A stretch of 64,000 bases of DNA, taken from NCBI GenBank assembly GCA_965248265.1, contig CBDFJF010000001.1:2368001-2432000 (forward strand), given 5' to 3'. The notes below the pieces were generated by a model, which had not been told where the DNA came from, made no database searches, and was given only the letters and a program-made list of their open reading frames with translations. Source of the DNA: Candidatus Latescibacterota bacterium. GTDB lineage: Bacteria > Latescibacterota > UBA2968 > UBA8231. Position numbers and translations under genes: made by a program. This document shows, in pieces, positions 1 to 64,000 of the stretch. Within the stretch, counting starts at the first letter, position 1; each line of letters begins with the position of its first letter.

Positions 1-894
1 GACGCCGTTTTGATTCAGGGCTCGAGCCTTTAGTGCAAGAATTCGCCGGGGCAGCTCAACCGAGTCGAATATTGCCGTGAACATGGCCTCCAGCGATGTA
101 CGGCTGATGGCGGCCTGGAACAGGGCAACGTCCAGAAAATCGTCGATGCCGCGATGGCCGTTGAGGGTGAGCCTGGTGCCGGCGATCGCGTTCAAAGCTG
201 CTGCCGCCGTATCCTCGACGGCGGCCCAGGCGCTGTTGCCCCCCTCGAAGGCGGCTTTCCGTACCCGCCGGTCCGGATTGCCCATCAGGGAGCGCCGTTG
301 CGACATCGGCAGACGTTTGGGCTCGGCATCCGGGAATTGCATGTCGAACTCCAGCTTGCCGGCCACTGCATGATACAGACGGCCCCAGGCGTGGATCCCG
401 TCGACGCTCAAGTCGGCATTGAGCCGCTCATTCGCCGGTTCCATGGTCTGCTGTGCTTCTTGTCGGAGTCGTCGCAGAAAGTGTTGGCAGCCATCCAGTG
501 CCGGCCGTGCCAGCAGGGCATCCCAACTCTGTTCCGACGCATCCCGCAGTCCGCGCTTGAGTTCCACCCTGATCTTGTCAGCAGCTGCCGCCGTCAGCGC
601 GAAGGCGGCCTCTTCACGCTTGTACTCCTCGTTGACCGTATCAGCAGCCGTCAGGCAGGACAGGTAGGAGGCCAGATGTGATAACCGGCGAGATACTTCC
701 TCGCACCTCAGCAGAACGTCCTCCCATTCCGACAGGGTGTCCTTGCCGGCGTCAGCATCGGCATCCTGACTAAGGATTGTCAGCGTGGATGCCCGTTCAC
801 CCAGATCGTCGATGTCGGCTCGCAACTGATCCCTGAACGTGCGCATGTCCGGACCGTCGAAAACAGGGAAATAGCTGGTCAAATCCCAGTTCAT
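1..894 (-). CDS. M3 family oligoendopeptidase (PepF-like), N-terminal part; runs off the window start
   Basis: Absent from the ORF track because no stop lies in the window. Manual translation from ATG 894 gives MNWDLTSYFP...LSVDGIHAWGRLY...AFNAIAGTRL, which resembles PepF/M3B N-termini. The HEXXH motif is not in the window. Confidence 0.75.
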   Translation of the reverse strand, partial: MNWDLTSYFPVFDGPDMRTFRDQLRADIDDLGERASTLTILSQDADADAGKDTLSEWEDVLLRCEEVSRRLSHLASYLSCLTAADTVNEEYKREEAAFALTAAAADKIRVELKRGLRDASEQSWDALLARPALDGCQHFLRRLRQEAQQTMEPANERLNADLSVDGIHAWGRLYHAVAGKLEFDMQFPDAEPKRLPMSQRRSLMGNPDRRVRKAAFEGGNSAWAAVEDTAAAALNAIAGTRLTLNGHRGIDDFLDVALFQAAISRTSLEAMFTAIFDSVELPRRILALKARALNQNGV

Positions 895-936
895 GGGTGG
901 TGTCCTGTCGATTGAGGGCCTGCGAAAATCAGAGGG

Positions 937-2823
937 CTATTTGACTTTACAGCTTTGCAGCTCGCGCGTGGCCAATCGGATACCGCTTGCCTTGAGTCCT
1001 CGCACGGGATAGTCGGCAATGTCAAACTCTTCGTGCAGTACACGCACGCGGGGCTTGGGTTTGTAGTCCACGCTGATGGTGGCGACCGGATCCGTGGACA
1101 GCTTCAGCAACGTACAGCCGTCGGGAACCAGCGAGTACATCCGGTTCAGGATGAACTTGTCGATGCGGCAGCGTTTGATGTAGCCGAAGCCCTTGGAATC
1201 CTTGTAGAGCGCGCCGAATACCAGGTCCTTGTCGACGAATCCACAATGGAGCATGCCCTTGCCCACGAACAGTTTGTCGGGCACATCGACGACCGAGTAG
1301 GAGCCGTCCTTGCGGATCACGAGCACCCGGTCGTAGGGCGAAACCAGGGCCTGCGTGACGCCGTCAACGGCATGACCGAGGTACCCCGAACTCTTGTCGT
1401 AGGCCAGCTTCAGATCCCTCTTAGCGGCATCCCTGACGTCGACCTTCTCGAAGCGGACAATTTCCGTGCGCCGCGGAAACTGTGAGCCGTATTGGTCGAT
1501 GAGCTTTTCCAGAAAGGCGATGCTGTACGGAATTATCGCCTTGAGGTCTTTGGCGATCTGCGCGAGCCGCTGGCGGATCTCCTTCAATTCCTGCTTGGCT
1601 TTGTTGATGTCGTATAGAGAAATGCGGCGGATGGGAATCTTCAGCAAGGTGTCGACGTCGTCGCGGGTGATCTCGCTTTTCAGTTTGATGGCATGTGGAG
1701 CCAACCCGGTCAGGACAGCATCGACGACGGCCTCAGCCGACTTCTTGTCCTCTATCTCCTTGTAGATCCTGTTCTCGATAAAAATCTGTTCCAGCGTCTT
1801 GGCGTGTTGGCGAGCCTTGAGCTTGTCGGCTTCGACCCGCAGCTCGGCCGTGAGCACGTCCACCAGTCGATCGACACCGTGCTCGACCACCTCGGGAACC
1901 GTCATCACACGCGGCGCATCGCCCGCGATTACCAGCAGGTTCAACGACAGCGAGACTTCACAATCGGTGAAGGCGTAGAGGGCATCGACGACTTCCTCGG
2001 CGTACACCCCGCGCGCGAGCTTGAGATCAATCTCGACTTGCTCGGCCGTGAAATCCTCGATCGTCGATACCTTGACCTTGCCCTTACGCGCCGCGTCTTC
2101 GATCGAAGCGATCAGTGACTCTGACGTGGTCGCGAACGGTATCTCGCGGATGACGATCCGCTTCGGGTCGGAGATGTCCAGCCGCGCTCGCACGTGGACC
2201 TTGCCGTTGCCTTCGCGGTACTCGGATACATCCACCAGGCCCGCCGTCGGAAAATCCGGGAACACCTCGAAGGGCTGATCCTTCATGTAGGCGATCTGAG
2301 CTTGCAGCAACTCGGTGAGATTGTGAGGCAGGATGCGCGTCGACATGCCGACGGCGATGCCTTCGGCCCCCTGGGTCAGCAGTACGGGTATCTTTGCCGG
2401 GAACAGGACCGGCTCATCGTTGCGGCCGTCGTAAGATGGCAGGTACTCGGTGATTTCCGGGTCGAAGAGGACTTCACGCGCCAGCGGCGTCAGGCGGCAC
2501 TCGATGTAGCGGGCCGCTGAAGCCTCGTCGCCGGTAAAAATGTTGCCGAAGTTGCCCTGTTTCTCAATCAGCAAATCCTTGTTCGCCAGCACGACCAGAG
2601 CTGAGTAAATCGATTGATCCCCATGCGGATGGTACTTCATCGTCTGACCGACGACATTGGCCACCTTGTGAAACTTGCCATCGTCGATCTCAGAGAGGGC
2701 ATGTAGAATTCGACGCTGGACCGGCTTGAGGCCGTCATTCACGTGCGGGATGGCCCGGTCTTTGATTACGTAAGAGGCATATTCGACGAAGTTAGTCTTG
2801 TATAGACTGTCCAGGTAAGCCAT
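937..2823 (-). CDS. parC: DNA topoisomerase IV subunit A (short GyrA/ParC family)
   Basis: DGLKPVQRRIL, YHPHGD and catalytic AARY motifs; 628 aa with no GyrA-box CTD. Confidence 0.85.
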   Translation of the reverse strand: MAYLDSLYKTNFVEYASYVIKDRAIPHVNDGLKPVQRRILHALSEIDDGKFHKVANVVGQTMKYHPHGDQSIYSALVVLANKDLLIEKQGNFGNIFTGDEASAARYIECRLTPLAREVLFDPEITEYLPSYDGRNDEPVLFPAKIPVLLTQGAEGIAVGMSTRILPHNLTELLQAQIAYMKDQPFEVFPDFPTAGLVDVSEYREGNGKVHVRARLDISDPKRIVIREIPFATTSESLIASIEDAARKGKVKVSTIEDFTAEQVEIDLKLARGVYAEEVVDALYAFTDCEVSLSLNLLVIAGDAPRVMTVPEVVEHGVDRLVDVLTAELRVEADKLKARQHAKTLEQIFIENRIYKEIEDKKSAEAVVDAVLTGLAPHAIKLKSEITRDDVDTLLKIPIRRISLYDINKAKQELKEIRQRLAQIAKDLKAIIPYSIAFLEKLIDQYGSQFPRRTEIVRFEKVDVRDAAKRDLKLAYDKSSGYLGHAVDGVTQALVSPYDRVLVIRKDGSYSVVDVPDKLFVGKGMLHCGFVDKDLVFGALYKDSKGFGYIKRCRIDKFILNRMYSLVPDGCTLLKLSTDPVATISVDYKPKPRVRVLHEEFDIADYPVRGLKASGIRLATRELQSCKVK

Positions 2824-2831
2824 GATCGATC

Positions 2832-4718
2832 CTACAACAGGTTTTCCATGATGTACTCGCGGCGCTCCGGCGTGTTCTTGCCCATGAAGAACTGCAGGGT
2901 ACCCGGCACCGTCGACATCGACTTGACGCTCACCTTGACCAGGCGCATGTCCGGACCGATAAACTGGCCAAACTCCGATGGCGAAATTTCCCCCAGCCCT
3001 TTGAATCGCGTCACTTCCGGTTGCGAGATCTGTTTGAGCACGCGATCCCGCTCCTTATCACTGTAACAGTAGACGGTCTCCTTCTTGTTGCGCACTCGGA
3101 ACAGTGGGGTCTCGAGGATGTAGACGTGTCCGGCGGCCACTACCTCTTCGAAATAGGAGAGGAAGAACGTCAGCAGCAGATTGCGGATGTGGAAGCCGTC
3201 CACGTCGGCGTCCGTGGCGATGACGACATTGTTGTAGCGCAGGCCCTCGACCCCATCCTCGATGCCCAGCGCCATCATCAGGTTATAGAGTTCCTCGTTC
3301 TTGTACATGTCGCCCTTGTTGCGGCCAAACATGTTTTGCGGCTTGCCCTTGAGCGTGAAGATGGCCTGCGTGTTCACATCTCTCGAAGAAACGATCGAAC
3401 CGCCCGCCGACTGTCCCTCGGCGATAAACACGGTTGACTCATCCCCTCGTTTCTTGTCACCGAGGTGATACTTGCAGTCTTTCAGATTCGGATTCTTGAT
3501 CTGAATCTTCCTGGCTGCCTCCTTCGCCTCTTTTTTTACCGCGTTCAGCTCCTTGCGCAGCTTCTCGTTGTGGGCGATGCGAGATTCCAGCTTCGCGGCT
3601 GCATCCGAATGCTTGTGCAGAAAGTCGACGACGGCGGTCTTGACGTCGGTAACCACCCACCCGCGCAGGTCCGTGTTACCGAGTTTGTTCTTGGTTTGCG
3701 ACTCGAAGACCGGCTCCTGTACCTTGATCGACACCGCGCCGACGATTCCCTCTCTTACGTCGATGCCGTTGTAATTCTTGCGGTAGTACTCGTTGACCCC
3801 CTTGAGCAACCCTTCCCGGAAAGCGCTCTGGTGGGTACCGCCGTCGCTGGTGTACTGACCGTTGACGAAGGACCGATAGGTCTCGCCGTAGCCCTCGATG
3901 TGGGTGAAGGAAAACTCGATGTGGTCACCCGTGAAGTGGGCCGGTTCGTAGGCGACGTCCTCGCCAACCTCGCGCCGCAACAGATCCAGCAGCCCGTTCT
4001 TCGATTCGAACTTGGTGCCGTTGAGGTATAGTTGCAGTCCACTGTTCAGACACGCATAGTTCCACAGTCTCTGCTCGACGAACTCGAGGTTGTAACCGTA
4101 GTCGTCGAAGATCTGGAGGTCAGGGATGAACTCCACCAGCGTGCCATCTGCCTCGGTGGTGCGGCCCTTGGCCTGATGCGTCAACGTGCCCCGCTCAAAT
4201 TGTGCCTCGAAGCGCTTGCCCTCACGGAATGAAGTCACCTGGAAGGTGCCGGAAAGCGCGTTGACCGCTTTCGTCCCCACCCCGTTGAGACCGACGCTAA
4301 ACTGGAAGACCTCATCATTGTACTTGGCGCCGGTGTTGATGACCGATACGCACTCGATCACCTTGCCCAGCGGAATGCCGCGCCCGTAGTCGCGAACCGC
4401 GACTTTGCGATCGGCGACGCTGTTGTCGGCGACGAGGACCTCGACCTTCTTGCCGAATCCCATTATGAACTCATCGACGGCGTTGTCGATGACCTCTTTG
4501 AGGAGCACGTAGATGCCATCATCGGGATCCGACCCGTCACCGAGCCGGCCGATATACATCCCCGTGCGCAGGCGGATGTGCTCGAGCGAGCTGAGTGTCT
4601 TGATCTTGCTTTCGTCGTAGACGGCACCGGTACTGGCGCGCGCTTTCCGGCCGTTGCCGTTCGTGCGTTGTCGCTTCTTCGATTGGAACAGATCGCTCTG
4701 TGAAACCGTCGCTGTCAT
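2832..4718 (-). CDS. parE: DNA topoisomerase IV subunit B (GyrB/ParE family)
   Basis: EVIDNAVDE, DYGRGIP, GLNGVG, EGQSA, TDADVDG, RFKGLGE; start placed at ATG 4718 (MTATVSQ). Confidence 0.85.
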   Translation of the reverse strand: MTATVSQSDLFQSKKRQRTNGNGRKARASTGAVYDESKIKTLSSLEHIRLRTGMYIGRLGDGSDPDDGIYVLLKEVIDNAVDEFIMGFGKKVEVLVADNSVADRKVAVRDYGRGIPLGKVIECVSVINTGAKYNDEVFQFSVGLNGVGTKAVNALSGTFQVTSFREGKRFEAQFERGTLTHQAKGRTTEADGTLVEFIPDLQIFDDYGYNLEFVEQRLWNYACLNSGLQLYLNGTKFESKNGLLDLLRREVGEDVAYEPAHFTGDHIEFSFTHIEGYGETYRSFVNGQYTSDGGTHQSAFREGLLKGVNEYYRKNYNGIDVREGIVGAVSIKVQEPVFESQTKNKLGNTDLRGWVVTDVKTAVVDFLHKHSDAAAKLESRIAHNEKLRKELNAVKKEAKEAARKIQIKNPNLKDCKYHLGDKKRGDESTVFIAEGQSAGGSIVSSRDVNTQAIFTLKGKPQNMFGRNKGDMYKNEELYNLMMALGIEDGVEGLRYNNVVIATDADVDGFHIRNLLLTFFLSYFEEVVAAGHVYILETPLFRVRNKKETVYCYSDKERDRVLKQISQPEVTRFKGLGEISPSEFGQFIGPDMRLVKVSVKSMSTVPGTLQFFMGKNTPERREYIMENLL

Positions 4719-4925
4719 ATTTCCGTCTATTCGGTCTGTGGTTTGCCGATGCCGGATACCCGGCATCGGTACAAGTCGAGACAGATATAGCAACCGCGGC
4801 AATGCGCCGCAGGGTTCAAAAAAGGGGAGGAGAGTGCTGGCTGGAAAAGTAATCCCCAGTTCGCGTGGTCAGAAAACACGTAGGGGGAAGGAGAATTACT
4901 GATGTCAGCGGCAAAGCTTCGAGAA

Positions 4926-5004
4926 CACTCTGTTCGCGAACGAACGCACTCTGTTCGCGAACGAACGCACTCTGTTCGCAGACGAACGCACTCTGTTCGC
5001 GAAC
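4926..5004. repeat. Tandem array of ~3.8 x 21 bp (CACTCTGTTCGCGAACGAACG)
   Basis: Units start at 4926, 4947, 4968 (two substitutions) and 4989 (partial). All but unit 3 contain the perfect palindrome GTTCGCGAAC. Confidence 0.95.
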
Positions 5005-5108
5005 ACCTCTGGCGGTTGTGGTGCGGGGGATCGCCGAGGTTCAGCTTCTGGTTTTGCCAAGATAATGATGGTAATGAGGTTTAGTATACTGCACATTTGT
5101 GCACGCCG

Positions 5109-6428
5109 TCAAGTCGGGCTTTCTGCCCCCCCGTTGCTTGTCGGTTTGCGCCGATTGGAACCGCGACGACGACTGGAGCCCGAGCGACCGCTGCCGCCGG
5201 CACCAGCGTTGCCACCTTGTCCCTGACCACCTCCGGATCGGCGTCTACCCCCACCTCCGCCACCCTTGTGCCTGGGTTTTGAACCTCCGCCGCCGGTGGG
5301 ACCACGCTTGGCTTTCTTCGCAGGATCAGGCGGCGCGCCGACCCACACCGGCTCGATGTCATTGCGTCGCAGAATGCTGTCCAGCGTGCGCAGATCGCGA
5401 TCCGTGACAAGGGTCAGTGCCGTACCAGTACGCCCCATCCTTCCCGCTCGTCCAGTTCTGTGGGTGTAAATCTCAGAGTTGAAGGGGAAATCGTAGTTGA
5501 CGACATGACTGACGTGACTGAAATCCAAACCACGGCCGGCAAGATCGGTGGCAATCAGGTATTTGATCTTTTTGTTGCGAAAGCGATTGAAGATGGATGT
5601 GCGACGATCCTGGTCGAGTCCGCCATGGATGAACTCTGCGGAACTCAAGGAGCGTCCGAGCTCTTTGTGGAGCGTGCTGCCACGATCGCGGGTATTGCAG
5701 AACACGATCGCCTGTCGCACCGCGTCTTCCTTGAGGTACTCGGTAAGGGCCGTGAGGCGGTTGCGCTCGTAGAGGAAATGATGTTCGAGGGATGAGGGCG
5801 CACGCTGACTGCTATTCAACTCGATGCGCACGGGGTCGGTAAGGTATTTGCTGGAAAGCCGGGTGATCTCCGTCGGCATTGTCGCGGAGAATAACAGCGT
5901 CCGGTGTTCCTGCAACAGGCAAGAAAGAATGAAATCGACATCCTCCAGAAAGCCCATATTCAGCATCTCATCCGCTTCGTCGAGGACGACGGTCCGAACC
6001 TGCGTCAAATCGAGCTTCGTGTTCCAGATGAAATCGATCAGCCGACCGGGTGTGGCCACCAGAATATTGACCTTGTGCGCGAGCTTCGCCTTCTGAATGT
6101 CCATGTCGAAGCCACCGAAGACGGCGAACGGCACGACCTCCGTCTTGCTGCCCACCCGGTCCAATTCCTGCACGTACTGTAGTGCCAATTCCCGTGTCGG
6201 TACCAGGACCAGGTGCTGAATGGCCGTGGAATCGGGATCCGTTAGCTGTATCAACGGCACGCCGCAAGCCGAAGTCTTGCCGGAACCGGTCTCCGCCAGG
6301 CCGACAAGATCACGGCCCTCCAGAATGTGAGGGATCGCCTGCTCCTGGATGGGCGTCATGTCGACGTACCCCATCTCGTCGAGGGATTCCAGCACTTCTG
6401 GCTTTAGGTCGAGTTCGCTGAATTTCAT
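5109..6428 (-). CDS. DEAD-box ATP-dependent RNA helicase
   Basis: Q motif TPIQ, AETGSGKT, PTRELA, DEAD, SAT, HRTGRAGR; Gly/Arg-rich C-terminal tail. Confidence 0.95.
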   Translation of the reverse strand: MKFSELDLKPEVLESLDEMGYVDMTPIQEQAIPHILEGRDLVGLAETGSGKTSACGVPLIQLTDPDSTAIQHLVLVPTRELALQYVQELDRVGSKTEVVPFAVFGGFDMDIQKAKLAHKVNILVATPGRLIDFIWNTKLDLTQVRTVVLDEADEMLNMGFLEDVDFILSCLLQEHRTLLFSATMPTEITRLSSKYLTDPVRIELNSSQRAPSSLEHHFLYERNRLTALTEYLKEDAVRQAIVFCNTRDRGSTLHKELGRSLSSAEFIHGGLDQDRRTSIFNRFRNKKIKYLIATDLAGRGLDFSHVSHVVNYDFPFNSEIYTHRTGRAGRMGRTGTALTLVTDRDLRTLDSILRRNDIEPVWVGAPPDPAKKAKRGPTGGGGSKPRHKGGGGGGRRRSGGGQGQGGNAGAGGSGRSGSSRRRGSNRRKPTSNGGAESPT

Positions 6429-6720
6429 TGCAGCCGGAGGTCTTCCTGTGGCGAAGGGCTACCCCTAAGCGCGTGCACTCAGTCACCTGCACGCAGGCTG
6501 TAACAGGGGGACCGTTGCACCGGATATCTGCCGGCGCGGATTCGGAGCGGTCGCCAAGGTCTCACGTCATCTGTCGCGAGGCCCGCGACCGGGAGGTCGG
6601 GAGGAGGTTGAGTCCGGAAGGGCTTGTCTAGCGCTCTCTCGTCTCGTTCTCTTATCTTCTATCTGTTCTAAAGGTAGGACACTGCAGGCGGTTGGCAAAC
6701 CGAACCCGAAAACGCAGAGA

Positions 6721-8241
6721 ATGGAAATGACTGAAGTACGCGTCCGTGCCGCCCCATCGCCGACGGGCGCTCCCCATGTGGGCACGGCTTATATCGCATT
6801 GTTCAACCTGGCTTTCGCGCGCGCCCAGGGCGGTCGTTTCATCCTGCGCATCGAGGACACCGACCAGAGCCGCTCGCGTCCCGAGTACGAGACCCAGCTG
6901 ATGGCCAGCTTGCGGTGGTTGGGATTCGACTGGGCCGAGGGCCCGGATGTGGGTGGTCCGCATGGCCCCTACAGACAGAGCGAGCGCCTCGATATCTACC
7001 AGCGCCACGCGCATCAGCTGGTGGAGGATGGTCACGCATACCACTGTTTTTGCACCCCCGAGCGCCTGCAAGAACTGCGCGCACGGCAGGCACGGGAAGG
7101 AGGCCGCACCGGCTACGACGGTCATTGCCGGGATCTGTCTCAGTCTGAAGTAGAGCAGCAGCTGGCGTCTTCAACGGCACCCTCATCGCACGTGATCCGG
7201 ATGAAGATGCCGAATGAGGGCAGCTGTCGGTTCGAGGACCGCCTCCGGGGTGAGATCAGTTTCGAATACGCCAACCTCGACGACCAGATCCTGCTCAAAT
7301 CCGATGGTTTCCCGACCTACCACCTGGCCGTCGTCGTGGACGACCATGAGATGGGTATCACTCACGTGATCCGTGGCGAAGAGTGGATCAACTCGATGCC
7401 CAAGCACCTGCTACTCTACGATCGGCTCAAGTGGGAGGCGCCCCAACACACCCACCTGCCGCTGCTGCTGAACCCGGATCGCTCGAAGCTGTCGAAACGC
7501 CGCAACCCGACTTCCGTCGACTACTACCGCGCCGCGGGCTACTTGCCCCAGGCCATGCTCAACTATATGGCGCTGATGGCCTATCCACCGGTCGGGAAAT
7601 CCGCGGAAGAGACCGCTGAAGAAAAGTTCGATCTTAATACATTCGTCGAACGCTTCGACCTGGATCGCATCAACCTGGGTGGATCCGTCTTCGACCTGGA
7701 AAAGCTCAATTGGCTCAACGGCCGCTACATCCGCGAGGACCTGTCCGCGCCACAGCTGCTCCAGGAATTGAAGTCGTGGTCGCTGAACGACGACTACATC
7801 CAGCAGATGGTCCCCCTGATGCAGGAGCGCATGGACACCCTCGGTGACTTCATGCCCAAGTGCGGCTTTTTCTTCGCGCGCGAGGTGCCGGTATCCAGCG
7901 ACGACATGACAGCGGCCGTCAAGCGTGAGCCCGACGAGATACTTCAGATGATGCAGACGGTGGTATGGTCGTTGGATACGATTGATGGATGGGACCGTGA
8001 CGGGGTCGAATCGGCTCTGGCACTCGTGGCTGCGTTCTGGGAGTGGCCGATTCGCGACGTCACCAAACCGCTGTTTGTCGCCATCATGGGGCAGCCAGCG
8101 GGGCCTCCACTGTACGAGTCCGTCGCCCTGCTCGGCATCCACGTGACCCGGGTGCGGCTCCGCTCTGCGATCGAGACGCTCGGGGGGCTGTCGAAGAAGA
8201 AGGAGCGCTCATTGGAAAAGAAGTGGACGCCTGGTAGGTAG
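6721..8241 (+). CDS. gltX: Glutamate--tRNA ligase
   Basis: RAAPSPTGAPHVG, RIEDTD, HVIRGEEW, KLSKR. Confidence 0.95.
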   Translation: MEMTEVRVRAAPSPTGAPHVGTAYIALFNLAFARAQGGRFILRIEDTDQSRSRPEYETQLMASLRWLGFDWAEGPDVGGPHGPYRQSERLDIYQRHAHQLVEDGHAYHCFCTPERLQELRARQAREGGRTGYDGHCRDLSQSEVEQQLASSTAPSSHVIRMKMPNEGSCRFEDRLRGEISFEYANLDDQILLKSDGFPTYHLAVVVDDHEMGITHVIRGEEWINSMPKHLLLYDRLKWEAPQHTHLPLLLNPDRSKLSKRRNPTSVDYYRAAGYLPQAMLNYMALMAYPPVGKSAEETAEEKFDLNTFVERFDLDRINLGGSVFDLEKLNWLNGRYIREDLSAPQLLQELKSWSLNDDYIQQMVPLMQERMDTLGDFMPKCGFFFAREVPVSSDDMTAAVKREPDEILQMMQTVVWSLDTIDGWDRDGVESALALVAAFWEWPIRDVTKPLFVAIMGQPAGPPLYESVALLGIHVTRVRLRSAIETLGGLSKKKERSLEKKWTPGR

Positions 8242-8256
8242 GGTAGTGACGGACCC

Positions 8257-9969
8257 TCAGGCTTTTCCCTTACCCGTGATCTTCGCCCACTGATCCCGCA
8301 GCGTCACGGTGCGATTGAACACAAGTCCATCCGTAGAACTGTCGGAATCCACGCAGAAATACCCCAGGCGCTCGAACTGACACGAGTACCCCGGTTTCAC
8401 CCCGGCGAGACTCGGCTCTATATAGGCGCGCGGCAGCACGGTCAAAGACTCCGGATTCAGATGAGCCTCCACTCCTGATTCAGCATCCCCTGATTCCCCT
8501 GAGCCGGCAGGGTTTTCGACCGCGAACAGGCGATCGTAGAGCCGGACTTCAGCCTCGAGGGCGTGCTCGGCACTGACCCAGTGCAGAGTGGCTTTCACCT
8601 TGCGACCATCCGGTGAATCGCCCCCGCGAGTTGGCGGATCGTAGGTGCATCGCAGTTCCGTGATCTCTCCGGAATCATCCTTGATCACGTCAGTGCAGGT
8701 AATGAAATACGCATAGCGCAACCGCACCTCACGGCCCGGCGCCATGCGGAAGAACTTTTTGGGTGGATCCTCCATGAAATCGTCGCGCTCGATGTAGAGA
8801 ACGCGCGAAAACGGGACCCTGCGGGTGCCGGCGTCCGGGTCTTCCGGATTATTGACCGCCTCCAGCTCTTCAGACTCACCCTCAGGGTAGTTGTCGATGA
8901 CAACTTTGAGCGGGTTCAGTACCGCCATGACCCGGGGTGCGACCTTGTTGAGATGGTCGCGAATGCAGTGCTCGAGCAGCGCGATATCGACGTTGTTTTC
9001 CCGCTTGGAAATGCCGACTTCGCTCCAGAAACGCCGGATCGCCTCGGGCGGACAACCCCGTCGACGCAAGCCGCTCAGTGTCGGCATCCGGGGATCATCC
9101 CAGCCGTTGAGCAGGCCGTCGTCGACCAACGTCCGCAGGTGGCGCTTGTGCGTCACCATGTAGGTGATGTTGCCGCGGGCGAATTCGATTTGCCGCGACG
9201 GGAATATCCCCAGTTTGTCGATGAACCAGTCATAAAGCGGACGATGATCCTCGAACTCGAGAGAGCACAGCGAATGAGTGACCTCTTCCAGGGAATCACT
9301 CTGACCGTGGGCCCAGTCGTACATCGGGTAAATGCACCACTCGTCGCCGGTACGCTGGTGCGATTCATGCATGATCCGGTACATCACCGGATCGCGCATG
9401 TTGATATTCGGCGAGGCCATGTCAACCTTGGCGCGCAGTACCTTGGCGCCGTCGGCGAACTCACCCGCTTTCATCCTGTTGAAGAGGTCCAGATTCTCCT
9501 CGGGCGAACGCTCGCGATACGGGCTGTCGGTGCCCGGCTCAGTCAGCGTCCCGCGAGTCTGCCGCATCTCCTCGGCTGATTGGTCGTCGACGTAAGCCAG
9601 ACCTTTTTCGATCAATAGCACTGCCCATTCATACAGTTGGTTGAAATAATCCGATGCGTGGTATTCGTGGTCGCCCCAGTCGAACCCCAACCAGCGGATA
9701 TCCGCCTTCATGCCGTCGACGTATTCCTGCTCCTCGCGCGAGGGATTGGTGTCGTCCATGCGCAGATGACAGGGGCCGCCGAAATCGGCGGCGATGCCGA
9801 AGTTGAGACAGATGGCTTTGGCATGGCCGATGTGCAGATAGCCATTGGGCTCGGGCGGAAATCTAGTCACCACGCGGCCATCGAAGCGTCCGGAGGCATT
9901 GTCTTCGGCCACTGCCGTACGGATGAAATCAGTTGGCAGCTCTGCGGTGTTTTCCGTCGTGGCGTTCAA
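8257..9969 (-). CDS. glnS: Glutamine--tRNA ligase
   Basis: [41 protein letters not shown]; TTG 9969 follows an SD-like GGGAGAGG. Confidence 0.95.
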
Positions 9970-10230
9970 GTGTTTACCTCTCCCATGCCTCAATTTCACG
10001 CGGCGCGTCTCATTCGCAACGTGCCCTGTGTCCGGACGCGGCCGTATGGGCCGTCGCTCTCCATGGACCCTATACGCTAGTGTTGCCCTCGAACATCGTC
10101 AACAGCGCCCATCTCACTACGTTACCCCTGAATCTTGAAAGAGTGCGACCCCGGCTGTAGATTGCCCTCCCGATCTGTGATCGCATACACACCATTGAAT
10201 GCACACTCTGGTTGAGAGATTTGCATACCC

Positions 10231-11457
10231 ATGGCACACATCAACGAGCACTATCTGAAACTTCAAGCCGGCTACCTCTTTCCTGAAATCGCCCGGCGCA
10301 CGGCCAGCTTCGCGGCTGAGCAGCCCGACGCCTCCCTGATTCGTATGGGTATCGGCGATGTCGTCAAAGCCCTGCCACGGGTCATCGTCGATGCCATGCA
10401 GGCAGCCACTGAGGAGCTGGCGGCCGATGAGACCTTCCAGGGCTATCCTCCCGACCTTGGTCAGCAGCGGCTGCGGGAGCTCATCGTCGAGCACGAATTT
10501 GGCGCTCGTGGTGTCGCCGTTGACATTGATGAAGTGTTCGTCTCCGACGGCGCCAAGTGCGACTCCGCTAATATCCAGGAGATTTTCGCGACCGACAGCG
10601 TTGTGGCCCTGACCGATCCGGTTTATCCGGTGTACTGCGACAGCAATGTCATGGCCGGACGCACCGGCGTGGCCAACGCGGAGGGGCGCTACAATGGACT
10701 CGTTTACCTGCCGTGCGTGGCCGCTACCGATTTTCAACCACCGCTACCCACTGAACATGCCGACCTCATCTATCTGTGCTCTCCCAACAACCCGACCGGG
10801 GCCGTGATGTCCAAGGCCTCGCTTCAGGAGTGGGTGGCCTACGCGCGCTCCGAGAAGGCCGTCATCCTCTTCGATGCTGCCTATGAGGCCTACATCACTG
10901 ATCCTTCGATTCCGCATTCCATCTACGAAATCGACGGCGCCCGGGAAGTCGCGATCGAGATGCGCAGCTACTCCAAGTCGATCGGCTTTACCGGAGTGCG
11001 CTGTGCCTTCACCGTGGTCCCGGAAGAGTTGCGCGGCACCACCGCGTCCGGCGAAACAGCTGACCTGCGGGCACTCTGGGCGCGGCGGCACTCAACCAAG
11101 TTCAACGGCGTGTCCTACCCCGTGCAGTGTGCCGCTGCCGCCTCCTACACAGCTGATGGCAAAGCAGCCCAGCGCCGACTCATCGATTTCTACATGAGCA
11201 ACGCTGCGATCATGCGCCAGCGTCTGATCGATGGCGGCTACACCGTTTTCGGGGGCAGCAATGCACCCTACCTGTGGATCGCCACGCCGACCGGACACGA
11301 CAGCTGGAGCTTCTTCGATCTGCTGTTGCGGGAGTCCAACGTTGTAGGTACCCCGGGCGCCGGCTTTGGAGCCGCGGGGGAAGGCTACCTGCGGCTGTCC
11401 GCTTTCCAGCATCGGGATGCGGTAGAGGACGCCATGGACCGGATCGATCGACTGTGA
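10231..11457 (+). CDS. dapL: LL-diaminopimelate aminotransferase
   Basis: YLFPEIARR, GIGDV, SDGAKCD, SPNNPTG, DAAYEAYI, SYSKSIGFTGVRC. Confidence 0.95.
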   Translation: MAHINEHYLKLQAGYLFPEIARRTASFAAEQPDASLIRMGIGDVVKALPRVIVDAMQAATEELAADETFQGYPPDLGQQRLRELIVEHEFGARGVAVDIDEVFVSDGAKCDSANIQEIFATDSVVALTDPVYPVYCDSNVMAGRTGVANAEGRYNGLVYLPCVAATDFQPPLPTEHADLIYLCSPNNPTGAVMSKASLQEWVAYARSEKAVILFDAAYEAYITDPSIPHSIYEIDGAREVAIEMRSYSKSIGFTGVRCAFTVVPEELRGTTASGETADLRALWARRHSTKFNGVSYPVQCAAAASYTADGKAAQRRLIDFYMSNAAIMRQRLIDGGYTVFGGSNAPYLWIATPTGHDSWSFFDLLLRESNVVGTPGAGFGAAGEGYLRLSAFQHRDAVEDAMDRIDRL

Positions 11458-11556
11458 ACCCCTCCCCTCGATGAAACACTCCTGAAGGGGTCGTGGACGA
11501 CCCACTGTCACCATCGACCGACCGCCGCCCACCGACTGACTTCGTCGAATAAACCG

Positions 11557-11591
11557 TTGCTTACCGGGATCAATTTACGTATAGTACATAA
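11557..11591 (+). promoter_or_regulatory. Putative sigma70 promoter TTGCTT-N17-TATAGT with an overlapping imperfect palindrome TTACGTA-TAG-TACATAA
   Basis: -35 at 11557-11562, -10 at 11580-11585, palindrome at 11575-11591 (one mismatch), inside an AT-rich island upstream of the RHH-nadA pair. Confidence 0.55.
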
Positions 11592-11659
11592 GTGAGTTAG
11601 CATTAAAAACAGTGTATTAATTGTTTATTTCTTGTTGTTAAGGCTACCTGGAGCCATAA

Positions 11660-11875
11660 ATGACGGTCACGAGTGAGAGGAACGGTCGCGCCAAGTCACG
11701 GACTTTTTCGGCTACTGAGCGAGACTTCGCCATGCTGGAGGCGGTCGCACACTATCATGGATCCAGCAAGTCCGCGACCATCGCCGGTTTGATCCGCAAG
11801 GAGTTCTGGCGCGTTTTCCCAAACGGTACGGAGTCCATCACCCTGGACGACGGAGCTAAGGTGAGCTTGGAATGA
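11660..11875 (+). CDS. Small putative ribbon-helix-helix DNA-binding protein (71 aa)
   Basis: GGAG SD; pattern of strand KSRTFSA, helix ERDFAMLEAVAHYHG and helix SKSATIAGLIRKEF; ATGA overlap with nadA. Confidence 0.65.
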   Translation: MTVTSERNGRAKSRTFSATERDFAMLEAVAHYHGSSKSATIAGLIRKEFWRVFPNGTESITLDDGAKVSLE

Positions 11876-12873
11876 CTAACGGGCAGATTACTACCCAGCC
11901 ATCCCCAGTCCAGGTGCCGGCGGCGACCTACTCCGACATCCCGGCAGAGGAACTGATCGCGCAGATCAACCGGTTGCGGGTGGAGAAGAAGGCGATCATC
12001 CTCGCCCACAACTACCAGATTCCCGAGATCCAGGATCTGGCCGATTTCACCGGCGACTCGCTTGGCCTGTCCGTGGAAGCCGCGAAGACGGATGCCGATT
12101 GCATCGTTTTCTGCGGGGTCCATTTCATGGCTGAATCGGCGAAGATCATGAATCCGGGCAGGAAGGTCCTGCTGCCGCATATGGGTGCCGGCTGTGCGCT
12201 GGCTGATTCAATCACGCCGGAAAGCCTGGATGACTGGAAGGCGGAGTACCCCGGGTACACCGTCGTCACCTACATAAACTCATCCGCCGAAGTGAAAGCC
12301 GAATCCGACATATGCTGCACTTCAGCAAACGCCGTCTCCGTCGTTCGCAGCCTGGACAACGACAAAATCCTGTTCACACCGGATCGAAACCTGGGCCGCT
12401 GGGTGGCCGACCAGGTAACGGAGAAGAAGATCGCGATCTACGACGGCGTCTGCCCAACACACGATGTTCTGCGCACGGCCAGCGTCGACCGCACCCGCGG
12501 GGAATATCCGGATGCCGTCATCATCGCCCATCCGGAGTGCCGCGAAGACGTCGTCAACTGTGCAGATGAAGTGTGCTCGACGACAGGTATGCTGGAGGCT
12601 GTGGCCAAGTACCCCGACACCGGCACCTTCATCATCGCCACCGAGAACGGCATGTTGCATCAGTTGAGAAACCGCTTCCCGGACAGAGAGTTCGTAGCCG
12701 CTGACGGCTGCATCGGCTGCCGCCTGCATTGCCCCTATATGAAGATGACAGGGCTGCAAGATGTCTACTTTGCCCTCTCGCAAGAGCGCTATGAGATAAC
12801 GCTGGACGAGCACACCATCACCGGTGCCAGGCGAGCGCTCGAACGCATGATGGCGGTCCCGCGCGATAATTGA
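11872..12873 (+). CDS. nadA: Quinolinate synthase
   Basis: ILAHNYQ, GDSLGLS, FCGVHFMAE, YINSSAEVKA, CTSAN, AHPEC, CPYMK. Confidence 0.95.
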   Translation: MTNGQITTQPSPVQVPAATYSDIPAEELIAQINRLRVEKKAIILAHNYQIPEIQDLADFTGDSLGLSVEAAKTDADCIVFCGVHFMAESAKIMNPGRKVLLPHMGAGCALADSITPESLDDWKAEYPGYTVVTYINSSAEVKAESDICCTSANAVSVVRSLDNDKILFTPDRNLGRWVADQVTEKKIAIYDGVCPTHDVLRTASVDRTRGEYPDAVIIAHPECREDVVNCADEVCSTTGMLEAVAKYPDTGTFIIATENGMLHQLRNRFPDREFVAADGCIGCRLHCPYMKMTGLQDVYFALSQERYEITLDEHTITGARRALERMMAVPRDN

Positions 12874-13095
12874 GCCCAGCCATCGATTCCGGTTGACGAC
12901 CGGATTCCGCAGGACACTGGTAAGCCCATGCGAGGCCCTCCGTACAAGTACGGAGACGCCAACTCCACGGTTGACTGGCGTCTTGTCCGTTTCAGATGAA
13001 TTGACCTATTTAGGGTAGGAACCGCAGCCAGGATCCTGCCGTCCAAGGGATACCCGCGCGCCAGATCCACCCCAACGAGAGATTGACCCAGTAGA

Positions 13096-14496
13096 ATGAC
13101 CGAGTCTGCAGATGTGCTTTTGGCTTCCGCCGAGCGGAGGGCACAGTACTACCGGGATCAGTATGAGTACTTGGTCCGGCACATGCCGAACGCAATATTC
13201 GTCATCGATCCGGGCCAGGACCGCATCGTAGAGGCCAACGACGCTGCCTGCCATCTGCTGGGTTACTCGCGCGAGGTATTACTTGGATCGCTCAAGATCA
13301 GCGACATCCATCCGCGCGAAATGGATCTGTTGCGTGGCTTCGGCGAAGAGGTCCTGGAACACGGGTTCGCACAGACGGAGAAGCTGACCTGTCTCTCCGC
13401 GGCCGGCCGCAATATCCCCGTCATCATGTACGGGTCGGTGCACGAAGACGACAGCGGGCGAAGGCTGATACGGGCGATCGTCATCGACAACCTCGATCAG
13501 CAGGTGATGGAACAGGCGCTTCGCGACGAAGTCACCGACAGTTACAACTACGAGGAAATCTCGGGTACCAGTTCCGGACTGCACGGCGTCCTGGAGCAGG
13601 TCGAACGCGTGGCTCCTACCGACTCCACCGCCCTCATCCTGGGCGAGACGGGCACGGGGAAGGAACTGATTTGCAGAGCCATACATCACGCCAGTGAGCG
13701 CCACAATCGCCCCCTGGTGAAGCTCAACTGTGCCGCCATCCCCTCGGGCCTGATCGAGAGCGAGCTGTTCGGTCATGAGAAGGGCGCCTTCACTGGCGCG
13801 GTGTCGCAGAAGCGCGGCCGCTTCGAGCTGGCCCACAAGGGCACGCTCTTTCTGGATGAGATCGGAGACATTCCGCTCGAAACGCAACCCAAGCTGCTCA
13901 GGCTACTACAGGAACAGGAGTTCGAGCGCGTCGGCGGCACGACGACTATCGAAGTGGATGTCAGAGTCATCGCGGCAACACACCGAGACCTGGCGAGCAT
14001 GGTCAAGGCGGGGCAGTTCCGTGAAGATCTGTTCTATCGCCTCAACGTTTTTCCGCTGACGCTGCCACCCCTGCGGGAGCGGCAGGAAGACATTCCGTTG
14101 CTGAGCCGCTACTTCGCCCAGCGCAAGTCAGCACGTCTCGGACGCACGCCCTGCACCTTCACGACGGCTGCCATGGAGCGTCTATCGGGATACTCCTGGC
14201 CTGGCAATATCCGTGAACTCGAGAACATCATCGAGCGCGCTGTCATTCTCTGTGACGGGGATACGATCGACTTCCCGCATGTCCAGGTCGGGGATGTAGC
14301 CGCGCTCCGGCACGTCGCCCCCGAAGTTGGCATCAGGCCGCTGCAGGAGGTTGAGAAGGAACACATCCTGGCTTCGTTGCAGGTCACGGGTGGCAAGGTC
14401 AGTGGCCAGGGCGGTGCGGCAGAGCTGTTAGGTCTCAAGCCCAGCACCCTGGAGTCGCGCATGAAGAAGCTCGGCATCGGTCGCAACGATGTCTGA
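13096..14496 (+). CDS. PAS-domain sigma54-dependent transcriptional activator (FhlA/NtrC-type AAA+ with Fis HTH)
   Basis: N-terminal PAS; GETGTGKE, ESELFGHEKGAFTGA, FREDLFYRL, WPGNIREL; C-terminal HTH. Confidence 0.92.
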   Translation: MTESADVLLASAERRAQYYRDQYEYLVRHMPNAIFVIDPGQDRIVEANDAACHLLGYSREVLLGSLKISDIHPREMDLLRGFGEEVLEHGFAQTEKLTCLSAAGRNIPVIMYGSVHEDDSGRRLIRAIVIDNLDQQVMEQALRDEVTDSYNYEEISGTSSGLHGVLEQVERVAPTDSTALILGETGTGKELICRAIHHASERHNRPLVKLNCAAIPSGLIESELFGHEKGAFTGAVSQKRGRFELAHKGTLFLDEIGDIPLETQPKLLRLLQEQEFERVGGTTTIEVDVRVIAATHRDLASMVKAGQFREDLFYRLNVFPLTLPPLRERQEDIPLLSRYFAQRKSARLGRTPCTFTTAAMERLSGYSWPGNIRELENIIERAVILCDGDTIDFPHVQVGDVAALRHVAPEVGIRPLQEVEKEHILASLQVTGGKVSGQGGAAELLGLKPSTLESRMKKLGIGRNDV

Positions 14497-15670
14497 GCCC
14501 ACCGGACCCCAGCCGCGCGCGCAGCGGCTCGAACAGCAGCTGGCCGAGTGTTACACCGCCATGGAGTCACTACGCAAGAGCGAAGAACGCTTTCGCCTGC
14601 TCGTCGAGCGCGCCCAGGACATCGTCTACCGCTTCAGTTTCGAACGTCGCGAGTTCGACTACGTCAGCCCGATGGTGTTGGCGACGACCGGTTACTCACC
14701 GAGCGAACTCTACGACGCTCCCCAACTCGTATTGGAGCTCGTTCACCCGGACGACCGGGTGGTGGTGGAAGCGTACTGGAAGGAGAGTGACCTGGGTCGT
14801 CCGTTGTCCTGTCGCCTGATCCGCAGCGACGGCCACACCGTCTGGGTTGAACACCGTAGCCTGCCCATGTACGGCGAGGATGGACGACTGATCGCGGTGG
14901 AGGGTGTCGTACGCGACGTCTCGGAGAACGTTCGCCTGCTCAACGAGGTAGAAGGGCATACCGAGCGCCTGGAAAGCGAGGTGTCCCGGCGGCGGCGAGC
15001 CGAGAAGATGCTGCGCCGATTCTCTTCGCGCCTTGTCAACTATCAGGAAGAGGAACGCCGGCAGGTGGCACACGAGCTTCACGACGGCGTCAGTCAATGG
15101 CTGTGCGGAGTTGGGTTTGGTTTGGAGGCCGTCCTTGGAGAATTGGAGTCCGGATCAGATCCCATGCAATCGTTGACTCAAGCCAAGCAGCTCGTGGACA
15201 AGTGCATCGATGAAATCCGCAGGATTTCCCAGAGCTTGAGGCCGGGAGTCCTCGACGATATCGGCCTCGTTCCCGCCATCAGAAGCTTGCTCGAGGAATT
15301 CGAGAAGAGTTCCGACATCGCCGTGTCGGCCCGGCTACCGAGCGAGCGCACAGACATCTCCGCCGAGTTGGACACCACCGTGTTCCGCCTCTTGCAGGAG
15401 ACGGTTGCCGCGGTCGGATCGAAACGCGGTGTCTCCACGATGGATCTGGTGCTCACTTGCGATGACGAGAAGCTGTCGATCTCGCTGGCGGATGACGGCG
15501 AAGCCTGCGCCAACGGCAACGGGCAGCAATGGGGGCCGCAGGTCATCCTTGAGAGCCTCCGGGAGCGCGCCGGGTTCGCCGGCGGCACGGTAACGACCTT
15601 AGACACGCCCGGAGGATTTGTGCTCGAGATGCACTTCCCGATACCGACGGGGGAGATCAGAGATGACTGA
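14489..15670 (+). CDS. PAS-domain NarX/UhpB-type (HisKA_3) sensor kinase with a degenerate ATPase domain
   Basis: PAS (VHPDDR); H-box EEERRQVAHELHD; LRPGVLDDIGL; N and G boxes eroded. Confidence 0.8.
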   Translation: MSEPTGPQPRAQRLEQQLAECYTAMESLRKSEERFRLLVERAQDIVYRFSFERREFDYVSPMVLATTGYSPSELYDAPQLVLELVHPDDRVVVEAYWKESDLGRPLSCRLIRSDGHTVWVEHRSLPMYGEDGRLIAVEGVVRDVSENVRLLNEVEGHTERLESEVSRRRRAEKMLRRFSSRLVNYQEEERRQVAHELHDGVSQWLCGVGFGLEAVLGELESGSDPMQSLTQAKQLVDKCIDEIRRISQSLRPGVLDDIGLVPAIRSLLEEFEKSSDIAVSARLPSERTDISAELDTTVFRLLQETVAAVGSKRGVSTMDLVLTCDDEKLSISLADDGEACANGNGQQWGPQVILESLRERAGFAGGTVTTLDTPGGFVLEMHFPIPTGEIRDD

Positions 15671-16322
15671 CGTCATCGAGCCTCCGATTCGAGTACTGCT
15701 CGTGGACGACCATCCCATAGTGCGCAACGGGATACGGTCCTTGATGTCACGGCGCCGTGACATAGACATTGTCGGCGAGTCCGAGGACGGGGACTCGGCC
15801 GTATCCATGGCCTCGCAACTGGATCCGGATGTCGTAATCATGGACATCGGGCTGCCTCAGATGAGCGGCTTTGAGGCCGCACGAATCATGCTGGGACAGA
15901 ATCCTCACATGCGCATCATCATGCTCACGGTGTATGACAACAGGGAATATGTGATCGAGGCCCTGCGCATCGGGGCTGCTGGTTACCTGATCAAAAACTG
16001 TCCCTCTGAGGACCTGGTCAAAGCGATACGGGCCGTGCACCAGGGAGACCTGTTCTTTCCTCATGAGGGCTCCAGCCGCGAAAAGACGCAGTGGACGGAT
16101 CATGGCGTCTCGCCGGCGGACACGGAACTCACTGAACGCGAGCGCGAGGTCGTCGGATTCATCGCCGAGGGCTACACCAACAGACGAATCGCCGACGAGT
16201 TGAGATTGGGCGTGAGAACGGTAGAAAGCCACCGGGAGAACATCATGAAGAAATTGAAAATTCACTCGGTGGCTGGACTGACTCGGTACGCCATCGCCCG
16301 CGGACTGACTCGGATCGACTAG
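15663..16322 (+). CDS. NarL/FixJ family response regulator (REC + LuxR HTH)
   Basis: VLLVDDHPIVRNG, IMDIGLP, LTEREREV...TVESHRENIMKKL; ATG 15663 overlaps the kinase stop. Confidence 0.93.
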   Translation: MTDVIEPPIRVLLVDDHPIVRNGIRSLMSRRRDIDIVGESEDGDSAVSMASQLDPDVVIMDIGLPQMSGFEAARIMLGQNPHMRIIMLTVYDNREYVIEALRIGAAGYLIKNCPSEDLVKAIRAVHQGDLFFPHEGSSREKTQWTDHGVSPADTELTEREREVVGFIAEGYTNRRIADELRLGVRTVESHRENIMKKLKIHSVAGLTRYAIARGLTRID

Positions 16323-16342
16323 ATCCGCATCGAGTGACGGCT

Positions 16343-17653
16343 TCAGATGTAGCTGTTTATCAGGTTCTCCAGCATTTCTTCGCGGCCACTGATCTTAGTC
16401 GGCTCACCGTTGTCAAATACATAGCGTTCGAGTTCGGCGAAATTCGTCGTTCCCTTCATGATCTTCCGGCCGATCCCACTGCGGTACCCCTTGTAGCGCA
16501 CTGAGACGAAATCCCCGAGTACACCATCCTGGATAATCTTGTACGCCGTCACCAGGCCGCGGGCGAAGCTGTCCATGCCACCGATGTGGGCGTGGAACAG
16601 GTCGACGGGATCAAACGAGCCGCGACGCACCTTGGCATCGAAGTTGACGCCGCCTGTTCCCAGACCACGAGCACGCAACACCACCATCATCGCGTAGGTC
16701 GCCGAGTACAGGTCGCTCGGAAACTGATCCGTGTCCCATCCCAACAGGTAGTCGCCGCGATTGGCGTCGATGCTCCCCAGCATGCCTGCGCTGGCACATA
16801 CCGTCAGATCGTGTTCGAAGGTGTGACCGGCTAGGGTGGCGTGATTGGCCTCGATGTTGACCTTGAACTCATCCAAGAGATCATACGTGCGCAGAAAGTT
16901 GAGTACGGTGGCGGCATCGTAGTCGTATTGGTGCTTCGTTGGCTCCTTGGGTTTGGGCTCGACCAGAAGCGTGCCACGGAAACCGATCTTCTTCTTGTGC
17001 TCCACGGCCATATGCAAGAGGCTCGCCATCTGATCCTGTTCGTGCTTGAGGTCGGTGTTGAGCAGGTTCGAATAGCCCTCACGGCCACCCCAGAACACGT
17101 AATTGGCTCCGCTTAACTCCTTGGTGCATTCCATCGCCTTTTTGATCTGCGCCGCGGCGTAAGCGAACACGTGCGGATCCGGGTTGGTGCCGGCGCCGTG
17201 GGTGAAGCGCGGGTGAGAGAAACAGTTGGAGGTACCCCACAATAGACGTACACCGGTCTCCTTCTGCAGCTTCTTCGCCAGTTTTACGATGATATCGAAA
17301 CGCTGGTTCGTCTCCTTGAGCGTGTCTGCCTCGGGGGCGATGTCCCGGTCGTGCCAGCAGTAGAACGGCGCCCCGAGTTTGGTAATGAACTCGAAGGCGG
17401 CCCTCATCGTGTCCTCGGCTCGCTGCATCGGATCGGCGGCCACTTCCCAGGGCCGGTCATAGACGGGTCCGCCGAAGGGATCCGAACCCGTGCCTCTCAT
17501 CGTGTGCCAGAAGGCGACTGAGAACCGCAGGTGTTCGGCCATCGTCTTCTTGCCCACCTTCGCGTTCGCGTCGTAGTACTTGAACGCCAGCGCCTTTTTC
17601 GATTTGACTCCCTCGTATGGAATCTTGCCGATTCCTGGAAAGAACTCTTTCAT
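16343..17653 (-). CDS. xylA: Xylose isomerase (class II)
   Basis: LRFSVAFWHT, HDRDIAPE, FWGGREGY, EPKPKEPTKHQYD, EANHATLAGH, GWDTDQF, NFDAKVRR. Confidence 0.96.
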   Translation of the reverse strand: MKEFFPGIGKIPYEGVKSKKALAFKYYDANAKVGKKTMAEHLRFSVAFWHTMRGTGSDPFGGPVYDRPWEVAADPMQRAEDTMRAAFEFITKLGAPFYCWHDRDIAPEADTLKETNQRFDIIVKLAKKLQKETGVRLLWGTSNCFSHPRFTHGAGTNPDPHVFAYAAAQIKKAMECTKELSGANYVFWGGREGYSNLLNTDLKHEQDQMASLLHMAVEHKKKIGFRGTLLVEPKPKEPTKHQYDYDAATVLNFLRTYDLLDEFKVNIEANHATLAGHTFEHDLTVCASAGMLGSIDANRGDYLLGWDTDQFPSDLYSATYAMMVVLRARGLGTGGVNFDAKVRRGSFDPVDLFHAHIGGMDSFARGLVTAYKIIQDGVLGDFVSVRYKGYRSGIGRKIMKGTTNFAELERYVFDNGEPTKISGREEMLENLINSYI

Positions 17654-17682
17654 GCCCGCTTCTCCCTTCTCATTGCTCTTTC

Positions 17683-18462
17683 TCACTCAGGTGTGACGTA
17701 AGCGGCGGTGATACCCCCGTCGACGACGAATGACGCACCGGTGACGAAGGAGGACTCGTCCGAGGCCAGGAACAGGACGGCCTTGGCGATCTCATCCGCT
17801 TCGCCGAAACGACCGATCGGGATGTGCACGAGGCGGCGATTTTTCTTCTGATCGTTATCCAGATATTTCATCAGCAATTCGGTGCGCAGTGGCCCCGGAC
17901 ACAGAGCGTTGACACGAATATTTTCCCTGGCGTGAACGACGGCCAACTCACGGCTGAGGGCGAGGACTCCGCCCTTGCTGGCGGTGTAGGCGATCTGTGG
18001 CGTGGCGGCCCCCAGCAGGGCCACGAAAGAGGCGGTGTTGATGATGGATCCCCCGCCGGCTCTCTGAAGCGCGGGTATCCCGTACTTGCAACCCAGGAAA
18101 ACGCCCTTGAGGTTGACGGCCATGGTCAGGTCCCACACGTCCTCGTCGGTCTGGGTGGCGTCGCTGTCACCGATGTGGGAAATGCCGGCGTTGTTGAACA
18201 GAATATGCAGATGACCCCAGCGCTGCTCGGTAACCTCCACCATGTGCTCACAGTCGGCAGCCGCGGCGACGTTGGCCTTTACCGCGAAGGCTTCCCCTGC
18301 CGCTTCCGACTCCTGAATCGCCGCCACCGTTGCCGCCGCCGCCTCGGCATCGATATCCACCACGGCCACGTTGGCCCCCTCACTGCTGAACAACAGCGCC
18401 GTCTGCCGGCCGATACCACTGCCGGCGCCGGTGATCAGGGCTGTCTTTTCGGCCAGTCGCAT
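17683..18462 (-). CDS. Short-chain dehydrogenase/reductase
   Basis: TGAGSGIG, NNAG, YTASK catalytic motif. Confidence 0.9.
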   Translation of the reverse strand: MRLAEKTALITGAGSGIGRQTALLFSSEGANVAVVDIDAEAAAATVAAIQESEAAGEAFAVKANVAAAADCEHMVEVTEQRWGHLHILFNNAGISHIGDSDATQTDEDVWDLTMAVNLKGVFLGCKYGIPALQRAGGGSIINTASFVALLGAATPQIAYTASKGGVLALSRELAVVHARENIRVNALCPGPLRTELLMKYLDNDQKKNRRLVHIPIGRFGEADEIAKAVLFLASDESSFVTGASFVVDGGITAAYVTPE

Positions 18463-18595
18463 TGCCACACAAAGCCTCAACTGAATGATCTACCGTTCGC
18501 GAGCCATCGGTGAGCACCGTAGGTTATCACCCTCACCCGGCACTTGGCAATGGTACGTAAACGGCCTGCCGAAACAAGGATGGAGCCCGACAAGA

Positions 18596-19903
18596 ATGGA
18601 CAATGACCGCGCCTTTGAAATGGCCACCTCCAACATCCGGTTTGGTCCGGGAATCACGGGCGAAGTCGGCATGGATCTCAAGGACATGGACCTGAATCGG
18701 GTCATCGTTTTCGCCGATCCGGCCTTGGCCGATCCGGCTCTAGCCGATCCGGCGCAAGCCGATCCGGCGCCGATGTCCCTGCTGCTGGAATCCCTCGAAT
18801 CGAATGACATCGCGCATACAGTATTCGACCGTATCAGCGTCGAACCCACGGACGCATCCTTCGCCGATGCGATCTCCTTCGCCCGGGGAGAACGCTACGA
18901 CGCCGTCGTCGCCCTGGGAGGCGGATCCACCATGGACACGGCAAAGGCGGCCAATCTCTACACCTCGCATCCGGCGGACTTTCTCGATTATGTCAACGCC
19001 CCGATAGGCAAGGGCCGGCCGGTACCGGGTCCACTCAAGCCGATGATCGCCATCCCCACGACCGCTGGTACCGGCAGCGAGACGACCGGCGTGGCCATTT
19101 TCGATTTCAAGGAGATGAAGGCGAAGACGGGTATCGCCCATCGCCGTCTGAAGCCGACCCTGGCCATCGTCGATCCGGACAACACGAGAACACTGCCTCC
19201 GGCTGTGGCCGCGTCCACCGGGTTGGATGTCCTCAGTCACGCCCTGGAGTCGTACACGGCCATGCCGTACGATCGACGACCACATCCCGACAGGCCAATC
19301 CTGCGACCGGCTTACCAGGGGTCCAACCCGATCAGCGACCTGTGGTCTCTCGAAGCCCTGCGTATGGTCGCCGAGTACCTGCCGCGTGCTGTCGCTGACA
19401 CGGGAGACGACGAGGCTCGGGGAAAGATGCTGTTGGCCGCCGCTTACGCCGGCATGGGATTTGGCAACGCGGGCGTGCATTTACCGCACGGCATGTCCTA
19501 CCCCGTCGCGGGCATGGTCGAGAGCTACATGCCACCGGGTTACACCGTCGACCACCCCGTGGTCCCGCACGGAACCTCCGTCATCGTCAACGCGCCTGCC
19601 GTCTTCCGCTTCACGGCTCCCTCATGTCCCGAGCGCCATCTCAAGGCGGCACAGATCCTGGGCGCCGATATCGCCGGGACCGACTCAGCATCGGCTGGTG
19701 AAGCGCTTGCCGAGTGTCTGATCGACTACATGCGTCGATTGAACATGCCGAACGGATTGAACGCATTGGGGTATTCGTCATCCGATATTCCGGCGCTGGT
19801 GCAAGGTACCTTGCCGCAGCACCGGGTGACGAAACTATCGCCGCGTCCGGCGGACGAGGATGACCTTACTTCTCTGTTCAAAGATGCCCTGACCTACTGG
19901 TAG
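18596..19903 (+). CDS. Hydroxyacid-oxoacid transhydrogenase (ADHFE1/HOT-like iron-containing ADH)
   Basis: GGGSTMDTAKAANLY, DYVNAPIGKG, PTTAGTGSETTG, RPAYQGSNP, GVHLPHGMSYPV, VQGTLPQHRVTKL. Confidence 0.88.
   Translation: MDNDRAFEMATSNIRFGPGITGEVGMDLKDMDLNRVIVFADPALADPALADPAQADPAPMSLLLESLESNDIAHTVFDRISVEPTDASFADAISFARGERYDAVVALGGGSTMDTAKAANLYTSHPADFLDYVNAPIGKGRPVPGPLKPMIAIPTTAGTGSETTGVAIFDFKEMKAKTGIAHRRLKPTLAIVDPDNTRTLPPAVAASTGLDVLSHALESYTAMPYDRRPHPDRPILRPAYQGSNPISDLWSLEALRMVAEYLPRAVADTGDDEARGKMLLAAAYAGMGFGNAGVHLPHGMSYPVAGMVESYMPPGYTVDHPVVPHGTSVIVNAPAVFRFTAPSCPERHLKAAQILGADIAGTDSASAGEALAECLIDYMRRLNMPNGLNALGYSSSDIPALVQGTLPQHRVTKLSPRPADEDDLTSLFKDALTYW
18713..18772 (+). repeat. In-frame tandem 4 x 15 bp (GCCGATCCGGCnnnn) encoding ADPAL-ADPAL-ADPAQ-ADPAP
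   Basis: Read directly in DNA and protein. Confidence 0.9.
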
Positions 19904-19932
19904 CAAAGCGTCCTGTCTCAGGACACTCGCTG

Positions 19933-20674
19933 TCAGGCAGCGGTGGACAGAGCAAGGCCTGCCCATCCTTCGAAAACCGCACGACCCCGTGACTGCAATT
20001 GCGCCAGATGAGTGGCCGCTGCCGCAACAATCTCAGTTCCGTCCAACCGTTCCTGCGTCAGCTCCGCGGCGCAGGTGGCAACCAGATCGCGGACGATCTT
20101 CTCGGTCACCTCCATGTGGAAAAGCGTGCCGTAGGCATTGCGTCCATGGACGAACGCCTGGCATGGGGTGATGTCGGAGGAGGCCAGTTGCACGGTGCCG
20201 GCGGGAAGTGCAAACACGTCACCGTGCCAGTGGAAAGCGGTGAAGGCACGAGTCTGGATCTCAGAACTGGCCTCCATCAACGGCGACCAGATTTCATCGG
20301 CGGCCGCCCCTTCACTCAGCGTTACCTCGTGCCAGCCGATCTCCTTGCGCTCCCCACGTCGGACATCCGAGCCCAACACCGATGCCAGCAGTTGGCTGCC
20401 CAGACAGGTTCCGAAAATCGGCGTCTCGTCCTTCAATGCCCGGTCGATGAGATGCATCTCTTCACTCAGATGCGGATGGCGAGCCTGGTCGTAAACCCCC
20501 ATCGGGCCTCCCATGACGATGAGTCCGCAGACATCACGATCCAGTCGCTTCGGCACGGGTTCGCCGTCGAAGAGACGCACGTAGCGAGAAGTTAGCCCGC
20601 AGTTGTGCAGTACCTGCTCGATCGTGCCCAGCGTTTCGCAGGCGATGTGTTGGAGAACAACAGATTTCCGACAT
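19933..20674 (-). CDS. Type 1 glutamine amidotransferase; apparent one-base frameshift just after the start
   Basis: MGGPMGV, nucleophile GTCLGSQL, WHGD, FHME. The upstream in-frame VVLQHIACETLG segment is one base out of frame with ATG 20674 (MSEI). Confidence 0.75.
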
Positions 20675-20691
20675 GGTTGAACCTGGCGGCC

Positions 20692-21753
20692 TTATCCGAC
20701 CACTACCGGCTCCGGCTCAAGAATGATACCGAAGCGCTTTTCCACCGCTTCCTGAATCATCTCGCCCAGACGCACGACGTCGGCAGCCCGCTCACCGTGG
20801 GCGACGATGGCCAGGGCATGGTTCTCGGAGATACCCGCCTGGCCGTAGCGAAAACCCTTGCCGAATCCGGAGTTTTCGACCAGCCAGGCTGCGGGAATTT
20901 TCACACGCCCACCTGACTCTGGAAACTTCGGTATCTCGGAGCTGCGGTCGCCGACTGCCTGCCAGCGTTCCTCAACCGCATCCATCGGCGGACCGAGGAT
21001 GATCGGATTCAGGAAGTAGGAACCGGCCGAGCGTGCGTTCGGATCCTGCGGGTCGAGGACCATCGATTTGGTACGTCGCAGGGCGAGGACGGCCTCGCGT
21101 ACCGCGGGCGGGGTGGCGTCGCCGGATGCCTCCATGCGCTCACGCAGTTCGGGGTAATTCAACTCCACCCCTTTGACACCCCGGCGCAATCGAAAGCACA
21201 CCTGAGTAATGATGAAGCGGTCTCGATCGGCCGTCTTGAAGCGGCTGCTGCGGTAGCTGAACCCACATTCCTCCGCGGAGAAGGTGACCTCCTCAAGGCT
21301 GTCGCGATCCAGAGCCCGCACCTCAGTGATTGTCTGTGCCACCTCCTGACCATAGGCTCCGACATTCTGGATCGGCGTCGCACCGACCAGTCCGGGAATA
21401 CCCGAGAGGCACTCAATTCCACTCAAATCCGCCGCAATGGAGTGAACGACGAAGCCGTCCCAATCCTCTCCCGCCGCCGCCTTCAGGGTCACCCGCCCTG
21501 CACCATCATCGGCTATCTGCTCGATTCCCATGAGATCGACCTTGATAACCAATCCAGGATAGGTGCCGTCGGCGAAGATGGTGTTGCTGCCTGCTCCCAG
21601 AATCTGCACGGGAAGTGACCGCTCCCCGGCCCATTCGATGGAGGCGCGCAGCTGATCGAGGGTGGAGGAGGAGGACCAGTACCGGGTGCTGCCCCCTACT
21701 CCCATGGAAGTGTGAGGAGCCAGAGGTACGTGCTCCTGAACGGTGATGTCCAT
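20692..21753 (-). CDS. murB: UDP-N-acetylenolpyruvoylglucosamine reductase
   Basis: GAGSN, GIPGLVGATPIQNVGAYG, FSYRSSRFK, SAGSYFLNP, AAWLVE, LEPEP. Confidence 0.95.
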   Translation of the reverse strand: MDITVQEHVPLAPHTSMGVGGSTRYWSSSSTLDQLRASIEWAGERSLPVQILGAGSNTIFADGTYPGLVIKVDLMGIEQIADDGAGRVTLKAAAGEDWDGFVVHSIAADLSGIECLSGIPGLVGATPIQNVGAYGQEVAQTITEVRALDRDSLEEVTFSAEECGFSYRSSRFKTADRDRFIITQVCFRLRRGVKGVELNYPELRERMEASGDATPPAVREAVLALRRTKSMVLDPQDPNARSAGSYFLNPIILGPPMDAVEERWQAVGDRSSEIPKFPESGGRVKIPAAWLVENSGFGKGFRYGQAGISENHALAIVAHGERAADVVRLGEMIQEAVEKRFGIILEPEPVVVG

Positions 21754-21921
21754 CGATTCACTTCCTCGCCGTGAATGAACGGTTTCCGCACACATACGTT
21801 GTGTCTGCACTGAGTTACTTCCTGAAGGATAACGAATGCGGCAATGGATTTCACGCATCCAGATCGTTCTCGCACGACTTCCACTGGCGGTTCCAGGCAC
21901 CGCGTGCCTATCCTCTGTTTC

Positions 21922-23274
21922 ATGCGGACGACGATCTTACCTGAACTCATCGATGACCCGGATGTGCGGATCTCCGAGGAGATGCTACGCAATTGCGTCC
22001 ACTGTGGGTTCTGTAACGCCACTTGCCCGACCTACCTGATTACCGGCAACGAATTGGAAGGTCCGCGTGGGCGTATCTACCTGATCAAGAGCATGCTGGA
22101 GGGTCGCATTCAGCCGTCCCGCCAAACGGTCGCGCACATCGACCACTGTCTGGGTTGCCTCGCGTGTGAAACCACGTGCCCGAGTTCGGTCGCCTACCGG
22201 CACCTGCTCGAGGACGCACGGCCGCGACTGGATGGCATGCAGCCGCGGACCTTCGGGGATCGCCTGTTGCGTCTGCTGCTGACCCATCTGTTGCCTTATC
22301 GGGGCCGCTTCAGACTCGCCATGCGACTGACCGTGCTCGGCAAGCTTACCGCACCCCTGTTACCGGCGAGGATGCGCAACCTGCTGTCGATGGCTCCTGC
22401 CCGGCTGCCTGCACGCTCCCGTACAACGCGTCCGGGCGTGTCCCCTGCGCAGGGCGAGAAACGGATGCGAGTCGCCCTGCTCACTGGGTGTGTTCAGCAG
22501 GTTCTGGGACCGCAGATCAACGACGCCACGGTGCGTCTGCTCAATCGCCTCGGTGCTGAAGTGGTGATTCCTCGGGAAATGGGGTGCTGTGGCGCCCTGA
22601 CCTACCACATGGGTGAACGCACCCACAGCCTGGGATTGATGAGACGCAATATCGAGGTCTGGCATGAGGAGATTGCCGGGGAAGGCCTGGACGCCATTGT
22701 CCTGAATACGTCAGGGTGCGGCACGGTGGTCCGTGACTACGACCACATCTTTCGCAACGAACCGGCCATGGCGGAAAAAGCCCGCGCCGTCGCCGAGTGC
22801 GTCAGGGATATTTCAGAGGTCGTCGCCGATCTCGGCCTTCCCGCCACGACGGACACCTCCTCCGAGCGACCCGCGAAGGTCGCTGACGGGCTGCGTGGAC
22901 GGATCGCCAGATCCGTCAAGCGACCCGTAAGGGTCGCCTATCATGATGCGTGCTCCCTGCAACACGGTCAGCGGGTGAAAGAGGCACCGCGCGTGCTGCT
23001 CGCTCAGGCAGGCTTCGAAGTCGTCGAGGTTTCGGAGGGGCATATCTGCTGTGGAAGTGCTGGAACCTTCAACATGCTCGAGCCCGATCTTGCCGCCCAG
23101 CTGGGTGCGCGCAAAGCGGATGCCGTCACTCAAACCGAGGCTGATGTGGTGGCCGCCGGCAACATCGGCTGCATGGAGCAGATCGGCGGCGGCGTGGCGA
23201 TTCCGGTCGTCCACACGGTTGAGCTGCTGGACTGGGCGACGGGCGGTCCGTGCCCTGAGGCGCTCACTCAGTAG
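21922..23274 (+). CDS. glcF: Glycolate oxidase iron-sulfur subunit GlcF-like
   Basis: CVHCGFCNATCPTY, GPRGRIYLIK, CLGCLACETTCPS, two CCG domains, NIGC. Confidence 0.88.
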   Translation: MRTTILPELIDDPDVRISEEMLRNCVHCGFCNATCPTYLITGNELEGPRGRIYLIKSMLEGRIQPSRQTVAHIDHCLGCLACETTCPSSVAYRHLLEDARPRLDGMQPRTFGDRLLRLLLTHLLPYRGRFRLAMRLTVLGKLTAPLLPARMRNLLSMAPARLPARSRTTRPGVSPAQGEKRMRVALLTGCVQQVLGPQINDATVRLLNRLGAEVVIPREMGCCGALTYHMGERTHSLGLMRRNIEVWHEEIAGEGLDAIVLNTSGCGTVVRDYDHIFRNEPAMAEKARAVAECVRDISEVVADLGLPATTDTSSERPAKVADGLRGRIARSVKRPVRVAYHDACSLQHGQRVKEAPRVLLAQAGFEVVEVSEGHICCGSAGTFNMLEPDLAAQLGARKADAVTQTEADVVAAGNIGCMEQIGGGVAIPVVHTVELLDWATGGPCPEALTQ

Positions 23275-23287
23275 GCACGCCGCGGCG

Positions 23288-23926
23288 TCAGGCAGTCTCG
23301 CGCGCGGATGCGCCGGCCTGGATAACGAGCTGTTCGAGAATCTCGTAGGGTTGCGCCCCGACCACTTCCCGACTCCCCGCCATCGCAAAGGTCGGAACAC
23401 CGGTGACTCCCTGCTGCCTGCTACGCTCCCAATCCTCGTGCACGGCGGCGCGAAAACGGCGCGTTTGAAGCGCCTCGCGACAGGCTACTGATGGCAGTCC
23501 GACTCGCTCGGCGATAGCCGCCAGATTGTCCACATCGCCAATGTTGACGTTGTCGACGAAGTATGCCCTGAAGAGTGCATCGTGGATGCGATCGCCCGTT
23601 GGCCCCTGGCCCACCGCCCACATCGCCAACTCCTGGGCCAGGAGGCTGTTATATGTCATGATACGGTCGCCGTAGGGTAGCCCCTCCACCGCCATCAGCG
23701 TCTTCATGTGAGCCTGTGCCGCCGTAATGTCGATGGGCCGGCCGGCAAACGACTGGGCCAGCGTCTGCCCTTCGGCCGGCGTCTCGGGATGCAGTGGAAA
23801 ATGGACGAAACGGACTTCGATGTGGTATGCCTGCCGCAAACGCTCAATACGCACGGTACTGAGATAGCACCACGGTCACACGTAGTCGGAATACACCTCG
23901 AGTACGGCAGGATCGGACAGGCTCAT
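23288..23926 (-). CDS. DsbA/FrnE-family thiol oxidoreductase; predicted selenoprotein (UPWC), 212 aa
   Basis: ATG 23926 overlaps the upstream stop (ATGA) and gives MSLSDPAVLEVYSDYV-TGA(23878-23876)-PWCYLST, continuing in frame into the 188-aa ORF; C-terminal GVTGVPTF and GAQP. Confidence 0.85.
23843..23863 (-). promoter_or_regulatory. Putative bacterial SECIS hairpin CUCAGUAC-CGUGC-GUAUUGAG
   Basis: 8-bp stem with one G-U pair; the loop begins 21 nt after the UGA and has G then U at positions 2-3. Confidence 0.7.
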
Positions 23927-24697
23927 TCGCCCCTCGGATCAGCCCGCAGAGATTCCAGATTGTCTTTGAGCACAGCCATCCCATAATTCAATACGCTGCC
24001 GACATTGAGCATCTGATATCCCCAGCGGATTTTCTCCTGGATCTCGGGGACCTCACCCAGTGTGGTCGCCGCCACGATGCCCGTCCCTTCCAGGCGCCGG
24101 GGTACATCCTGCATGATCTCCTGCACCTCTTTGCATCCGGTCTGCGTCGCTTTGCCGAGTGAGGCGGACAGATCCATCGGCCACCATGATGACGTCGATG
24201 CCCTCCACCTTCACGATTTCGTCCAGATTCTCGTACGCCGTGACGCTCTCCATCTGCACGATCAGCACAGTCTCTTCATTCGCCGTGACGATGACGTGCT
24301 CGAAATCCTCTCCGACGATGATCTGCCAATTCGGAGAGATTCCGCGGTTACCCAAGGGTGGATAGCGCGCGTAGTCCACCGCCCGTGCCACAGCGTCTGC
24401 GTCATCCACCTGCGGCACCATCACAGCGACGGCGCCGGCATCATAGGTCTTCTTTATCAATGCCGGATCGTTCCAGGGTACCCGCACCACTGGCGCCACG
24501 CCGCGCAGACGCATGATCGCACATGCACCCGGGAGCGCTTCGGTGCCAAAGGGCTGATGTTCGGTGTCGATCCAGATGAAATCAGGTTTCGCACTGGCGA
24601 TGGCGCCGACCAGGTGCAGTGACGGACCGACGACGACGCCCGAGCCGAGGACGATCTCTCCACTCTTGAGCTTGCCCTTCAGCGGATTCGGGTACAT
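23923..24697 (-). pseudogene. HpcH/HpaI aldolase family, frameshifted near 24180 (true pseudogene or sequence error)
   Basis: DFIWIDTEH, DAGAVAVMVPQV, YPPLGNRG, QMES. The expected GPxDLSASLG motif is split across frames at GTG G CCG ATG GAT CTG. Confidence 0.75.
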
Positions 24698-24769
24698 GGA
24701 TATCTCCGTAGTGTTGATTGAGTATGGGATTGACGGATGAGAGGGACTACTAACAACCAGCGGCGCCGC

Positions 24770-25330
24770 TCACAGGACCAGCTCGATCTGACTGAGACTC
24801 TTCTTGTCCAGGTCCCTGAGATTGGCGATCTCGAAGCGGTTGCCGTCCACATCGACGAGCAGTAAGCGAAAATCGCCCAACCACTGCGCATTTTCGGTCA
24901 CGTTCTGGACGACGAACTCCCTCCGCCCACGATCCGTGCTCACATCCCAGTAAGAAGTCCCGAACTCCATACGGACTGAGTCGACGCGTTGGACCAGAGA
25001 GGTCAAATAACGGCGGTCGAGCTCCTCCGCTATGATCGTTTGAACCTCATCGTCGAGTATGGTTGGATCGGAGATGAGGCAGACTTCCTCGTCCTTGGCA
25101 TCGAGCAGACTGATATGGGTGTCGGGATGGGTCAGCGGGGCTGCCCGCACGATTTTCACCTTGGTGTAGGAACGGTCCCCATCGATGGTGAGCCGAAGCT
25201 GCCACGCCGGCTCACGGAAGAGACGGATGTCTCCGATTTCGACGGTCTCGGGATGAGTGACCGTGATCGGTGTCACCGCCAACCCGTCGGGCTTGCCGTT
25301 CTCCTTCGTCTTGTTGAGTTCCTCAGTCAT
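24770..25330 (-). CDS. DUF1854-like protein
   Basis: VRAAPLTHPD, EELDRRY, YWDVSTDRG, DVDGNRFEI; lies downstream of the ABC pair. Confidence 0.75.
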   Translation of the reverse strand: MTEELNKTKENGKPDGLAVTPITVTHPETVEIGDIRLFREPAWQLRLTIDGDRSYTKVKIVRAAPLTHPDTHISLLDAKDEEVCLISDPTILDDEVQTIIAEELDRRYLTSLVQRVDSVRMEFGTSYWDVSTDRGRREFVVQNVTENAQWLGDFRLLLVDVDGNRFEIANLRDLDKKSLSQIELVL

Positions 25331-25354
25331 CTATATGCCATTGAGTGTATTCCT

Positions 25355-27679
25355 TCAGCCACTGACCGCCATAATCGACGACGACTCCTGCTGGGTCATT
25401 ACCAGCTTGTAGAAGAACCCCTTGCGTTCCATCAGCTCCTCATGGGTACCGACCTCCGCCACCTTACCGTCATCGAGGACGACGAGGCGATCGGCACTCC
25501 TCAATGTCGACAATCGGTGCGCGATGGCAAAAGTCGTCCTGCCCTTCACCAGGCGGGCGATCGCCTGCTGGATCTTGGCCTCCGTTGGTGTGTCAAGGGA
25601 GGAGGTCGCCTCGTCTAGAATGAGAATCTTCGGATCGTGCAGGATCGCGCGGGCGATCGCGAGGCGCTGCTTCTCCCCGCCCGAGAGTTTGTCACCGCTT
25701 TCGCCGACGACCATGTCATAGCCCTCCGGCTTGGTGATGATGAACTCGTGGGCGTTGGCCGCCTTGGAAGCACGGAGCACATCCTCGAAGGTAGCTCCCG
25801 GTTTTCCATAGCTGATATTCTCGGCAATCGTCGAATTGAACAAAAAAGACTGCTGCGCCACGAGCCCCGTTTGCCGGCGCAGATCTTCCAGACGCAGATC
25901 GCGGATGTCGACCCCGTCTATCTGGAGGCTGCCGCGAGTCACATCATAAAATCGGGTGATCAGATTGATCATCGTCGTCTTACCCACCCCCGACTTGCCC
26001 ACCAGGCCAATCATCTCTCCCGGTTTGACTGCCAGATCTACGTCCTTGAGTACGGGCTTGCCTGAGTCGTACCCGAAGGAGGCATTACGGAATGTAACGG
26101 CGCCCTGGATGTCCGGGATCGGCACGGCGTCGGGATCCTCGAAGGGCTCCGTATTGGTGTCGATGACCTCGAAAATGCGCTCGGCACCAGCGTAAGCCCG
26201 CAACATGAAGCCGTAAAAATCGCCGAACCATTTCAGGGGTTGATACAACATCCACAGCAGCATGATGAACAGCATCAGATCACCCACCTGGAACGCGTCC
26301 GGGTGGTCGAACTCGTGGATGACCTGACTGCCGCCGAAGTACCAAACCAGGAAGACACCGCAACTCATGATGAAATTGGTAACCAGGAAGAACACGAGCC
26401 AGCTGCGCTCGGATGATACGCTGATGTTTCTGAGGTCGGTGTTGCGACGCTCGAATCGCTCTCCCTCGCGTCGTTCCTGCGCGAACGCTTTGACCACCCG
26501 GATGCCGCGAATCGACTCATTGATGTGGGAGGACAGACGCGACCACTTGGCCGACCAGCGTTGCCAGTAGGAGCCCATCCGCTTCCAGATCAGGCTGCTC
26601 ACGAGGACGATCGGCGGCACCGGCAGCAACACCAGCAGGGCGAGCTGCCAGCTGTTGTAGAACATCAAACCCAGGATACCCACCACCGTCATCGCGTTGA
26701 CGATGACGTAGGGCATATCGAAGATGATGTACGTCTCGACCAGATCGGAATCATTCGACATCCTGGAGATCAGCGAACCGACCTTGCGCTTGTCGTGATA
26801 GCGCAACGGCACATGGTGCATGGCCGTGTAGAGATCGACACGCATTTGCTCCACGGCCCGCAAACCGATGATGGATTGCAGCCAGCGCCGCAAGATCCAG
26901 GCGCCCCAACCGAAGAGATTTGCTCCTAGAGCGATCAGGACGTAGGTCAACAGCAGGGAGAGAGATTCATCGCCATCGGGTGTGGCGGGGGACGGATCGA
27001 TCGCCGGGTCGGCCGCTGCTTTCCAGTACCCGTCCCAGCCCACGAGTACATCGTTGATGATGTGCTTGGTGATGTAGGGTGGCACCAGATCAGTCAGCAC
27101 TTCAGCGATCATGATCAGGATCAGCACCGCCAGCTTGGTGCGATACGTCATCATGTAGCCGATCAACCGGCGCAGCGTGTCCAGCTTGTTCACGCAGGCG
27201 GGGCAAATACCGTCTTTTTCCGGCAACGCTCGATTGCAGGTCTCGCAACGGGTGCGCTCGACTTGCGTCGGCAGGACCATCTCGTCTCCGCGAGACAGCC
27301 GCTGAATGGCTTCCGCCACCTCCGTGAATTTCTGCGCCAGCGAACTGGAGTAGTACAGATGCCGTGATTCCGACCCGTCCGAGCGATCGACCTCGAGCCG
27401 CCCACCACCGACAAGGGCCTCGACACGCGCCTCGCGCACATCGGCCAGAGGCACTGGCGTTGTCTGGTCCGTTCCGTTGGCCGCCACGAACAGCAGCTGG
27501 CGGTCGGTGACGACGAACCAGCGTTCGTCGAAACGCGACATGTCCGCCATGTCGGTGGCGACGCGGATGAGTACGGTCTCGTCGGCGGCTACGTGCCCGG
27601 AGATCGCCCGTTCTACGTCGTCAGGGGGCGCTTCGATGAACGGATGTGGTGCGTCGATGGTTTCCCCCGAGGTGTCCAT
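25355..27679 (-). CDS. ABC transporter, fused permease/ATPase (exporter type) with an N-terminal extension and CxxC...CPAC zinc ribbon
   Basis: GKSGVGKT, LSGGEKQR, ILDEATSSLD; multiple TM segments; TGATG coupling to the upstream paralog. Confidence 0.92.
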   Translation of the reverse strand: MDTSGETIDAPHPFIEAPPDDVERAISGHVAADETVLIRVATDMADMSRFDERWFVVTDRQLLFVAANGTDQTTPVPLADVREARVEALVGGGRLEVDRSDGSESRHLYYSSSLAQKFTEVAEAIQRLSRGDEMVLPTQVERTRCETCNRALPEKDGICPACVNKLDTLRRLIGYMMTYRTKLAVLILIMIAEVLTDLVPPYITKHIINDVLVGWDGYWKAAADPAIDPSPATPDGDESLSLLLTYVLIALGANLFGWGAWILRRWLQSIIGLRAVEQMRVDLYTAMHHVPLRYHDKRKVGSLISRMSNDSDLVETYIIFDMPYVIVNAMTVVGILGLMFYNSWQLALLVLLPVPPIVLVSSLIWKRMGSYWQRWSAKWSRLSSHINESIRGIRVVKAFAQERREGERFERRNTDLRNISVSSERSWLVFFLVTNFIMSCGVFLVWYFGGSQVIHEFDHPDAFQVGDLMLFIMLLWMLYQPLKWFGDFYGFMLRAYAGAERIFEVIDTNTEPFEDPDAVPIPDIQGAVTFRNASFGYDSGKPVLKDVDLAVKPGEMIGLVGKSGVGKTTMINLITRFYDVTRGSLQIDGVDIRDLRLEDLRRQTGLVAQQSFLFNSTIAENISYGKPGATFEDVLRASKAANAHEFIITKPEGYDMVVGESGDKLSGGEKQRLAIARAILHDPKILILDEATSSLDTPTEAKIQQAIARLVKGRTTFAIAHRLSTLRSADRLVVLDDGKVAEVGTHEELMERKGFFYKLVMTQQESSSIMAVSG

Positions 27680-29949
27680 CACTCCCCGACTGCGATAATT
27701 CTGGAGGCTTCACGCTGCAGGTTGACGAGTTCGTAAAACGCCCCTTTGCGCTCCATCAACTCCTCGTGCGTGCCGACCTCGATCACCCGTCCGCCGTCGA
27801 GAACCATCAGTCGATCTGCGTGCCTCAACGTCGACAAGCGGTGCGAGACCGCGAAGGTGGTTCGACCTTCGACCATGCGACCGATCGCTTCCTGGATCTG
27901 CTTTTCCGTTTCCACGTCGACGGAAGAGGTCGCTTCATCCAGAATGAGAATACGCGGATTGTGCAGCATGGCCCTGGCGATGGCCACTCTCTGGCGCTCG
28001 CCTCCAGAAAGACTATTGCCTTGCTCGCCAACCTGCGTCTCATAGCCGTCCGGTTTGGCGATGATGAAGTTGTGCGCGTTGGCCAATCGCGCCGCATCGA
28101 TGATCTCCTCAAAACGCGCATCCGGATTACCGTACCCGATGTTCTCAGCAATAGTCCCGCTGAAGAGAACCGGTTCCTGCAGCACGATGCCGATTTGACG
28201 CCGTAGATCCCTCAGTTTTATCCGGCGCAGATCCACCCCGTCAATGGAGATGCTTCCGTGATCGACATCGTAGAAACGGGCTATGAGATTGATCGTCGTC
28301 GTCTTGCCCACGCCCGAGCGGCCGACGAGACCGATCATCTCGCCGGGGCGGACATCGATGTTGACATCGTGCAGGACAGGTTTGCTCTTGTCGTAGCCGA
28401 AGGTTACATGCTCGAAGGTGACGCGGCCCTCCATCCTGGGCATGCGCACGGCATTCGGATCCTCGTACGCTTCAGGCTCGGTATCGATGACTTCAAAGAT
28501 GCGCTCGGCTCCGGCGAAGGCGCGCGTGATCCATGAGTTGACCTGGCCGAACCATTCCAGCGGACCGTATACCATCCACATGTAAGCGAGAATCTGCACC
28601 AGCATGCCGAGGGTGAGCTCACCCTCCATGACTTCCTGACCGCCAAAGAACCAGACGATCAGCACACCCATGCCGGTGAGCAGCGTGATCGTCGAAAAGA
28701 AAATCGTGCGGTTGACGTTGGTGGCGATGCCGGCGTCGTTGGCTTCCGTGTTCACCTTCATGAAGGTGCCGATCTCGCGCTTCTCTTGGGCGAAGGCCTT
28801 GACGACCCGGACCCCGGCGAGTGATTCGGCAGTGCGGTCAGTCAGCTGTGACCATTTCTCATTCCATTTCTTGAACAGGCGGTGCATCCGTTTCCAGAAG
28901 ACGCCGCCCCACAGCAGCAGCGGTGGAATCGGAATCAGCGTCAGGAGGGTCAATTCCCAACTCGTCCACAGCATGAACGCCAGAATGCCGATGATCATCA
29001 GTCCGTTGATGATCAGATAGGGCAAACCGTCGACGATGAATTCCTGCAACCCGCCCGTGTCACGCGTCACCCTCGACATCAGCGCGCCGACGCGCCGCTT
29101 GTCATAGAACTGGAGCGACAACCGCTCCATCTGCTGGTACAGCTCGCTCCGGATATCCGCAGTAGCATGCGCGCCCAGCCAGGTAACTACCCACCCGTGC
29201 ACCCACTCCGCCCCCCAGGCCAACACACGAACGCCGATCAGGCCGAGGACGAGAATCCCCAGAAGCCGCAAGCGCTCGTCAACTGGCCCTTTGTCAAGCA
29301 GAGCATCGTCGATGATGAGCCTGGTCAAGTACGGCGGCATCAATTCGGCGCCCGTCGTCGCCAGCGACGATACCGCCAGGATGACAGCACGCACTCGATA
29401 CGGCGCCATATAGCTGCAGATGCGCTTCAGCGTCGTCCAGCGCTTGATGCAAGCAGGGCAGATACCGTTTTTCTCAGGCAGCAGCCGATTGCATTTCTCG
29501 CATCGGATTCGATCCAGCTCGGGGTTGATGAAGAAATTCTCCCCCTTGCGCAACTGTTCCAGACCGCGAGCCACCTCCGAGAACTTCGGCCCCATCGTAC
29601 CGGAGTACGGCACGATCACTGTCGGCTCTCCGAACCGTTCGATCTCCAGTTGGCCACCACCGACCAGCGGTTCCGTGCGGATCACGCGCATTCGCGACAC
29701 CGGGATGTCCGTCTCATCCAGTGCGCCATTTCGCTGACCGAGCACGACTGCCCGCTTTGGCGTCACCACCACCCATTGCTCTCCCTCGAAGCGCCGATCG
29801 GCACTCAGGTCTGAGCGCACCTGGATTAGCACGTCTTCTCCAGGTTGCAGCACTCCCCGGAGGCGCTCTTCCACGGAGCCCTCGGCCCGTTCCAGAAGCG
29901 CATGCGAAGATGCCTTCGCCGGCGCCTGACGATGCGGTGATGTCGTCAA
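27679..29949 (-). CDS. ABC transporter, fused permease/ATPase, paralog of the downstream gene
   Basis: GRSGVGKT, LSGGERQR, ILDEATSSVD; CEKC...CPAC. Confidence 0.92.
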   Translation of the reverse strand: MTTSPHRQAPAKASSHALLERAEGSVEERLRGVLQPGEDVLIQVRSDLSADRRFEGEQWVVVTPKRAVVLGQRNGALDETDIPVSRMRVIRTEPLVGGGQLEIERFGEPTVIVPYSGTMGPKFSEVARGLEQLRKGENFFINPELDRIRCEKCNRLLPEKNGICPACIKRWTTLKRICSYMAPYRVRAVILAVSSLATTGAELMPPYLTRLIIDDALLDKGPVDERLRLLGILVLGLIGVRVLAWGAEWVHGWVVTWLGAHATADIRSELYQQMERLSLQFYDKRRVGALMSRVTRDTGGLQEFIVDGLPYLIINGLMIIGILAFMLWTSWELTLLTLIPIPPLLLWGGVFWKRMHRLFKKWNEKWSQLTDRTAESLAGVRVVKAFAQEKREIGTFMKVNTEANDAGIATNVNRTIFFSTITLLTGMGVLIVWFFGGQEVMEGELTLGMLVQILAYMWMVYGPLEWFGQVNSWITRAFAGAERIFEVIDTEPEAYEDPNAVRMPRMEGRVTFEHVTFGYDKSKPVLHDVNIDVRPGEMIGLVGRSGVGKTTTINLIARFYDVDHGSISIDGVDLRRIKLRDLRRQIGIVLQEPVLFSGTIAENIGYGNPDARFEEIIDAARLANAHNFIIAKPDGYETQVGEQGNSLSGGERQRVAIARAMLHNPRILILDEATSSVDVETEKQIQEAIGRMVEGRTTFAVSHRLSTLRHADRLMVLDGGRVIEVGTHEELMERKGAFYELVNLQREASRIIAVGE

Positions 29950-30027
29950 GACAGTTGCGTCCGTACCGATTTAATCATTCATCAAATGTCCGCTCCATCC
30001 GCCATACGCGCCACAGCGCGAGCTAGC

Positions 30028-30279
30028 TCAAAGTATCGACTCCAGTGTCTCCTCAAGGTCCAGCGTCTCCTCGAGGTCCAGTATCTCCTCGACCTCTGGA
30101 CTCCGCGACCTGGCCTGCTCACGCCGCCGGCGTTGTCGGGCGAATGGGGTCTCGATTCCGTAGAGGCGACAGAGGCGGCCGAAGGTGCCACCGGCAATAC
30201 CCAGGGCCCTGCTGGCCTCCTGGTTGCTGGCATAGACACGAGCAGCCCGCTCGATCCAGTCCTGCGGTATTTTCTGCAT
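30028..30279 (-). CDS. Small stand-alone Fis-like helix-turn-helix protein (83 aa) with an acidic repeat tail
   Basis: SD-like GAGGAAGAGGG before ATG 30279; SNQEASRALGIAGGTFGRLCRLYGI fits the Fis HTH pattern; LDLEET occurs twice. Confidence 0.7.
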   Translation of the reverse strand: MQKIPQDWIERAARVYASNQEASRALGIAGGTFGRLCRLYGIETPFARQRRRREQARSRSPEVEEILDLEETLDLEETLESIL

Positions 30280-30334
30280 GGTCCCTCTTCCTCGTTTGTG
30301 TTGCCACGTCCACTCGCGGCAACCGGTGATGCAC

Positions 30335-30389
30335 AAAAAAATGGCTGCGGTCCTCCGGATTTTTCTCTTCCTCCGCAGGCCCGCAGCCA
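30335..30389 (-). terminator. Intrinsic terminator-like hairpin 2 (TGGCTGCGG...CCGCAGCCA + T7)
   Basis: 9-bp perfect base stem with inner pairing, followed by 7 T on the minus strand. Confidence 0.7.
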
Positions 30390-30423
30390 AAAAAAAACCG
30401 TAGGGAATCGCTCCCTACGGTTT
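30389..30423 (-). terminator. Intrinsic terminator hairpin 1 (CCGTAGGGA-GCGAT-TCCCTACGG + T9)
   Basis: Perfect 9-bp stem (12 bp with AAA/TTT) followed by 9 T. Confidence 0.85.
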
Positions 30424-30747
30424 GAGTGTCTCAGTTGTGAGTTCTCTCAACCTCCGGGATCCCCCGTCGCTGCGGGCCTCATTTCGGGCTTATGGCTTAC
30501 CGAGTTAATCTTCATCGCCCGTGGCGCGTTCGCGGCGCTTTGGGCATTAAGCCCCATCCGATTTGCCGTCATCTGCTCAAAATCACACCGGCCGCACCAG
30601 CTCATACGCGGACCGGTCTGCCTGGCAGAGACATCGGATTGTTTGACGTTGTCTATCCTCATCGCTTTTACGGGTTTTCGCCGTCGGTTTAGAGGTTGCA
30701 TCAATTCATCTGGCGGAAGCGATCGATGTTCGCTATCGCTCACCAGC
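30424..30747 (-). ncRNA. Candidate structured non-coding RNA or long regulatory leader, family not recognised
   Basis: Four or more hand-identified stem domains lying between a TTGACA element (30777-30772) and the terminators. Confidence 0.45.
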
Positions 30748-30884
30748 TAACTAACCGGCCGCACCTAACAATGTCAAGAGGTAAAATGAGCATCCATCCA
30801 TTTCTTTTCAATTTTCGCTTCTCTCCTATATTAACAGCCGGTTATGACTCCATGCAGCGCTACCAGTGATTATTGCCATGAACT

Positions 30885-31697
30885 ATGACTGAGGTCCAGC
30901 CCAAAACCGAGACGACTCGCACCCGGGTCGACATCGAGGCCGCCAACAAGCGTCTCGAAACCCTGATCCAGGAGACGGACTTCGAGGTGATGTCTCCTCA
31001 GGACCTCCTGAGCTGGGTTGGTGAAACCTTCGAGCCCTCTCATGCCGTCGTCAGCACCAGCTTTCAGTATTCCGGCATGGCAACCGTTCACATGCTGCAC
31101 GAACTGGGGTTGCATCTGCGTGTAGCCACCGTCGACACCTTCCGGCTGCATCCCGAAACCTACGCCTTCATTCGGGAAGTCGAACAGCGCTACGGAATCG
31201 AGATCGAGGTGCATCGTCCTGACGCCGCTGAAGTGGAAAGCATGATCCAGCGTTTTGGCGAATACCTGTTTTTCGATTCCAAGGCCAAACAGGAGTACTG
31301 CTGCCAGGTCCGCAAAACACGCCCCCACGACCGCTTGCTTACCACTGCCGACTGCTGGATTACCGGCCTTCGAAGGGACCAGTCTCCCGCGCGCGCGCAG
31401 ACGCCCAAGGCGATGACGGTCTCAGAGTACGGCAGCCGCCGCCAAATCATGAAGCTCAATCCGCTGGCTGATTGGACGGAGAAGCAGCTGCTCGAATACA
31501 CCGAAGCCAACAAGATTCCCGTGAATGGACTCTACGCTCAGGGGTATGAGAGTATCGGTTGCATGATTTGCTCAACCCCCACATCCGCTGGTGAGCCCCC
31601 GCGCGCGGGCCGCTGGCGCTGGTTCAACAACGATGAAGAGATGAGCCAAGAGGACCTCAAAGAGTGCGGTCTGCACGTGCCGATGTACCAGATCTGA
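30885..31697 (+). CDS. cysH: Adenylyl-/phosphoadenylyl-sulfate reductase (Fe-S APS reductase type)
   Basis: DTFRLHPETY, CCQVRK, WITGLRRDQS, YESIGCMICS, RAGRW, ECGLH. Confidence 0.92.
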   Translation: MTEVQPKTETTRTRVDIEAANKRLETLIQETDFEVMSPQDLLSWVGETFEPSHAVVSTSFQYSGMATVHMLHELGLHLRVATVDTFRLHPETYAFIREVEQRYGIEIEVHRPDAAEVESMIQRFGEYLFFDSKAKQEYCCQVRKTRPHDRLLTTADCWITGLRRDQSPARAQTPKAMTVSEYGSRRQIMKLNPLADWTEKQLLEYTEANKIPVNGLYAQGYESIGCMICSTPTSAGEPPRAGRWRWFNNDEEMSQEDLKECGLHVPMYQI

Positions 31698-31740
31698 GCC
31701 GACTCGTCTACGACTGAGCGTCCCACAGCTGCGAGATCAC

Positions 31741-32511
31741 ATGTCCTCTCCACCTCCTCACCGACTCGACCGCGAGGCCGAGTTTCACAATCAAGCGTTC
31801 ACGGAGAACACGCGGGCGTCAGCTGGCCGATTCTACTCCATCACCGATGCCAGCCAACAGCTCTACTATACGCTGATCTCGAAGGATCCGGCGAGCAACC
31901 ATGCGCTGGAATACGGCTGCGGTCGGGGGGGTTACTGTTTTGAACTCGCCCGCCGGGGCCTGTTCGTGGATGCCATCGACATATCCCCGGCCGGAGTTGA
32001 GATGGCCGCACAGAAGGCTCAAGAGGATGAACTGAGCGAGCGCCTGAGATTCCAGATCATGAATGCCGAGGACATGACCTTTCCGGACGATCATTTCGAC
32101 GTCGTCTTCGGCAAGAGCATCCTGCACCACCTGGATCTGGTCCGGGGCCTGCGGGAAATAGCCAGAGTGCTCAAGGTTGGGGGTCGAGCTGTGTTTTTCG
32201 AACCCCTCGGACACAATGTTTTGATCAATATCTATCGCAGACTGACTCCGCGGATGCGGACGGAGGACGAACGGCCCTTACGGGTCGAAGACCTCACCGC
32301 GTTCGGCGAGTTTTTCTCCGAGATCAAGATCCATCACTTCCACCTGCTCGCATTGCTTGCGATCCCGTTCTGGAATATCCCGGGACTGTTTGGCGTCCTG
32401 GTGTCGTTTCTCGACAGGACCGACCGCCTGCTGTTCAAACTGCTTCCGTTTCTGCGAAAACAAGCCTGGATCGTCGTCGTCGAACTGACGGGACCTCGAC
32501 CGTCTGATTGA
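31741..32511 (+). CDS. Class I SAM-dependent methyltransferase
   Basis: LEYGCGRG, IDIS, FDVV...ILHH, RVLKVGG. Confidence 0.88.
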   Translation: MSSPPPHRLDREAEFHNQAFTENTRASAGRFYSITDASQQLYYTLISKDPASNHALEYGCGRGGYCFELARRGLFVDAIDISPAGVEMAAQKAQEDELSERLRFQIMNAEDMTFPDDHFDVVFGKSILHHLDLVRGLREIARVLKVGGRAVFFEPLGHNVLINIYRRLTPRMRTEDERPLRVEDLTAFGEFFSEIKIHHFHLLALLAIPFWNIPGLFGVLVSFLDRTDRLLFKLLPFLRKQAWIVVVELTGPRPSD

Positions 32512-32525
32512 CCGCTGCCTGGCCT

Positions 32526-33893
32526 TCAATCAGCGGACACCAGCTCCGTAAAGGCGATCCCGCGAGCGACGTAGTTGTCGAACAGGCCGAAACTCGCGCA
32601 GGCGGGGGACAGTAGGACCACATCGCCGCGGCGAGCCCGTTGTCTGACGGCGGCAACGGCGCTTTCCATGGCTCCAACGGCCACGATTTCACCGGAAAAA
32701 CTCCCTGTCTTGCCCATTTCAGCCGCGAGTCGCTCGCCTTCCTCGCCTATCAGGACGAGCACCCTGACCGAACTCGAGGCAATCTCGCGCGCCAGGTCTC
32801 CGAAATCTGCTCCCTTCGATGCCCCTCCAGCGATGAGTAGAACTGGAGCGCTGAAGGAACGGATGGCGGCGATCGCCGCATCGGGCATGGTGGCAGCAGA
32901 ATCGTCGTAGAACTCGACGCCCTGAATCTGTGCAACCTTTTGCAGTCGATGTGGAAGCCCTTCGAACTCACTCAGGGCGCTGGCGATGGCGTCGGCCTGG
33001 CCCCCCCCGGCCGCCCGGGCGGCGGTGACAGCGGCGACGGCGTTGGTGAGGTTGTGCGGCCCGTGCAGCCTGATGGCACTGAGCTCACAAACCTTCTCGC
33101 GATGACCACCGGGAGGGCGGTGCCATATGGCCTCATCCTCCACCCACGAGCCAGCCTCTACCTCGGTCTCGATGCTGAACGACAGACGCTGAGACGAACT
33201 GCCGGCGGCGAACGCGGCCACCTCGCAACTGTCCGCATTGACTATCAGGCAGTTATCTCGGTGTTGATGACGGTGGATGGATGCCTTCGCCTCGACGTAT
33301 TCGCTCCGACTCTCATGGTAGTCGAGATGATCGGTGAGCAGGTTGAGGACGACAGCGATGGACGGACTGAACGGTAGATCTTGCAGCTGGAAACTCGAGA
33401 GTTCGAGAACGGCCAGATCCAGTGGCGTCAACCCACCGAGAAACTCGATCGGAGGGCGACCTATGTTGCCACCGAGTTCGACACGCCCGTACGGGCTGTG
33501 ACCTCCCAGCATCAACGCTATCAGGCTGGCGGTGGTGCCTTTTCCCTTGGTGCCTGTGATCCCCAGGATGGGCGCCGGGCATCGATCGAAAAACAGCGCG
33601 GTCTGACTGCTGACCTCTACACCGGATCGCCTTGCGGCCTGCAGCTTCGGATGCAGCGCAGGCAGTCCCGGTGTCCGGAAGACGAGATCGAAATCCTCCA
33701 GTCCGTCCAGGTATCCTGGCCCGAGCCGCCATTCGTCGATCGCTGGACCCAATTCCTCCACCGCATCAATTTCACGCTCGTCGCATATCGAGAACGACAG
33801 ACCGGCCGCTCTGAGATAGGCAGCCAGGGCCCGGTGCTCGAGCCCCAGACCGAGCAAGGCCAGGCGTTTGTTGTCGAGGTCAATGGTACCCAT
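32526..33893 (-). CDS. murD: UDP-N-acetylmuramoyl-L-alanine--D-glutamate ligase
   Basis: GITGTKGKGTT, GGNIG, LELSSFQL, DHLDYH, LPHRLQ, LLSPACASF. Confidence 0.95.
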   Translation of the reverse strand: MGTIDLDNKRLALLGLGLEHRALAAYLRAAGLSFSICDEREIDAVEELGPAIDEWRLGPGYLDGLEDFDLVFRTPGLPALHPKLQAARRSGVEVSSQTALFFDRCPAPILGITGTKGKGTTASLIALMLGGHSPYGRVELGGNIGRPPIEFLGGLTPLDLAVLELSSFQLQDLPFSPSIAVVLNLLTDHLDYHESRSEYVEAKASIHRHQHRDNCLIVNADSCEVAAFAAGSSSQRLSFSIETEVEAGSWVEDEAIWHRPPGGHREKVCELSAIRLHGPHNLTNAVAAVTAARAAGGGQADAIASALSEFEGLPHRLQKVAQIQGVEFYDDSAATMPDAAIAAIRSFSAPVLLIAGGASKGADFGDLAREIASSSVRVLVLIGEEGERLAAEMGKTGSFSGEIVAVGAMESAVAAVRQRARRGDVVLLSPACASFGLFDNYVARGIAFTELVSAD

Positions 33894-34067
33894 TACCAAT
33901 CAGCCGGTTGGGTTATGCTATATCCCGCCCCGGTTTGCGACTCACCGCGGCAAGAGGTATAATTGCCGAAGTACTCCCCCTTTCCCCGACATCCTCTCCG
34001 TCCATGTCCGAGAAATAGGTCTCGACCCGAATCAGATCAAGCTGGAAAGCGAGGTCTCGCTGCGCCC

Positions 34068-35021
34068 GTGAAGTTGATCGTGCAAATCCCTTGTCTGAAC
34101 GAAGAGGAAACCCTGCCGGCGACGCTGGCAGACATCCCGCGCCAGATCGACGGTATAGATGCGGTTGAAGTTCTCGTCATCGATGACGGATCGACCGACC
34201 GCACCGCCGCCGTGGCCCGCGAGCACGGCGCCGACCACATCGTACAGTTCCCACAAAACCGCGGCCTGGGATTCGCCTTCAAGACCGGTTTCGACACCTG
34301 CCTGAAGTTGGGAGCTGATATCATCGTCAACACCGATGGCGACAATCAGTACTTCGGGGGTGACATCGCCGTACTGGTCCAACCGATCGTCGCTGGCAAA
34401 GCCGACCTGGTGATTGGCAACCGGCAGACCGGCGCCATCGGCCACTTCTCGCCCATGAAGCGTTTCCTCCAGGCCTTCGGCAGTCGCATGATCAGTCGCC
34501 TGGCCAGGATCGAGGTCCCCGACGTAGCCAGTGGGTTCCGCGCCTTCAGCCGGGAGGCAGCCCTGCACATGACCTCCTTTACCGGCTTCGATCACACGGC
34601 CGAACACGTCGTGGAGGCCGGTCAGGACAAGCGCGCCGTAGTCAACGTGCCCATCCGCACGAATCCGAAGGCGCGCGAATCGCGTCTGTTCTCCAACATC
34701 GGCGAGTTCGTGCTCAAATCCGGTTCGATCAGCCTGCGCACCTACGCTCGCTACAAGGCGTTAAAGATTTTCGCCTTCTGCGGCGCCTTTTCTTTTGTTC
34801 TTGGTTTCCTGATCGGATTAAGATTCTGCTACTATTTCTTCGTCGTCGGTGCGGCCGATGAGTACGTCCAGTCCCTGATCCTGGCCGCCATTCTGTTGCT
34901 GGCCGGGTTCCAGATGTTCCTCACCGGCATCATCGCCGACCTCATCGCTACCAACCGCGTCATGCTGGAAGACGCTCTCGCCCGCGTCAAAAAAATCGAG
35001 CTCTCCCGTCACGACGACTGA
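34068..35021 (+). CDS. Glycosyltransferase family 2 (DPM1-like) with C-terminal TM helices
   Basis: IPCLNEE, IDDGSTD, NTDGDNQY, SGFRAFSR; GTG start at 34068. Confidence 0.9.
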   Translation: MKLIVQIPCLNEEETLPATLADIPRQIDGIDAVEVLVIDDGSTDRTAAVAREHGADHIVQFPQNRGLGFAFKTGFDTCLKLGADIIVNTDGDNQYFGGDIAVLVQPIVAGKADLVIGNRQTGAIGHFSPMKRFLQAFGSRMISRLARIEVPDVASGFRAFSREAALHMTSFTGFDHTAEHVVEAGQDKRAVVNVPIRTNPKARESRLFSNIGEFVLKSGSISLRTYARYKALKIFAFCGAFSFVLGFLIGLRFCYYFFVVGAADEYVQSLILAAILLLAGFQMFLTGIIADLIATNRVMLEDALARVKKIELSRHDD

Positions 35022-36001
35022 CCCCCGACGCCCAGTTCAGCCTGCGTCCGCAGGACAACGGGGGGCAGGCTCCACAGTGAGACCACCACGCCGGATTCCG
35101 CCGGATGCCGTAGACGAATCCGCGCCGAGTGCAGGTGAAAGCCGCCATCGCCGGGCAATGGTGGAGGCTCCTGATTCGTGAGTGGCCGGGGTTGGCCTCC
35201 GGATGCATACAACGATTCACCAACCAACGGGTGGCCGACGGCTGCCAGATGAATGCGGATCTGGTGCGGGCGGCCGGTGGGGATCCGCACCTCCACCAGG
35301 GACTCGTCCTCATCCGCATCGTACTCCAACACACGGACCTCCGAGCGGGATATCTTGCGATCACTCGCTGAGGCATCCACGGCGGCGAAAACTCGCCCGA
35401 GAGGCGGATAAGGCACCCGGCCTATGGGAGCATCAATCGCAAGCTCATCGGCGCACAGCCTGCCATTGACGAGTGCCCGGTAGGTTTTCTCCACATCCCC
35501 GCTGGCGAAGTCACCGGATACCTGCCGCCGGGCGATCTCCGATTTCGCGAAGGCAATCAATCCGGACGTACCGCGTCCCAGGCGGTGTAACGGCGCCACG
35601 GTCTCACCATGGTCAGCGCGCAGCATCCACAACAGTGTATGCTCCAGAAAATTACCGCCGGGGAGTACGGGTAGTCCGGCTGGTTTGTCGACGACGAGCA
35701 GATCTTCATCTTCGAGAACCACGGCGACCCGGGTAGGCACCTCAGCCTCCGACCAGGGAGGCCGGTGGTAGGCCAGCGTCCGACCCTCCGTCAGTACTTT
35801 TTCTGGGTTGTCTGCAACTTGAGCATCGACGCGGATCTGGCCTGCGGTGATACGTTGCGCCCATTCTGCCCGCGTAGAATGGGTGTAGCGCGTTGCGTAA
35901 AAGTCCAGCAGCGAAGAGCCGGCTCCGTCAGATTCGACCCGGTCTCGGTATATCCAACCCTGATTCAATGCCCTCTCAATCACCTCTTTCCTGTCTTCCA
36001 T
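35009..36001 (-). CDS. RluA/RluD family RNA pseudouridine synthase
   Basis: VVDKPAGL, HRLGRGTSG, TGRPHQIRIHLA. Confidence 0.88.
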   Translation of the reverse strand: MEDRKEVIERALNQGWIYRDRVESDGAGSSLLDFYATRYTHSTRAEWAQRITAGQIRVDAQVADNPEKVLTEGRTLAYHRPPWSEAEVPTRVAVVLEDEDLLVVDKPAGLPVLPGGNFLEHTLLWMLRADHGETVAPLHRLGRGTSGLIAFAKSEIARRQVSGDFASGDVEKTYRALVNGRLCADELAIDAPIGRVPYPPLGRVFAAVDASASDRKISRSEVRVLEYDADEDESLVEVRIPTGRPHQIRIHLAAVGHPLVGESLYASGGQPRPLTNQEPPPLPGDGGFHLHSARIRLRHPAESGVVVSLWSLPPVVLRTQAELGVGGQSS

Positions 36002-36042
36002 TGACCTTGTGCCTTGCGGAGACTGCATTTTATTCGTAAATA

Positions 36043-36056
36043 GTAATAATTATTAC
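36043..36056. promoter_or_regulatory. Perfect AT-rich palindrome GTAATAATTATTAC upstream of argC (possible operator)
   Basis: 14-bp perfect inverted repeat in the AT-rich divergent intergenic region. Confidence 0.4.
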
Positions 36057-36082
36057 ATCCAACCAAGCCGAGGTTCACCGAC

Positions 36083-37063
36083 GTGGCCAAACCCAAAATC
36101 TACATAGACGGACAGGAAGGCTCTACCGGACTCCGCATTCGCCAGTTGCTCGATGCGCGTGATGATATCGAGTTGATGCTCATTCCCGACGCCCAACGCA
36201 AGGATCGACAGGCCCGTGCTGACTTCCTCAACGCGTCGGACGTGGCCATCCTGTGCTTACCCGATCAAGCCGCCGGTGAAGCTGTTCAGGAACTGCTCAC
36301 CGACGGCAACACCCGTGTCATCGACACCAGTTCGGTGCGGCGCACCCACGCGGATTGGACCTACGGACTGCCGGAACTGTCCTCCGTGCAACGCCAGGCG
36401 ATCCGTCAATCTCGAAGAGTGGCCAACCCGGGATGCTACCCGGTCGGCTTCATCCTCGCCGTGCGCCCGTTGATCGAGGCAGGTCTGCTGGATCCTGCAA
36501 CCCAGCTGACCATCAATGCTGTGTCGGGATACTCGGGTGGCGGCCGCAAAATGATAGAGTCCTACAATAGCGCTCCAGCGGCCGAGCACACAGGCGACGC
36601 TGGAGTGCCGCTCGCCCTGTACGGGCTGACCGGTCATCACAAGCACGTGCCCGAAATGCAGCTGTTCAGCCTCACCGAGAAGTCGCCCCTGTTCATCCCG
36701 TCCGTCGATCACCGTTATTGTGGCATGCTCACCAGTACTCCGATTCCGGCACAGCGCTTCGCGGTCGCGGATGTCACCCCGCAGCGGGTGTGGGGTACCT
36801 GGCATGAGCGCTATGGCGACGAGCCATTCGTGCGGGCAGTGGCCCCCGACGAGGCGGGGCAGTTGCTTCGCGGCGGCAGCTTTCTCGACCTGGATGGAGC
36901 CAATTTCAGTAACAGAATAGACCTGTTCGCCTTTGGTGAGGCATCGACGGGAATCGTGTTGATTGGCCGGCAGGACAACCTCGGCAAGGGTGCCTCAGGC
37001 AATGCGGTGCAATGCTTGAACCTCATGCTAGGATTGGATGAGCGCACCGGCCTGTCCGCGTGA
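36083..37063 (+). CDS. argC: N-acetyl-gamma-glutamyl-phosphate reductase (type 2)
   Basis: IDGQEGSTGL, VANPGCY, VSGYSGGG, HKHVPEM, DNLGKGASGNAVQ. Confidence 0.93.
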   Translation: MAKPKIYIDGQEGSTGLRIRQLLDARDDIELMLIPDAQRKDRQARADFLNASDVAILCLPDQAAGEAVQELLTDGNTRVIDTSSVRRTHADWTYGLPELSSVQRQAIRQSRRVANPGCYPVGFILAVRPLIEAGLLDPATQLTINAVSGYSGGGRKMIESYNSAPAAEHTGDAGVPLALYGLTGHHKHVPEMQLFSLTEKSPLFIPSVDHRYCGMLTSTPIPAQRFAVADVTPQRVWGTWHERYGDEPFVRAVAPDEAGQLLRGGSFLDLDGANFSNRIDLFAFGEASTGIVLIGRQDNLGKGASGNAVQCLNLMLGLDERTGLSA

Positions 37064-37073
37064 TGATGCACGG

Positions 37074-37832
37074 ATGCTGACCGACAGCCACTGCCATCTC
37101 GATGAATTTGACGACGCGGCTGCTACTCTGGATACAGCCGCGGCCGCCGGTGTCAGCGCCGTTGTTGCAGCGGCGCAGGACCTGGCGTCCATGGAGAAGG
37201 TCGTGGAGTTGAAAACGCGGTTTCCACAGACCGTGAAAGCGGCTCTCGGCCTCCACCCCATCCGCGTGATCGAACACACCGGCGAGCAGATCGACGCGGC
37301 ACTGGAGTTTCTGGCGGCTCGACTGCCGGAGGCCGATGAACTGGGGGAAGTCGGGCTCGACTACAAGTGGGCTGACACCGCTGAGCGCCAACACCTCCAA
37401 CAGGAACTCCTCGACCGCCAGCTGGAAATAGCTCATCGATGCGGCAAACCAGCCTGCTTCCACTCGCGGCGCAGCCAGCGGCAGGTGATGGAGCGGGCTG
37501 TTGCCTACCACCGCGAAACCGGCCTGAATGCTCAATTACATTGGTTCACTCAATCAAGAAAACTGGTCGGTATTTGTAACGAAGAGGGTATCTACGTCTC
37601 GGTAGGACCCACCATCCTCAGTGACGACCAGGCCGGGCAAGTAGCGCAGACGGTGGCTGACAACCTCCTGCTGCTGGAAACCGACGCCCCGGTAGCGGTC
37701 GGGGGGATTCCGGGAACTCCGGCTCGAGCGCGAGCGGTCGCGGAGAAACTCTCCGACCTCAGAGACGTCTCTCTTGAGACGATCTCCGAACAAACACAAC
37801 GCAACCTCGACAGCTTTCTGAAAGGCGATTGA
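37074..37832 (+). CDS. TatD family hydrolase
   Basis: DSHCHLD, GLHP, GEVGLD, HSR, LLETDAP. Confidence 0.9.
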   Translation: MLTDSHCHLDEFDDAAATLDTAAAAGVSAVVAAAQDLASMEKVVELKTRFPQTVKAALGLHPIRVIEHTGEQIDAALEFLAARLPEADELGEVGLDYKWADTAERQHLQQELLDRQLEIAHRCGKPACFHSRRSQRQVMERAVAYHRETGLNAQLHWFTQSRKLVGICNEEGIYVSVGPTILSDDQAGQVAQTVADNLLLLETDAPVAVGGIPGTPARARAVAEKLSDLRDVSLETISEQTQRNLDSFLKGD

Positions 37833-38063
37833 GCCAATCGCGAACCGCCTTGGCGCTCCCATTTCTTGACAGATATGAGTCCTGCAGTTATTCTCACACC
37901 TCATCGCTAAGTCGATATCTCTCAACCAATAAAGTCCTATTTGCGCTACCCTTACTTCTCCGTTTGCGGACGAAACCGCGCGCTTGTTGTCCCTCGCGCT
38001 TAAGCCTGTTTCCATCACCATCCCTCGGCCTTGACTGATCCAACGAAATATCACATTGCCTAA

Positions 38064-39068
38064 ATGAAGACGATTCTAGTTACCGGCGGGTGCGGTTTCA
38101 TCGGCAGCAACTTCGTCCGTCATGTGATGACCTGTTACGAGGACTACCGCGTCGTCAACCTGGACAAGCTCACCTACGCCGGGAATCCCGCCAACCTGGC
38201 AGACCTTGCTGAGGACCCTCGCTACCGCTTCGTCCACGGCGATATCTGTGACCAGAAAACCGTCGACCCGCTGGTCCGGGAGAGTGACTTCGTCGTCAAC
38301 TTCGCCGCCGAGAGCCATGTAGACCGCAGCATCATGGGCGGTGCCGAGTTCGTCCAGACAGACGTGTACGGCACCTATGTCTTGCTGGAATGTGCCCGGC
38401 TTCATGAAGTAGAGCGTTTTCTTCAGATCAGTACGGACGAGGTCTACGGCAGTGTCGAAGAGGGAGCGTGGACGGAGTCGAGCCCGCTGGAACCACGCAA
38501 CCCGTATTCAGCCAGCAAGGCCAGCGCCGAACTACTGGTGCGCGCCTACCACATTACGCACGATCTGCCAACCCTGATCACGCGAGCCTCGAACAACATC
38601 GGACCGTTCCAGTACCCGGAAAAGCGAGTTCCGTTGTACATCGCCAATGCCATCGACGACGAGTCCTTGCCGGTGTACGGCGACGGCATGCAGGTGCGTG
38701 ATCACCTGCTCGTCAACGATCACTGCTCCGCCATCGATCTTGTTCTGCATGGTGGAGTCATCGGCGAGGTGTACAACATCGGCGGTGAGAATGATGCCAC
38801 CGGCATCGACGTAGCCCGCGCCATCCTGCAACGGCTCGGCAAGCCGGAGAGCCTGATCCAGTTCGTCAAGGATCGCGCCGGTCACGATCAACGATACGCC
38901 CTGGATTCGAGCAAGGTCGGCGCCCTGGGGTGGGCTCCCGAACACGATTTCGAGGCCGCCATGAATCAGACCATAGACTGGTACGTGGCCAATGAGGGGT
39001 GGTGGAGACAGATTAAGGCGAGTGAAGAGTATCGACAATACTACGAACGCCAGTACAAGAACCGCTGA
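38064..39068 (+). CDS. rfbB: dTDP-glucose 4,6-dehydratase
   Basis: TGGCGFIGSNF, DKLTYAG, AAESHVDRS, STDEVYG, YSASK, DRAGHDQRY. Confidence 0.95.
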   Translation: MKTILVTGGCGFIGSNFVRHVMTCYEDYRVVNLDKLTYAGNPANLADLAEDPRYRFVHGDICDQKTVDPLVRESDFVVNFAAESHVDRSIMGGAEFVQTDVYGTYVLLECARLHEVERFLQISTDEVYGSVEEGAWTESSPLEPRNPYSASKASAELLVRAYHITHDLPTLITRASNNIGPFQYPEKRVPLYIANAIDDESLPVYGDGMQVRDHLLVNDHCSAIDLVLHGGVIGEVYNIGGENDATGIDVARAILQRLGKPESLIQFVKDRAGHDQRYALDSSKVGALGWAPEHDFEAAMNQTIDWYVANEGWWRQIKASEEYRQYYERQYKNR

Positions 39069-39114
39069 ATACACGATTGATCAACCCTGAGTATTGCTCC
39101 ATGGGAGAAACCGT

Positions 39115-40881
39115 ATGACCCGGTGGAAACTTAGTTGGCTAGGAGTGTCCCTTCTGTCGTTCCTCATCCTCTTCCCGTGCGCGGTCTCCGCCCAGGATCT
39201 GGAGGAACTGCTCGCGGAGAGCGAAGAAGAGGAGGAGGAACTGCGCAGTCGTCAGACCGAGGAAGTCATCGGCCCGGAAGAGGAGGGCCCCGGGGCGAGA
39301 ATTCGGTTGCCCAAGGGTGAGGAACGGGAACGCTTGCGCATCAGTCAGGACCGCCAGATCGATCCTGAGACCTATATCATCGGCCCGGGCGACCAGCTTC
39401 AGCTCTATATCTGGGGCGAATTCGATCAGGCAGTTCCCTTCGAGGTCAATCCCGAGGGTTTCGCGCTAGTTCCGACTATTGGATCGTTTCACGTCGCCAA
39501 CCAGTCACTCGCTGACATCAGGCACAAGATCATCACTGCTGCGCAGCGCGACCAGTATCCTGGGGTCGAGATAACCCTGACACTGATCAGCATGAGGTTC
39601 TTCACCGTCTACCTCACTGGAGCGGTGGCCACCGAAGGGGGCCATGTCGTGCACCCGATGACAAGGGTGTCGGATCTGATCGAATTCGGTGGTGGTTTCA
39701 GCGACGACCTGCGCGGAACGATCGAAGAGACCCTCGGCGGTCGAAAGATCACGCGCGCGCATCGTGGCCAATCCCAACCCACCGCGCGCAGAGCCGTCCG
39801 AATCATCCACGAGGACGGCACGACGGAAGTCATCGACTTGCAGATGTTCAACTATACGGGTGAGCTGAAGCACAATCCCTACGTTCGCATGGGGGATCGG
39901 GTTCATGTGCCGTATCGCATCGAATCCGTCTACATCTATGGTGCCGTGAATGAAGAGGGTGCCAAAGAATACAGAAGGGGCGATACCGTCAGCGATCTGG
40001 TGATTCTGGCAGCGGGACAGAACGGGACCATACCCCTCGACCACGCTGAACTGTGGAGATTTGAGGGAGACGGCAAGACGACACTGGTGATCCCATTGCT
40101 GCAGCCTCAAGAGCCGGGATCGGAGAAGTACTACATGATAGACGATCTCCACGACATCCCCCTCGAACCGGATGACATGGTCTTTCTGCGGACTCGCTCA
40201 GAGTGGAACATGTCCCCGAACGTGTCGATCCACGGCGAGATCAAGTACCGGGGCCGCTACCGCATCTATCGGGGCGAAACCCGCCTCCTCGACATCATAG
40301 AGCTGGCGGGAGGACTCGCAGAACGAGCCTCGCTCAAGGATGCCAAGGTCATCCGCGTCAAGCTCCGAGGGCTGGCGGACCCCGAACTCCAACGTCTATA
40401 CCAACTGCAACGCACCGGCGGTAGCTTGAACCCGGAGGAAAGGGCCTACCTGAAGACCAAGGCACGCTCGGAGCGCGGGCGTATCGCTCTTGATTTCGAC
40501 AGGCTCATGGAAGGCGACGAATCGCAGAACATCGTGCTGGAGGGAGGCGACGCCATCCTCATACCCGAGAGGCGGCTGACCGTAAACGTGAGCGGACAAT
40601 TCAACAAACCGGGTCTGATTGACTACGAAGAGGGTCGCACGGCGGGATTCTACCTGGAACAGGCAGGTGGGTACTCATTCCGAGCCAATAAAGGATTGGG
40701 ACGCTTGATCAGCGCCCGCACCGGGCAGAGGGAAGACCTGGACATGGACCGGGTCGTCGAGCCCGGTGACGAAATCTGGGTGCCGGAGAATGAATACCGG
40801 GATTGGTGGAGGCTTACTCGGGAGACGATGACCGTCATCGCCCAGACCCTCACGCTGGTAGTTCTTGTCAGGGCCTTCTAG
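39115..40881 (+). CDS. Polysaccharide export protein with SLBB repeats (Wza/KpsD-like)
   Basis: Signal peptide; YIIGPGDQL; repeated V.G.V..G...LAGG SLBB units. Confidence 0.85.
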   Translation: MTRWKLSWLGVSLLSFLILFPCAVSAQDLEELLAESEEEEEELRSRQTEEVIGPEEEGPGARIRLPKGEERERLRISQDRQIDPETYIIGPGDQLQLYIWGEFDQAVPFEVNPEGFALVPTIGSFHVANQSLADIRHKIITAAQRDQYPGVEITLTLISMRFFTVYLTGAVATEGGHVVHPMTRVSDLIEFGGGFSDDLRGTIEETLGGRKITRAHRGQSQPTARRAVRIIHEDGTTEVIDLQMFNYTGELKHNPYVRMGDRVHVPYRIESVYIYGAVNEEGAKEYRRGDTVSDLVILAAGQNGTIPLDHAELWRFEGDGKTTLVIPLLQPQEPGSEKYYMIDDLHDIPLEPDDMVFLRTRSEWNMSPNVSIHGEIKYRGRYRIYRGETRLLDIIELAGGLAERASLKDAKVIRVKLRGLADPELQRLYQLQRTGGSLNPEERAYLKTKARSERGRIALDFDRLMEGDESQNIVLEGGDAILIPERRLTVNVSGQFNKPGLIDYEEGRTAGFYLEQAGGYSFRANKGLGRLISARTGQREDLDMDRVVEPGDEIWVPENEYRDWWRLTRETMTVIAQTLTLVVLVRAF

Positions 40882-40895
40882 GGAGTTTTCTCAAT

Positions 40896-42083
40896 ATGAA
40901 CGAACCCAAAATCGACGTTCTGGATCTGATAGCCGCGCTCAATGCGGGGAAGCGACGGATCATCGGCGGTACCTTGATCGTCTGTCTGTTGGCTGCTGTG
41001 GTCACCCTGTTCCTGCCAAACGAATACGAAGCGACTGTCCAATTGTTGCCGCCCAAGGATCAAAAGAAAGGATTCGGCTTCGCTGATCTTTTGGCGGATC
41101 TGCCGATTCCGTCGCTGAAGCTCGGCGAAAAAGGGACGCCGGCGGACATTTTCATCGCCATCCTCAAGAGCCCAACCCTGCGGCGCCGCATGGTTAGGCA
41201 GTTCGACCTGATGGAGGCGTATGAAGCGGAATTGATGACGGACGCCATCGATGTCCTCGAATCGAAAACGGATATAGGCAAGAGCGAAGAGGGTACCATC
41301 CTGATCTCCGTATTCGACCAGGATCCCGAGAAGTCGGCGACGATGGCCAATCGCTATGTGATCATGTTGGACAGTACCAACCAGGAGCTGTCGCGCTCGA
41401 CCGCCAGGGAGCGACTGGGGTTCATCGAATTGCTCGAGGACAATGAAGGCATCAAACTCGATTCTGCCATGGTGCGGTTGCAGCGGTTTCAGGAAGACCA
41501 CAACGCCATCTCGATCACGGAGCAGGCGCGAGCAGTGATTCGCGCTTCCGCGGAAATGCAGATGGCGGCGATGGAGCTGGAGATCGAGAAAGAGGGCCTG
41601 TTGCGCTCCGGGTTCTCGCCCAGACACCCGGAAGTCCTGCGCCTGGAGCAGGAGAGTGTTATGCGTCAGGAGGGACTCAAGTACCTTCGAGATGGCGAGC
41701 GTCGAGTGGATGGCGTTACTCCCTTGCTGCATCTTGAGGAAAACCTGTTCCTGCCCCTGCGGCAGATCCCGAAAACGGCGCAGCAGTACGCCCACATCGA
41801 GAAGGACGTCATCGTTCAGAGCGCCCTGATGAAGCTATTGCTGGAGCAGAAGGCGGAAGCGTTGATCGAGCAGGAAAACATAGTCAGCACGATTCAGGTG
41901 CTGGACATAGCCATCGTCCCCGAGAAGAAAGCACGACCCCGGCGACTGCTCATCGTCTTCATCGCTGCCGTGTTCAGCGCCTTCGCCACCACGTTCTACG
42001 TCCTGGCTGCCACCTACGTGCGCGAACTGAGCAACCGCTGGCACACCGAGCACGGCGCGAACCGGGAAATGACCTCCACGTGA
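40896..42083 (+). CDS. Polysaccharide chain-length determinant (Wzz/GumC-like)
   Basis: Two terminal TM helices flanking a coiled coil; VLDIAIVPEKKARPRRLLIV. Confidence 0.85.
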   Translation: MNEPKIDVLDLIAALNAGKRRIIGGTLIVCLLAAVVTLFLPNEYEATVQLLPPKDQKKGFGFADLLADLPIPSLKLGEKGTPADIFIAILKSPTLRRRMVRQFDLMEAYEAELMTDAIDVLESKTDIGKSEEGTILISVFDQDPEKSATMANRYVIMLDSTNQELSRSTARERLGFIELLEDNEGIKLDSAMVRLQRFQEDHNAISITEQARAVIRASAEMQMAAMELEIEKEGLLRSGFSPRHPEVLRLEQESVMRQEGLKYLRDGERRVDGVTPLLHLEENLFLPLRQIPKTAQQYAHIEKDVIVQSALMKLLLEQKAEALIEQENIVSTIQVLDIAIVPEKKARPRRLLIVFIAAVFSAFATTFYVLAATYVRELSNRWHTEHGANREMTST

Positions 42084-42532
42084 GCGACACGCCCGAAATC
42101 ACGGTTCGGGTGATCCGTGAAGGCTCCAATGCGCTGCCCCAGCATGAGACCGCACACAGCGCCGGCATGGACTTGCGAGCACACCTCGATGAAGCGCTGA
42201 CCCTCAATCCGGGAGAGCGTGCTCTGGTGCCCACTGGAATGCGGATGGAAATACCGCCTGGTTACGAAGGCCAGGTGCGTCCGCGCAGCGGCCTGGCACT
42301 CAAGCAGGGCCTCACTGTCCTGAACGCGCCCGGCACCATCGACGCCGACTATCGCGGAGACGTGGGAGTCATCCTCATCAACACCTCAGCGACGACGCAG
42401 ACGTTGGAACCGGGGGACCGCATAGCCCAGATCATTTTCGCTCCGGTCACCCGGGCTCAACTCGTCGAAGTTGAAGAACTCGCGGACTCGGCACGCAGCA
42501 GTGGTGGTTTCGGCTCGACGGGACAACGCTGA
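42080..42532 (+). CDS. dut: dUTP diphosphatase
   Basis: SAGMDL, RPRSGLA, GTIDADYRG, DRIAQ, GGFGSTG. Confidence 0.96.
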   Translation: MSDTPEITVRVIREGSNALPQHETAHSAGMDLRAHLDEALTLNPGERALVPTGMRMEIPPGYEGQVRPRSGLALKQGLTVLNAPGTIDADYRGDVGVILINTSATTQTLEPGDRIAQIIFAPVTRAQLVEVEELADSARSSGGFGSTGQR

Positions 42533-42542
42533 GTCACATCCC

Positions 42543-43199
42543 TCATTCGCTGGTGGCCTTGCTGGCGATCTGATCGAGCGGGTTGACGACACTTGAAGCC
42601 ACATTCGACAGATGAGCGCTCACCCGCCGCAGGAACCGGACGGCGAGCGGAAACAGCGGTGTCATCTGGCCCTTCTGAATGGCCTCCGAGGCGCTAGCGG
42701 TAAGTTCATCGACTCGAGTCTTAACCTGTTCGTGCACGGCCATCACTTCCCTGGCCAGTCCTGCGTCACTTTCCACAAAAGCTGTGCAGGTCTTGGCGAA
42801 AAGCGGGCTGATCATCTCCCGCAACGAGCAAAACCCTTCCGTGTCAGCACCGCCTTCCTGTAAGACCATTCCCGAACCGCGCAGCTCAAGCAGGCTCTTG
42901 GCGTAGTCTCCGATACGCTCCATGTCGTAGATGACCGTAATCAGAGCGAGACTGGCCGGCAGATCCTGTTGCGGATTGAGCGTCAGGTGCTGGAAGATCA
43001 TACGGCGCACGAGCCGTTCGCTGGCGTTGATGTCACGATCGCTGCGAGCCACATCCAATTGAGGTGGCTCGTCCTTCACCAGTGACTCGCAGGATGCGGC
43101 GACCATGCGCTCCCCTTCCTCCATCATCTTGAGCGCCTCTTGCAGCGCGTCGTATAACAGGCTTGTCCGTTTGTTCGTATCGATAATTTCCTTGAACAC
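42543..43199 (-). CDS. PhoU-domain phosphate uptake regulator
   Basis: DRDINASER and DMERIGDYAK PhoU repeat motifs; adjacent to the Na/Pi symporter. Confidence 0.82.
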   Translation of the reverse strand: MFKEIIDTNKRTSLLYDALQEALKMMEEGERMVAASCESLVKDEPPQLDVARSDRDINASERLVRRMIFQHLTLNPQQDLPASLALITVIYDMERIGDYAKSLLELRGSGMVLQEGGADTEGFCSLREMISPLFAKTCTAFVESDAGLAREVMAVHEQVKTRVDELTASASEAIQKGQMTPLFPLAVRFLRRVSAHLSNVASSVVNPLDQIASKATSE

Positions 43200-43203
43200 G
43201 GCG

Positions 43204-44298
43204 TTATCTCCAGAAGTAGATCAGGGTCAGGGGCAGGGCGTAGAACACGAGGCCAACATACACGAAGGCGTATACCCGCGAACGACTCGTGAGCTCGGCC
43301 AGACCACGTGCCAGCCGTATCGGGATCCGCCGAATCGGGGCAAATGGATAGACGAAGGCAATCCCGGCGAGGTTGAAAAACAAGTGGGCAAAGGCGACGG
43401 TGATGGCGGCGATGTTACCCGTGGCCAGCGATGCGAGCATGGCAGTGACGGTGGTACCGATGTTGGCCCCAAGCGTGAAAGGGAACACCTGCTCCAGGGT
43501 CAGGATGCCCGCCCCGACCAATGGTATGATCAAGGACGTAGTGATGGAACTGCTCTGCACCAACACCGTCATCACCACCCCGAAGGCCATGGCAACCATC
43601 GGCGCGCCGAACAGATAGCGATTGAGGAACCGACCTGAGCGCTGGATGACAATACCCTTGGCCAGGTCGACGAGGAACTTCAGCGACAGGTACATGAGGA
43701 CGATTGCCACGATCAGACACAAAATCGCGTTCTCGCCCAACCCGCTCTTGATCAGTCCGACAGCTGGCTTGACGATGGCTTTGAGCGGACTCGACAACTT
43801 CATCCCGCCGAAACCGACGAAGGCATCGGCGGCAGCCGTTGCAAACAACCGCAAATACCCGTAGGCGATTTCCAGCGGCAGCAACACGACCACCGCCAGC
43901 AGATTGAAGAAATCGTGCACCGTGGCCCCGGCCAGAGCACGCTTGAACTCCACCTTCCTGGTGATGTGCCCCATTGAGACCAGGGTGTTGGTGACACTGG
44001 TCCCGATATTGGCCCCCATGATGACGGGAATGGCCGTTTCGATCGTCAGCGCGCCAGCTGCGACCATGCCCACGACGATGGATGTCGTCGTCGAGGAGCT
44101 CTGTACCAATGTGGTGGCGAGAGTCCCGGCGAAGAGACCGACGAGGGGATTGGCCGTTGTCTGGATGACCTGCTGGGCGAAGTCCTTGCCAAAGAGCTTG
44201 AAGGCCGCACCGAGTAGACCGATGCTGACGAGAAAGACATAGAGGACGAGTGCCAGCAAGGCGACCTGGGCGCATATGACCCATGTTTCTTTTTTCAT
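43204..44298 (-). CDS. Na+/phosphate symporter (NptA/SLC34 family)
   Basis: Two QSSS motifs, two GANIGT motifs, ATVHDFFN. Confidence 0.93.
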   Translation of the reverse strand: MKKETWVICAQVALLALVLYVFLVSIGLLGAAFKLFGKDFAQQVIQTTANPLVGLFAGTLATTLVQSSSTTTSIVVGMVAAGALTIETAIPVIMGANIGTSVTNTLVSMGHITRKVEFKRALAGATVHDFFNLLAVVVLLPLEIAYGYLRLFATAAADAFVGFGGMKLSSPLKAIVKPAVGLIKSGLGENAILCLIVAIVLMYLSLKFLVDLAKGIVIQRSGRFLNRYLFGAPMVAMAFGVVMTVLVQSSSITTSLIIPLVGAGILTLEQVFPFTLGANIGTTVTAMLASLATGNIAAITVAFAHLFFNLAGIAFVYPFAPIRRIPIRLARGLAELTSRSRVYAFVYVGLVFYALPLTLIYFWR

Positions 44299-44473
44299 GA
44301 CCGCTGGTCCATCGCCTGCACCAACTCAGATAGGTTACCCCGCACTGTCACCTCCAAATAGCGGACTGCAAGATTGTTTCGCATATCCGTGAAAGCGAGA
44401 GCCTCCCAGTCCGCCGCACGATGCGTAGAGCTACTCTAGCGCAAATCTAATCCATGTCCAAGGTCGCCGAAAA

Positions 44474-46213
44474 TCAACTGAGTCCCACCACCAGGCCATC
44501 GTCGTCGAGATCGACTTTCATGAAGCCTGGCAACGAAGGCAACCCCGGCATCGTGAAAATCTCACCGCAGAGTGCATAGAGGAAGCCAGCTCCTGCTGAC
44601 AAACGCAGGTCACGTACTGGCATGGTGAATCCCTTGGGGACTCCTCGCAGTTCCGGGTCGTGAGACAGCGACAGATGCGTCTTTGCCATGATCAACGGTA
44701 GACCGGCATAACCCAATCGCGTGTAGTGTTCAACTCGTTCCTGGGCCAGCGGACTGAGCTCGACATCGGAAGCGCCGTAGATGCGTGTAGCAATCGTGGT
44801 GATCTTGTCAGTAATTGAGTCTTCCAGAGGGTAGAGAAATTGAAAGTTGTGGGCCGTGCTCTCGCACGCCGTGGTTACGGCCTCCGCCAGCTCCCTGCCG
44901 CCCTCTCCGCCTTGATCCCACATCTGGCATGAGCAGGCAGTCACCGCACCCGCCTCGGTAGCCCCTTCCACGACAATCGCGATTTCCTCATCCGTGTCTC
45001 CGGTAAATCGGTTGACGGCAACGACGGCTGGTAAACCGAATTGACGGACGATACCTATGTGGGCTTGCAGGTTGCCCAAGCCGTTGCGCAGATGCTTCAT
45101 GCCCTCAGACACATCCACGGCCGCGGCTTTCTTGCCGCCAGGTAAGGGACCGCCACCGTGAACTTTCAGCGCCCTTACCGTGGCGACGATGACGACGCAG
45201 TCAGGTTGGAGTCCCGAGTAGCGGCACTTCACATCACAGAATTTCTCAAAACCGCAATCGGAGCCGAAGCCGGACTCCGTCACCAGATAGCCGTCGTCAC
45301 CGAGCAAACTCAGACCGATCTTGTCGGCGACAATGGAGCTGTTTCCATGCGCGATATTGGCGAAGGGGCCTGCATGCACGAGTGCTGGGCCGCCTTCGAG
45401 AGTCTGCATGAGATTGGGCATCAGGGCATCCTTGAGCAGAACGGCCATTGCCCCGGCAGCCCCCAGTTCATCTGCTGTGACTGGCTCACCGGAACGGCTC
45501 AATCCGACCACGATTCGTCCCAGTCGTTGCCGCAGATCTTTGAGGTCGGTGGCCAGAGCGAAAATAGCCATTACCTCCGAGGCCGCCGTGATATCAAAAC
45601 AGCTGTTGCGAGTCACTCCGTCTTTGCCGTTGCTGACGACGATGTCCCGCAGCGCACGATCGTTCATATCAACCACCCGACCCCAGGTGATGTTATCCGG
45701 ATCGAGATCGAGACGCTTCAGTCCCTGCCTCCCCAGCCGTTTGTCGCTGGACCGTTCTTCGTGATACAGTCTGGCATCGACGGCGGCGGCCAGGAGATTG
45801 TGTGCGGCGCTGACCGCGTGAAGATCACCGGTCAGATGCAGGTTCAAATCGTCCATCGGCACGACCTGCGAATACCCACCACCGGCCCCACCTCCCTTGA
45901 TCCCGAAGGTCGGACCGAGAGACGGTTGACGGATTGCAGCGATCGAGCTCTTGCCGATCACACGCAACGCCTGGCTCAACCCAATCGTGGTGAGTGTCTT
46001 GCCTTCGCCCAACCTAGTGGGGGTGACAGCGGTGACGACGACATACTTCGACCCGTCGGCCCTTGGACCACTCGCCGCGGAGGCATCGAGATGGATTTTG
46101 GCCTTCGTCTGCCCGTACAGATCGAGATCCGTCGAAGACAACCCCATGTCGCTGGCGACCTCTACAATCGGTCTGAGCTTTGCTCCTCTTGATATTTCCA
46201 GATCGGGCTTCAC
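44474..46213 (-). CDS. fhs: Formate--tetrahydrofolate ligase
   Basis: TPTRLGEGKT, RQPSLGP.FGIKGG, NLHLTGD, HAGPFANIAHG, MAKTHLSLS, MPGL; GTG start at 46213. Confidence 0.95.
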   Translation of the reverse strand: MKPDLEISRGAKLRPIVEVASDMGLSSTDLDLYGQTKAKIHLDASAASGPRADGSKYVVVTAVTPTRLGEGKTLTTIGLSQALRVIGKSSIAAIRQPSLGPTFGIKGGGAGGGYSQVVPMDDLNLHLTGDLHAVSAAHNLLAAAVDARLYHEERSSDKRLGRQGLKRLDLDPDNITWGRVVDMNDRALRDIVVSNGKDGVTRNSCFDITAASEVMAIFALATDLKDLRQRLGRIVVGLSRSGEPVTADELGAAGAMAVLLKDALMPNLMQTLEGGPALVHAGPFANIAHGNSSIVADKIGLSLLGDDGYLVTESGFGSDCGFEKFCDVKCRYSGLQPDCVVIVATVRALKVHGGGPLPGGKKAAAVDVSEGMKHLRNGLGNLQAHIGIVRQFGLPAVVAVNRFTGDTDEEIAIVVEGATEAGAVTACSCQMWDQGGEGGRELAEAVTTACESTAHNFQFLYPLEDSITDKITTIATRIYGASDVELSPLAQERVEHYTRLGYAGLPLIMAKTHLSLSHDPELRGVPKGFTMPVRDLRLSAGAGFLYALCGEIFTMPGLPSLPGFMKVDLDDDGLVVGLS

Positions 46214-46538
46214 TGGCGTATTAACCTCATTCTCGAATAGCTGTCGGCTATGATTATGGCCGCGTCCAACCCGCCACGAGCCGGATCGAAGATGGAAACT
46301 CGAGTCTCGTTCGCGTGGGGACAATTGCGGTGCCCACTTTTGCAACCTGGTCGGGAAAGGCGCACTTGATTTCATCACGGAGATGAGCACGCCAAGGGCT
46401 GGTGATCGAAAGTGCTCCACATGGTCGCCAGAGCGTTTTATATGTTAATGTCCGAATTCAGATCCCGCCAATTTTTGACCGAAGCGGATCTAGTTCGCCA
46501 GGATCCAGCGATCCACCCACATCCGAGAGGAGCTCACG

Positions 46539-46871
46539 ATGAAGGACCCTGCTGAAAAACCACCTACCATGTACCGCAAGTTTATCGAGCGTTTTCCGAG
46601 GCTCGGCGACGCCTGGAATTGTATCGCCGAAGCTGGCGAGGATGGTCCCATTGATGAGCGCACCCGTCGCCTCATAAAGCTGGGCGTTGCCGTTGGAGCC
46701 CTGCGCGAAGGCGCCGTCCATTCCAGTGTGCGCAAAGCCCTGGGCATGGGCGTTTCTCAACAAGAAATCGAGCAGGTCGTGGCCCTTAGCGCGGGAACCC
46801 TGGGGTTGCCATCAACGGTAGCCGCTTATTGCTGGGTGCTGGATATCACCGAAGCTGAAGAAGGTGAATAG
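46539..46871 (+). CDS. Carboxymuconolactone decarboxylase (CMD) family protein
   Basis: GPIDERTRRLIKLGVAVG...VHSSVRKAL...GLP pattern; SD GAGGAG. Confidence 0.8.
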   Translation: MKDPAEKPPTMYRKFIERFPRLGDAWNCIAEAGEDGPIDERTRRLIKLGVAVGALREGAVHSSVRKALGMGVSQQEIEQVVALSAGTLGLPSTVAAYCWVLDITEAEEGE

Positions 46872-47012
46872 CGGGACAGCCACAGCACACCAAGTCGCCT
46901 ATTGCTGGTGCTGGCTGGCTATCGCAATTACTTCGATCTGGGAAGACCCTGACCACCGCTCATCGGGAGGACTTGGTTCGCATCTGGTCAGATGCTAAGC
47001 GCTGGGTCTCGA

Positions 47013-47999
47013 CTACAGCGGCAACTCCGTACCGATCCCTGCCTTTAACGCCCGTCGGTAGATCTCTATCGCTGTGGCGATGTCCTCGAGTGCAATCCCG
47101 AGGTTGATACAGATAGTCCGCTCGGCTTCACTCTCACGCCCCGGCTTGGTGCCGGCGACGATCTCGCCGAGGTCGGCGTATGGATCGGGCGTGTCGCCGA
47201 AATACCCAGCCTGACGGTAGTACCCCATTTGTTCGACGTCGTCGGTCGCCAGCTTGTCAGCCTGACGCAGGGCGCTGCCCTGCCAGTACGAGTCAAAGTC
47301 GACAGGACAGGCGAAGGCACCAGGCTCCAGCCAATCGGCCTCGATGACGGGTGAAGGGTTTTTTAAGATTGGCCCGCTGGTGACGACGAGGTCCATGCTG
47401 GCGACGGCGTCGCGCGGGTGTGATACCACATCGATCTCCAGCTCCAGTGCAACAGACATGTCTCGGGCGAAACGCTCGGCGATGGGTGTTTGCAGATCGA
47501 ACACCGCTGCCCGCTCGAGCTCGAATTCACATGCCAGGGCCTGCAGATTGCTTCGGCCCTGTACACCACAGGCGATGATGCCGACGCGGGCGCTGTCACG
47601 GCGTGCCAGATAGCGCGCCGCCAGTGCGGTGGCCGCGCCCGTGCGCTGAGCCGTGATCCAGGTAGCGTCCATGACGGCGAGAGGTATGCCGGTCTCCGGA
47701 TCGTTGAGGATCAGCAGACCGGTGATATAAGGCAGGCCCTTTTGCTGATTGCCAGGGTAGCCCGAGATCCACTTGATACCCGCCGCTTCGAGAGCGGGAA
47801 TGTAGGCCGGCATGGCATGGATGAAGGCGTCCTCTCGGGTGTGGATGCCCGGTTTCGGTGGCATCTCCACGCGGCCGGTTCCCTTGTCGACGAACATGCG
47901 CTGGAGGGCTTCTATGACAGCAGTCATCGGCAAACCAACCGCCTCGACATCCTGGCGGGACAGATAGATCAATCTGGTGGGGTCTAGAGGCGTATCCAA
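47013..47999 (-). CDS. Ornithine cyclodeaminase/mu-crystallin family protein
   Basis: EMPPKPG, AMPAY, GIKWIS, MDATWITAQRTGA, GIALEDI; start placed at TTG 47999. Confidence 0.88.
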   Translation of the reverse strand: MDTPLDPTRLIYLSRQDVEAVGLPMTAVIEALQRMFVDKGTGRVEMPPKPGIHTREDAFIHAMPAYIPALEAAGIKWISGYPGNQQKGLPYITGLLILNDPETGIPLAVMDATWITAQRTGAATALAARYLARRDSARVGIIACGVQGRSNLQALACEFELERAAVFDLQTPIAERFARDMSVALELEIDVVSHPRDAVASMDLVVTSGPILKNPSPVIEADWLEPGAFACPVDFDSYWQGSALRQADKLATDDVEQMGYYRQAGYFGDTPDPYADLGEIVAGTKPGRESEAERTICINLGIALEDIATAIEIYRRALKAGIGTELPL

Positions 48000-48006
48000 T
48001 GCCGAG

Positions 48007-49281
48007 CTAGTCCCACTTCTCGCGGACGCGGCGGCCGAACTCAACCTCGAAGGCCTCGTTGGTCTCATAGGCGAAACCGAACGTCGAATGCCACAAGTGG
48101 GCTTGCTCCATGCACAAGTAGAAGAATACGCTGTCATGCCCGCTGTCATGCCCGCTGTCTTGCCATTGTTCGAAGGATTCGTACATGAGCCCGAACATTT
48201 CCGCCTTGAGTTCGTCGGGATAAGACAGCTTGCCCTTGGCGCCGGGCACCATTTCCATCTGCAGCATCTTCGTGGCCGTGGCGCGTTGGCGTATCGCTTT
48301 CATGACCGGCTTAATGAAGGTGACCGAACCGAACGAGACAAAGAGGACTTCGGAGGGACCGAACTGCTCCGTGACCTGGTGCGCAAGCTCGGCGTAGTCG
48401 TCACGCCAGCAATCGTAGTGCACGATCGGATGAAAGTGGAAGGCCACCTTGATTCCGCGATCGGCAACCTGCCGCGCCGCGGCCAAACGCTGCGGCAGGT
48501 CGGCCGAAAAGTGCTCTTCATTGTGGATGATGGTCGGTGTGTTCAGGGACCAGCTGAGGACCACGTTTCGCGGCGTCCGGTGCTTGAGGAAGTAGGCGAC
48601 GTTCTTCGACTTGGACTTGAACTCCAATAGGACGTTTTCGTGCGCCCTCGCGAAGTCACACAAGTCGTCGAGCATGCCGTTCTGGTTCCCCCACATCAGC
48701 GCATCCGAGGACTGGCCCGTACCGATGTGGTAGAAGCGGTCCTCCTCCAGCTCGATGGCCTGCAACTTCTCTTTCAGGTTGGCGTCGAAGACGACCTGGT
48801 CGCCGTAGAAGGTCTGGACCGCACAGTAGCTGCAACCCATACCGCAGTTCTCAACGGCGTCGATAGTGCGCAGGTTGCAACAAACGGTTTCCTCCGAGGC
48901 CACAGGACACATCCCGATGATACTCTTGTCTGACTCCTTCGTCACCCGGTGCAGTTTTTGTTTGGCACGTCTGGGCAAGCCTTCGGGAGAGAACGTCTTC
49001 GGTCGTGACCGCAGCGTCGACATGTGCGCTTGCAGTCGCTGGAACAACTGCTTCTTACGGGTTCGCGCGTCGGCGGTAGGAGTAGTGGCGGCCTCTGCGT
49101 CCACCCACCACTGTGACAGCGCGCCCTCGTCCCACATCGTCAGATCCAGTGCTGCTTCGTTGAGCTGACGCAGTTCCTGATGAGTGAGACGGTATCGCTG
49201 CGCGATCTCCTCAACGAAATCGTGCTCGACGCGGGGGATGCGTACCGTCACGGTGGGGTTACTTTGTACGATTGAGGTCAT
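48007..49281 (-). CDS. Spore photoproduct lyase-like radical SAM protein
   Basis: CGMGCSYC, LLEFKSKS, SWSLN, FHFHPIV, YLCME. Confidence 0.8.
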   Translation of the reverse strand: MTSIVQSNPTVTVRIPRVEHDFVEEIAQRYRLTHQELRQLNEAALDLTMWDEGALSQWWVDAEAATTPTADARTRKKQLFQRLQAHMSTLRSRPKTFSPEGLPRRAKQKLHRVTKESDKSIIGMCPVASEETVCCNLRTIDAVENCGMGCSYCAVQTFYGDQVVFDANLKEKLQAIELEEDRFYHIGTGQSSDALMWGNQNGMLDDLCDFARAHENVLLEFKSKSKNVAYFLKHRTPRNVVLSWSLNTPTIIHNEEHFSADLPQRLAAARQVADRGIKVAFHFHPIVHYDCWRDDYAELAHQVTEQFGPSEVLFVSFGSVTFIKPVMKAIRQRATATKMLQMEMVPGAKGKLSYPDELKAEMFGLMYESFEQWQDSGHDSGHDSVFFYLCMEQAHLWHSTFGFAYETNEAFEVEFGRRVREKWD

Positions 49282-49445
49282 GCTGAATCTGCGGCGCGAG
49301 CGCCAATAGGAGTGTGTGCAAGTTGCCCGGGATGTGACTGCGTCAGGCAATATACTCACGGCTGGCGATCAGGAGTAGATACCGTAGCGTTCCAGTAGCT
49401 CTGTCGCCCGGTCTGACCGTGAGCCAGCAATCTCAGCCGAATCGG

Positions 49446-50486
49446 CTATTTGGATTGGGATCTGCGCGCGCGCTGATAGATGAATAAGGCAAGTCCGAAC
49501 AGCGAGAGCCCGGCCAGCTGATGCACCAGGGCGGTAGCGATCGGTACCCCCCAGGCAATGGTGGCGATGCCCAGCAAGATCTGGCCGCAACATATGGCCA
49601 CAAACAATCCCGTACAGGCCGGCAGCAGTGATGTTCCTTCGCGGCGTACCTGTCTCCACAGCAGCACTCCAAGGATCAGGATGGCGAAGGCAAACCAGCG
49701 ATGCTCAAAGTGCACGGTCAGTGCGTTCGAGAACAGATTGCTCAACCACGGGCGCAACGCCCAGAGGCCGTCCGGCACCCACTGCCCTCGGATCTGGGGA
49801 AACGTCGCGGACACATATCCGGCCTTGAGTCCAGCCATCAGCCCACCGAGAGCTATCTGCAGGCACACGGCCAGAAGCAGAGCGAAGGACAGCTTCACCG
49901 TTGAGGGAGAAGCTACCGCGGTAGCCGGGGGCAGAGCCTTCATCCCATGGTCAAGCGCGAGCCACAGGCACCCCCCAAGCAGCGCGATAGCCAGCATCAG
50001 ATGTAGGGTCAAGCGGATATGACTGACATGCGGCATGTCAACCAGACCGCTCTGCACCATCAGCCAGCCCATCAGTCCCTGGAAGGCGAAAAGCATACCG
50101 ATGCCCAGGTATGGAGCGGATCGGCGCCACGGAATGGTGCCTCGTACCAGAAACAGCAGCAACGGCAGCGCCACGCCGAGCCCTGCGAGCCGTCCAGCGA
50201 TGCGATGGATGTATTCACGGTAGTAGATGGAGCGGTACTCATCCATCGTCATACCGACGTTAATCTTCTTGTACTCGGGGGTCTTCTGGTAATCACTGAA
50301 CGTCTGGTCCCAGTCGGCCTCGCTCAGAGGCGGTACGACCCCGGTGACGACGTGCCAGTCCACCATCGACAGACCTGACCCCGTCAGACGCACCCAACCG
50401 CCGAGGGCGATCATGCCGACGACGGTGCAGCTGACGAACAGCAGCCATAGGGCCACGGATCGGTTGCGTTCGAATGTGGGTTCCAA
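49446..50486 (-). CDS. ctaA: Heme A synthase (COX15/CtaA type)
   Basis: GGWVRLTGSGLSM, EYIHR, GWLMVQSGL, RLTLHL, HFEHR, VHQ; start placed at TTG 50486. Confidence 0.9.
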   Translation of the reverse strand: MEPTFERNRSVALWLLFVSCTVVGMIALGGWVRLTGSGLSMVDWHVVTGVVPPLSEADWDQTFSDYQKTPEYKKINVGMTMDEYRSIYYREYIHRIAGRLAGLGVALPLLLFLVRGTIPWRRSAPYLGIGMLFAFQGLMGWLMVQSGLVDMPHVSHIRLTLHLMLAIALLGGCLWLALDHGMKALPPATAVASPSTVKLSFALLLAVCLQIALGGLMAGLKAGYVSATFPQIRGQWVPDGLWALRPWLSNLFSNALTVHFEHRWFAFAILILGVLLWRQVRREGTSLLPACTGLFVAICCGQILLGIATIAWGVPIATALVHQLAGLSLFGLALFIYQRARRSQSK

Positions 50487-50661
50487 AGAGTCCCTGCTTG
50501 GTTTCAGACAGTAGGCCTGGCCATCTTCAGATTGACCGGGCCCACCAGCTACGACAGTTTGTTCTACATAGAGTACACGTGTGTGTGTTAAACCCCAAAC
50601 CGGATAGCAACTCAAGTGACGTGCCCGTGTCGACTGAAGCGCGAGGAGTGAGACAGCCAAA

Positions 50662-53454
50662 GTGAGCGCAGCGATTTCATCGTCTGAGACTCGCCATTTT
50701 GCGGGCATGGTTGTTGTTGCGGCACTCTTGTTTTGTTTGTCTCTGGGCCACCGAGCCGTGGCCGATGCGAGACAGGTGGACCAGGAACGGGTCGAGCAGG
50801 TCGAAGACTGGACTGAGTCCCTGGCCAACCAGCTGCATGATCTTTCCCTCGCCGTGCGAAACCGTAATGCCGCGGCGCTGGCCGGCCATTTCAGCGAGAA
50901 CCTCACAGCGACCCCCTGGCCGTCGGTTGGAGGAAGCCGCGTGCCGGCGATCAAGTGGATCGCGCAAGTCGATTCGCCCTGGCCCCGGGAAGTCACGGGT
51001 ACCGACGGCTTCCTCAACAGCTGGCATGTCTACCTCGACGGACTCGGGGGGATCGAGGACGTCCGTTTCCAGGTCAAGCAGGCCCATTTCCAACCTGGGT
51101 TGGAGGTCCGTGCCGATGCTTCCATCTATTTCTCCATCGTCGGTCGCACCGATGACGGCGAGCGCATCTGGATTGAAGCCAAAGCGCACCTGAACGCCGT
51201 CCTCCCAGAGGACAACTGGTCGATAGAGGAGTTCACCTTCTCATCCTTCCACGCCCGCGTGGCATTGACCGACTTGTTCAGTGAAGTGTCCGTACCCGCG
51301 GGTGTCTACCATGAATTGCCGCTGTTCGGCTCTGCTGGCAATCCCGGTTTCGTCGCCCATGGCATAGCCGTCGCCGACGTCGACGGTGACGGCTTGCTGG
51401 ACGCCTTCACCACCAGCCAGGGGCAGAACTTCCTCTACATGAATCTGGGTGACGGTCGTTTTGAGAATCGCGCCCGCGCCGTCGGCCTCGCCATCACCCT
51501 CAACGCCTCCGGAGCGTTGTTCGTCGATCACGACAACGACGGTGACAGCGATCTGTTCCTGGCTGCACCGGGAGACCAGATGCTGTTCGAGAATAGGCTG
51601 GTACCGGACGGCGCGCTCGGCTTCGTCGATGCCTCGGCCAAGGCCGGCGTCGACCTGCCAGCACAGGGATTCAGCGCCAGTGCCGCGGACATCAACGGCG
51701 ACGGCTACCCTGACATTCATGTGGCCTCCTACAATCGCTATGGTCGCGTCATGCCCAACTCCTGGTCGCGGGCCACCAACGGCACACCCAATCTGCTGTT
51801 CGTCAATCGCGGCGATGGTAGCTTCACTGAGCAAGGCGCCGCCTGGGGAGTGGCGGATCGCCGTTGGTCCTACGCCGCCCACTTCGTCGACCTCAACCAG
51901 GACGGCCGTCAGGATCTCTACCTGGCCAACGACTTTGGCGAGAACGCCCTCTACCTCAACCGAGGAGATCACTTCGAGGATGCCGCCACCGCCGCCGGCA
52001 TGCTGGATCCTGGCAACGGCATGGGTGTCTCCGTTGGCGATTTTGACAACGACGGACTACTGGACCTGCACGTGACCAACATGTCGTCGACAGCCGGCAA
52101 CCGGATCCTCAAACGCTTGTTCCCAGACCGCGCCGTTCAACTCGATCAGACTCGTGTCCTCAACAAGCTGGCTGCCGGCAACAGTGTCTTTCGCAATCTG
52201 GGTGGGGGTCACTTTGAGGATGTGAGCGCCGACCTGGGGCCGTTCTCGGGCGGTTGGGCCTGGGGCGGGGGCTTCGTCGACTTCGACAATGACGGCTGGC
52301 TGGACATTCACAGTCCCAACGGCTTCGTCTCGGGTAAATCGCTCAAGGACACGTGAAGCCTGTTCTGGCGCCACGTGCTGGCGTCGTCAGTTGAACTGGA
52401 AGCTGCCGGCAACCCGGAGTACCAGAATGACCACATGGCCAGGATCCTGGAGGATGGCTTCTCGTTCAGCGGGTTCGAACGAGACAAGCTCTATCTCAAC
52501 GACCGTGGCAACCGGTTCGTCGACATCTCAGGCCTTTCTGGGGTAGACGCGGTTAGCGACGGGCGCGGCGCGGCCTATGCTGATTTCGACAACGACGGCG
52601 ACAGCGACATCTTCCTGACCAGCCTGCAGGGACAGGCCCACCATCTGTTCCGCAACGATGTCGGTCAGCACCGTGGTTTCCTGCGGGTCACCCTGGACGG
52701 TCGCGACAGCGGGCACGACGCCTATGGTGCGCAGGTGCGGGTAAAGACTTCACAGGGAGTGCTCGCACGCATCAAGGCCGGCGGCAGTGGCTTCGTCTCG
52801 CAGAGCGATCCGAGATTGCTGTTCGGTCTCGGCGATGACGAGAGCGCCCAGTGGCTGGAGGTGCACTGGCCATCCGGCCTCACGCAACGATTCGGAGCGG
52901 TTGCGGCCGGTTCGTCGGTTCTGGTCCGAGAAGGCGCCGCACTCGAATACCTGCAGGAGCGCCGTTTTTCGCTGCCCGACCCGCTGGCTGCGGATGCGCT
53001 GGTTCATCAGGCTCTCGGACCACAACCTGGGGAACCGTTCCCGTCACTGACGCTCACCGACCTGCAGGGCACCAAGCTGGAATTGAGCGACCTGTCCCCT
53101 TCCTCCGGCCGGCCCCTCGTCGTCAACCTGTGGGCGACATGGTGTGTCCCCTGCCGTGTAGAGATGCCGCAGTTGGAGAAGCTCTACCCCAAGCTACAGG
53201 CCGCCGGGGTGGACCTGATCGGCATCAGCGTCGATTTCGCAGAAACTCGACGCAAGATCCCGTCTTATCTGAAGCGAATCGGCATCTCCTACCCCTCCTA
53301 TACCACCGACGAGAGCGGCCTCGAGCTGCTTTACTCTGGTGATCGACTGGTCGTTCCCATCACCTTCATACTCGATTCAGATTTTCGCGTTGACGAAATT
53401 CTAAGTGGCTGGAACGCTAAATCCGAAGCCCGCCTCCACGGCTTGCTCGAATAG
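50662..53454 (+). CDS. Secreted FG-GAP repeat/ASPIC-UnbV (CRTAC1-like) protein with a C-terminal TlpA-type thioredoxin; in-frame TGA at codon 565 (candidate selenocysteine), ~930 aa
   Basis: The two track ORFs (50662-52356 and 52375-53454) share a frame and are separated only by TGA 52354-52356 (KDT-*-SLFWRHV). DxDxDG repeats continue on both sides. LLFGLG...VHWPSG marks ASPIC/UnbV; WATWCVPC marks thioredoxin. Confidence 0.8.
52367..52385 (+). promoter_or_regulatory. Putative bacterial SECIS hairpin GGCGCCA-CGUGC-UGGCGUC
   Basis: 7-bp stem with one G-U pair; the loop begins 18 nt after the UGA and is identical to the loop behind the DsbA/FrnE UGA. Confidence 0.65.
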
Positions 53455-53549
53455 GCCTTTGATAGCCACACTCTCAACCCGCATTTGCTTCACTGCTCGT
53501 ATTCACTATGACGCTCCCCGATTGGAGTTAGCTCCTCATGCGTTAGCGC

Positions 53550-56500
53550 TCAGGCGGTCGCAGCTGCATCAGTCTCCCCTGCAAACCATTTGTAGAGCGC
53601 CGGCAGCACCAACAGGGTCAACATCGTCGAAGTCACCAGTCCACCAATAACCACCGTAGCTAGCGGACGCTGGACCTCCGAGCCCACGCCAGTGGCGAGC
53701 AGCAGCGGAATCAACCCCAGACTGGCCACCAGCGCCGTCATCAGTACCGGCCGCAACCTCCGCTCGGCCCCCCTAGCTGCCGCCTCCTCCAAGCCGAGAC
53801 CCTCGCCGCGCAGCTGGTTGATGTAAGACACCAGGACCACTCCATTGAGGACGGCCACTCCAAACAGCGCGATAAAACCAACGGAGGCCGGCACCGACAG
53901 GTTTTGCCCACTCAGCCAGAGCGCCACGATACCGCCCACCAGCGCCAGCGGGATGTTCAACAGAATGAGCGCGGCGTTCTTGAGTGAGTTGAAACTGGCG
54001 AACAGCAGCAGGAAGAGGGCAAACAGAGTTAACGGAACAACCACGGCCAATCTCTTGTTAGCTTCCTGCTGCAACCGAAACTGACCACCCCAGGTCACCA
54101 GATAACCCGGCGGCAGATTGACTCCCTCGTCGATGGCTCCGCGGGCTTCATCCACAAAACTGCCAATGTCGCGGTCCGTGACGTTGCACTGGATCGTGAT
54201 GAAGCGCTGACCCTTCTCGCGGGTGATCTGTCGAGGCCCGACCACTTCTTCGATGCGAGCCAACTGCACAAGCGGCACCTGGACCCCCTCCGGCGATTGT
54301 ACCAGCAGTTGGGCGATGGCCTCAGGTGTGTCGCGGTATTCGGGTGCGAAGCGCACTATAATGTCAAAGCGACGGATCCCCTCGAATACCTGACCGACCG
54401 TTTCACCACCCACAGCCGCACGAATCACGTGTTGAACGTCGGCGACATTGATGCCGTAGCGGGCTATCGCCTGACGGTCGATTCGGATCAGCAGTTGGGG
54501 CGTGCCGCTGACCTGATCGACCTGGACGTCGGCGGCTCCGGCCACCGTGCCCACGACCCGGGCGATCTCGTCGGCCTTCTCCTTGAGCACATCGAGATCG
54601 TCGCCAAAGAGCTTGATGGCCAGTTCGGCGCGTACCCCTTCCAGCAGCTCGTCAACGGCCATGGCGATGGGTTGGGTGAAACTCGTCGAAGCACCCGGGA
54701 TGTCGCCGAGCTCATCGCGAATGACGTGCTGCAGCTCTTCCTGTGTTTCGGCCGCACGCCACTCCTCCTTCGGTTTGAGCAGGATGTACATCTCGGCACT
54801 GTTGATCGGATCGGTATGCGCCCCAACCTCACCTCGGCCTATGCGCGAGACCACCCCTGTCACTTCGGCAATCCGCATGATTCGCTGTTCGACCAGCAGA
54901 GTGAGGCGAGTGCTCTCCGTCAGCGAGATGGACGGAGCCATCGTCAGGCGCAGCACTAGGGTCCCCTCCTGTAGTGCTGGAGTAAACTCCGATCCCAGGC
55001 GCGGAAAGAGAACAGCTCCCAGTACGACGAGGCTGGCGGCAAGACCCAAAGCCCGTGATCGATGAGCGACAAAGTGACGGAGTAGAGGTCTATACAGGGA
55101 TAGTACCCACTGAACGATGAGGCCCTCCCCTGCATCCACGCCCTCTTCTGTCCGGCGCTCGGGCGCCGACTGGCGCTTGGGCACGCGCAACAGCAAATAG
55201 GATAGCACCGGGGCCGCGAACAGTGCGAAGATCAGGGATCCCATCATCGCCATCGCCACCGTGTAGGCCAGAGGCCGAAAAGTCTTCCCCTCCACACCCT
55301 CGAGAGTGAACAGCGGCAGGAAAACCATGATGATGATGATGATGGCGAAGGCGATCGGCCTTCCGACTTCGACGCATGCCGCCGTTACCGTTTCGAGGCG
55401 CGATTGTGCGCTTGAACTCGCCCGCAGCATGCGATCGACGTTTTCGACGATGACGATAGTACCATCCACCATCATCCCGATGGCGATGGCCAATCCGCCC
55501 AGCGACATGAGGTTGGCCGACAGGCCGAAATAGTGCATGCCGAGCGTCGCGAAGAACAGGGAGAACGGGATGGCCAGCGCTACAACCACACTGGGGCGCA
55601 AGCTGCCCATGAACACCAGCAATACCAGCGTTACCAGGACGATGCCTTCGACCAGAGCATCCATCACGGTGGCTACACAGGCCGCAACAAGGGTTTTCTG
55701 CTCATAGTAAGGGACCAACCGGATCCCTTCAGGCAAGATGCGGTTGATCTCCACCATCTTCGCCTCGACTCGCTCGATCACCGTGGACGAATTGGCTCCC
55801 AAGAGCTTGACTACCATGCCGGCAACTACCTCACCAACACCGTCCCGCGTCTGCACACCGCGACGAGTCGCCCCGCCAATGCGCACTTCAGCCAGCTGGT
55901 TCAGAAAAATTGGTGTACCGTCGTTGGCTTTGACGACAATGCTCTGGATGTCCTCGATCGTCGACGCCAGACCTACCGAACGCACGACGTATTCCTCGGC
56001 GTCTTTCTCGATGAACTGAGCGCCAACGTTGAGGTTGTTGGCCTCGATGCGCTCGATAACTTCCTCAAGCGTGATCCCGTAGCGCAGCAATGAATTCGGA
56101 TCGACGACAACGTGGTACTGTCTTTCGTGACCGCCGATACCCAGCACCTCGGTCACACCTGGCACGGTCTGCAGGTGAAATTTGACCAGCCAGTCCTGAA
56201 TCGTGCGCAGCTCCTCGAGACTGCGCGAACCCGTTTCATCTTCCAGGTAATAGAACAGGATCAGTCCCATCCCGGTGGCAATAGGACCCATTGCTGGTTC
56301 GCCAAAGCCTTCCGGAATCTGCTCGCGAGCCTCCTGCAGGCGCTCGTTGACCAACTGGCGGGCGAAGTAGATATCCACCCCATCTTCGAAATAGATGTTG
56401 ACTACTGAGAGGCCAAAATTGGACACGGAGCGGACGTTCTCGATTCCCGGCAGACCGTTCATCACGGTCTCAATAGGATACGTTACGTAGGTCTCGATCT

Positions 56501-56678
56501 CCTCTGGTGCCAGGCCCTCGGTGACGGTAAACACTTGAACCAGGTTTGGTGAAACGTCCGGAAAAGCGTCAACCGGCAACTGGCGGGAGCTGTACACCCC
56601 CCCACCGATAACGGCAAGGCCGAGGACCAGCATCAGTAAGCGATTCCTTAGCGACAGATGTATAATGTGCTCTATCAC
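53550..56678 (-). CDS. czcA: CusA/CzcA family heavy-metal efflux RND transporter
   Basis: LPVDAFPD, ANLMSLGG, MVDGTIVIVEN, EGKTFRPLA, GVAVLNG, RLRPVLMTA; GTG 56678 follows GGGAGG. Confidence 0.9.
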   Translation of the reverse strand: MIEHIIHLSLRNRLLMLVLGLAVIGGGVYSSRQLPVDAFPDVSPNLVQVFTVTEGLAPEEIETYVTYPIETVMNGLPGIENVRSVSNFGLSVVNIYFEDGVDIYFARQLVNERLQEAREQIPEGFGEPAMGPIATGMGLILFYYLEDETGSRSLEELRTIQDWLVKFHLQTVPGVTEVLGIGGHERQYHVVVDPNSLLRYGITLEEVIERIEANNLNVGAQFIEKDAEEYVVRSVGLASTIEDIQSIVVKANDGTPIFLNQLAEVRIGGATRRGVQTRDGVGEVVAGMVVKLLGANSSTVIERVEAKMVEINRILPEGIRLVPYYEQKTLVAACVATVMDALVEGIVLVTLVLLVFMGSLRPSVVVALAIPFSLFFATLGMHYFGLSANLMSLGGLAIAIGMMVDGTIVIVENVDRMLRASSSAQSRLETVTAACVEVGRPIAFAIIIIIMVFLPLFTLEGVEGKTFRPLAYTVAMAMMGSLIFALFAAPVLSYLLLRVPKRQSAPERRTEEGVDAGEGLIVQWVLSLYRPLLRHFVAHRSRALGLAASLVVLGAVLFPRLGSEFTPALQEGTLVLRLTMAPSISLTESTRLTLLVEQRIMRIAEVTGVVSRIGRGEVGAHTDPINSAEMYILLKPKEEWRAAETQEELQHVIRDELGDIPGASTSFTQPIAMAVDELLEGVRAELAIKLFGDDLDVLKEKADEIARVVGTVAGAADVQVDQVSGTPQLLIRIDRQAIARYGINVADVQHVIRAAVGGETVGQVFEGIRRFDIIVRFAPEYRDTPEAIAQLLVQSPEGVQVPLVQLARIEEVVGPRQITREKGQRFITIQCNVTDRDIGSFVDEARGAIDEGVNLPPGYLVTWGGQFRLQQEANKRLAVVVPLTLFALFLLLFASFNSLKNAALILLNIPLALVGGIVALWLSGQNLSVPASVGFIALFGVAVLNGVVLVSYINQLRGEGLGLEEAAARGAERRLRPVLMTALVASLGLIPLLLATGVGSEVQRPLATVVIGGLVTSTMLTLLVLPALYKWFAGETDAAATA

Positions 56679-56699
56679 GAATTGTCCTCCCACCTGCCG

Positions 56700-57899
56700 T
56701 TAGTGGCCATGGCCATCGCCAAAATCGCCTTTGGACAGTTGGGCCTTCAACGTGAAGGCGCCATCCGCGACAAAACGCTGGCCCGGCCGCAACCCGGCGA
56801 GGACCTCCACGTGGGTCTGGTTGGTGCGGCCGATGCTGATAGGGTGCGGCTCGAGTCCCGCCGGCGTTTCGACAAACACCACCACCACGTCTTCCATCGT
56901 CTGCATGGCAGACCTTGGGATCGACAGCGGCACTTCGATCCGGTCGACCTCGATCTGGGCGGTGACGAACGAACCCGGTCGCCAGAGACCGTCGAGATTG
57001 CCCAGGACGATGCGCACCGAGGCGGTTCGTGTCGCCTCCTCGACGATGGGGCTGATGTATTCGATGCTCCCTGTTGCTTCTCCTCCACCGGGTCCGCCGC
57101 TGACGTGGACGGATTGGCCGACATGGAGGAAGGGTAGATCCTTCTGATACGCCGTAAGCTCCACCCAGACTGATCGCAGATCAACGATGACGAAAGCTTC
57201 CGTTTCGTCCCTGAGCATTTCTCCCTGGGCGATGTGTTTTTTTATGATCGTACCGGCAAACGGGGCAGCCATCTCATAGCGGGTAAAGAGCGCGTCGTCG
57301 TCGAAGGACAGGTTGGCCAGGTACTCGTGCGTGAAACCGAGGGCATGCAGTTTTTGTTCGGCCACCCGCTGTTCGATGCGGGCCTCCACCAGTCCCTTTT
57401 GTGCCTCCAGGTACATCCGTTCTGAGGAGATGCTCTGTCGCCACAGCTTTTCCTCACGGGCAAAGGTTGCTTTCGCCAGCGCCAAGCGTTCCACGGCTAC
57501 CAGGTAGGTCGACTTCAACTCGGAGAGTTCGCGGCTCTGGAGTACGGCAAGAACCTGGTTTTCATGGACTTGATCACCAACGTTGGCCAGCACCCGTTGC
57601 GCCACACCGGACACACGGGGGACCAGATGAGCCAGGCGGTCTGGATTCACCCGGATCTCTCCCGGCAGACTCACGTGCACTCCCAACACTCCAGGGCCGG
57701 CCGTCATCAACCGCACACCGAACTCCTCCTGCTCGGCCGCACTCATACGGACGACCATCTCGTCTTCATGCTCGTCGTGCTCGCCAGCATGGACATCCCC
57801 GTTGTGCGCATCCTCAGCGGCCGCTACTCCAAGCGGCCCCGTCGCCAGCAACCCGGTCGCCAACACCAAGACGTTCATCGTCATCAGTCTTCTCAACAT
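56700..57899 (-). CDS. czcB: CzcB-type RND periplasmic adaptor with His-rich termini
   Basis: Signal peptide, HNGDVHAGEHDEH, APFAGTI, TRT, C-terminal GHGH. Confidence 0.85.
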   Translation of the reverse strand: MLRRLMTMNVLVLATGLLATGPLGVAAAEDAHNGDVHAGEHDEHEDEMVVRMSAAEQEEFGVRLMTAGPGVLGVHVSLPGEIRVNPDRLAHLVPRVSGVAQRVLANVGDQVHENQVLAVLQSRELSELKSTYLVAVERLALAKATFAREEKLWRQSISSERMYLEAQKGLVEARIEQRVAEQKLHALGFTHEYLANLSFDDDALFTRYEMAAPFAGTIIKKHIAQGEMLRDETEAFVIVDLRSVWVELTAYQKDLPFLHVGQSVHVSGGPGGGEATGSIEYISPIVEEATRTASVRIVLGNLDGLWRPGSFVTAQIEVDRIEVPLSIPRSAMQTMEDVVVVFVETPAGLEPHPISIGRTNQTHVEVLAGLRPGQRFVADGAFTLKAQLSKGDFGDGHGH

Positions 57900-57900
57900 T

Positions 57901-59160
57901 TCAGTTCTCCAGACCGTCTGTCGTTATCGCTTTTCCAACCGCCCTTTCCAGATCTGCCACGGCAACTCGATGGTTGAATAGTGCTTCGGCGTATTCTTGC
58001 CTGACCGCGGTAAGCGTCCTCTGTGCTTCCAGTCGCTCCAGGTAGGTCACCTTACCCTCCGCATAACTCTGGCTGGCTACTTCGAAGGTGCGCTCTGCCT
58101 CGTGAATGATCCGGCTGTTGTACAGGCGCACCTGTGCGGCGGAAGTCTGCAGGTGCAGGAAAGCGCGCTCTACTTCGAACAAGACCCGATTCTGGATGAC
58201 CTCCAGCTCGGCCTCCGCCTGTCCCACCGAAGCCGTGGCCTCGGCCAGTTGACCTCGTTGCCGGGCAGCTGCCCACAATGGAAGCTCCAGCGACAAACCC
58301 ACGCGCCAAAAATCGTCTTTGCCGGCCGGATCCTGAACGGTTTGGCGGAACAGCCCTACGGTGACGTCGGGTACGAAAGCAGCTTTGGCCAGCGCCCGTT
58401 CACTTTGAGCGCTCTGCAATACCCATTCACCACCGAGAACGTCCGGACGGTGCTCGATCGCCGTTTGCTGGAGAGGCTCGAGTTCGAACTCAACCGCTTG
58501 ATATTCCAGTTCCCCTTCGATCTCCGCACTGGTTCCGCGCTGGCTTGCCAACAGCGTATTTAGTTCGGCCCCGAACACGGCGAGTTCGTTGGTTGCATTG
58601 GTAACGCGATTGGCGGCACGTCCAGCTTCCACTTCGGCGCGCAGCACCTCGAGTTGCGGCACATCACCCGCCTCCAGGCGCAGCTGCGCCTTGCGCAGGA
58701 AATCCTGGGCCAGGCGCAGATCCTGCTGGATGTAATCGAGTTTTTTCGATCCGAACAGCACACGATCGTAGGCCACCTTGACGCGGGTGCTGATGTCGAG
58801 GCGAGTCATCTCATACGCGCCCATGCGCACAGCCTCGGCAGCCTGTCGAGCTGCCGTACTCCGACCCCGCCATTTCAGTGGCGACTCGATCTGCTGTGTC
58901 ACCCCGAAGGCCCGCTCGCCGAAATCGTCGAGGCGGGTCATCCCCGGCATCTCCTCGTATTCCAATTTCAGTTCAGGATCAGGTATTGCGCGTGCCTGAG
59001 TCGAACGCGCCCGCGCAGCCTCCCACGCCTTCTGTCCCGCGATTACTTCGGGGTTGGCTTGCAGAGCTCTATCAATTGCCTCTTGTCGTGTCAGAGCATC
59101 TATTGTGCTGGCGAACGGGCCACCGAACGCCAGAGCGACGATGACGTACCTGGAGTACAT
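57901..59160 (-). CDS. czcC: TolC family outer membrane factor (CzcC-like)
   Basis: AIDRALQANPE, PDPEL, two OEP-type repeats, YAEGKVTYLE; ATG 59160 follows GGGAGG. Confidence 0.82.
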   Translation of the reverse strand: MYSRYVIVALAFGGPFASTIDALTRQEAIDRALQANPEVIAGQKAWEAARARSTQARAIPDPELKLEYEEMPGMTRLDDFGERAFGVTQQIESPLKWRGRSTAARQAAEAVRMGAYEMTRLDISTRVKVAYDRVLFGSKKLDYIQQDLRLAQDFLRKAQLRLEAGDVPQLEVLRAEVEAGRAANRVTNATNELAVFGAELNTLLASQRGTSAEIEGELEYQAVEFELEPLQQTAIEHRPDVLGGEWVLQSAQSERALAKAAFVPDVTVGLFRQTVQDPAGKDDFWRVGLSLELPLWAAARQRGQLAEATASVGQAEAELEVIQNRVLFEVERAFLHLQTSAAQVRLYNSRIIHEAERTFEVASQSYAEGKVTYLERLEAQRTLTAVRQEYAEALFNHRVAVADLERAVGKAITTDGLEN

Positions 59161-59260
59161 GTATTCCTCCCGATTCATGTTACCGTAGAGTCGTGTGATG
59201 GAACGTACCATGCCGGTTTCGACAGCTGTCGAGACGCCACAGAAACCGATGGGGGTTGAT

Positions 59261-59287
59261 CAGATAGAGCAGATAGAGCAGATAGAT
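59261..59287. repeat. Tandem 3 x 9 bp CAGATAGAG just past the leader-gene stop
   Basis: Read directly; the third unit ends in T. Confidence 0.8.
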
Positions 59288-59709
59288 CAGATCAGGAGAA
59301 GGGTGCTGCTGAGGTGGAGCGGTACGGAGAGCAGAGCTTGTTGCTTGGCTGGGCCCGAGCGCCTTGCCTGTTGCGCGCCGAAAGGTGTTGGCTGCAGGAA
59401 AGCTATCACTGGAAGAAGTGAACCATGTAGGGCGCCTTGAACGGGTACGAAAACTGGCGGGATGGTAGCAAAATTCGTGTTGGTGAGCACCACATCGCGA
59501 CAGACGCCGCAGTGACCGGGAGCTACCTCTTGAAAGGCAGCGGCATCCGAGCAACTTCCCTCCACGGCTACCGAGGCCTCCACAGCGATATGTCCATCCG
59601 CACCCAGACACAGTACGAGATTTTGCATCGGACCTTGAGCTGCAAAGATACAGATCAGGATTGCCGCAAGCGCCGTCGTTGACCTGCCAAGGAGAGTGTG
59701 GATAGGCAT
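59287..59709 (-). CDS. Small exported Cys/His protein heading the czc operon (CzcI-like position)
   Basis: Hydrophobic N-terminus; VLCLGADGH, C, HCGVC; hydrophobic C-terminus STLLLI; co-oriented with czcCBA. Confidence 0.6.
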   Translation of the reverse strand: MPIHTLLGRSTTALAAILICIFAAQGPMQNLVLCLGADGHIAVEASVAVEGSCSDAAAFQEVAPGHCGVCRDVVLTNTNFATIPPVFVPVQGALHGSLLPVIAFLQPTPFGAQQARRSGPAKQQALLSVPLHLSSTLLLI

Positions 59710-59905
59710 GGCTATTACAATCGGCATTGGAGGATCGTTGTCAAGCCTTACTGCGGTGACTCAAACTTCAGCCGCAGAGTCTCATCGTCGTCTACAGCAC
59801 GGTTGCGTTGGCCGCATCGCTCGGCCCCACGCCTCTGGACATACATGCTGCCAGCCAATAACGTAATCGTACCATGCACATCGGCAATCAACCGGAGGTC
59901 AGGCG

Positions 59906-60481
59906 ATGCAGACCCGGAAACTGGGCGACACCAGCGTCGAAGTTTCGATCGTCGGAATCGGCGGCTGGCAGATGGGAGGTCCGGACACCCCGGACGGCAA
60001 CGGGCACAGCGAGGCCGTTATCGGACGAGCTATGGTGGGCCGGCGCGACCGCTGGGTCATCGCTACTAAGGGAGGCCGAGTCAAGAATCCGGAGAAACGG
60101 GGCGAGTACAAGGATTACTCCGCTTCCCACATCCGCGATGCTTGTGAGGCAAGCCTCGGACGGCTCGGCACCGACTACATCGATTTCTATCAACTACATG
60201 GTGATCTCCCCGACGAGGCCCTGGTTGAGGAGCATGCTGGGGGTCTGAATCTCTCCTTTCTATGGGAGGGCACGGGTAGGACACCGGCACAGGCTGCGCT
60301 GCGTTTCGTTGTGGACCAACCCGGCGTGACGGCTGCCATTCCCGGGACCAAGAAGATGGAGCATCTGGAAGACAACGTCGGTGCCACCGATGTCGCCCCG
60401 CTGACAGCAGAAGAGCTGCAGCGCGTGGAGGAAGTTGCCACCGCATTGGCTGAGAAACGCACTCACCAGCAGCGCCGCTAG
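59906..60481 (+). pseudogene. Internally deleted aldo/keto reductase
   Basis: AKR N-terminus, ATKGG, SLGRLGTDYIDFYQLH and AQAALRF...IPG are present; the DTAxxYG segment and the central barrel part are missing; only 191 aa. Confidence 0.7.
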
Positions 60482-60535
60482 TTGATTGTTGTTTTCAACC
60501 TGACATGCCGCTTTAACAATATCGAAAGGCAGATC

Positions 60536-61501
60536 ATGAGTTCGATCTTGGAGCAACGTCCCTTCGGTAACACCGACTCCACGACCACAGCTCTCGGCCT
60601 GGGATGCGGCCACATCGCCAAGCACTCCTTCGCCACCGGCGTCGACACCATTCACCGGGCTCTCGAGCTCGGTGTGCGCTATTTCGATACGGCACCGTTC
60701 TACGGACGTGGGATGTCACAGGCCGTGCTCGGAGAGGCATTGCAGAATCGCACAGAAGAGTATTTGCTGGCAACGAAAGTGGGACGACTGCGCACACCAA
60801 AGCATTTCCGTTCGGCCGACGCGATACGGGCACAGCTGGACGAAAACCTGCGGCTGCTGCGTCGTCCAGATGTCGATGTGCTCCAAATTCACGAAGCGGA
60901 TTGGCATGCGTGGTGGTCCGACGTTCCCCGTCAAGACGAGAGCAGCAACGTCGACCACGCCATAGACTATGAATTCGATGAAGCCCCGGTTATGCGTGTG
61001 CTGCGCGAAGCCAGAGAGCAGGGCGTCTGCAAGGCGATTGGCGTCACCGGCAATTCCGCTGCCGATACCGCGTTCGTACTGCGCCATGTCGACGTCGACA
61101 CCTACCTGCTCGCTTTCAACTACAACCCCGTGGAGCGTGAGGCCCGCACCGAGTCATTCCCCCTGGCACGAGAGAAAGGCGTGGCGATGATTCTGGGAGG
61201 GGTGCTGACCCGAGGACAGCTCACTGCAAAGAGCGATGAGCTGTTCGAGTCGCCGCCCAAGTGGATGACGTCGCAAATCAGCGAGAGCCTGCGGGTCCTT
61301 TACAAGATCCACGACGACACCGGCATCTCGTTGCCGGCACTGGCGCTGAGATTCGTCCTTGCGGATCCAAGTGTCACCGTCGCCCTCATCGGCGCCGCCA
61401 CGCCTGCGGAAATCGAAGAGAACGTCGAGGCAGCTAGTGCAGGACCGCTGCCCGCAGATATTCATCAAGCTGTGGAAGACGTGGTGAAGGAGCCCGGTTA
61501 G
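60536..61501 (+). CDS. Aldo/keto reductase
   Basis: LGLGCG, FDTAPFYG, ATKVG, VDVLQIHE, LALRF, LIGA. Confidence 0.92.
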   Translation: MSSILEQRPFGNTDSTTTALGLGCGHIAKHSFATGVDTIHRALELGVRYFDTAPFYGRGMSQAVLGEALQNRTEEYLLATKVGRLRTPKHFRSADAIRAQLDENLRLLRRPDVDVLQIHEADWHAWWSDVPRQDESSNVDHAIDYEFDEAPVMRVLREAREQGVCKAIGVTGNSAADTAFVLRHVDVDTYLLAFNYNPVEREARTESFPLAREKGVAMILGGVLTRGQLTAKSDELFESPPKWMTSQISESLRVLYKIHDDTGISLPALALRFVLADPSVTVALIGAATPAEIEENVEAASAGPLPADIHQAVEDVVKEPG

Positions 61502-62223
61502 TCACCCACCTTCACACTGCCCCAGGTCGGAGTAGCCACCGCCGTCGCCGACGGCGTTGTGAATTCGATTCGCAGGACCGGCCTCACGGTTGGATCTTCG
61601 TGCTCGCGGCTGTTGAATCGCTTGGCCGTGGTCCCTGATTCTTCGTTACCCCGTATCACCCAACCAAAGTTATTCTCCGGGTCATCAAACCATTCCTGAA
61701 CATCAGACACCAGCTGGTCTGTCGATTCCCATGTGTAGGAACCGACGTCGTCTATCGCCTGAACGGCGCTGACTGTTTCAGAGAAGACCCCACCGGCAAG
61801 CGCCCATGCTGCTCCGCCCGAGAAGGCGTGCGTCCAGGTAACATCGTTGTCGAGTGCCTCGGTGCCGGCCCCCTCCTCTACACTGGCGTTCGATTCGCCT
61901 TCACCCCAATCAGCCAGCACTCGGCGTAGTTCAACATCCCCGGTCTCCGATATACTCCGCGACATGTGCATCGTCAGCTCTGTTCGTTCGACTGTAGCAC
62001 CGGGGGGCAGAGCCGCTGACACGTCGAAGGCCACCAATCCGCGTCGAATGGAGCTTTTTGCGGTGTTGCCGGCGAAAAGATACTGACCTGCTCCATTGCT
62101 GAAGCGTCCCTCTTCATCCTCATAAAGCGTGTTGTCCTTGACCGGGGTCAGCTCGGTAGTTTCGGCTGCGATGAGGCTTGCCCCCAGCAGTACGCCAAAC
62201 GCAGCGACCATTGTCTTCAGCAT
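61498..62223 (-). CDS. Secreted DNRLRE-like domain protein with a C-terminal TWGSVK motif
   Basis: Signal peptide; KDNTLYE, RRGLVAFD, NFGWVI, FNSRE, RPVLRI; tail TAVATPTWGSVKVGD. Confidence 0.72.
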   Translation of the reverse strand: MLKTMVAAFGVLLGASLIAAETTELTPVKDNTLYEDEEGRFSNGAGQYLFAGNTAKSSIRRGLVAFDVSAALPPGATVERTELTMHMSRSISETGDVELRRVLADWGEGESNASVEEGAGTEALDNDVTWTHAFSGGAAWALAGGVFSETVSAVQAIDDVGSYTWESTDQLVSDVQEWFDDPENNFGWVIRGNEESGTTAKRFNSREHEDPTVRPVLRIEFTTPSATAVATPTWGSVKVGD

Positions 62224-62248
62224 CTCAAACCAACCTTTCCATGCGTAC

Positions 62249-62293
62249 AAAAAGCCGGCTCGCAGAACGCGATTGCGAGTCCTGCGAGCCGGC
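62249..62293 (-). terminator. Intrinsic terminator (GCCGGCTCGCAG...CTGCGAGCCGGC + T5)
   Basis: 12-bp perfect stem followed by 5 T, downstream of the CHRD gene. Confidence 0.8.
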
Positions 62294-62316
62294 CCGTGTC
62301 AGTGTAGGCGGTCGAA

Positions 62317-63141
62317 CTATTGCTTGTTCTGTCCCTTCACCTCACCCCAGCTCGCGGCTTCGACCGCGCTCATGGCGGCACTGGTAACCTGACCGCGGAC
62401 CTCACCGGATCCGTAGTCAGGCGTGTGTATGTTGATGTAGATCTCGCCAGAGGTTAGCGCATCCATCATATCACTGGGAACATCCCAGACCCCCGAACTG
62501 ACCCACACGCCGTCGGCGTTGAAATCGCCTTCCAATCCCTGCGCCACGCCGCCGTTCTCACCGGCGGGGGCGTTGTGAAAGTGGGAGGCCGCGATATTGG
62601 GCAGACCCCAGACCTGAATTTCGTAGGTCAAAGCGCTGCCATCCAGGGACAGCGATGCCGTGCCGCCCGGATCGGGAATCGCCGGCCCCACCTGGGCGCG
62701 CTCCAACGAGGCTGAAAAATCCGCACCCTCGCCCAACACCTGACCGCGGATCTCACCGCCGCCGTAGTCGGCCGTGTGCACGTTGATGTAGATTTCGCCG
62801 CTGCGGATCGCATCGGCCATTTCGGCGGGAATTTCAGTCCAGACACCGGCACTGACCCAGCTGTCACCCTCGATCGCACCTTCCAGTCCGAAAGCGACGC
62901 CACCGTTCTCACCCGCCGGAGCGTTGTGAAAGTGCGCCGCTGAAACTTCAGGGATGCCCACCACGCTGATGTCGTAGGTGAGTTCGGTTCCATCGTCATT
63001 GAGGGTGAGAGTCGCGGTGCCGCCAGGTTCGGGAATCGGCGGTACTTCCTGTGAGCGGCCTATGGTGGCTACGAAATCCTGGGCTACGGCCACTCCTGCC
63101 GTCAGGACTATGGCTGAAACGCAAGCGTGCATTACTTTCAT
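62317..63141 (-). CDS. Secreted tandem CHRD-domain protein with a C-terminal SWGEVK motif
   Basis: Two internal repeats with HFHNAPAGENGGVA...YIN(V/I)HT.DYG.GE(I/V)RGQ; tail SAVEAASWGEVKGQNKQ. Confidence 0.88.
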   Translation of the reverse strand: MKVMHACVSAIVLTAGVAVAQDFVATIGRSQEVPPIPEPGGTATLTLNDDGTELTYDISVVGIPEVSAAHFHNAPAGENGGVAFGLEGAIEGDSWVSAGVWTEIPAEMADAIRSGEIYINVHTADYGGGEIRGQVLGEGADFSASLERAQVGPAIPDPGGTASLSLDGSALTYEIQVWGLPNIAASHFHNAPAGENGGVAQGLEGDFNADGVWVSSGVWDVPSDMMDALTSGEIYINIHTPDYGSGEVRGQVTSAAMSAVEAASWGEVKGQNKQ

Positions 63142-63499
63142 GTTCGTCGTTCTCCTCGGCTATGTGCATGTTTTCCAGGAGCGCCCTTGGGGTGCTTCTG
63201 GTTTGGGCTGAACAAGCCCCGTTTAACCAGAGGACCATGCAAGCGGCGTACCATGATTACGGATCTTTCATATTGTCTATTAAGTTGTTGTTTATAATAC
63301 GTTTAATGTTTGTCATTTTGATTCGGTGCATTTTGACAAGTGCAGCGATAGTGCGGCAGTTGCTCGAGCGTGATTGGTATAACCTTGTGTCTCGGATTGG
63401 GTTGGAGCTGGGTGTGAAAGTCAGGCTAGTGTAGCCGTTTTGCGGCAGTTATCATCCATGTCCGCTCATGCTCCGACCTGCAAAACTGGATTGAGTGAA

Positions 63500-64000
63500 A
63501 TGAATCAGCGCATACCCGGTTTCTCCTTCCTCCTTGCCTTGGGTCTCATGCTCAACTCGGCCCCGGCAAATCTCTTCGCCGGCGACCATGACTGGCCGCA
63601 ATGGCGGGGTCCAGACCGAACTGGGCTCTCGGCACAAAGCGGGCTCCTCAAATCGTGGCCGGAGGGCGGCCCCGAACTCGTCTGGATCCATCAGGACGGG
63701 GGCCTTGGGTATTCGAGCAACGCCGTCGTCGACGATCGCCTCTACACGATGGGCCTTCGGGAAGACGCAGAATTCGTCATCGCCCTGGACCTCGACGATG
63801 GCCATGAAGTCTGGTCAACGGAAATCGGACCGCTCTTTACCAATAGTTGGGGTAACGGTCCACGCTCCACGCCAACGATCCGCGACGGCCGTGTGTACGC
63901 CCTTGGGGCAGCCGGTGACATCGTCTGCCTGCAGGCAACCGACGGCAAACTCGTGTGGAATCGAACCATGGCTGACTTCGGCGGCAGCACTCCGGATTGG
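63500..64000 (+). CDS. PQQ-like beta-propeller repeat protein (BamB-like); runs off the window end
   Basis: Absent from the track. Manual translation gives MNQRIPGFSFLLALGLML...DWPQWRGPDRTG...WPEGGPELVW...GYSS...GPRSTPTI. Confidence 0.8.
   Translation, partial: MNQRIPGFSFLLALGLMLNSAPANLFAGDHDWPQWRGPDRTGLSAQSGLLKSWPEGGPELVWIHQDGGLGYSSNAVVDDRLYTMGLREDAEFVIALDLDDGHEVWSTEIGPLFTNSWGNGPRSTPTIRDGRVYALGAAGDIVCLQATDGKLVWNRTMADFGGSTPDW

Follow-up and report, generated by a model that had tools for sequence, protein, structure and literature searches.

A candidate ribosome-dependent transcription attenuator ahead of an ABC exporter operon in Candidatus Latescibacterota

What is made from a stretch of DNA that opens with a TTGACA element, closes with a strong terminator, and carries in between a series of predicted stems that resemble no familiar RNA? 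The question is raised by a region on the minus strand of the window, by which we mean the whole 64,000-nucleotide stretch analyzed here (Candidatus Latescibacterota bacterium, GenBank assembly GCA_965248265.1, contig CBDFJF010000001.1, positions 2,368,001 to 2,432,000). A sequence-only reading had taken the region for an unrecognized structured RNA of ∼330 nt, either a novel noncoding RNA or a riboswitch-like leader, with a leaderless open reading frame (ORF) of 98 aa as the alternative. Comparison with related loci leads us to favor another reading, to which we assign a probability of roughly 55%: The region may be a ribosome-dependent transcription attenuator of the operon that lies downstream, which encodes a small HTH-like protein, two ABC exporter proteins, and a DUF1854 protein.

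The upstream end of the region is defined by a promoter, within whose spacer lies one copy of a short repeat.

30772 to 30777, minus strand: -35 hexamer TTGACA of the leader promoter; CTTGACAwTGT is kept in related loci
30748 to 30753, minus strand: candidate -10 element TAGTTA, 18 nt past the -35 hexamer; TAnnTT occurs at that spacing in the loci compared (by eye)
30587 to 30598, minus strand: 12-mer GGTGCGGCCGGT, the copy located in the body; the other is at 30754 to 30765, in the promoter spacer

The TTGACA that had been picked out at 30777–30772 proved to be a conserved -35 element, and of the 23 loci with TTGACAwT, 22 show the promoter pattern TTGACA-N18-TAnnTT; a close relative, L081, lacks the conserved element. 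Transcription of the leader would probably start near 30741. The 12-mer GGTGCGGCCGGT, also reported earlier, is a genuine repeat (30765–30754 and 30598–30587, with zero copies expected in shuffled sequences), and we considered it as an operator or other shared feature. This was rejected: The repeat is missing from the promoter side of L081 and does not recur in other loci, and a comparable promoter-to-body repeat, with at most five of 200 shuffles as good, was found in only one other of the 22 loci. On this comparison the 12-mer is specific to the window's genome and not a feature of the family.

Downstream from the promoter, the four stem domains described previously all appear in the minimum-energy fold, but the part of the region that contains them folds no better than shuffled sequence. 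For the 256-nt body alone the folding z-score is -0.78, and 45 of 200 shuffles fold equally well or better; the value of -4.08 obtained for the whole 376-nt region is owed to hairpins at the 3' end. The body sequence shows no conservation outside the genus, and everything upstream of the last ∼15 codons of the ORF is unconserved between genera and variable in length, the distance from promoter to stop ranging from 249 to 576 nt across loci. A riboswitch would carry a conserved ligand-binding aptamer upstream of its expression platform, and no aptamer-like core was found in that position. Because the four stems sit in an unconserved part that folds at chance level, a four-domain noncoding RNA or riboswitch is unsupported, whereas two elements of the earlier proposal stand: The region serves as the leader of the HTH-like gene, and toward its 3' end it has a conserved RNA structure that covaries. 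The judgment that no known RNA family is involved was also borne out, as Rfam 15 searched at gathering score gave no match in the window and none in 10 related loci. The best sub-threshold match, to Ms1, reached 17.1 bits versus 162 and aligned only to the terminators, and ARAGORN reported neither a tRNA nor a tmRNA in the region. A literature search that included Latescibacterota and Gemmatimonadota, and was partly keyed to other taxa, returned no paper on the element, and the four sequencing runs that hold the locus have DNA-like contigs of flat depth, which are uninformative on transcript ends or levels.

How far the region extends among relatives was apparent only in part from direct comparison: BLASTN against 41 genomes matched just the 3' ∼100 nt, in two other genomes. 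Conservation is confined to the final ∼15 codons of the ORF plus some 130 nt past its stop. With model R1, matches were obtained in 27 of 76 family genomes; two of these (G013 and G024), where a tRNA adjoins a terminator, were removed, leaving 25 genomes in 11 of the 18 genera. The loci set aside as false positives were L060 and L061, each a tRNA plus a terminator, and L080 and L084. The module is present in one copy per genome, save for one weak second copy, and the window's own genome has one full match. It always lies just 5' of one small HTH-like gene, and the coordinates of the matches abut those of an HTH orthologue found independently. Scanning at order level yielded no genome beyond the 76 already covered for the family, and five genomes from three other families in the class had no match, a small sample that shows little.

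The genes that follow the module in the window are these:

30028 to 30279, minus strand: small HTH-like gene, 83 aa, the first gene past the terminators, 55 nt after the U-tract of the second one (H2, below)
27679 to 29949 and 25355 to 27682, minus strand: two ABC exporter genes with overlapping ends (Pfam/NCBIfam)
24770 to 25330, minus strand: DUF1854 gene (Pfam/NCBIfam), following the ABC pair

Neither Pfam nor NCBIfam recognizes the HTH-like protein, and a PDB sequence search found nothing below an E-value of 0.36. Its AlphaFold model has a pLDDT above 93 over residues 10–50, and the best Foldseek matches, weak as they are (E at least 1.1), are mostly to DNA-binding HTH domains. The best NCBIfam model for the ABC genes is NF052233, a cyanophycin metabolism-associated ABC transporter, at 637 and 578 bits against a cut-off of 880. 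Of 24 genomes that carry the element, 17 have an orthologue of the first ABC gene following it, and one more has a weak match; in G010 a second, shorter copy of the module sits directly before an ABC paralogue, and the HTH gene is missing from this arrangement. The HTH-like gene begins 55 nt past the H2 U-tract in the window, 47 nt past it in L054, and ∼40–55 nt past it in L051, L053, and L055, and the distance spans 74–293 nt in the other loci measured; in G060 the gene begins 140 nt past the only T-run. A search of the 21 spacers measured for a single motif, TTGAyw-N16-19-TAnnwT, found no site ahead of the HTH-like gene. Because no promoter-like site of this kind lies past the terminators, we propose that the operon is made only by read-through from the leader.

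Leading into the conserved part is an open frame, which the sequence-only reading had listed as its alternative.

30447 to 30743, minus strand: leader ORF at its maximal extent, an open frame from GTG at 30743 (98 codons plus TGA)
30662 or 30701, minus strand: likelier starts, ATG at 30662 (71 aa, MRIDNV...) or ATG at 30701 (84 aa), from comparison with L081 and with proteins P0001 and P0003
30450 to 30476, minus strand: last nine codons, P-A-A-T-G-D-P-G-G, conserved; the stop at 30449–30447 comes next

The C-terminus PAAxxDPGG and its variants (ending DPGG, SSGG, DSGG, DPKG, DPIG, or NSTG) are found across 11 genera, before a stop codon that stays at the same site while varying between TGA, TAA, and TAG. 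Synonymous changes are evident in the last codons, which read GGC GGA in G083 versus GGA GGT in others. The frame into this stop is open for at least 87 codons (87–217) in 20 of 25 loci and is the longest of the three in 21 of 25; in three g18 loci (GC content 0.66–0.67) another frame is open longer. Gene callers predicted the ORF in four metagenomes, and four metagenome proteins align to it with in-frame indels. Some of the indels between relatives have lengths not divisible by three, though the net effect keeps the frame. Given the open frame, the fixed stop of variable type, the synonymous changes, and the in-frame indels, a coding reading describes the region better than a noncoding one. 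The sequence-only reading had named codon-patterned conservation and an Rfam match as results that would count against a structured RNA; the former is largely what we observed, the latter is not.

The leaderless GTG start suggested earlier is nevertheless unlikely, because L081 has a 19-nt indel just past the GTG. L081 retains ATG 30662, with which proteins P0001 and P0003 also begin, and the position of ATG 30701 reads GAA in L081. None of these candidate start codons has an evident ribosome-binding site ahead of it, and the choice among them is uncertain. In relatives the ORF runs for 46–157 codons from its first ATG, as compared with 71–98 in the window. Pfam and NCBIfam find nothing in it, and a search for a run of regulatory codons was likewise negative. 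With dN/dS values of 0.4–1.08, the body evolves almost neutrally, and the ORF sequence itself is thus little proof of translation; on the open frame and the other coding features given above, the ORF is probably translated.

Directly after the stop the module continues with three hairpins.

30424 to 30446, minus strand: H0, a small hairpin right after the stop, from predicted folds; its sequence differs between genera
30389 to 30423, minus strand: H1, AAACCGTAGGGA / TCCCTACGGTTT followed by a U-tract
30335 to 30389, minus strand: H2, a second intrinsic terminator, with arms 30389–30372 and 30359–30342 and then T7

H1 is the T9 terminator that had been noticed at 30423–30389, and it is real, with 12-nt arms that are 100% complementary; H2 had been missed, as it lies just beyond the coordinates then considered. 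Over 24 sequences the two together are 96% paired, with nine pairs changed on both sides, and none of 500 shuffles matched this. H2 is 95.1% paired, with seven of 13 pairs changed on both sides, and H1 is 97.2% paired, with two pairs so changed and six of nine pairs invariant. By their predicted structure, H1 and H2 are intrinsic terminators standing between the leader ORF and the structural genes. The earlier view of the region as a single unit from promoter element to terminator is supported, and the promoter is a conserved one. The metagenome loci L082 and L088 are without H2. H0 appears in six of six full-length folds, with unrelated stem sequences, and is nested within a rearranged helix in L007 and L017. 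A generic repeated terminator was considered for H1 and rejected, since its pattern occurs a single time in the 7.3-Mb genome. Across 11 genera H1 retains its sequence, and this holds even for five g18 genomes whose H1 has no U-tract, which suggests a further role for H1 that the attenuator model leaves unexplained.

The element that ties the ORF to the hairpins is a short segment near its end.

30469 to 30479, minus strand: segment 1 (AGGCCCGCAGC), a candidate antiterminator strand within the ORF and an 11-nt complement of the H2 5' arm

Segment 1 (codons -9 to -7) is 100% complementary over 11 nt to positions 30387–30377 of the H2 5' arm in the window; this complement, too, had escaped the first reading. 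Pairing of the helix amounts to 89.3% over 30 distinct sequences, and four pairs and 13 cells are changed on both sides. Most of its columns are nearly invariant, and part of the complementarity is automatic because the core, CTGCAG, is palindromic. The window and L081 have a broken palindrome (CCGCAG and CTGCGG) and retain complementarity, and in G060 the pairing uses bases beyond the H2 stem. The covariation score is 0.124 against 0.063, a value of 0.124 being reached by none of 500 shuffles, and slid controls are at most 47.6% paired. When the RNA is cut before the H2 3' arm, this helix forms within the minimum-energy fold in six of six loci folded. In terms of codons, Pro-Ala-Ala is complementary to the H2 5' arm, and between Asp-Pro and the H1 5' arm 93.6% of cells are paired. 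The predicted RNA thus contains an alternative helix that excludes a terminator and has one strand in the leader ORF. The helix between segment 1 and H2 would by itself enclose H1 and not disrupt it, and the pairing able to open H1 comprises only 6 bp.

These elements can be joined into an attenuator. One conserved promoter would give rise to a transcript that starts with the variable ORF and ends the coding part with PAAxxDPGG and a stop; H0, H1, and H2 would follow, with H1 and H2 acting as intrinsic terminators, and the HTH-ABC-ABC-DUF1854 operon would be expressed solely via read-through. The last ∼ten codons would be able to pair with the 5' arms of the hairpins, Pro-Ala-Ala with H2 and Asp-Pro with H1. 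Ribosomes pacing the polymerase and standing on the end of the ORF would block these pairings, upon which H1 and H2 would form and transcription would terminate, yielding an RNA of ∼350–410 nt that would correspond to the RNA first proposed. If ribosomes instead lagged or stalled in the long ORF, its end would pair with the emerging arms, the terminators would fail, and the exporter operon would be transcribed. The long, drifting ORF might in this way act as a general gauge of translation speed, for example for translation inhibitors or starvation. A ribosome bound at the stop codon, with the usual footprint, would cover codons -5 to -1 and leave segment 1 (-30 to -20) at the footprint edge, for which reason the direction proposed for the switch is tentative.

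Of the other explanations, the one that survives best, although we consider it unlikely, is an ordinary, separate gene for a small, fast-evolving protein whose C-terminus functions in the protein itself, for instance as a partner or substrate of the ABC/DUF1854 system. H1 and H2 would then merely end its mRNA, and the HTH-ABC genes would have their own unrecognized promoter. The conserved open frame, the synonymous changes in the C-terminal peptide, the predictions by gene callers in four metagenomes, and a length of 46–157 aa, which is long for a leader peptide, would all suit such a gene; its body, however, evolves at the near-neutral rates given above and has no conserved domain. Tandem terminators are expected at the end of a gene, but here compensatory changes keep the terminator arms matched to the last codons, something a plain terminator would not require, and the sequence of H1, unique in the genome, is kept in 11 genera. 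Adjacency to ABC exporters might point to a type I secretion substrate, yet by Pfam no membrane-fusion or outer-membrane gene is present among the ORFs scanned nearby (within 18485–25330 and at 30885–32511), and that version is unsupported there. An independent promoter for the HTH-like gene has little room in the spacers of ∼40–55 nt seen in three genera, and none of the 21 spacers searched holds a promoter-like site.

Less likely again, in our estimate, is a joint reading in which a new termination-arrest peptide senses a metabolite linked to the ABC/DUF1854 proteins and H1 is a binding site for a protein, possibly the small HTH-like product. The SD-like GGAGG before the stop would be part of the candidate arrest signal. 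Were this true, the locus would combine ribosome-, RNA-, and protein-based control in one autoregulatory switch, and the terminated ∼350–410-nt RNA might also act in trans.

After this, and doubtful to our minds, comes ligand-sensing arrest by the peptide alone: The nascent C-terminus (W/G-x-D/S-P/S-G-G-stop) would stall the ribosome at the stop for a small molecule, helped by the SD-like GGAGG, and it would be this stalled ribosome, not the general speed of translation, that determines how H0, H1, and H2 fold, in the manner of TnaC or PepNL. The peptide is conserved beyond what pairing needs, as the third base of the second Ala codon may be G, A, T, or C, pairing is absent from 16 of the 28 cells of its column (42:156), and GGA GGT is replaced by GGC GGA in G083. 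Against this, the same nucleotides are constrained by RNA pairing, so the conservation of the peptide may be a by-product. The fixed stop directly before H0 would fit an arrest site, whereas the motif preceding it varies among the six endings listed above, and to our knowledge the C-terminal peptide matches no known arrest motif. Arrest at a stop codon by a nascent peptide does have a precedent in PepNL, as described in PMC11890864.

That the whole ∼330-nt transcript is a ligand- or protein-binding fold with an incidental ORF is very improbable, for although it matches no known family, scores a z of -4.08 as a whole, has a conserved structure in its 3' module and an H1 sequence kept even without a U-tract, and although the attenuator-derived RNA rnTrpL is described as able to act in trans (PMC6614838), the body folds at chance level and is unconserved in sequence or length, no aptamer-like conserved core lies upstream of the terminators, and 20 of 25 loci preserve the open frame.

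If the attenuator reading is right, an apparent orphan RNA becomes a testable regulatory device in a lineage known only from metagenome-assembled genomes. Confirmation would add a family of attenuators with unusual traits, in which the leader ORF is long and drifting and ends in a conserved peptide, and the terminators stand in tandem beside an extra hairpin conserved in sequence. It would also offer a clue to the conditions that call for the exporter, whose genes are related to the model of the cyanophycin metabolism-associated ABC transporter and precede a DUF1854 gene. For genome scans, the locus illustrates that a strong folding score may stem entirely from the terminators that end a small coding gene.

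The proposed device can be set beside several known systems. In the trp operon of E. coli, the trpL leader forms exclusive antiterminator and terminator helices, and a ribosome at the end of the leader favors the terminator. As in trpL, where the leader ORF is translated, the upstream strand of the exclusive helices here lies within or beside the leader ORF. Unlike trpL, the Latescibacterota leader has no run of regulatory codons, its ORF is several times longer and unconserved, two tandem terminators are accompanied by a conserved extra hairpin, and the operon encodes an exporter and not a biosynthetic pathway. TnaC works through Rho, whereas the terminators here are intrinsic. With TnaC, and with PepNL as described in PMC11890864, the locus shares a conserved C-terminal peptide before the stop of an ORF located upstream of the regulated genes; it shares no motif with them, its leaders are much longer, and stalling is a candidate property only. 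The rnTrpL leader of Sinorhizobium meliloti offers a parallel for the terminated product, in that a prematurely terminated leader is described there as a stable, structured small RNA (PMC6614838), and by analogy a trans role for the terminated RNA here would be possible.

The closest resemblance is to the bmrB leader of bmrBCD in Bacillus subtilis, described as subjecting BmrCD, a heterodimeric ABC exporter, to ribosome-mediated attenuation (Reilman et al. 2014; PMC4191407). In that account, as here, a small ORF shares its transcript with the gene pair of a heterodimeric ABC exporter and lies directly upstream of it, and alternative stem-loops are combined with an intrinsic terminator, the leader ribosome being the proposed sensor. 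The two also differ. The bmrB ORF is given as 53 codons with the terminator inside the coding region (PMC4191407), whereas the ORFs here have 46–157 codons, both terminators lie past the stop, and only the antiterminator strand is within the ORF; a small HTH-like gene stands between leader and exporter genes; and there is no sequence relation (nothing by Pfam and NCBIfam) in a lineage that is itself unrelated. If confirmed, the locus described here would be the second instance, independent of the first, in which ribosome-mediated attenuation governs a heterodimeric ABC exporter.

We read the locus, with a probability of roughly 0.55, as a leader ORF (maximal extent 30743-30447) joined to a tandem-terminator attenuator of the operon that follows. 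The relevant features, in window positions, are these:

30777-30772, minus strand: TTGACA (sequence search)
30479-30469, minus strand: segment 1, an 11-nt perfect complement of the H2 5′ arm, within the ORF (inverted-repeat search)
30423-30389, minus strand: H1, a hairpin of 12 bp followed by T9, closing the originally noted region (inverted-repeat search)
30389-30335, minus strand: H2, a second terminator (inverted-repeat search)
30279-30028, minus strand: HTH-like gene, 83 aa, the first gene past the terminators
25355-29949, minus strand: ABC exporter pair (Pfam / NCBIfam)
24770-25330, minus strand: DUF1854 gene (Pfam)

The sequence-only reading had placed an unrecognised structured RNA of about 330 nt between a TTGACA element and a strong T9 terminator. 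Both boundaries are present as claimed, and the leader promoter is conserved among related loci; H2 and its complementarity to segment 1 had been overlooked. The reported repetition of the 12-mer GGTGCGGCCGGT is also real (0 expected by shuffling), with copies on the minus strand at 30754-30765 in the promoter spacer and 30587-30598 in the ORF body. The close relative L081 retains the body copy and lacks the promoter copy, and no comparable repeat was found in other genera; the 12-mer may have arisen by a small, recent duplication.

When the region was compared by BLASTN with 41 genomes (the window's own plus 40 relatives), two others matched, in the last ~100 nt only. A shared arrangement lies 5′ of the best-matching HTH copies in several genera: an ORF followed by three successive hairpins, H0 (short), H1 and H2 (a terminator). 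The ORFs are highly diverse in sequence and length and end in ...PAAxxDPGG-stop or near variants, and H1 is a hairpin of almost fixed sequence, CCGTAGGGA...TCCCTACGG. A covariance model of this module (R1, from 16 sequences) found one full match in the window's own genome and matched 27 of 76 genomes in the family; matches in G013 and G024 were discounted as a tRNA beside a terminator, leaving 25 genomes in 11 of 18 genera, with one weak second copy, in G010. The matches adjoin HTH orthologues that had been located independently. Five genomes drawn from three further families in the class gave no match, a sample that carries little weight. An exact-pattern scan of species genomes returned seven MAG records, all of one GTDB family although their public phylum labels differ (Candidatus Latescibacterota in five, Gemmatimonadaceae in two), and a scan of metagenome contigs gave 17 loci, 15 of them with the module. 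We found no published description of the element in a literature search made partly under planctomycete names, with most subscription journals outside its coverage.

The module also occurs in altered forms. At two loci (L052 in G004, L058 in G001) it is followed by just the C-terminal end of an ABC gene and at a third (L059 in G049) by a truncated HTH gene, arrangements that are deletions or assembly artefacts; the leaders of L058 (frame open for 23 codons only) and L059 (ending in an unrelated peptide) are degenerate. Terminator number varies, from three in G043 (L005), which has a tandem duplicate of H2, to metagenome loci L082 and L088, which lack the H2 present in the near-identical L091. 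The shorter G010 copy (L062, second contig, about 1501-1647, plus strand) has the same promoter type, H0 and H1 without H2, and a 46-codon ORF ending in ..SMWKNSSA-stop. Most species of genus g14 (L019-L032) carry a different leader about 100-470 nt upstream of the same HTH gene. This leader combines a strong GGAGAGGAGG site with a 42-codon ORF (MILFAQ...RVRPNP-stop), a structured stretch that is conserved, and a pair of terminators; the next 1.5 kb downstream contain no ABC gene. In one g14 genome, G060, a PAW..PGG-type module takes its place.

In 20 of 25 loci the frame that reaches the conserved stop stays open over 87 codons or more; it is shorter in L013 (65, truncated at a contig end), L056 (63), L057 (74), L058 (23) and L062 (56). 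Of the three frames it is the longest in 21 of 25; another exceeds it in three loci of genus g18 (GC 0.66-0.67). A simple arithmetic estimate of ours puts the probability of an 87-codon open run at about 3% for 55% GC, and such runs are seen in many genera. Most loci end in TGA, two g9 genomes use TAA and a third TAG, and G083 has GGC GGA in place of the GGA GGT of other loci. Among 1.84 billion representative proteins the window's ORF has four relatives, all metagenomic, which align with in-frame indels and share ...MGLNA...P..RPAA.GDPGG. On the other side, dN/dS of 0.4-1.08, an ORF body less conserved in DNA than the following non-coding stretch in 6 of 10 pairs (chiefly those of greater divergence) and indels that are in part not multiples of three speak against strong protein-level selection. 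The frame and its end are thus kept while the body drifts freely. An independent small-protein gene, equipped with terminators of its own, would suit the long conserved frame and sit less easily with the near-neutral body, and we consider it unlikely. The 98-aa leaderless ORF offered earlier as an alternative stands in its frame and stop, but its GTG start (30743) is uncertain, since L081 has a 19-nt indel directly after it. L081 also has GAA for ATG 30701 and retains ATG 30662, the first residue in the related metagenome proteins P0001 and P0003; no clear ribosome-binding site was seen before the candidate starts.

Conservation of RNA structure is concentrated in the hairpins. Pairing in H1 and H2 reaches 96% over 24 sequences, and nine pairs have changed on both sides; none of 500 shuffles matches this, and slid controls are 31-53% paired. 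Six of nine H1 pairs are invariant and two vary as pairs (UA to CG, UA to AU). The H1 pattern is present a single time in the 7.3-Mb genome, and five g18 genomes retain its sequence despite a lost U-tract. H0 forms in all six folded loci from unrelated stem sequences. Segment 1 (Pro-Ala-Ala codons) pairs with the H2 5′ arm in 89.3% of cells over 30 distinct sequences, with four pairs and 13 cells changed on both sides, in an alignment that had been fitted to H1 and H2, with most columns nearly invariant and a palindromic core that makes part of the complementarity automatic. Its covariation score of 0.124 (0.063 in shuffles) is reached by none of 500, and slid controls are at most 47.6% paired. 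The window and L081 read CCGCAG, CTGCGG and CCGCAG where other loci have CTGCAG, so that the palindrome is gone and the complementarity retained; the group of L087 and L090 shows G-C to C-G flips at two positions; and in G060, where one Ala codon is lost, CAGCTTGG pairs with CCAAGCTG, partly beyond the H2 stem. The Asp-Pro codons can likewise pair with the H1 5′ arm (93.6%, three cells changed on both sides). In predicted folds of RNA truncated before the H2 3′ arm, the segment 1-H2 helix forms at six of six loci; full-length RNA folds H2 at all six and H1 as a hairpin at four.

Downstream, the HTH-like gene comes first in the window, then the two ABC exporter genes, whose ends overlap, and then the DUF1854 gene. 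In the window, 55 nt separate the H2 U-tract from the HTH start; the corresponding distance is 47 nt in L054, roughly 40-55 nt for L051, L053 and L055, and 74-293 nt in the remaining measured loci (140 nt in G060, from its sole T-run). TTGAyw-N16-19-TAnnwT was found in 0 of 21 of these spacers, in contrast to the conserved promoter at the leader. An orthologue of the first ABC gene lies 3′ of the module in 17 of 24 element-bearing genomes, plus one weak match, the rest being contig ends, rearranged loci or G010 copy 1; the second G010 copy is directly 5′ of an ABC exporter paralogue, no HTH gene separating the two. The exporters' top NCBIfam model is a cyanophycin metabolism-associated ABC transporter (637 and 578 bits, under the cut-off of 880), and their N-terminal extensions of about 170-190 aa carry a Cys-x2-Cys...Cys-x2-Cys stretch. 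The HTH gene, matched in 71 of 76 family genomes, belongs to a multi-copy family with eight copies in the window's genome. Assembled contigs from all four DNA-like runs end at its start (30218-30280), presumably because the sequence is repeated among these paralogues. The paralogues in this genome (G000, L065-L071) stand in unrelated contexts, one just 5′ of an SSB-like gene; another, L070, follows a similar TTGACA promoter and a ~200-nt leader that contains a terminator-like hairpin, and may have another leader of the same logic. The protein had no match in Pfam, NCBIfam or a PDB sequence search; its predicted model (pLDDT >93 for residues 10-50) is weakly similar to HTH DNA-binding domains (E at least 1.1).

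Under the attenuator reading, operon expression would require read-through of the terminators, the last ORF codons would vie with the terminators' own 3′ arms for pairing, and a ribosome at the ORF end would decide the winning fold; we infer that the leader is translated, which way the switch works and what signal it senses. The long drifting ORF fits sensing of translation progress better than sensing of one amino acid. Given the usual ribosome footprint, segment 1 would lie at the trailing edge of a ribosome positioned exactly on the stop, and the ON/OFF logic is therefore tentative. The attenuator model does not require a conserved peptide or a fixed H1 sequence, which leaves room for a protein-binding role of H1 and a termination-arrest peptide. 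An arrest peptide that senses a ligand, which the conserved terminus would suit, seems to us improbable.

A non-coding RNA or riboswitch, which the conserved 3′ structure would suit, is very improbable: the four stem domains proposed for the body fold no better than chance. The 376-nt stretch folds better than all of 100 shuffles (z -4.08), whereas the 256-nt body minus the 3′ hairpins has z -0.78, with 45 of 200 shuffles as good or better; the folding signal originates in the 3′ end. The lack of a known family was borne out, with no Rfam match at gathering score across the whole window, Ms1 as the sole match of a permissive scan (17.1 bits against 162 required, aligned onto the terminators) and no tRNA or tmRNA by ARAGORN. 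The structured-RNA observation is partly confirmed, its non-coding interpretation giving way to a probably translated leader that carries a conserved RNA switch.

Leader-ORF attenuation as such is already known, and the arrangement here is a variant of known regulation. For a termination-arrest peptide the comparison case is PepNL (PMC11890864). The nearest known parallel is bmrB-bmrCD of B. subtilis, in which a 53-codon leader lets ribosome-targeting antibiotics induce a heterodimeric ABC exporter and the terminator lies inside the leader (PMC4191407), whereas here H1 and H2 follow the stop.

Follow-up and report, generated by a model that had tools for sequence, protein, structure and literature searches.

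Proteins of the CRTAC1/ASPIC-UnbV type form a very large family for which we know of no demonstrated biochemical function, and to our knowledge neither selenocysteine (Sec) nor enzymatic activity has been reported for CRTAC1 proteins. Most catalogued selenoprotein families carry Sec inside a thioredoxin-like redox motif. Among them, exported selenoproteins of Sec-using bacteria with a TlpA/ResA-type domain hold it in the thioredoxin motif itself (UxxC, UGC). The reactive residue of thioredoxin-fold enzymes, GPx and Prx, whether Cys or Sec, usually sits at the N-terminus of a helix, and the selenenylsulfide of GPx-, Prx- and Msr-like Sec enzymes can be resolved by a CxxC thioredoxin. A 2026 review counts 119 prokaryotic selenoprotein families, and new ones are still being added (PMC13188914). 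Here we describe a gene that, judged from the comparison of related sequences, very probably encodes a genuine selenoprotein of a family not yet catalogued, with Sec in a CRTAC1-type beta-propeller and an ordinary CxPC thioredoxin domain at the C-terminus of the same chain.

The gene lies at 50662-53454 on the + strand of a 64,000-nucleotide stretch of DNA (the window), taken from the genome that we call G000. Translation of the window gave a single frame of 930 codons followed by a TAG stop, with one internal stop, the TGA at 52354-52356, in the context GFVSGKSLKDT-*-SLFWRHVLAS. The list of open reading frames breaks this frame into two, 50662-52356 (564 aa) and 52375-53454 (359 aa). An earlier note, made from the window alone, had read the two as one frame broken only by this TGA, with DxDxDG repeats on both sides and a lone Sec. 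The translation bore this out: Pfam FG-GAP_3 matched in six stretches, DFDNDGD at residues 641-647 lies after the TGA, and the full inventory of Cys and Sec is C25, U565, C828 and C831, of which the last three are the sole such residues in the mature protein. The note's description of an exported protein of ~930 aa fits the studied gene but is too narrow for its relatives, as Sec forms also span 800-1535 aa.

Both halves of the gene were modelled by AlphaFold2 as a single protein (mean pLDDT 89.1, pTM 0.87) in which one propeller is built across the TGA from both sides. The predicted signal peptide (residues 1-34, 50662-50763), read by eye from the translation, shows a hydrophobic MVVVAALLFCLSLG and an AVA-DA cleavage site; it holds C25, the only Cys outside the CxPC motif, and was modelled with pLDDT below 52 and a helix at 14-27. 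It is followed by an alpha+beta domain (residues ~40-205, 50779-51276) in which the model has a pair of long helices and four long strands running antiparallel, and whose appearance suggests an NTF2/SnoaL-like fold; in the studied protein this domain had no Pfam match, and a precomputed PF13577 match was found in one truncated homolog (P0262). The FG-GAP beta-propeller (residues ~215-665, 51304-52656) matched PF13517 (FG-GAP_3, 141.4 bits) and PF01839 (FG-GAP, 65.9 bits), both over their cut-offs. Within it lies a two-helix insertion (residues 565-596, 52354-52449; helices 565-576 and 585-596 by DSSP on the model), and the putative U565, encoded by the conserved TGA, is the first residue of the first helix, in a block with pLDDT 89. 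The UnbV_ASPIC domain (PF07593, residues 687-752, 52720-52917) scored 62.8 bits against a cut-off of 23.4 and corresponds in the model to a beta-sandwich with strands from ~672 to 764. The chain ends in a TlpA/ResA-like thioredoxin-fold domain (53023-53451; Pfam AhpC-TSA 63 bits and Redoxin 54.4 bits, over cut-offs) with the active-site motif CVPC (residues 828-831, 53143-53154, Cys at C828 and C831), 263 residues downstream of U565.

The FG-GAP propeller followed by a UnbV_ASPIC domain places the protein in the CRTAC1/ASPIC-UnbV family. The top PDB match of the model by Foldseek was murine CRTAC1 (9etn_A, E 2e-29, TM 0.74 normalised to the target), with which it shares core fold and domain order; compared with CRTAC1, the studied protein adds the N-terminal NTF2-like domain, Sec at the start of the helix insertion and the C-terminal TlpA-like thioredoxin. 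The thioredoxin domain itself matched ResA, StoA and TlpA-type thiol-disulfide oxidoreductases in Foldseek (E 1e-11 to 1e-9). It shows the mark of the TlpA/ResA/DsbE superfamily, a thioredoxin fold with CxPC on an exported protein, whereas the NCBIfam models of its named members all remained below cut-off (ResA 71.9 against 170, TlpA 70.5 against 230, DsbE 42.1 against 123 bits). By these scores the thioredoxin part belongs to the superfamily as a domain and is not one of those proteins. It differs from the exported selenoproteins with a TlpA/ResA-type domain in that its own motif is an ordinary CVPC and Sec lies in the propeller; NF041054 gave 31.7 bits where its cut-off asks for 300. The whole protein resembles GPx, Prx and MsrA/B that work with fused or dedicated thioredoxins (Etrx, TlpA systems) in having a lone reactive residue, Sec or Cys, where a helix begins, and a CxxC thioredoxin that might resolve a selenenylsulfide. 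This is a likeness of logic rather than an established homology. Here Sec sits in a beta-propeller insertion rather than in a thioredoxin or Msr fold.

The suggestion that this is not a described selenoprotein family agrees with what we found. No NCBIfam selenoprotein model reached its cut-off on the studied protein, and a literature search covering main texts returned no published description of a CRTAC1-like propeller selenoprotein. Table 1 of the 2026 review contains no FG-GAP, ASPIC/UnbV or CRTAC1 family among its 119 entries, whereas the DsbA/FrnE-like selenoprotein encoded in the same window belongs to a listed family (DsbA-like protein form 1) whose Sec occupies the UxxC motif of a thioredoxin fold (PMC13188914).

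We compared the codon at the Sec position across genomes, as the earlier note had advised. TGA was found at the same aligned column, with the frame maintained across it, in all 80 related loci from other species, which carry the labels Latescibacterota, Gemmatimonadota, Planctomycetota and Acidobacteriota; thus every close ortholog that we examined has kept it. Of the records retrieved for these loci, 'Acidobacteria bacterium Mor1' alone carries no MAG label. Among 81 distinct codon-aligned segments the codon was TGA in 81 and never TAA or TAG. TGA at this column is shared by orthologs at 58-77% identity in six related genomes and by a second gene copy in G000, recurs in diverged subfamilies at 32-38% identity, and was invariant in 11 aligned sequences down to 32%. 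In 201 genomes from the phylum of G041, 42 of the 55 matches at E <= 1e-60 contained one TGA, including all of the 26 best, and the Sec form was present in 31 of these genomes. The branch of Sec forms is abundant in Acidobacteriota, Latescibacterota, Gemmatimonadota and Planctomycetota, phyla that are common in soil and sediment. Amino-acid identities of 57-84% in both halves of the gene indicate purifying selection on either side of the TGA.

A SECIS-type hairpin had been proposed to start 11 nt after the TGA, with 7 bp and a CGUGC loop, and is present as described: it starts at the 11th base past the TGA, the 5' arm GGCGCCA spans 52367-52373, the loop CGUGC 52374-52378 and the 3' arm UGGCGUC 52379-52385, all on the + strand and within the coding sequence for W-R-H-V-L-A-S. 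The same loop had been noticed behind the UxxC codon of the DsbA/FrnE-like gene, and there we found an 8-bp stem with an identical CGUGC loop (- strand, TGA 23876-23878, motif YSDYV-U-PWCY). Folding of the single sequence is at chance level, with z-scores of -0.16 (67 nt) and -1.15 (48 nt) in a full range of -0.16 to -1.86 and 20 of 200 shuffled sequences folding as well as the hairpin region, so the significance of the hairpin rests on comparison with other sequences. A search of Rfam with 52250-52500 gave no match at E <= 10. RNAalifold on a gapless alignment of mixed subfamilies returned a spurious 3-bp helix only, as the classes differ in the register of their hairpins; covariation was therefore computed with a specified structure on an alignment of class A alone (classes A to D were named by us).

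In this alignment of 74 rows, nt 14-20 pair with nt 26-32 and the loop begins at nt 21, with G22-U23; 89.4% of stem cells were paired, against 25-74% when the partner strand was slid. Apical loops among the homologs were CGUGC, GGUCG, CGUCG and AGUUG. Stem pair 18-28 covaried and was paired in every row (C-G in 39, U-A in 33, G-U in 2), and a fourth type, G-C, occurs in one further sequence (L171). Across the 81 segments the Arg codon was CGC in 42, CGT in 37 and CGG in 2, numbers equal to those of GCN (42), ACG (37) and TCG (2) at codon +9, so that the covariation goes with a change among Ala, Thr and Ser. The third base of codon +8 (Val or Leu) was G in 81 of 81 segments, compared with an entropy of 0.96-1.9 bits at neighbouring four-fold sites. 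Double changes were confined to one of the seven stem pairs, the count of pairs changed on both sides did not exceed that of shuffles (408 of 500 reached the observed value), and the two outer pairs were unpaired in 33 and 12 of the 74 sequences. The peptide S-x-F-W-R-x-V after Sec is conserved in homologs that lack Sec as well, which makes part of the DNA conservation here protein-level. Taken on the alignment, the hairpin is under RNA-level selection, and the proposed test of its conservation has come out in its favour through the covariation at pair 18-28 and the invariant synonymous G. The hairpin of the selD gene of G000, which contains a TGA of its own, has its stem in the same register and a GGUC loop at 21-24.

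G000 has the machinery that a selenoprotein would need and for which the note had called: selA, selB, selD and tRNA-Sec all scored over curated cut-offs, and ARAGORN identified a tRNA-SeC with anticodon tca. Related carriers of the gene had selB over cut-off in 10 of 10 cases, carriers from other phyla in 11 of 12 (12 of 12 at E <= 1e-40), and carriers in the sample of 201 genomes in 28 of 31; the three without selB all had selA, and two of them tRNA-Sec over cut-off. The presence of selB in carriers hardly discriminates, since it was found in 159 of 201 and 23 of 24 sampled genomes (79-96%). We consider it almost certain, on these comparative lines of evidence, that Sec is inserted at UGA 52354-52356. 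SelB and Sec-tRNA(Sec) would decode the codon, directed by the hairpin from the 11th base downstream, and the product would consist of signal peptide, NTF2-like domain, CRTAC1-type FG-GAP propeller, UnbV/ASPIC domain and TlpA-like CVPC thioredoxin.

We next consider what the residue may do, which can be approached through homologs that have no stop at this position. In 51 such uninterrupted homologs, each a single polypeptide, the residue at the Sec column was N in 12, S in 10, A in 6, E and D in 5 each, R and C in 4 each, T in 2, and L, I and Q in 1 each. Alternation of TGA with Cys, which the note had named as a sign of Sec, does exist, in P0154 and P0155, which carry Cys and share 72% identity with L161, a Sec form; P0152, also a Cys form, is 59% identical to the Sec form L089. 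Such alternation is rare, with 4 Cys forms against 47 that have a non-redox residue. The wider family thus mostly has no redox residue at the column, and Sec can be lost without Cys taking its place. The fused thioredoxin follows the same division. Among 109 Sec forms with a complete 3' end, 100 had CxPC, 3 another CxxC, 4 no thioredoxin but U-x-C, and 2 (L056 and L057) no partner Cys motif; among the uninterrupted homologs, CxPC was confined to two of the four Cys forms and lacking from all 47 non-redox forms. These counts come from related sequences gathered by different routes and ignore phylogeny. Comparison across the homologs shows Sec to be inherited together with an intact CxPC thioredoxin. 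Where Sec appears to have been lost, it has mostly given way to a non-redox residue, with the CxPC thioredoxin domain absent or its motif lost, and not to Cys. A quick IQ-TREE tree (SH-aLRT support, midpoint root) provisionally nests non-Sec forms within Sec clades, which would mean multiple losses.

The note's proposal that Sec is recycled by the C-terminal WCVPC thioredoxin of the same protein gains indirect support from this co-occurrence of Sec or Cys with an intact CxPC across several clades. On these comparisons we judge it an even chance that Sec has a redox role in concert with the fused thioredoxin. In such a role, the protein would be an extracytoplasmic oxidoreductase in which U565, as selenol or selenolate, makes the attack; this residue would react with an oxidised substrate and then form a selenenylsulfide with its own CxPC domain, which would resolve this to a disulfide and may itself be re-reduced by a membrane electron donor of the CcdA/DsbD type. 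More tentatively, and somewhat short of an even chance, the whole Sec-form branch of the bacterial CRTAC1/ASPIC-UnbV proteins could be a selenium-dependent extracytoplasmic oxidoreductase, with a propeller selenol at a helix N-terminus, the fused TlpA-like CxPC domain as dedicated recycler, and selenium hard to replace. The findings suggest that a family usually taken as structural or adhesive does redox chemistry. If the branch is indeed such an oxidoreductase, the family would gain its first catalytic function and Sec would be seen in a new kind of fold. The family also offers a natural experiment on when Cys can or cannot replace Sec.

Sec might instead be inserted without being a catalytic centre recycled by thioredoxin, serving as a ligand for a metal or metalloid, or the UGA and its hairpin might act chiefly as a selenium-dependent switch between a 564-aa and the full-length product. 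The 47 of 51 uninterrupted homologs with a non-redox residue at the column would fit this, many of those residues (N, S, D, T) being of the kind favoured at helix N-caps, as would the quick tree, in which forms without Sec are nested within the Sec-bearing ones. So would the setting of the gene in G000, where CtaA is the divergent upstream neighbour and a CusCBA-like RND efflux system lies convergently downstream. This neighbourhood, however, was not conserved across 84 loci and gave no functional clue; the commonest neighbour was a TPR/FG-GAP paralog (18 of 84), followed by a CMD/AhpD-like protein (7). A partner Cys, in CxPC or another motif, accompanies Sec in 107 of 109 Sec forms, while CxPC is missing from all 47 non-redox forms, and the predicted structure implies that a 564-aa product would be without the final blade of the propeller. 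We regard a non-catalytic Sec as possible but rather unlikely, and less probable than the thioredoxin-coupled redox role.

If a near-cognate tRNA for Trp, Cys or Arg decoded the UGA with no part played by selenium, stimulated by the hairpin, the clear selection on the full-length protein would be accounted for, and the evidence for selenium is comparative in kind. Against such readthrough speak the absence of TAA and TAG from the 81 segments, the register and loop G-U that the hairpin shares with that of selD in G000, and the occurrence of selB or selA in every carrier tested (10/10, 12/12 at E <= 1e-40 and 31/31), and we hold it to be very improbable in comparison with the insertion of Sec. 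Slightly more improbable still is a pair of genes, the first stopping at the UGA and the second starting at GTG 52375 or nearby. Gene callers and public databases do split the frame in this way, into ORFs of 545-600 aa, and codon +8 is always GTG, CTG or TTG. The earlier note had seen no convincing Shine-Dalgarno sequence before GTG 52375, and by eye we too saw nothing like GGAGG there and no signal peptide on the downstream part. We rejected the two-gene reading because the frame (in 80 of 80 loci), the propeller with its helix insertion in the predicted structure, and the single chains of the uninterrupted homologs all cross the TGA site. A pseudogene or sequencing error at 52354-52356, a reading to which one copy with several frame breaks in a related genome (L032 in G012) might lend itself, was also rejected and is barely credible, as the TGA recurs in 80 of 80 loci and in 81 distinct sequences from independent assemblies as well as in the second copy in G000, with both halves under purifying selection at 57-84% amino-acid identity.

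Set beside most other bacterial selenoprotein families, this one stands out in four points: Sec in a CRTAC1/ASPIC-UnbV propeller, a co-inherited CxPC domain, a wide spread, and genes that are stored truncated. In public databases the close orthologs appear as ORFs that end at the TGA, under the names 'VCBS repeat-containing protein' or 'hypothetical protein'. Annotation and proteomics search spaces consequently lack the full-length protein, UnbV and thioredoxin domains included. The uninterrupted relatives are named 'CRTAC1 family protein' by NCBI.

The gene at 50662-53454 of the window (+ strand) forms one 930-codon frame whose sole internal stop is the TGA at 52354-52356 (+); a plain ORF listing divides this frame into ORFs of 564 and 359 aa. 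Sequence comparison strongly supports insertion of selenocysteine (Sec) at this UGA, as residue U565, and we regard it as very probable. The earlier note had proposed tabulating the codon at position 565 across genomes. TGA stands at the same alignment column, hereafter the Sec column, in 80 of the best 80 loci from a one-genome-per-species scan that returned 437 relatives, and is invariant in 81 of 81 distinct codon-aligned segments of close orthologs (class A in our own labelling). The titles of these 80 loci include Latescibacterota, which are closest at 70-75% identity, Gemmatimonadota, Planctomycetota and many Acidobacteriota. In a six-frame search across 41 related genomes, we found a second copy in the source genome (L055, G000:C2:3041070-3043757, - strand; 77% identity) in which the TGA is retained, the hairpin is almost identical and the C-terminal motif is CAPC, and orthologs at 58-68% identity in six other genomes. 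The second copy and these orthologs contain exactly one TGA each, all at one aligned column. One ortholog in a draft genome (L032, G012:C9) keeps the TGA and hairpin in a frame broken several times by frame shifts, which may reflect either decay of this copy or faulty assembly.

More distant relatives, at 32-38% identity, also have TGA at the Sec column, within the motif EDS-U-SLFWRTVV in class B and PDG-U-[SAT]-C in class C. The same holds for long forms of 1330-1535 aa (L169 in G252, L170 in G200 and L171 in G238), which carry a CPPC or CVPC motif. Uninterrupted counterparts of these long forms have TPR repeats, the JGI name 'TPR repeat protein/peroxiredoxin' and Asn at the Sec column, several with a C-x-x-S remnant. 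We also sampled 201 genomes evenly from the phylum of genome G041. Matches at E <= 1e-60 came from 42 genomes and numbered 55, of which 42, all 26 best among them, contained one TGA. At least one TGA form was present in 31 of the matching genomes, one of them unpublished (G101), and uninterrupted forms only in 11.

The 7-bp hairpin that the earlier note had described behind the TGA is present, with arms at 52367-52373 and 52379-52385 and a CGUGC loop. On its own it folds no better than shuffled sequence (z -0.16 and -1.15), and its region has no match in Rfam. Among the 81 class A segments, the third base of codon +8 (Val/Leu), whose partner in the stem is C19, is always G, while other nearby four-fold sites show entropies of 0.96-1.9 bits. 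Arg codon +5 is CGC in 42, CGT in 37 and CGG in 2, and codon +9 follows with the same three counts as GCN (Ala), ACG (Thr) and TCG (Ser). We scored pairing in 74 distinct 48-nt rows on a structure that we specified. The columns behind codons +5 and +9 read CG in 39 rows, UA in 33 and GU in 2 and are never unpaired, so that a synonymous change accompanies a pair-keeping amino-acid change; a G-C variant (CGG...CCG) occurs in the long-form gene L171. Stem cells were paired in 89.4% of cases, against 25-74% with the 3' partner slid. Covariation is limited to one of the seven stem pairs, three pairs are invariant, pairing is frequently lost at the two outer positions, and the number of pairs with double changes was not above shuffles. 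The encoded S-x-F-W-R-x-V peptide is conserved in Sec-less homologs too. In both of the two uninterrupted homologs whose DNA was compared, with GCA (Ala) and GAC (Asp) as their Sec-column codons, the in-register hairpin is broken.

Recoding follows the usual bacterial mechanism. The machinery that the earlier note had asked about is in place in the source genome, where selD, selB, selA and tRNA-Sec all score over curated cut-offs. Its selD (L001, G000:C2:1010876-1011799) is itself a selenoprotein gene with its own TGA (KTCG-U-AAK), followed by a 7-bp stem (nt 14-20) and a GGUC loop (nt 21-24) in the same register as the window hairpin; class B shares the GGUC loop. The likeness that the note had seen to a DsbA/FrnE-like gene at about 23288-23938 (-) also holds. 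This gene places its TGA (23876-23878) in the active-site motif YSDYV-U-PWCY ahead of an 8-bp stem with the same CGUGC loop, and by motif fits the catalogued selenoprotein family 'DsbA-like protein form 1'. Among carriers, selB scored above cut-off in 10 of 10 related genomes, in 11 of 12 from other phyla (the twelfth match being a contig-end fragment) and in 28 of 31 in the G041 phylum sample, where the three without it all had selA and two had tRNA-Sec over cut-off. Since 159 of 201 and 23 of 24 sampled genomes have selB, its presence, though necessary, discriminates weakly.

Profile searching against 1.84 billion representatives, combined with a word-index search, yielded 51 uninterrupted homologs spanning the Sec column, with residues N12, S10, A6, E5, D5, R4, C4, T2, L1, I1 and Q1. 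The anticipated TGA/Cys alternation thus exists but is rare (4 of 51), a scarcity that is unusual for a selenoprotein family. Cys forms P0154 and P0155 share 72% identity with Sec form L161, and P0152 shares 59% with L089. A quick tree, midpoint-rooted and with branch support from SH-aLRT only, placed forms with S, A, Q, R or D inside the Sec group of class A, and those with S, T or E together with class B; because non-Sec forms lie among Sec groups, it provisionally suggests that Sec was lost repeatedly.

Pfam assigned the window protein FG-GAP_3 (141 bits in six stretches), FG-GAP, UnbV_ASPIC (residues 687-752) and AhpC-TSA/Redoxin (788-907). NCBIfam matches to ResA, TlpA and DsbE were below threshold, and none of its selenoprotein models matched. 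An AlphaFold2 model built from a 26-row alignment (mean pLDDT 89.1, pTM 0.87) has a putative N-terminal signal peptide, an alpha+beta domain (residues 40-205, window 50779-51276, +), a propeller assembled from sequence flanking the TGA on either side, an insertion of two helices (565-576 and 585-596) with Sec as its first residue, a beta-sandwich (672-764) and a thioredoxin fold (about 790-930). The 40-205 domain, kept across class A and without a Pfam match in the window protein, is modelled as a confident fold of helices and a long curved sheet and looks NTF2/SnoaL-like. The top PDB match was murine CRTAC1 (9etn_A, E 2e-29), followed by ResA/TlpA-type oxidoreductases for the C-terminal domain.

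Besides U565, the only Cys or Sec residues of the protein are C25, in the signal-peptide core, and C828 and C831, in WCVPC. We counted 113 distinct Sec-form genes, 109 with a complete 3' end. CxPC was present in 100 of the 109 and another CxxC in three; four of class C (L034, L035, L167 and L172; 800-910 aa) lack the thioredoxin domain and all have U-S/A/T-C, with Cys two residues past Sec; two have neither CxxC nor U-x-C. Among the 51 uninterrupted homologs CxPC occurred in two Cys forms only (P0111 and P0152) and in none of the 47 non-redox forms, three of which have CGAC, CAAC or CASC; several N-type long forms retain C-x-x-S. The co-occurrence is seen again in several clades, and since these counts come from kindred sequences gathered by different routes, they describe a pattern and do not amount to a statistical test. 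From this co-occurrence, the best evidence here, we infer that Sec and the fused thioredoxin may work together. A redox role in which U565 would act with the CxPC domain is the best-supported mechanism, to which we give about an even chance.

The locus is very likely a genuine selenoprotein gene of a family not yet catalogued. Its product is by fold a member of the CRTAC1/ASPIC-UnbV family, with a TlpA-superfamily domain. The catalogued TlpA-type selenoproteins have their Sec within the thioredoxin motif, and this protein is not among them. In a 2026 review (PMC13188914), Table 1, as far as consulted, lists 119 prokaryotic selenoprotein families and no FG-GAP, ASPIC/UnbV or CRTAC1 entry. The words FG-GAP, ASPIC, CRTAC1, VCBS, propeller and Planctomycet are absent from the main texts of that review, BSepDB (PMC13326102) and deep-Sep (PMC12013277). 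At the level of titles and abstracts, no selenoprotein or selenocysteine paper was tied to FG-GAP, ASPIC, UnbV, CRTAC1 or VCBS. The family is widespread, and the literature so covered held no description of it; public entries for close orthologs are 545-600-aa ORFs ending at the TGA, named 'VCBS repeat-containing protein' or 'hypothetical protein'.

The gene is flanked by a divergent COX15/CtaA heme A synthase gene (49446-50480, -) and, on its convergent side, by a three-gene RND efflux system (53550-59211, -) of AcrB-family pump, CusB/HlyD-type adaptor and outer-membrane factor, an arrangement not conserved among other carriers. Further on, adjoining ORFs at 59906-60481 and 60482-61501 (+) each match the aldo/keto reductase family, with the first aligning to only part of the profile; they could represent a tandem pair of which one copy is truncated.
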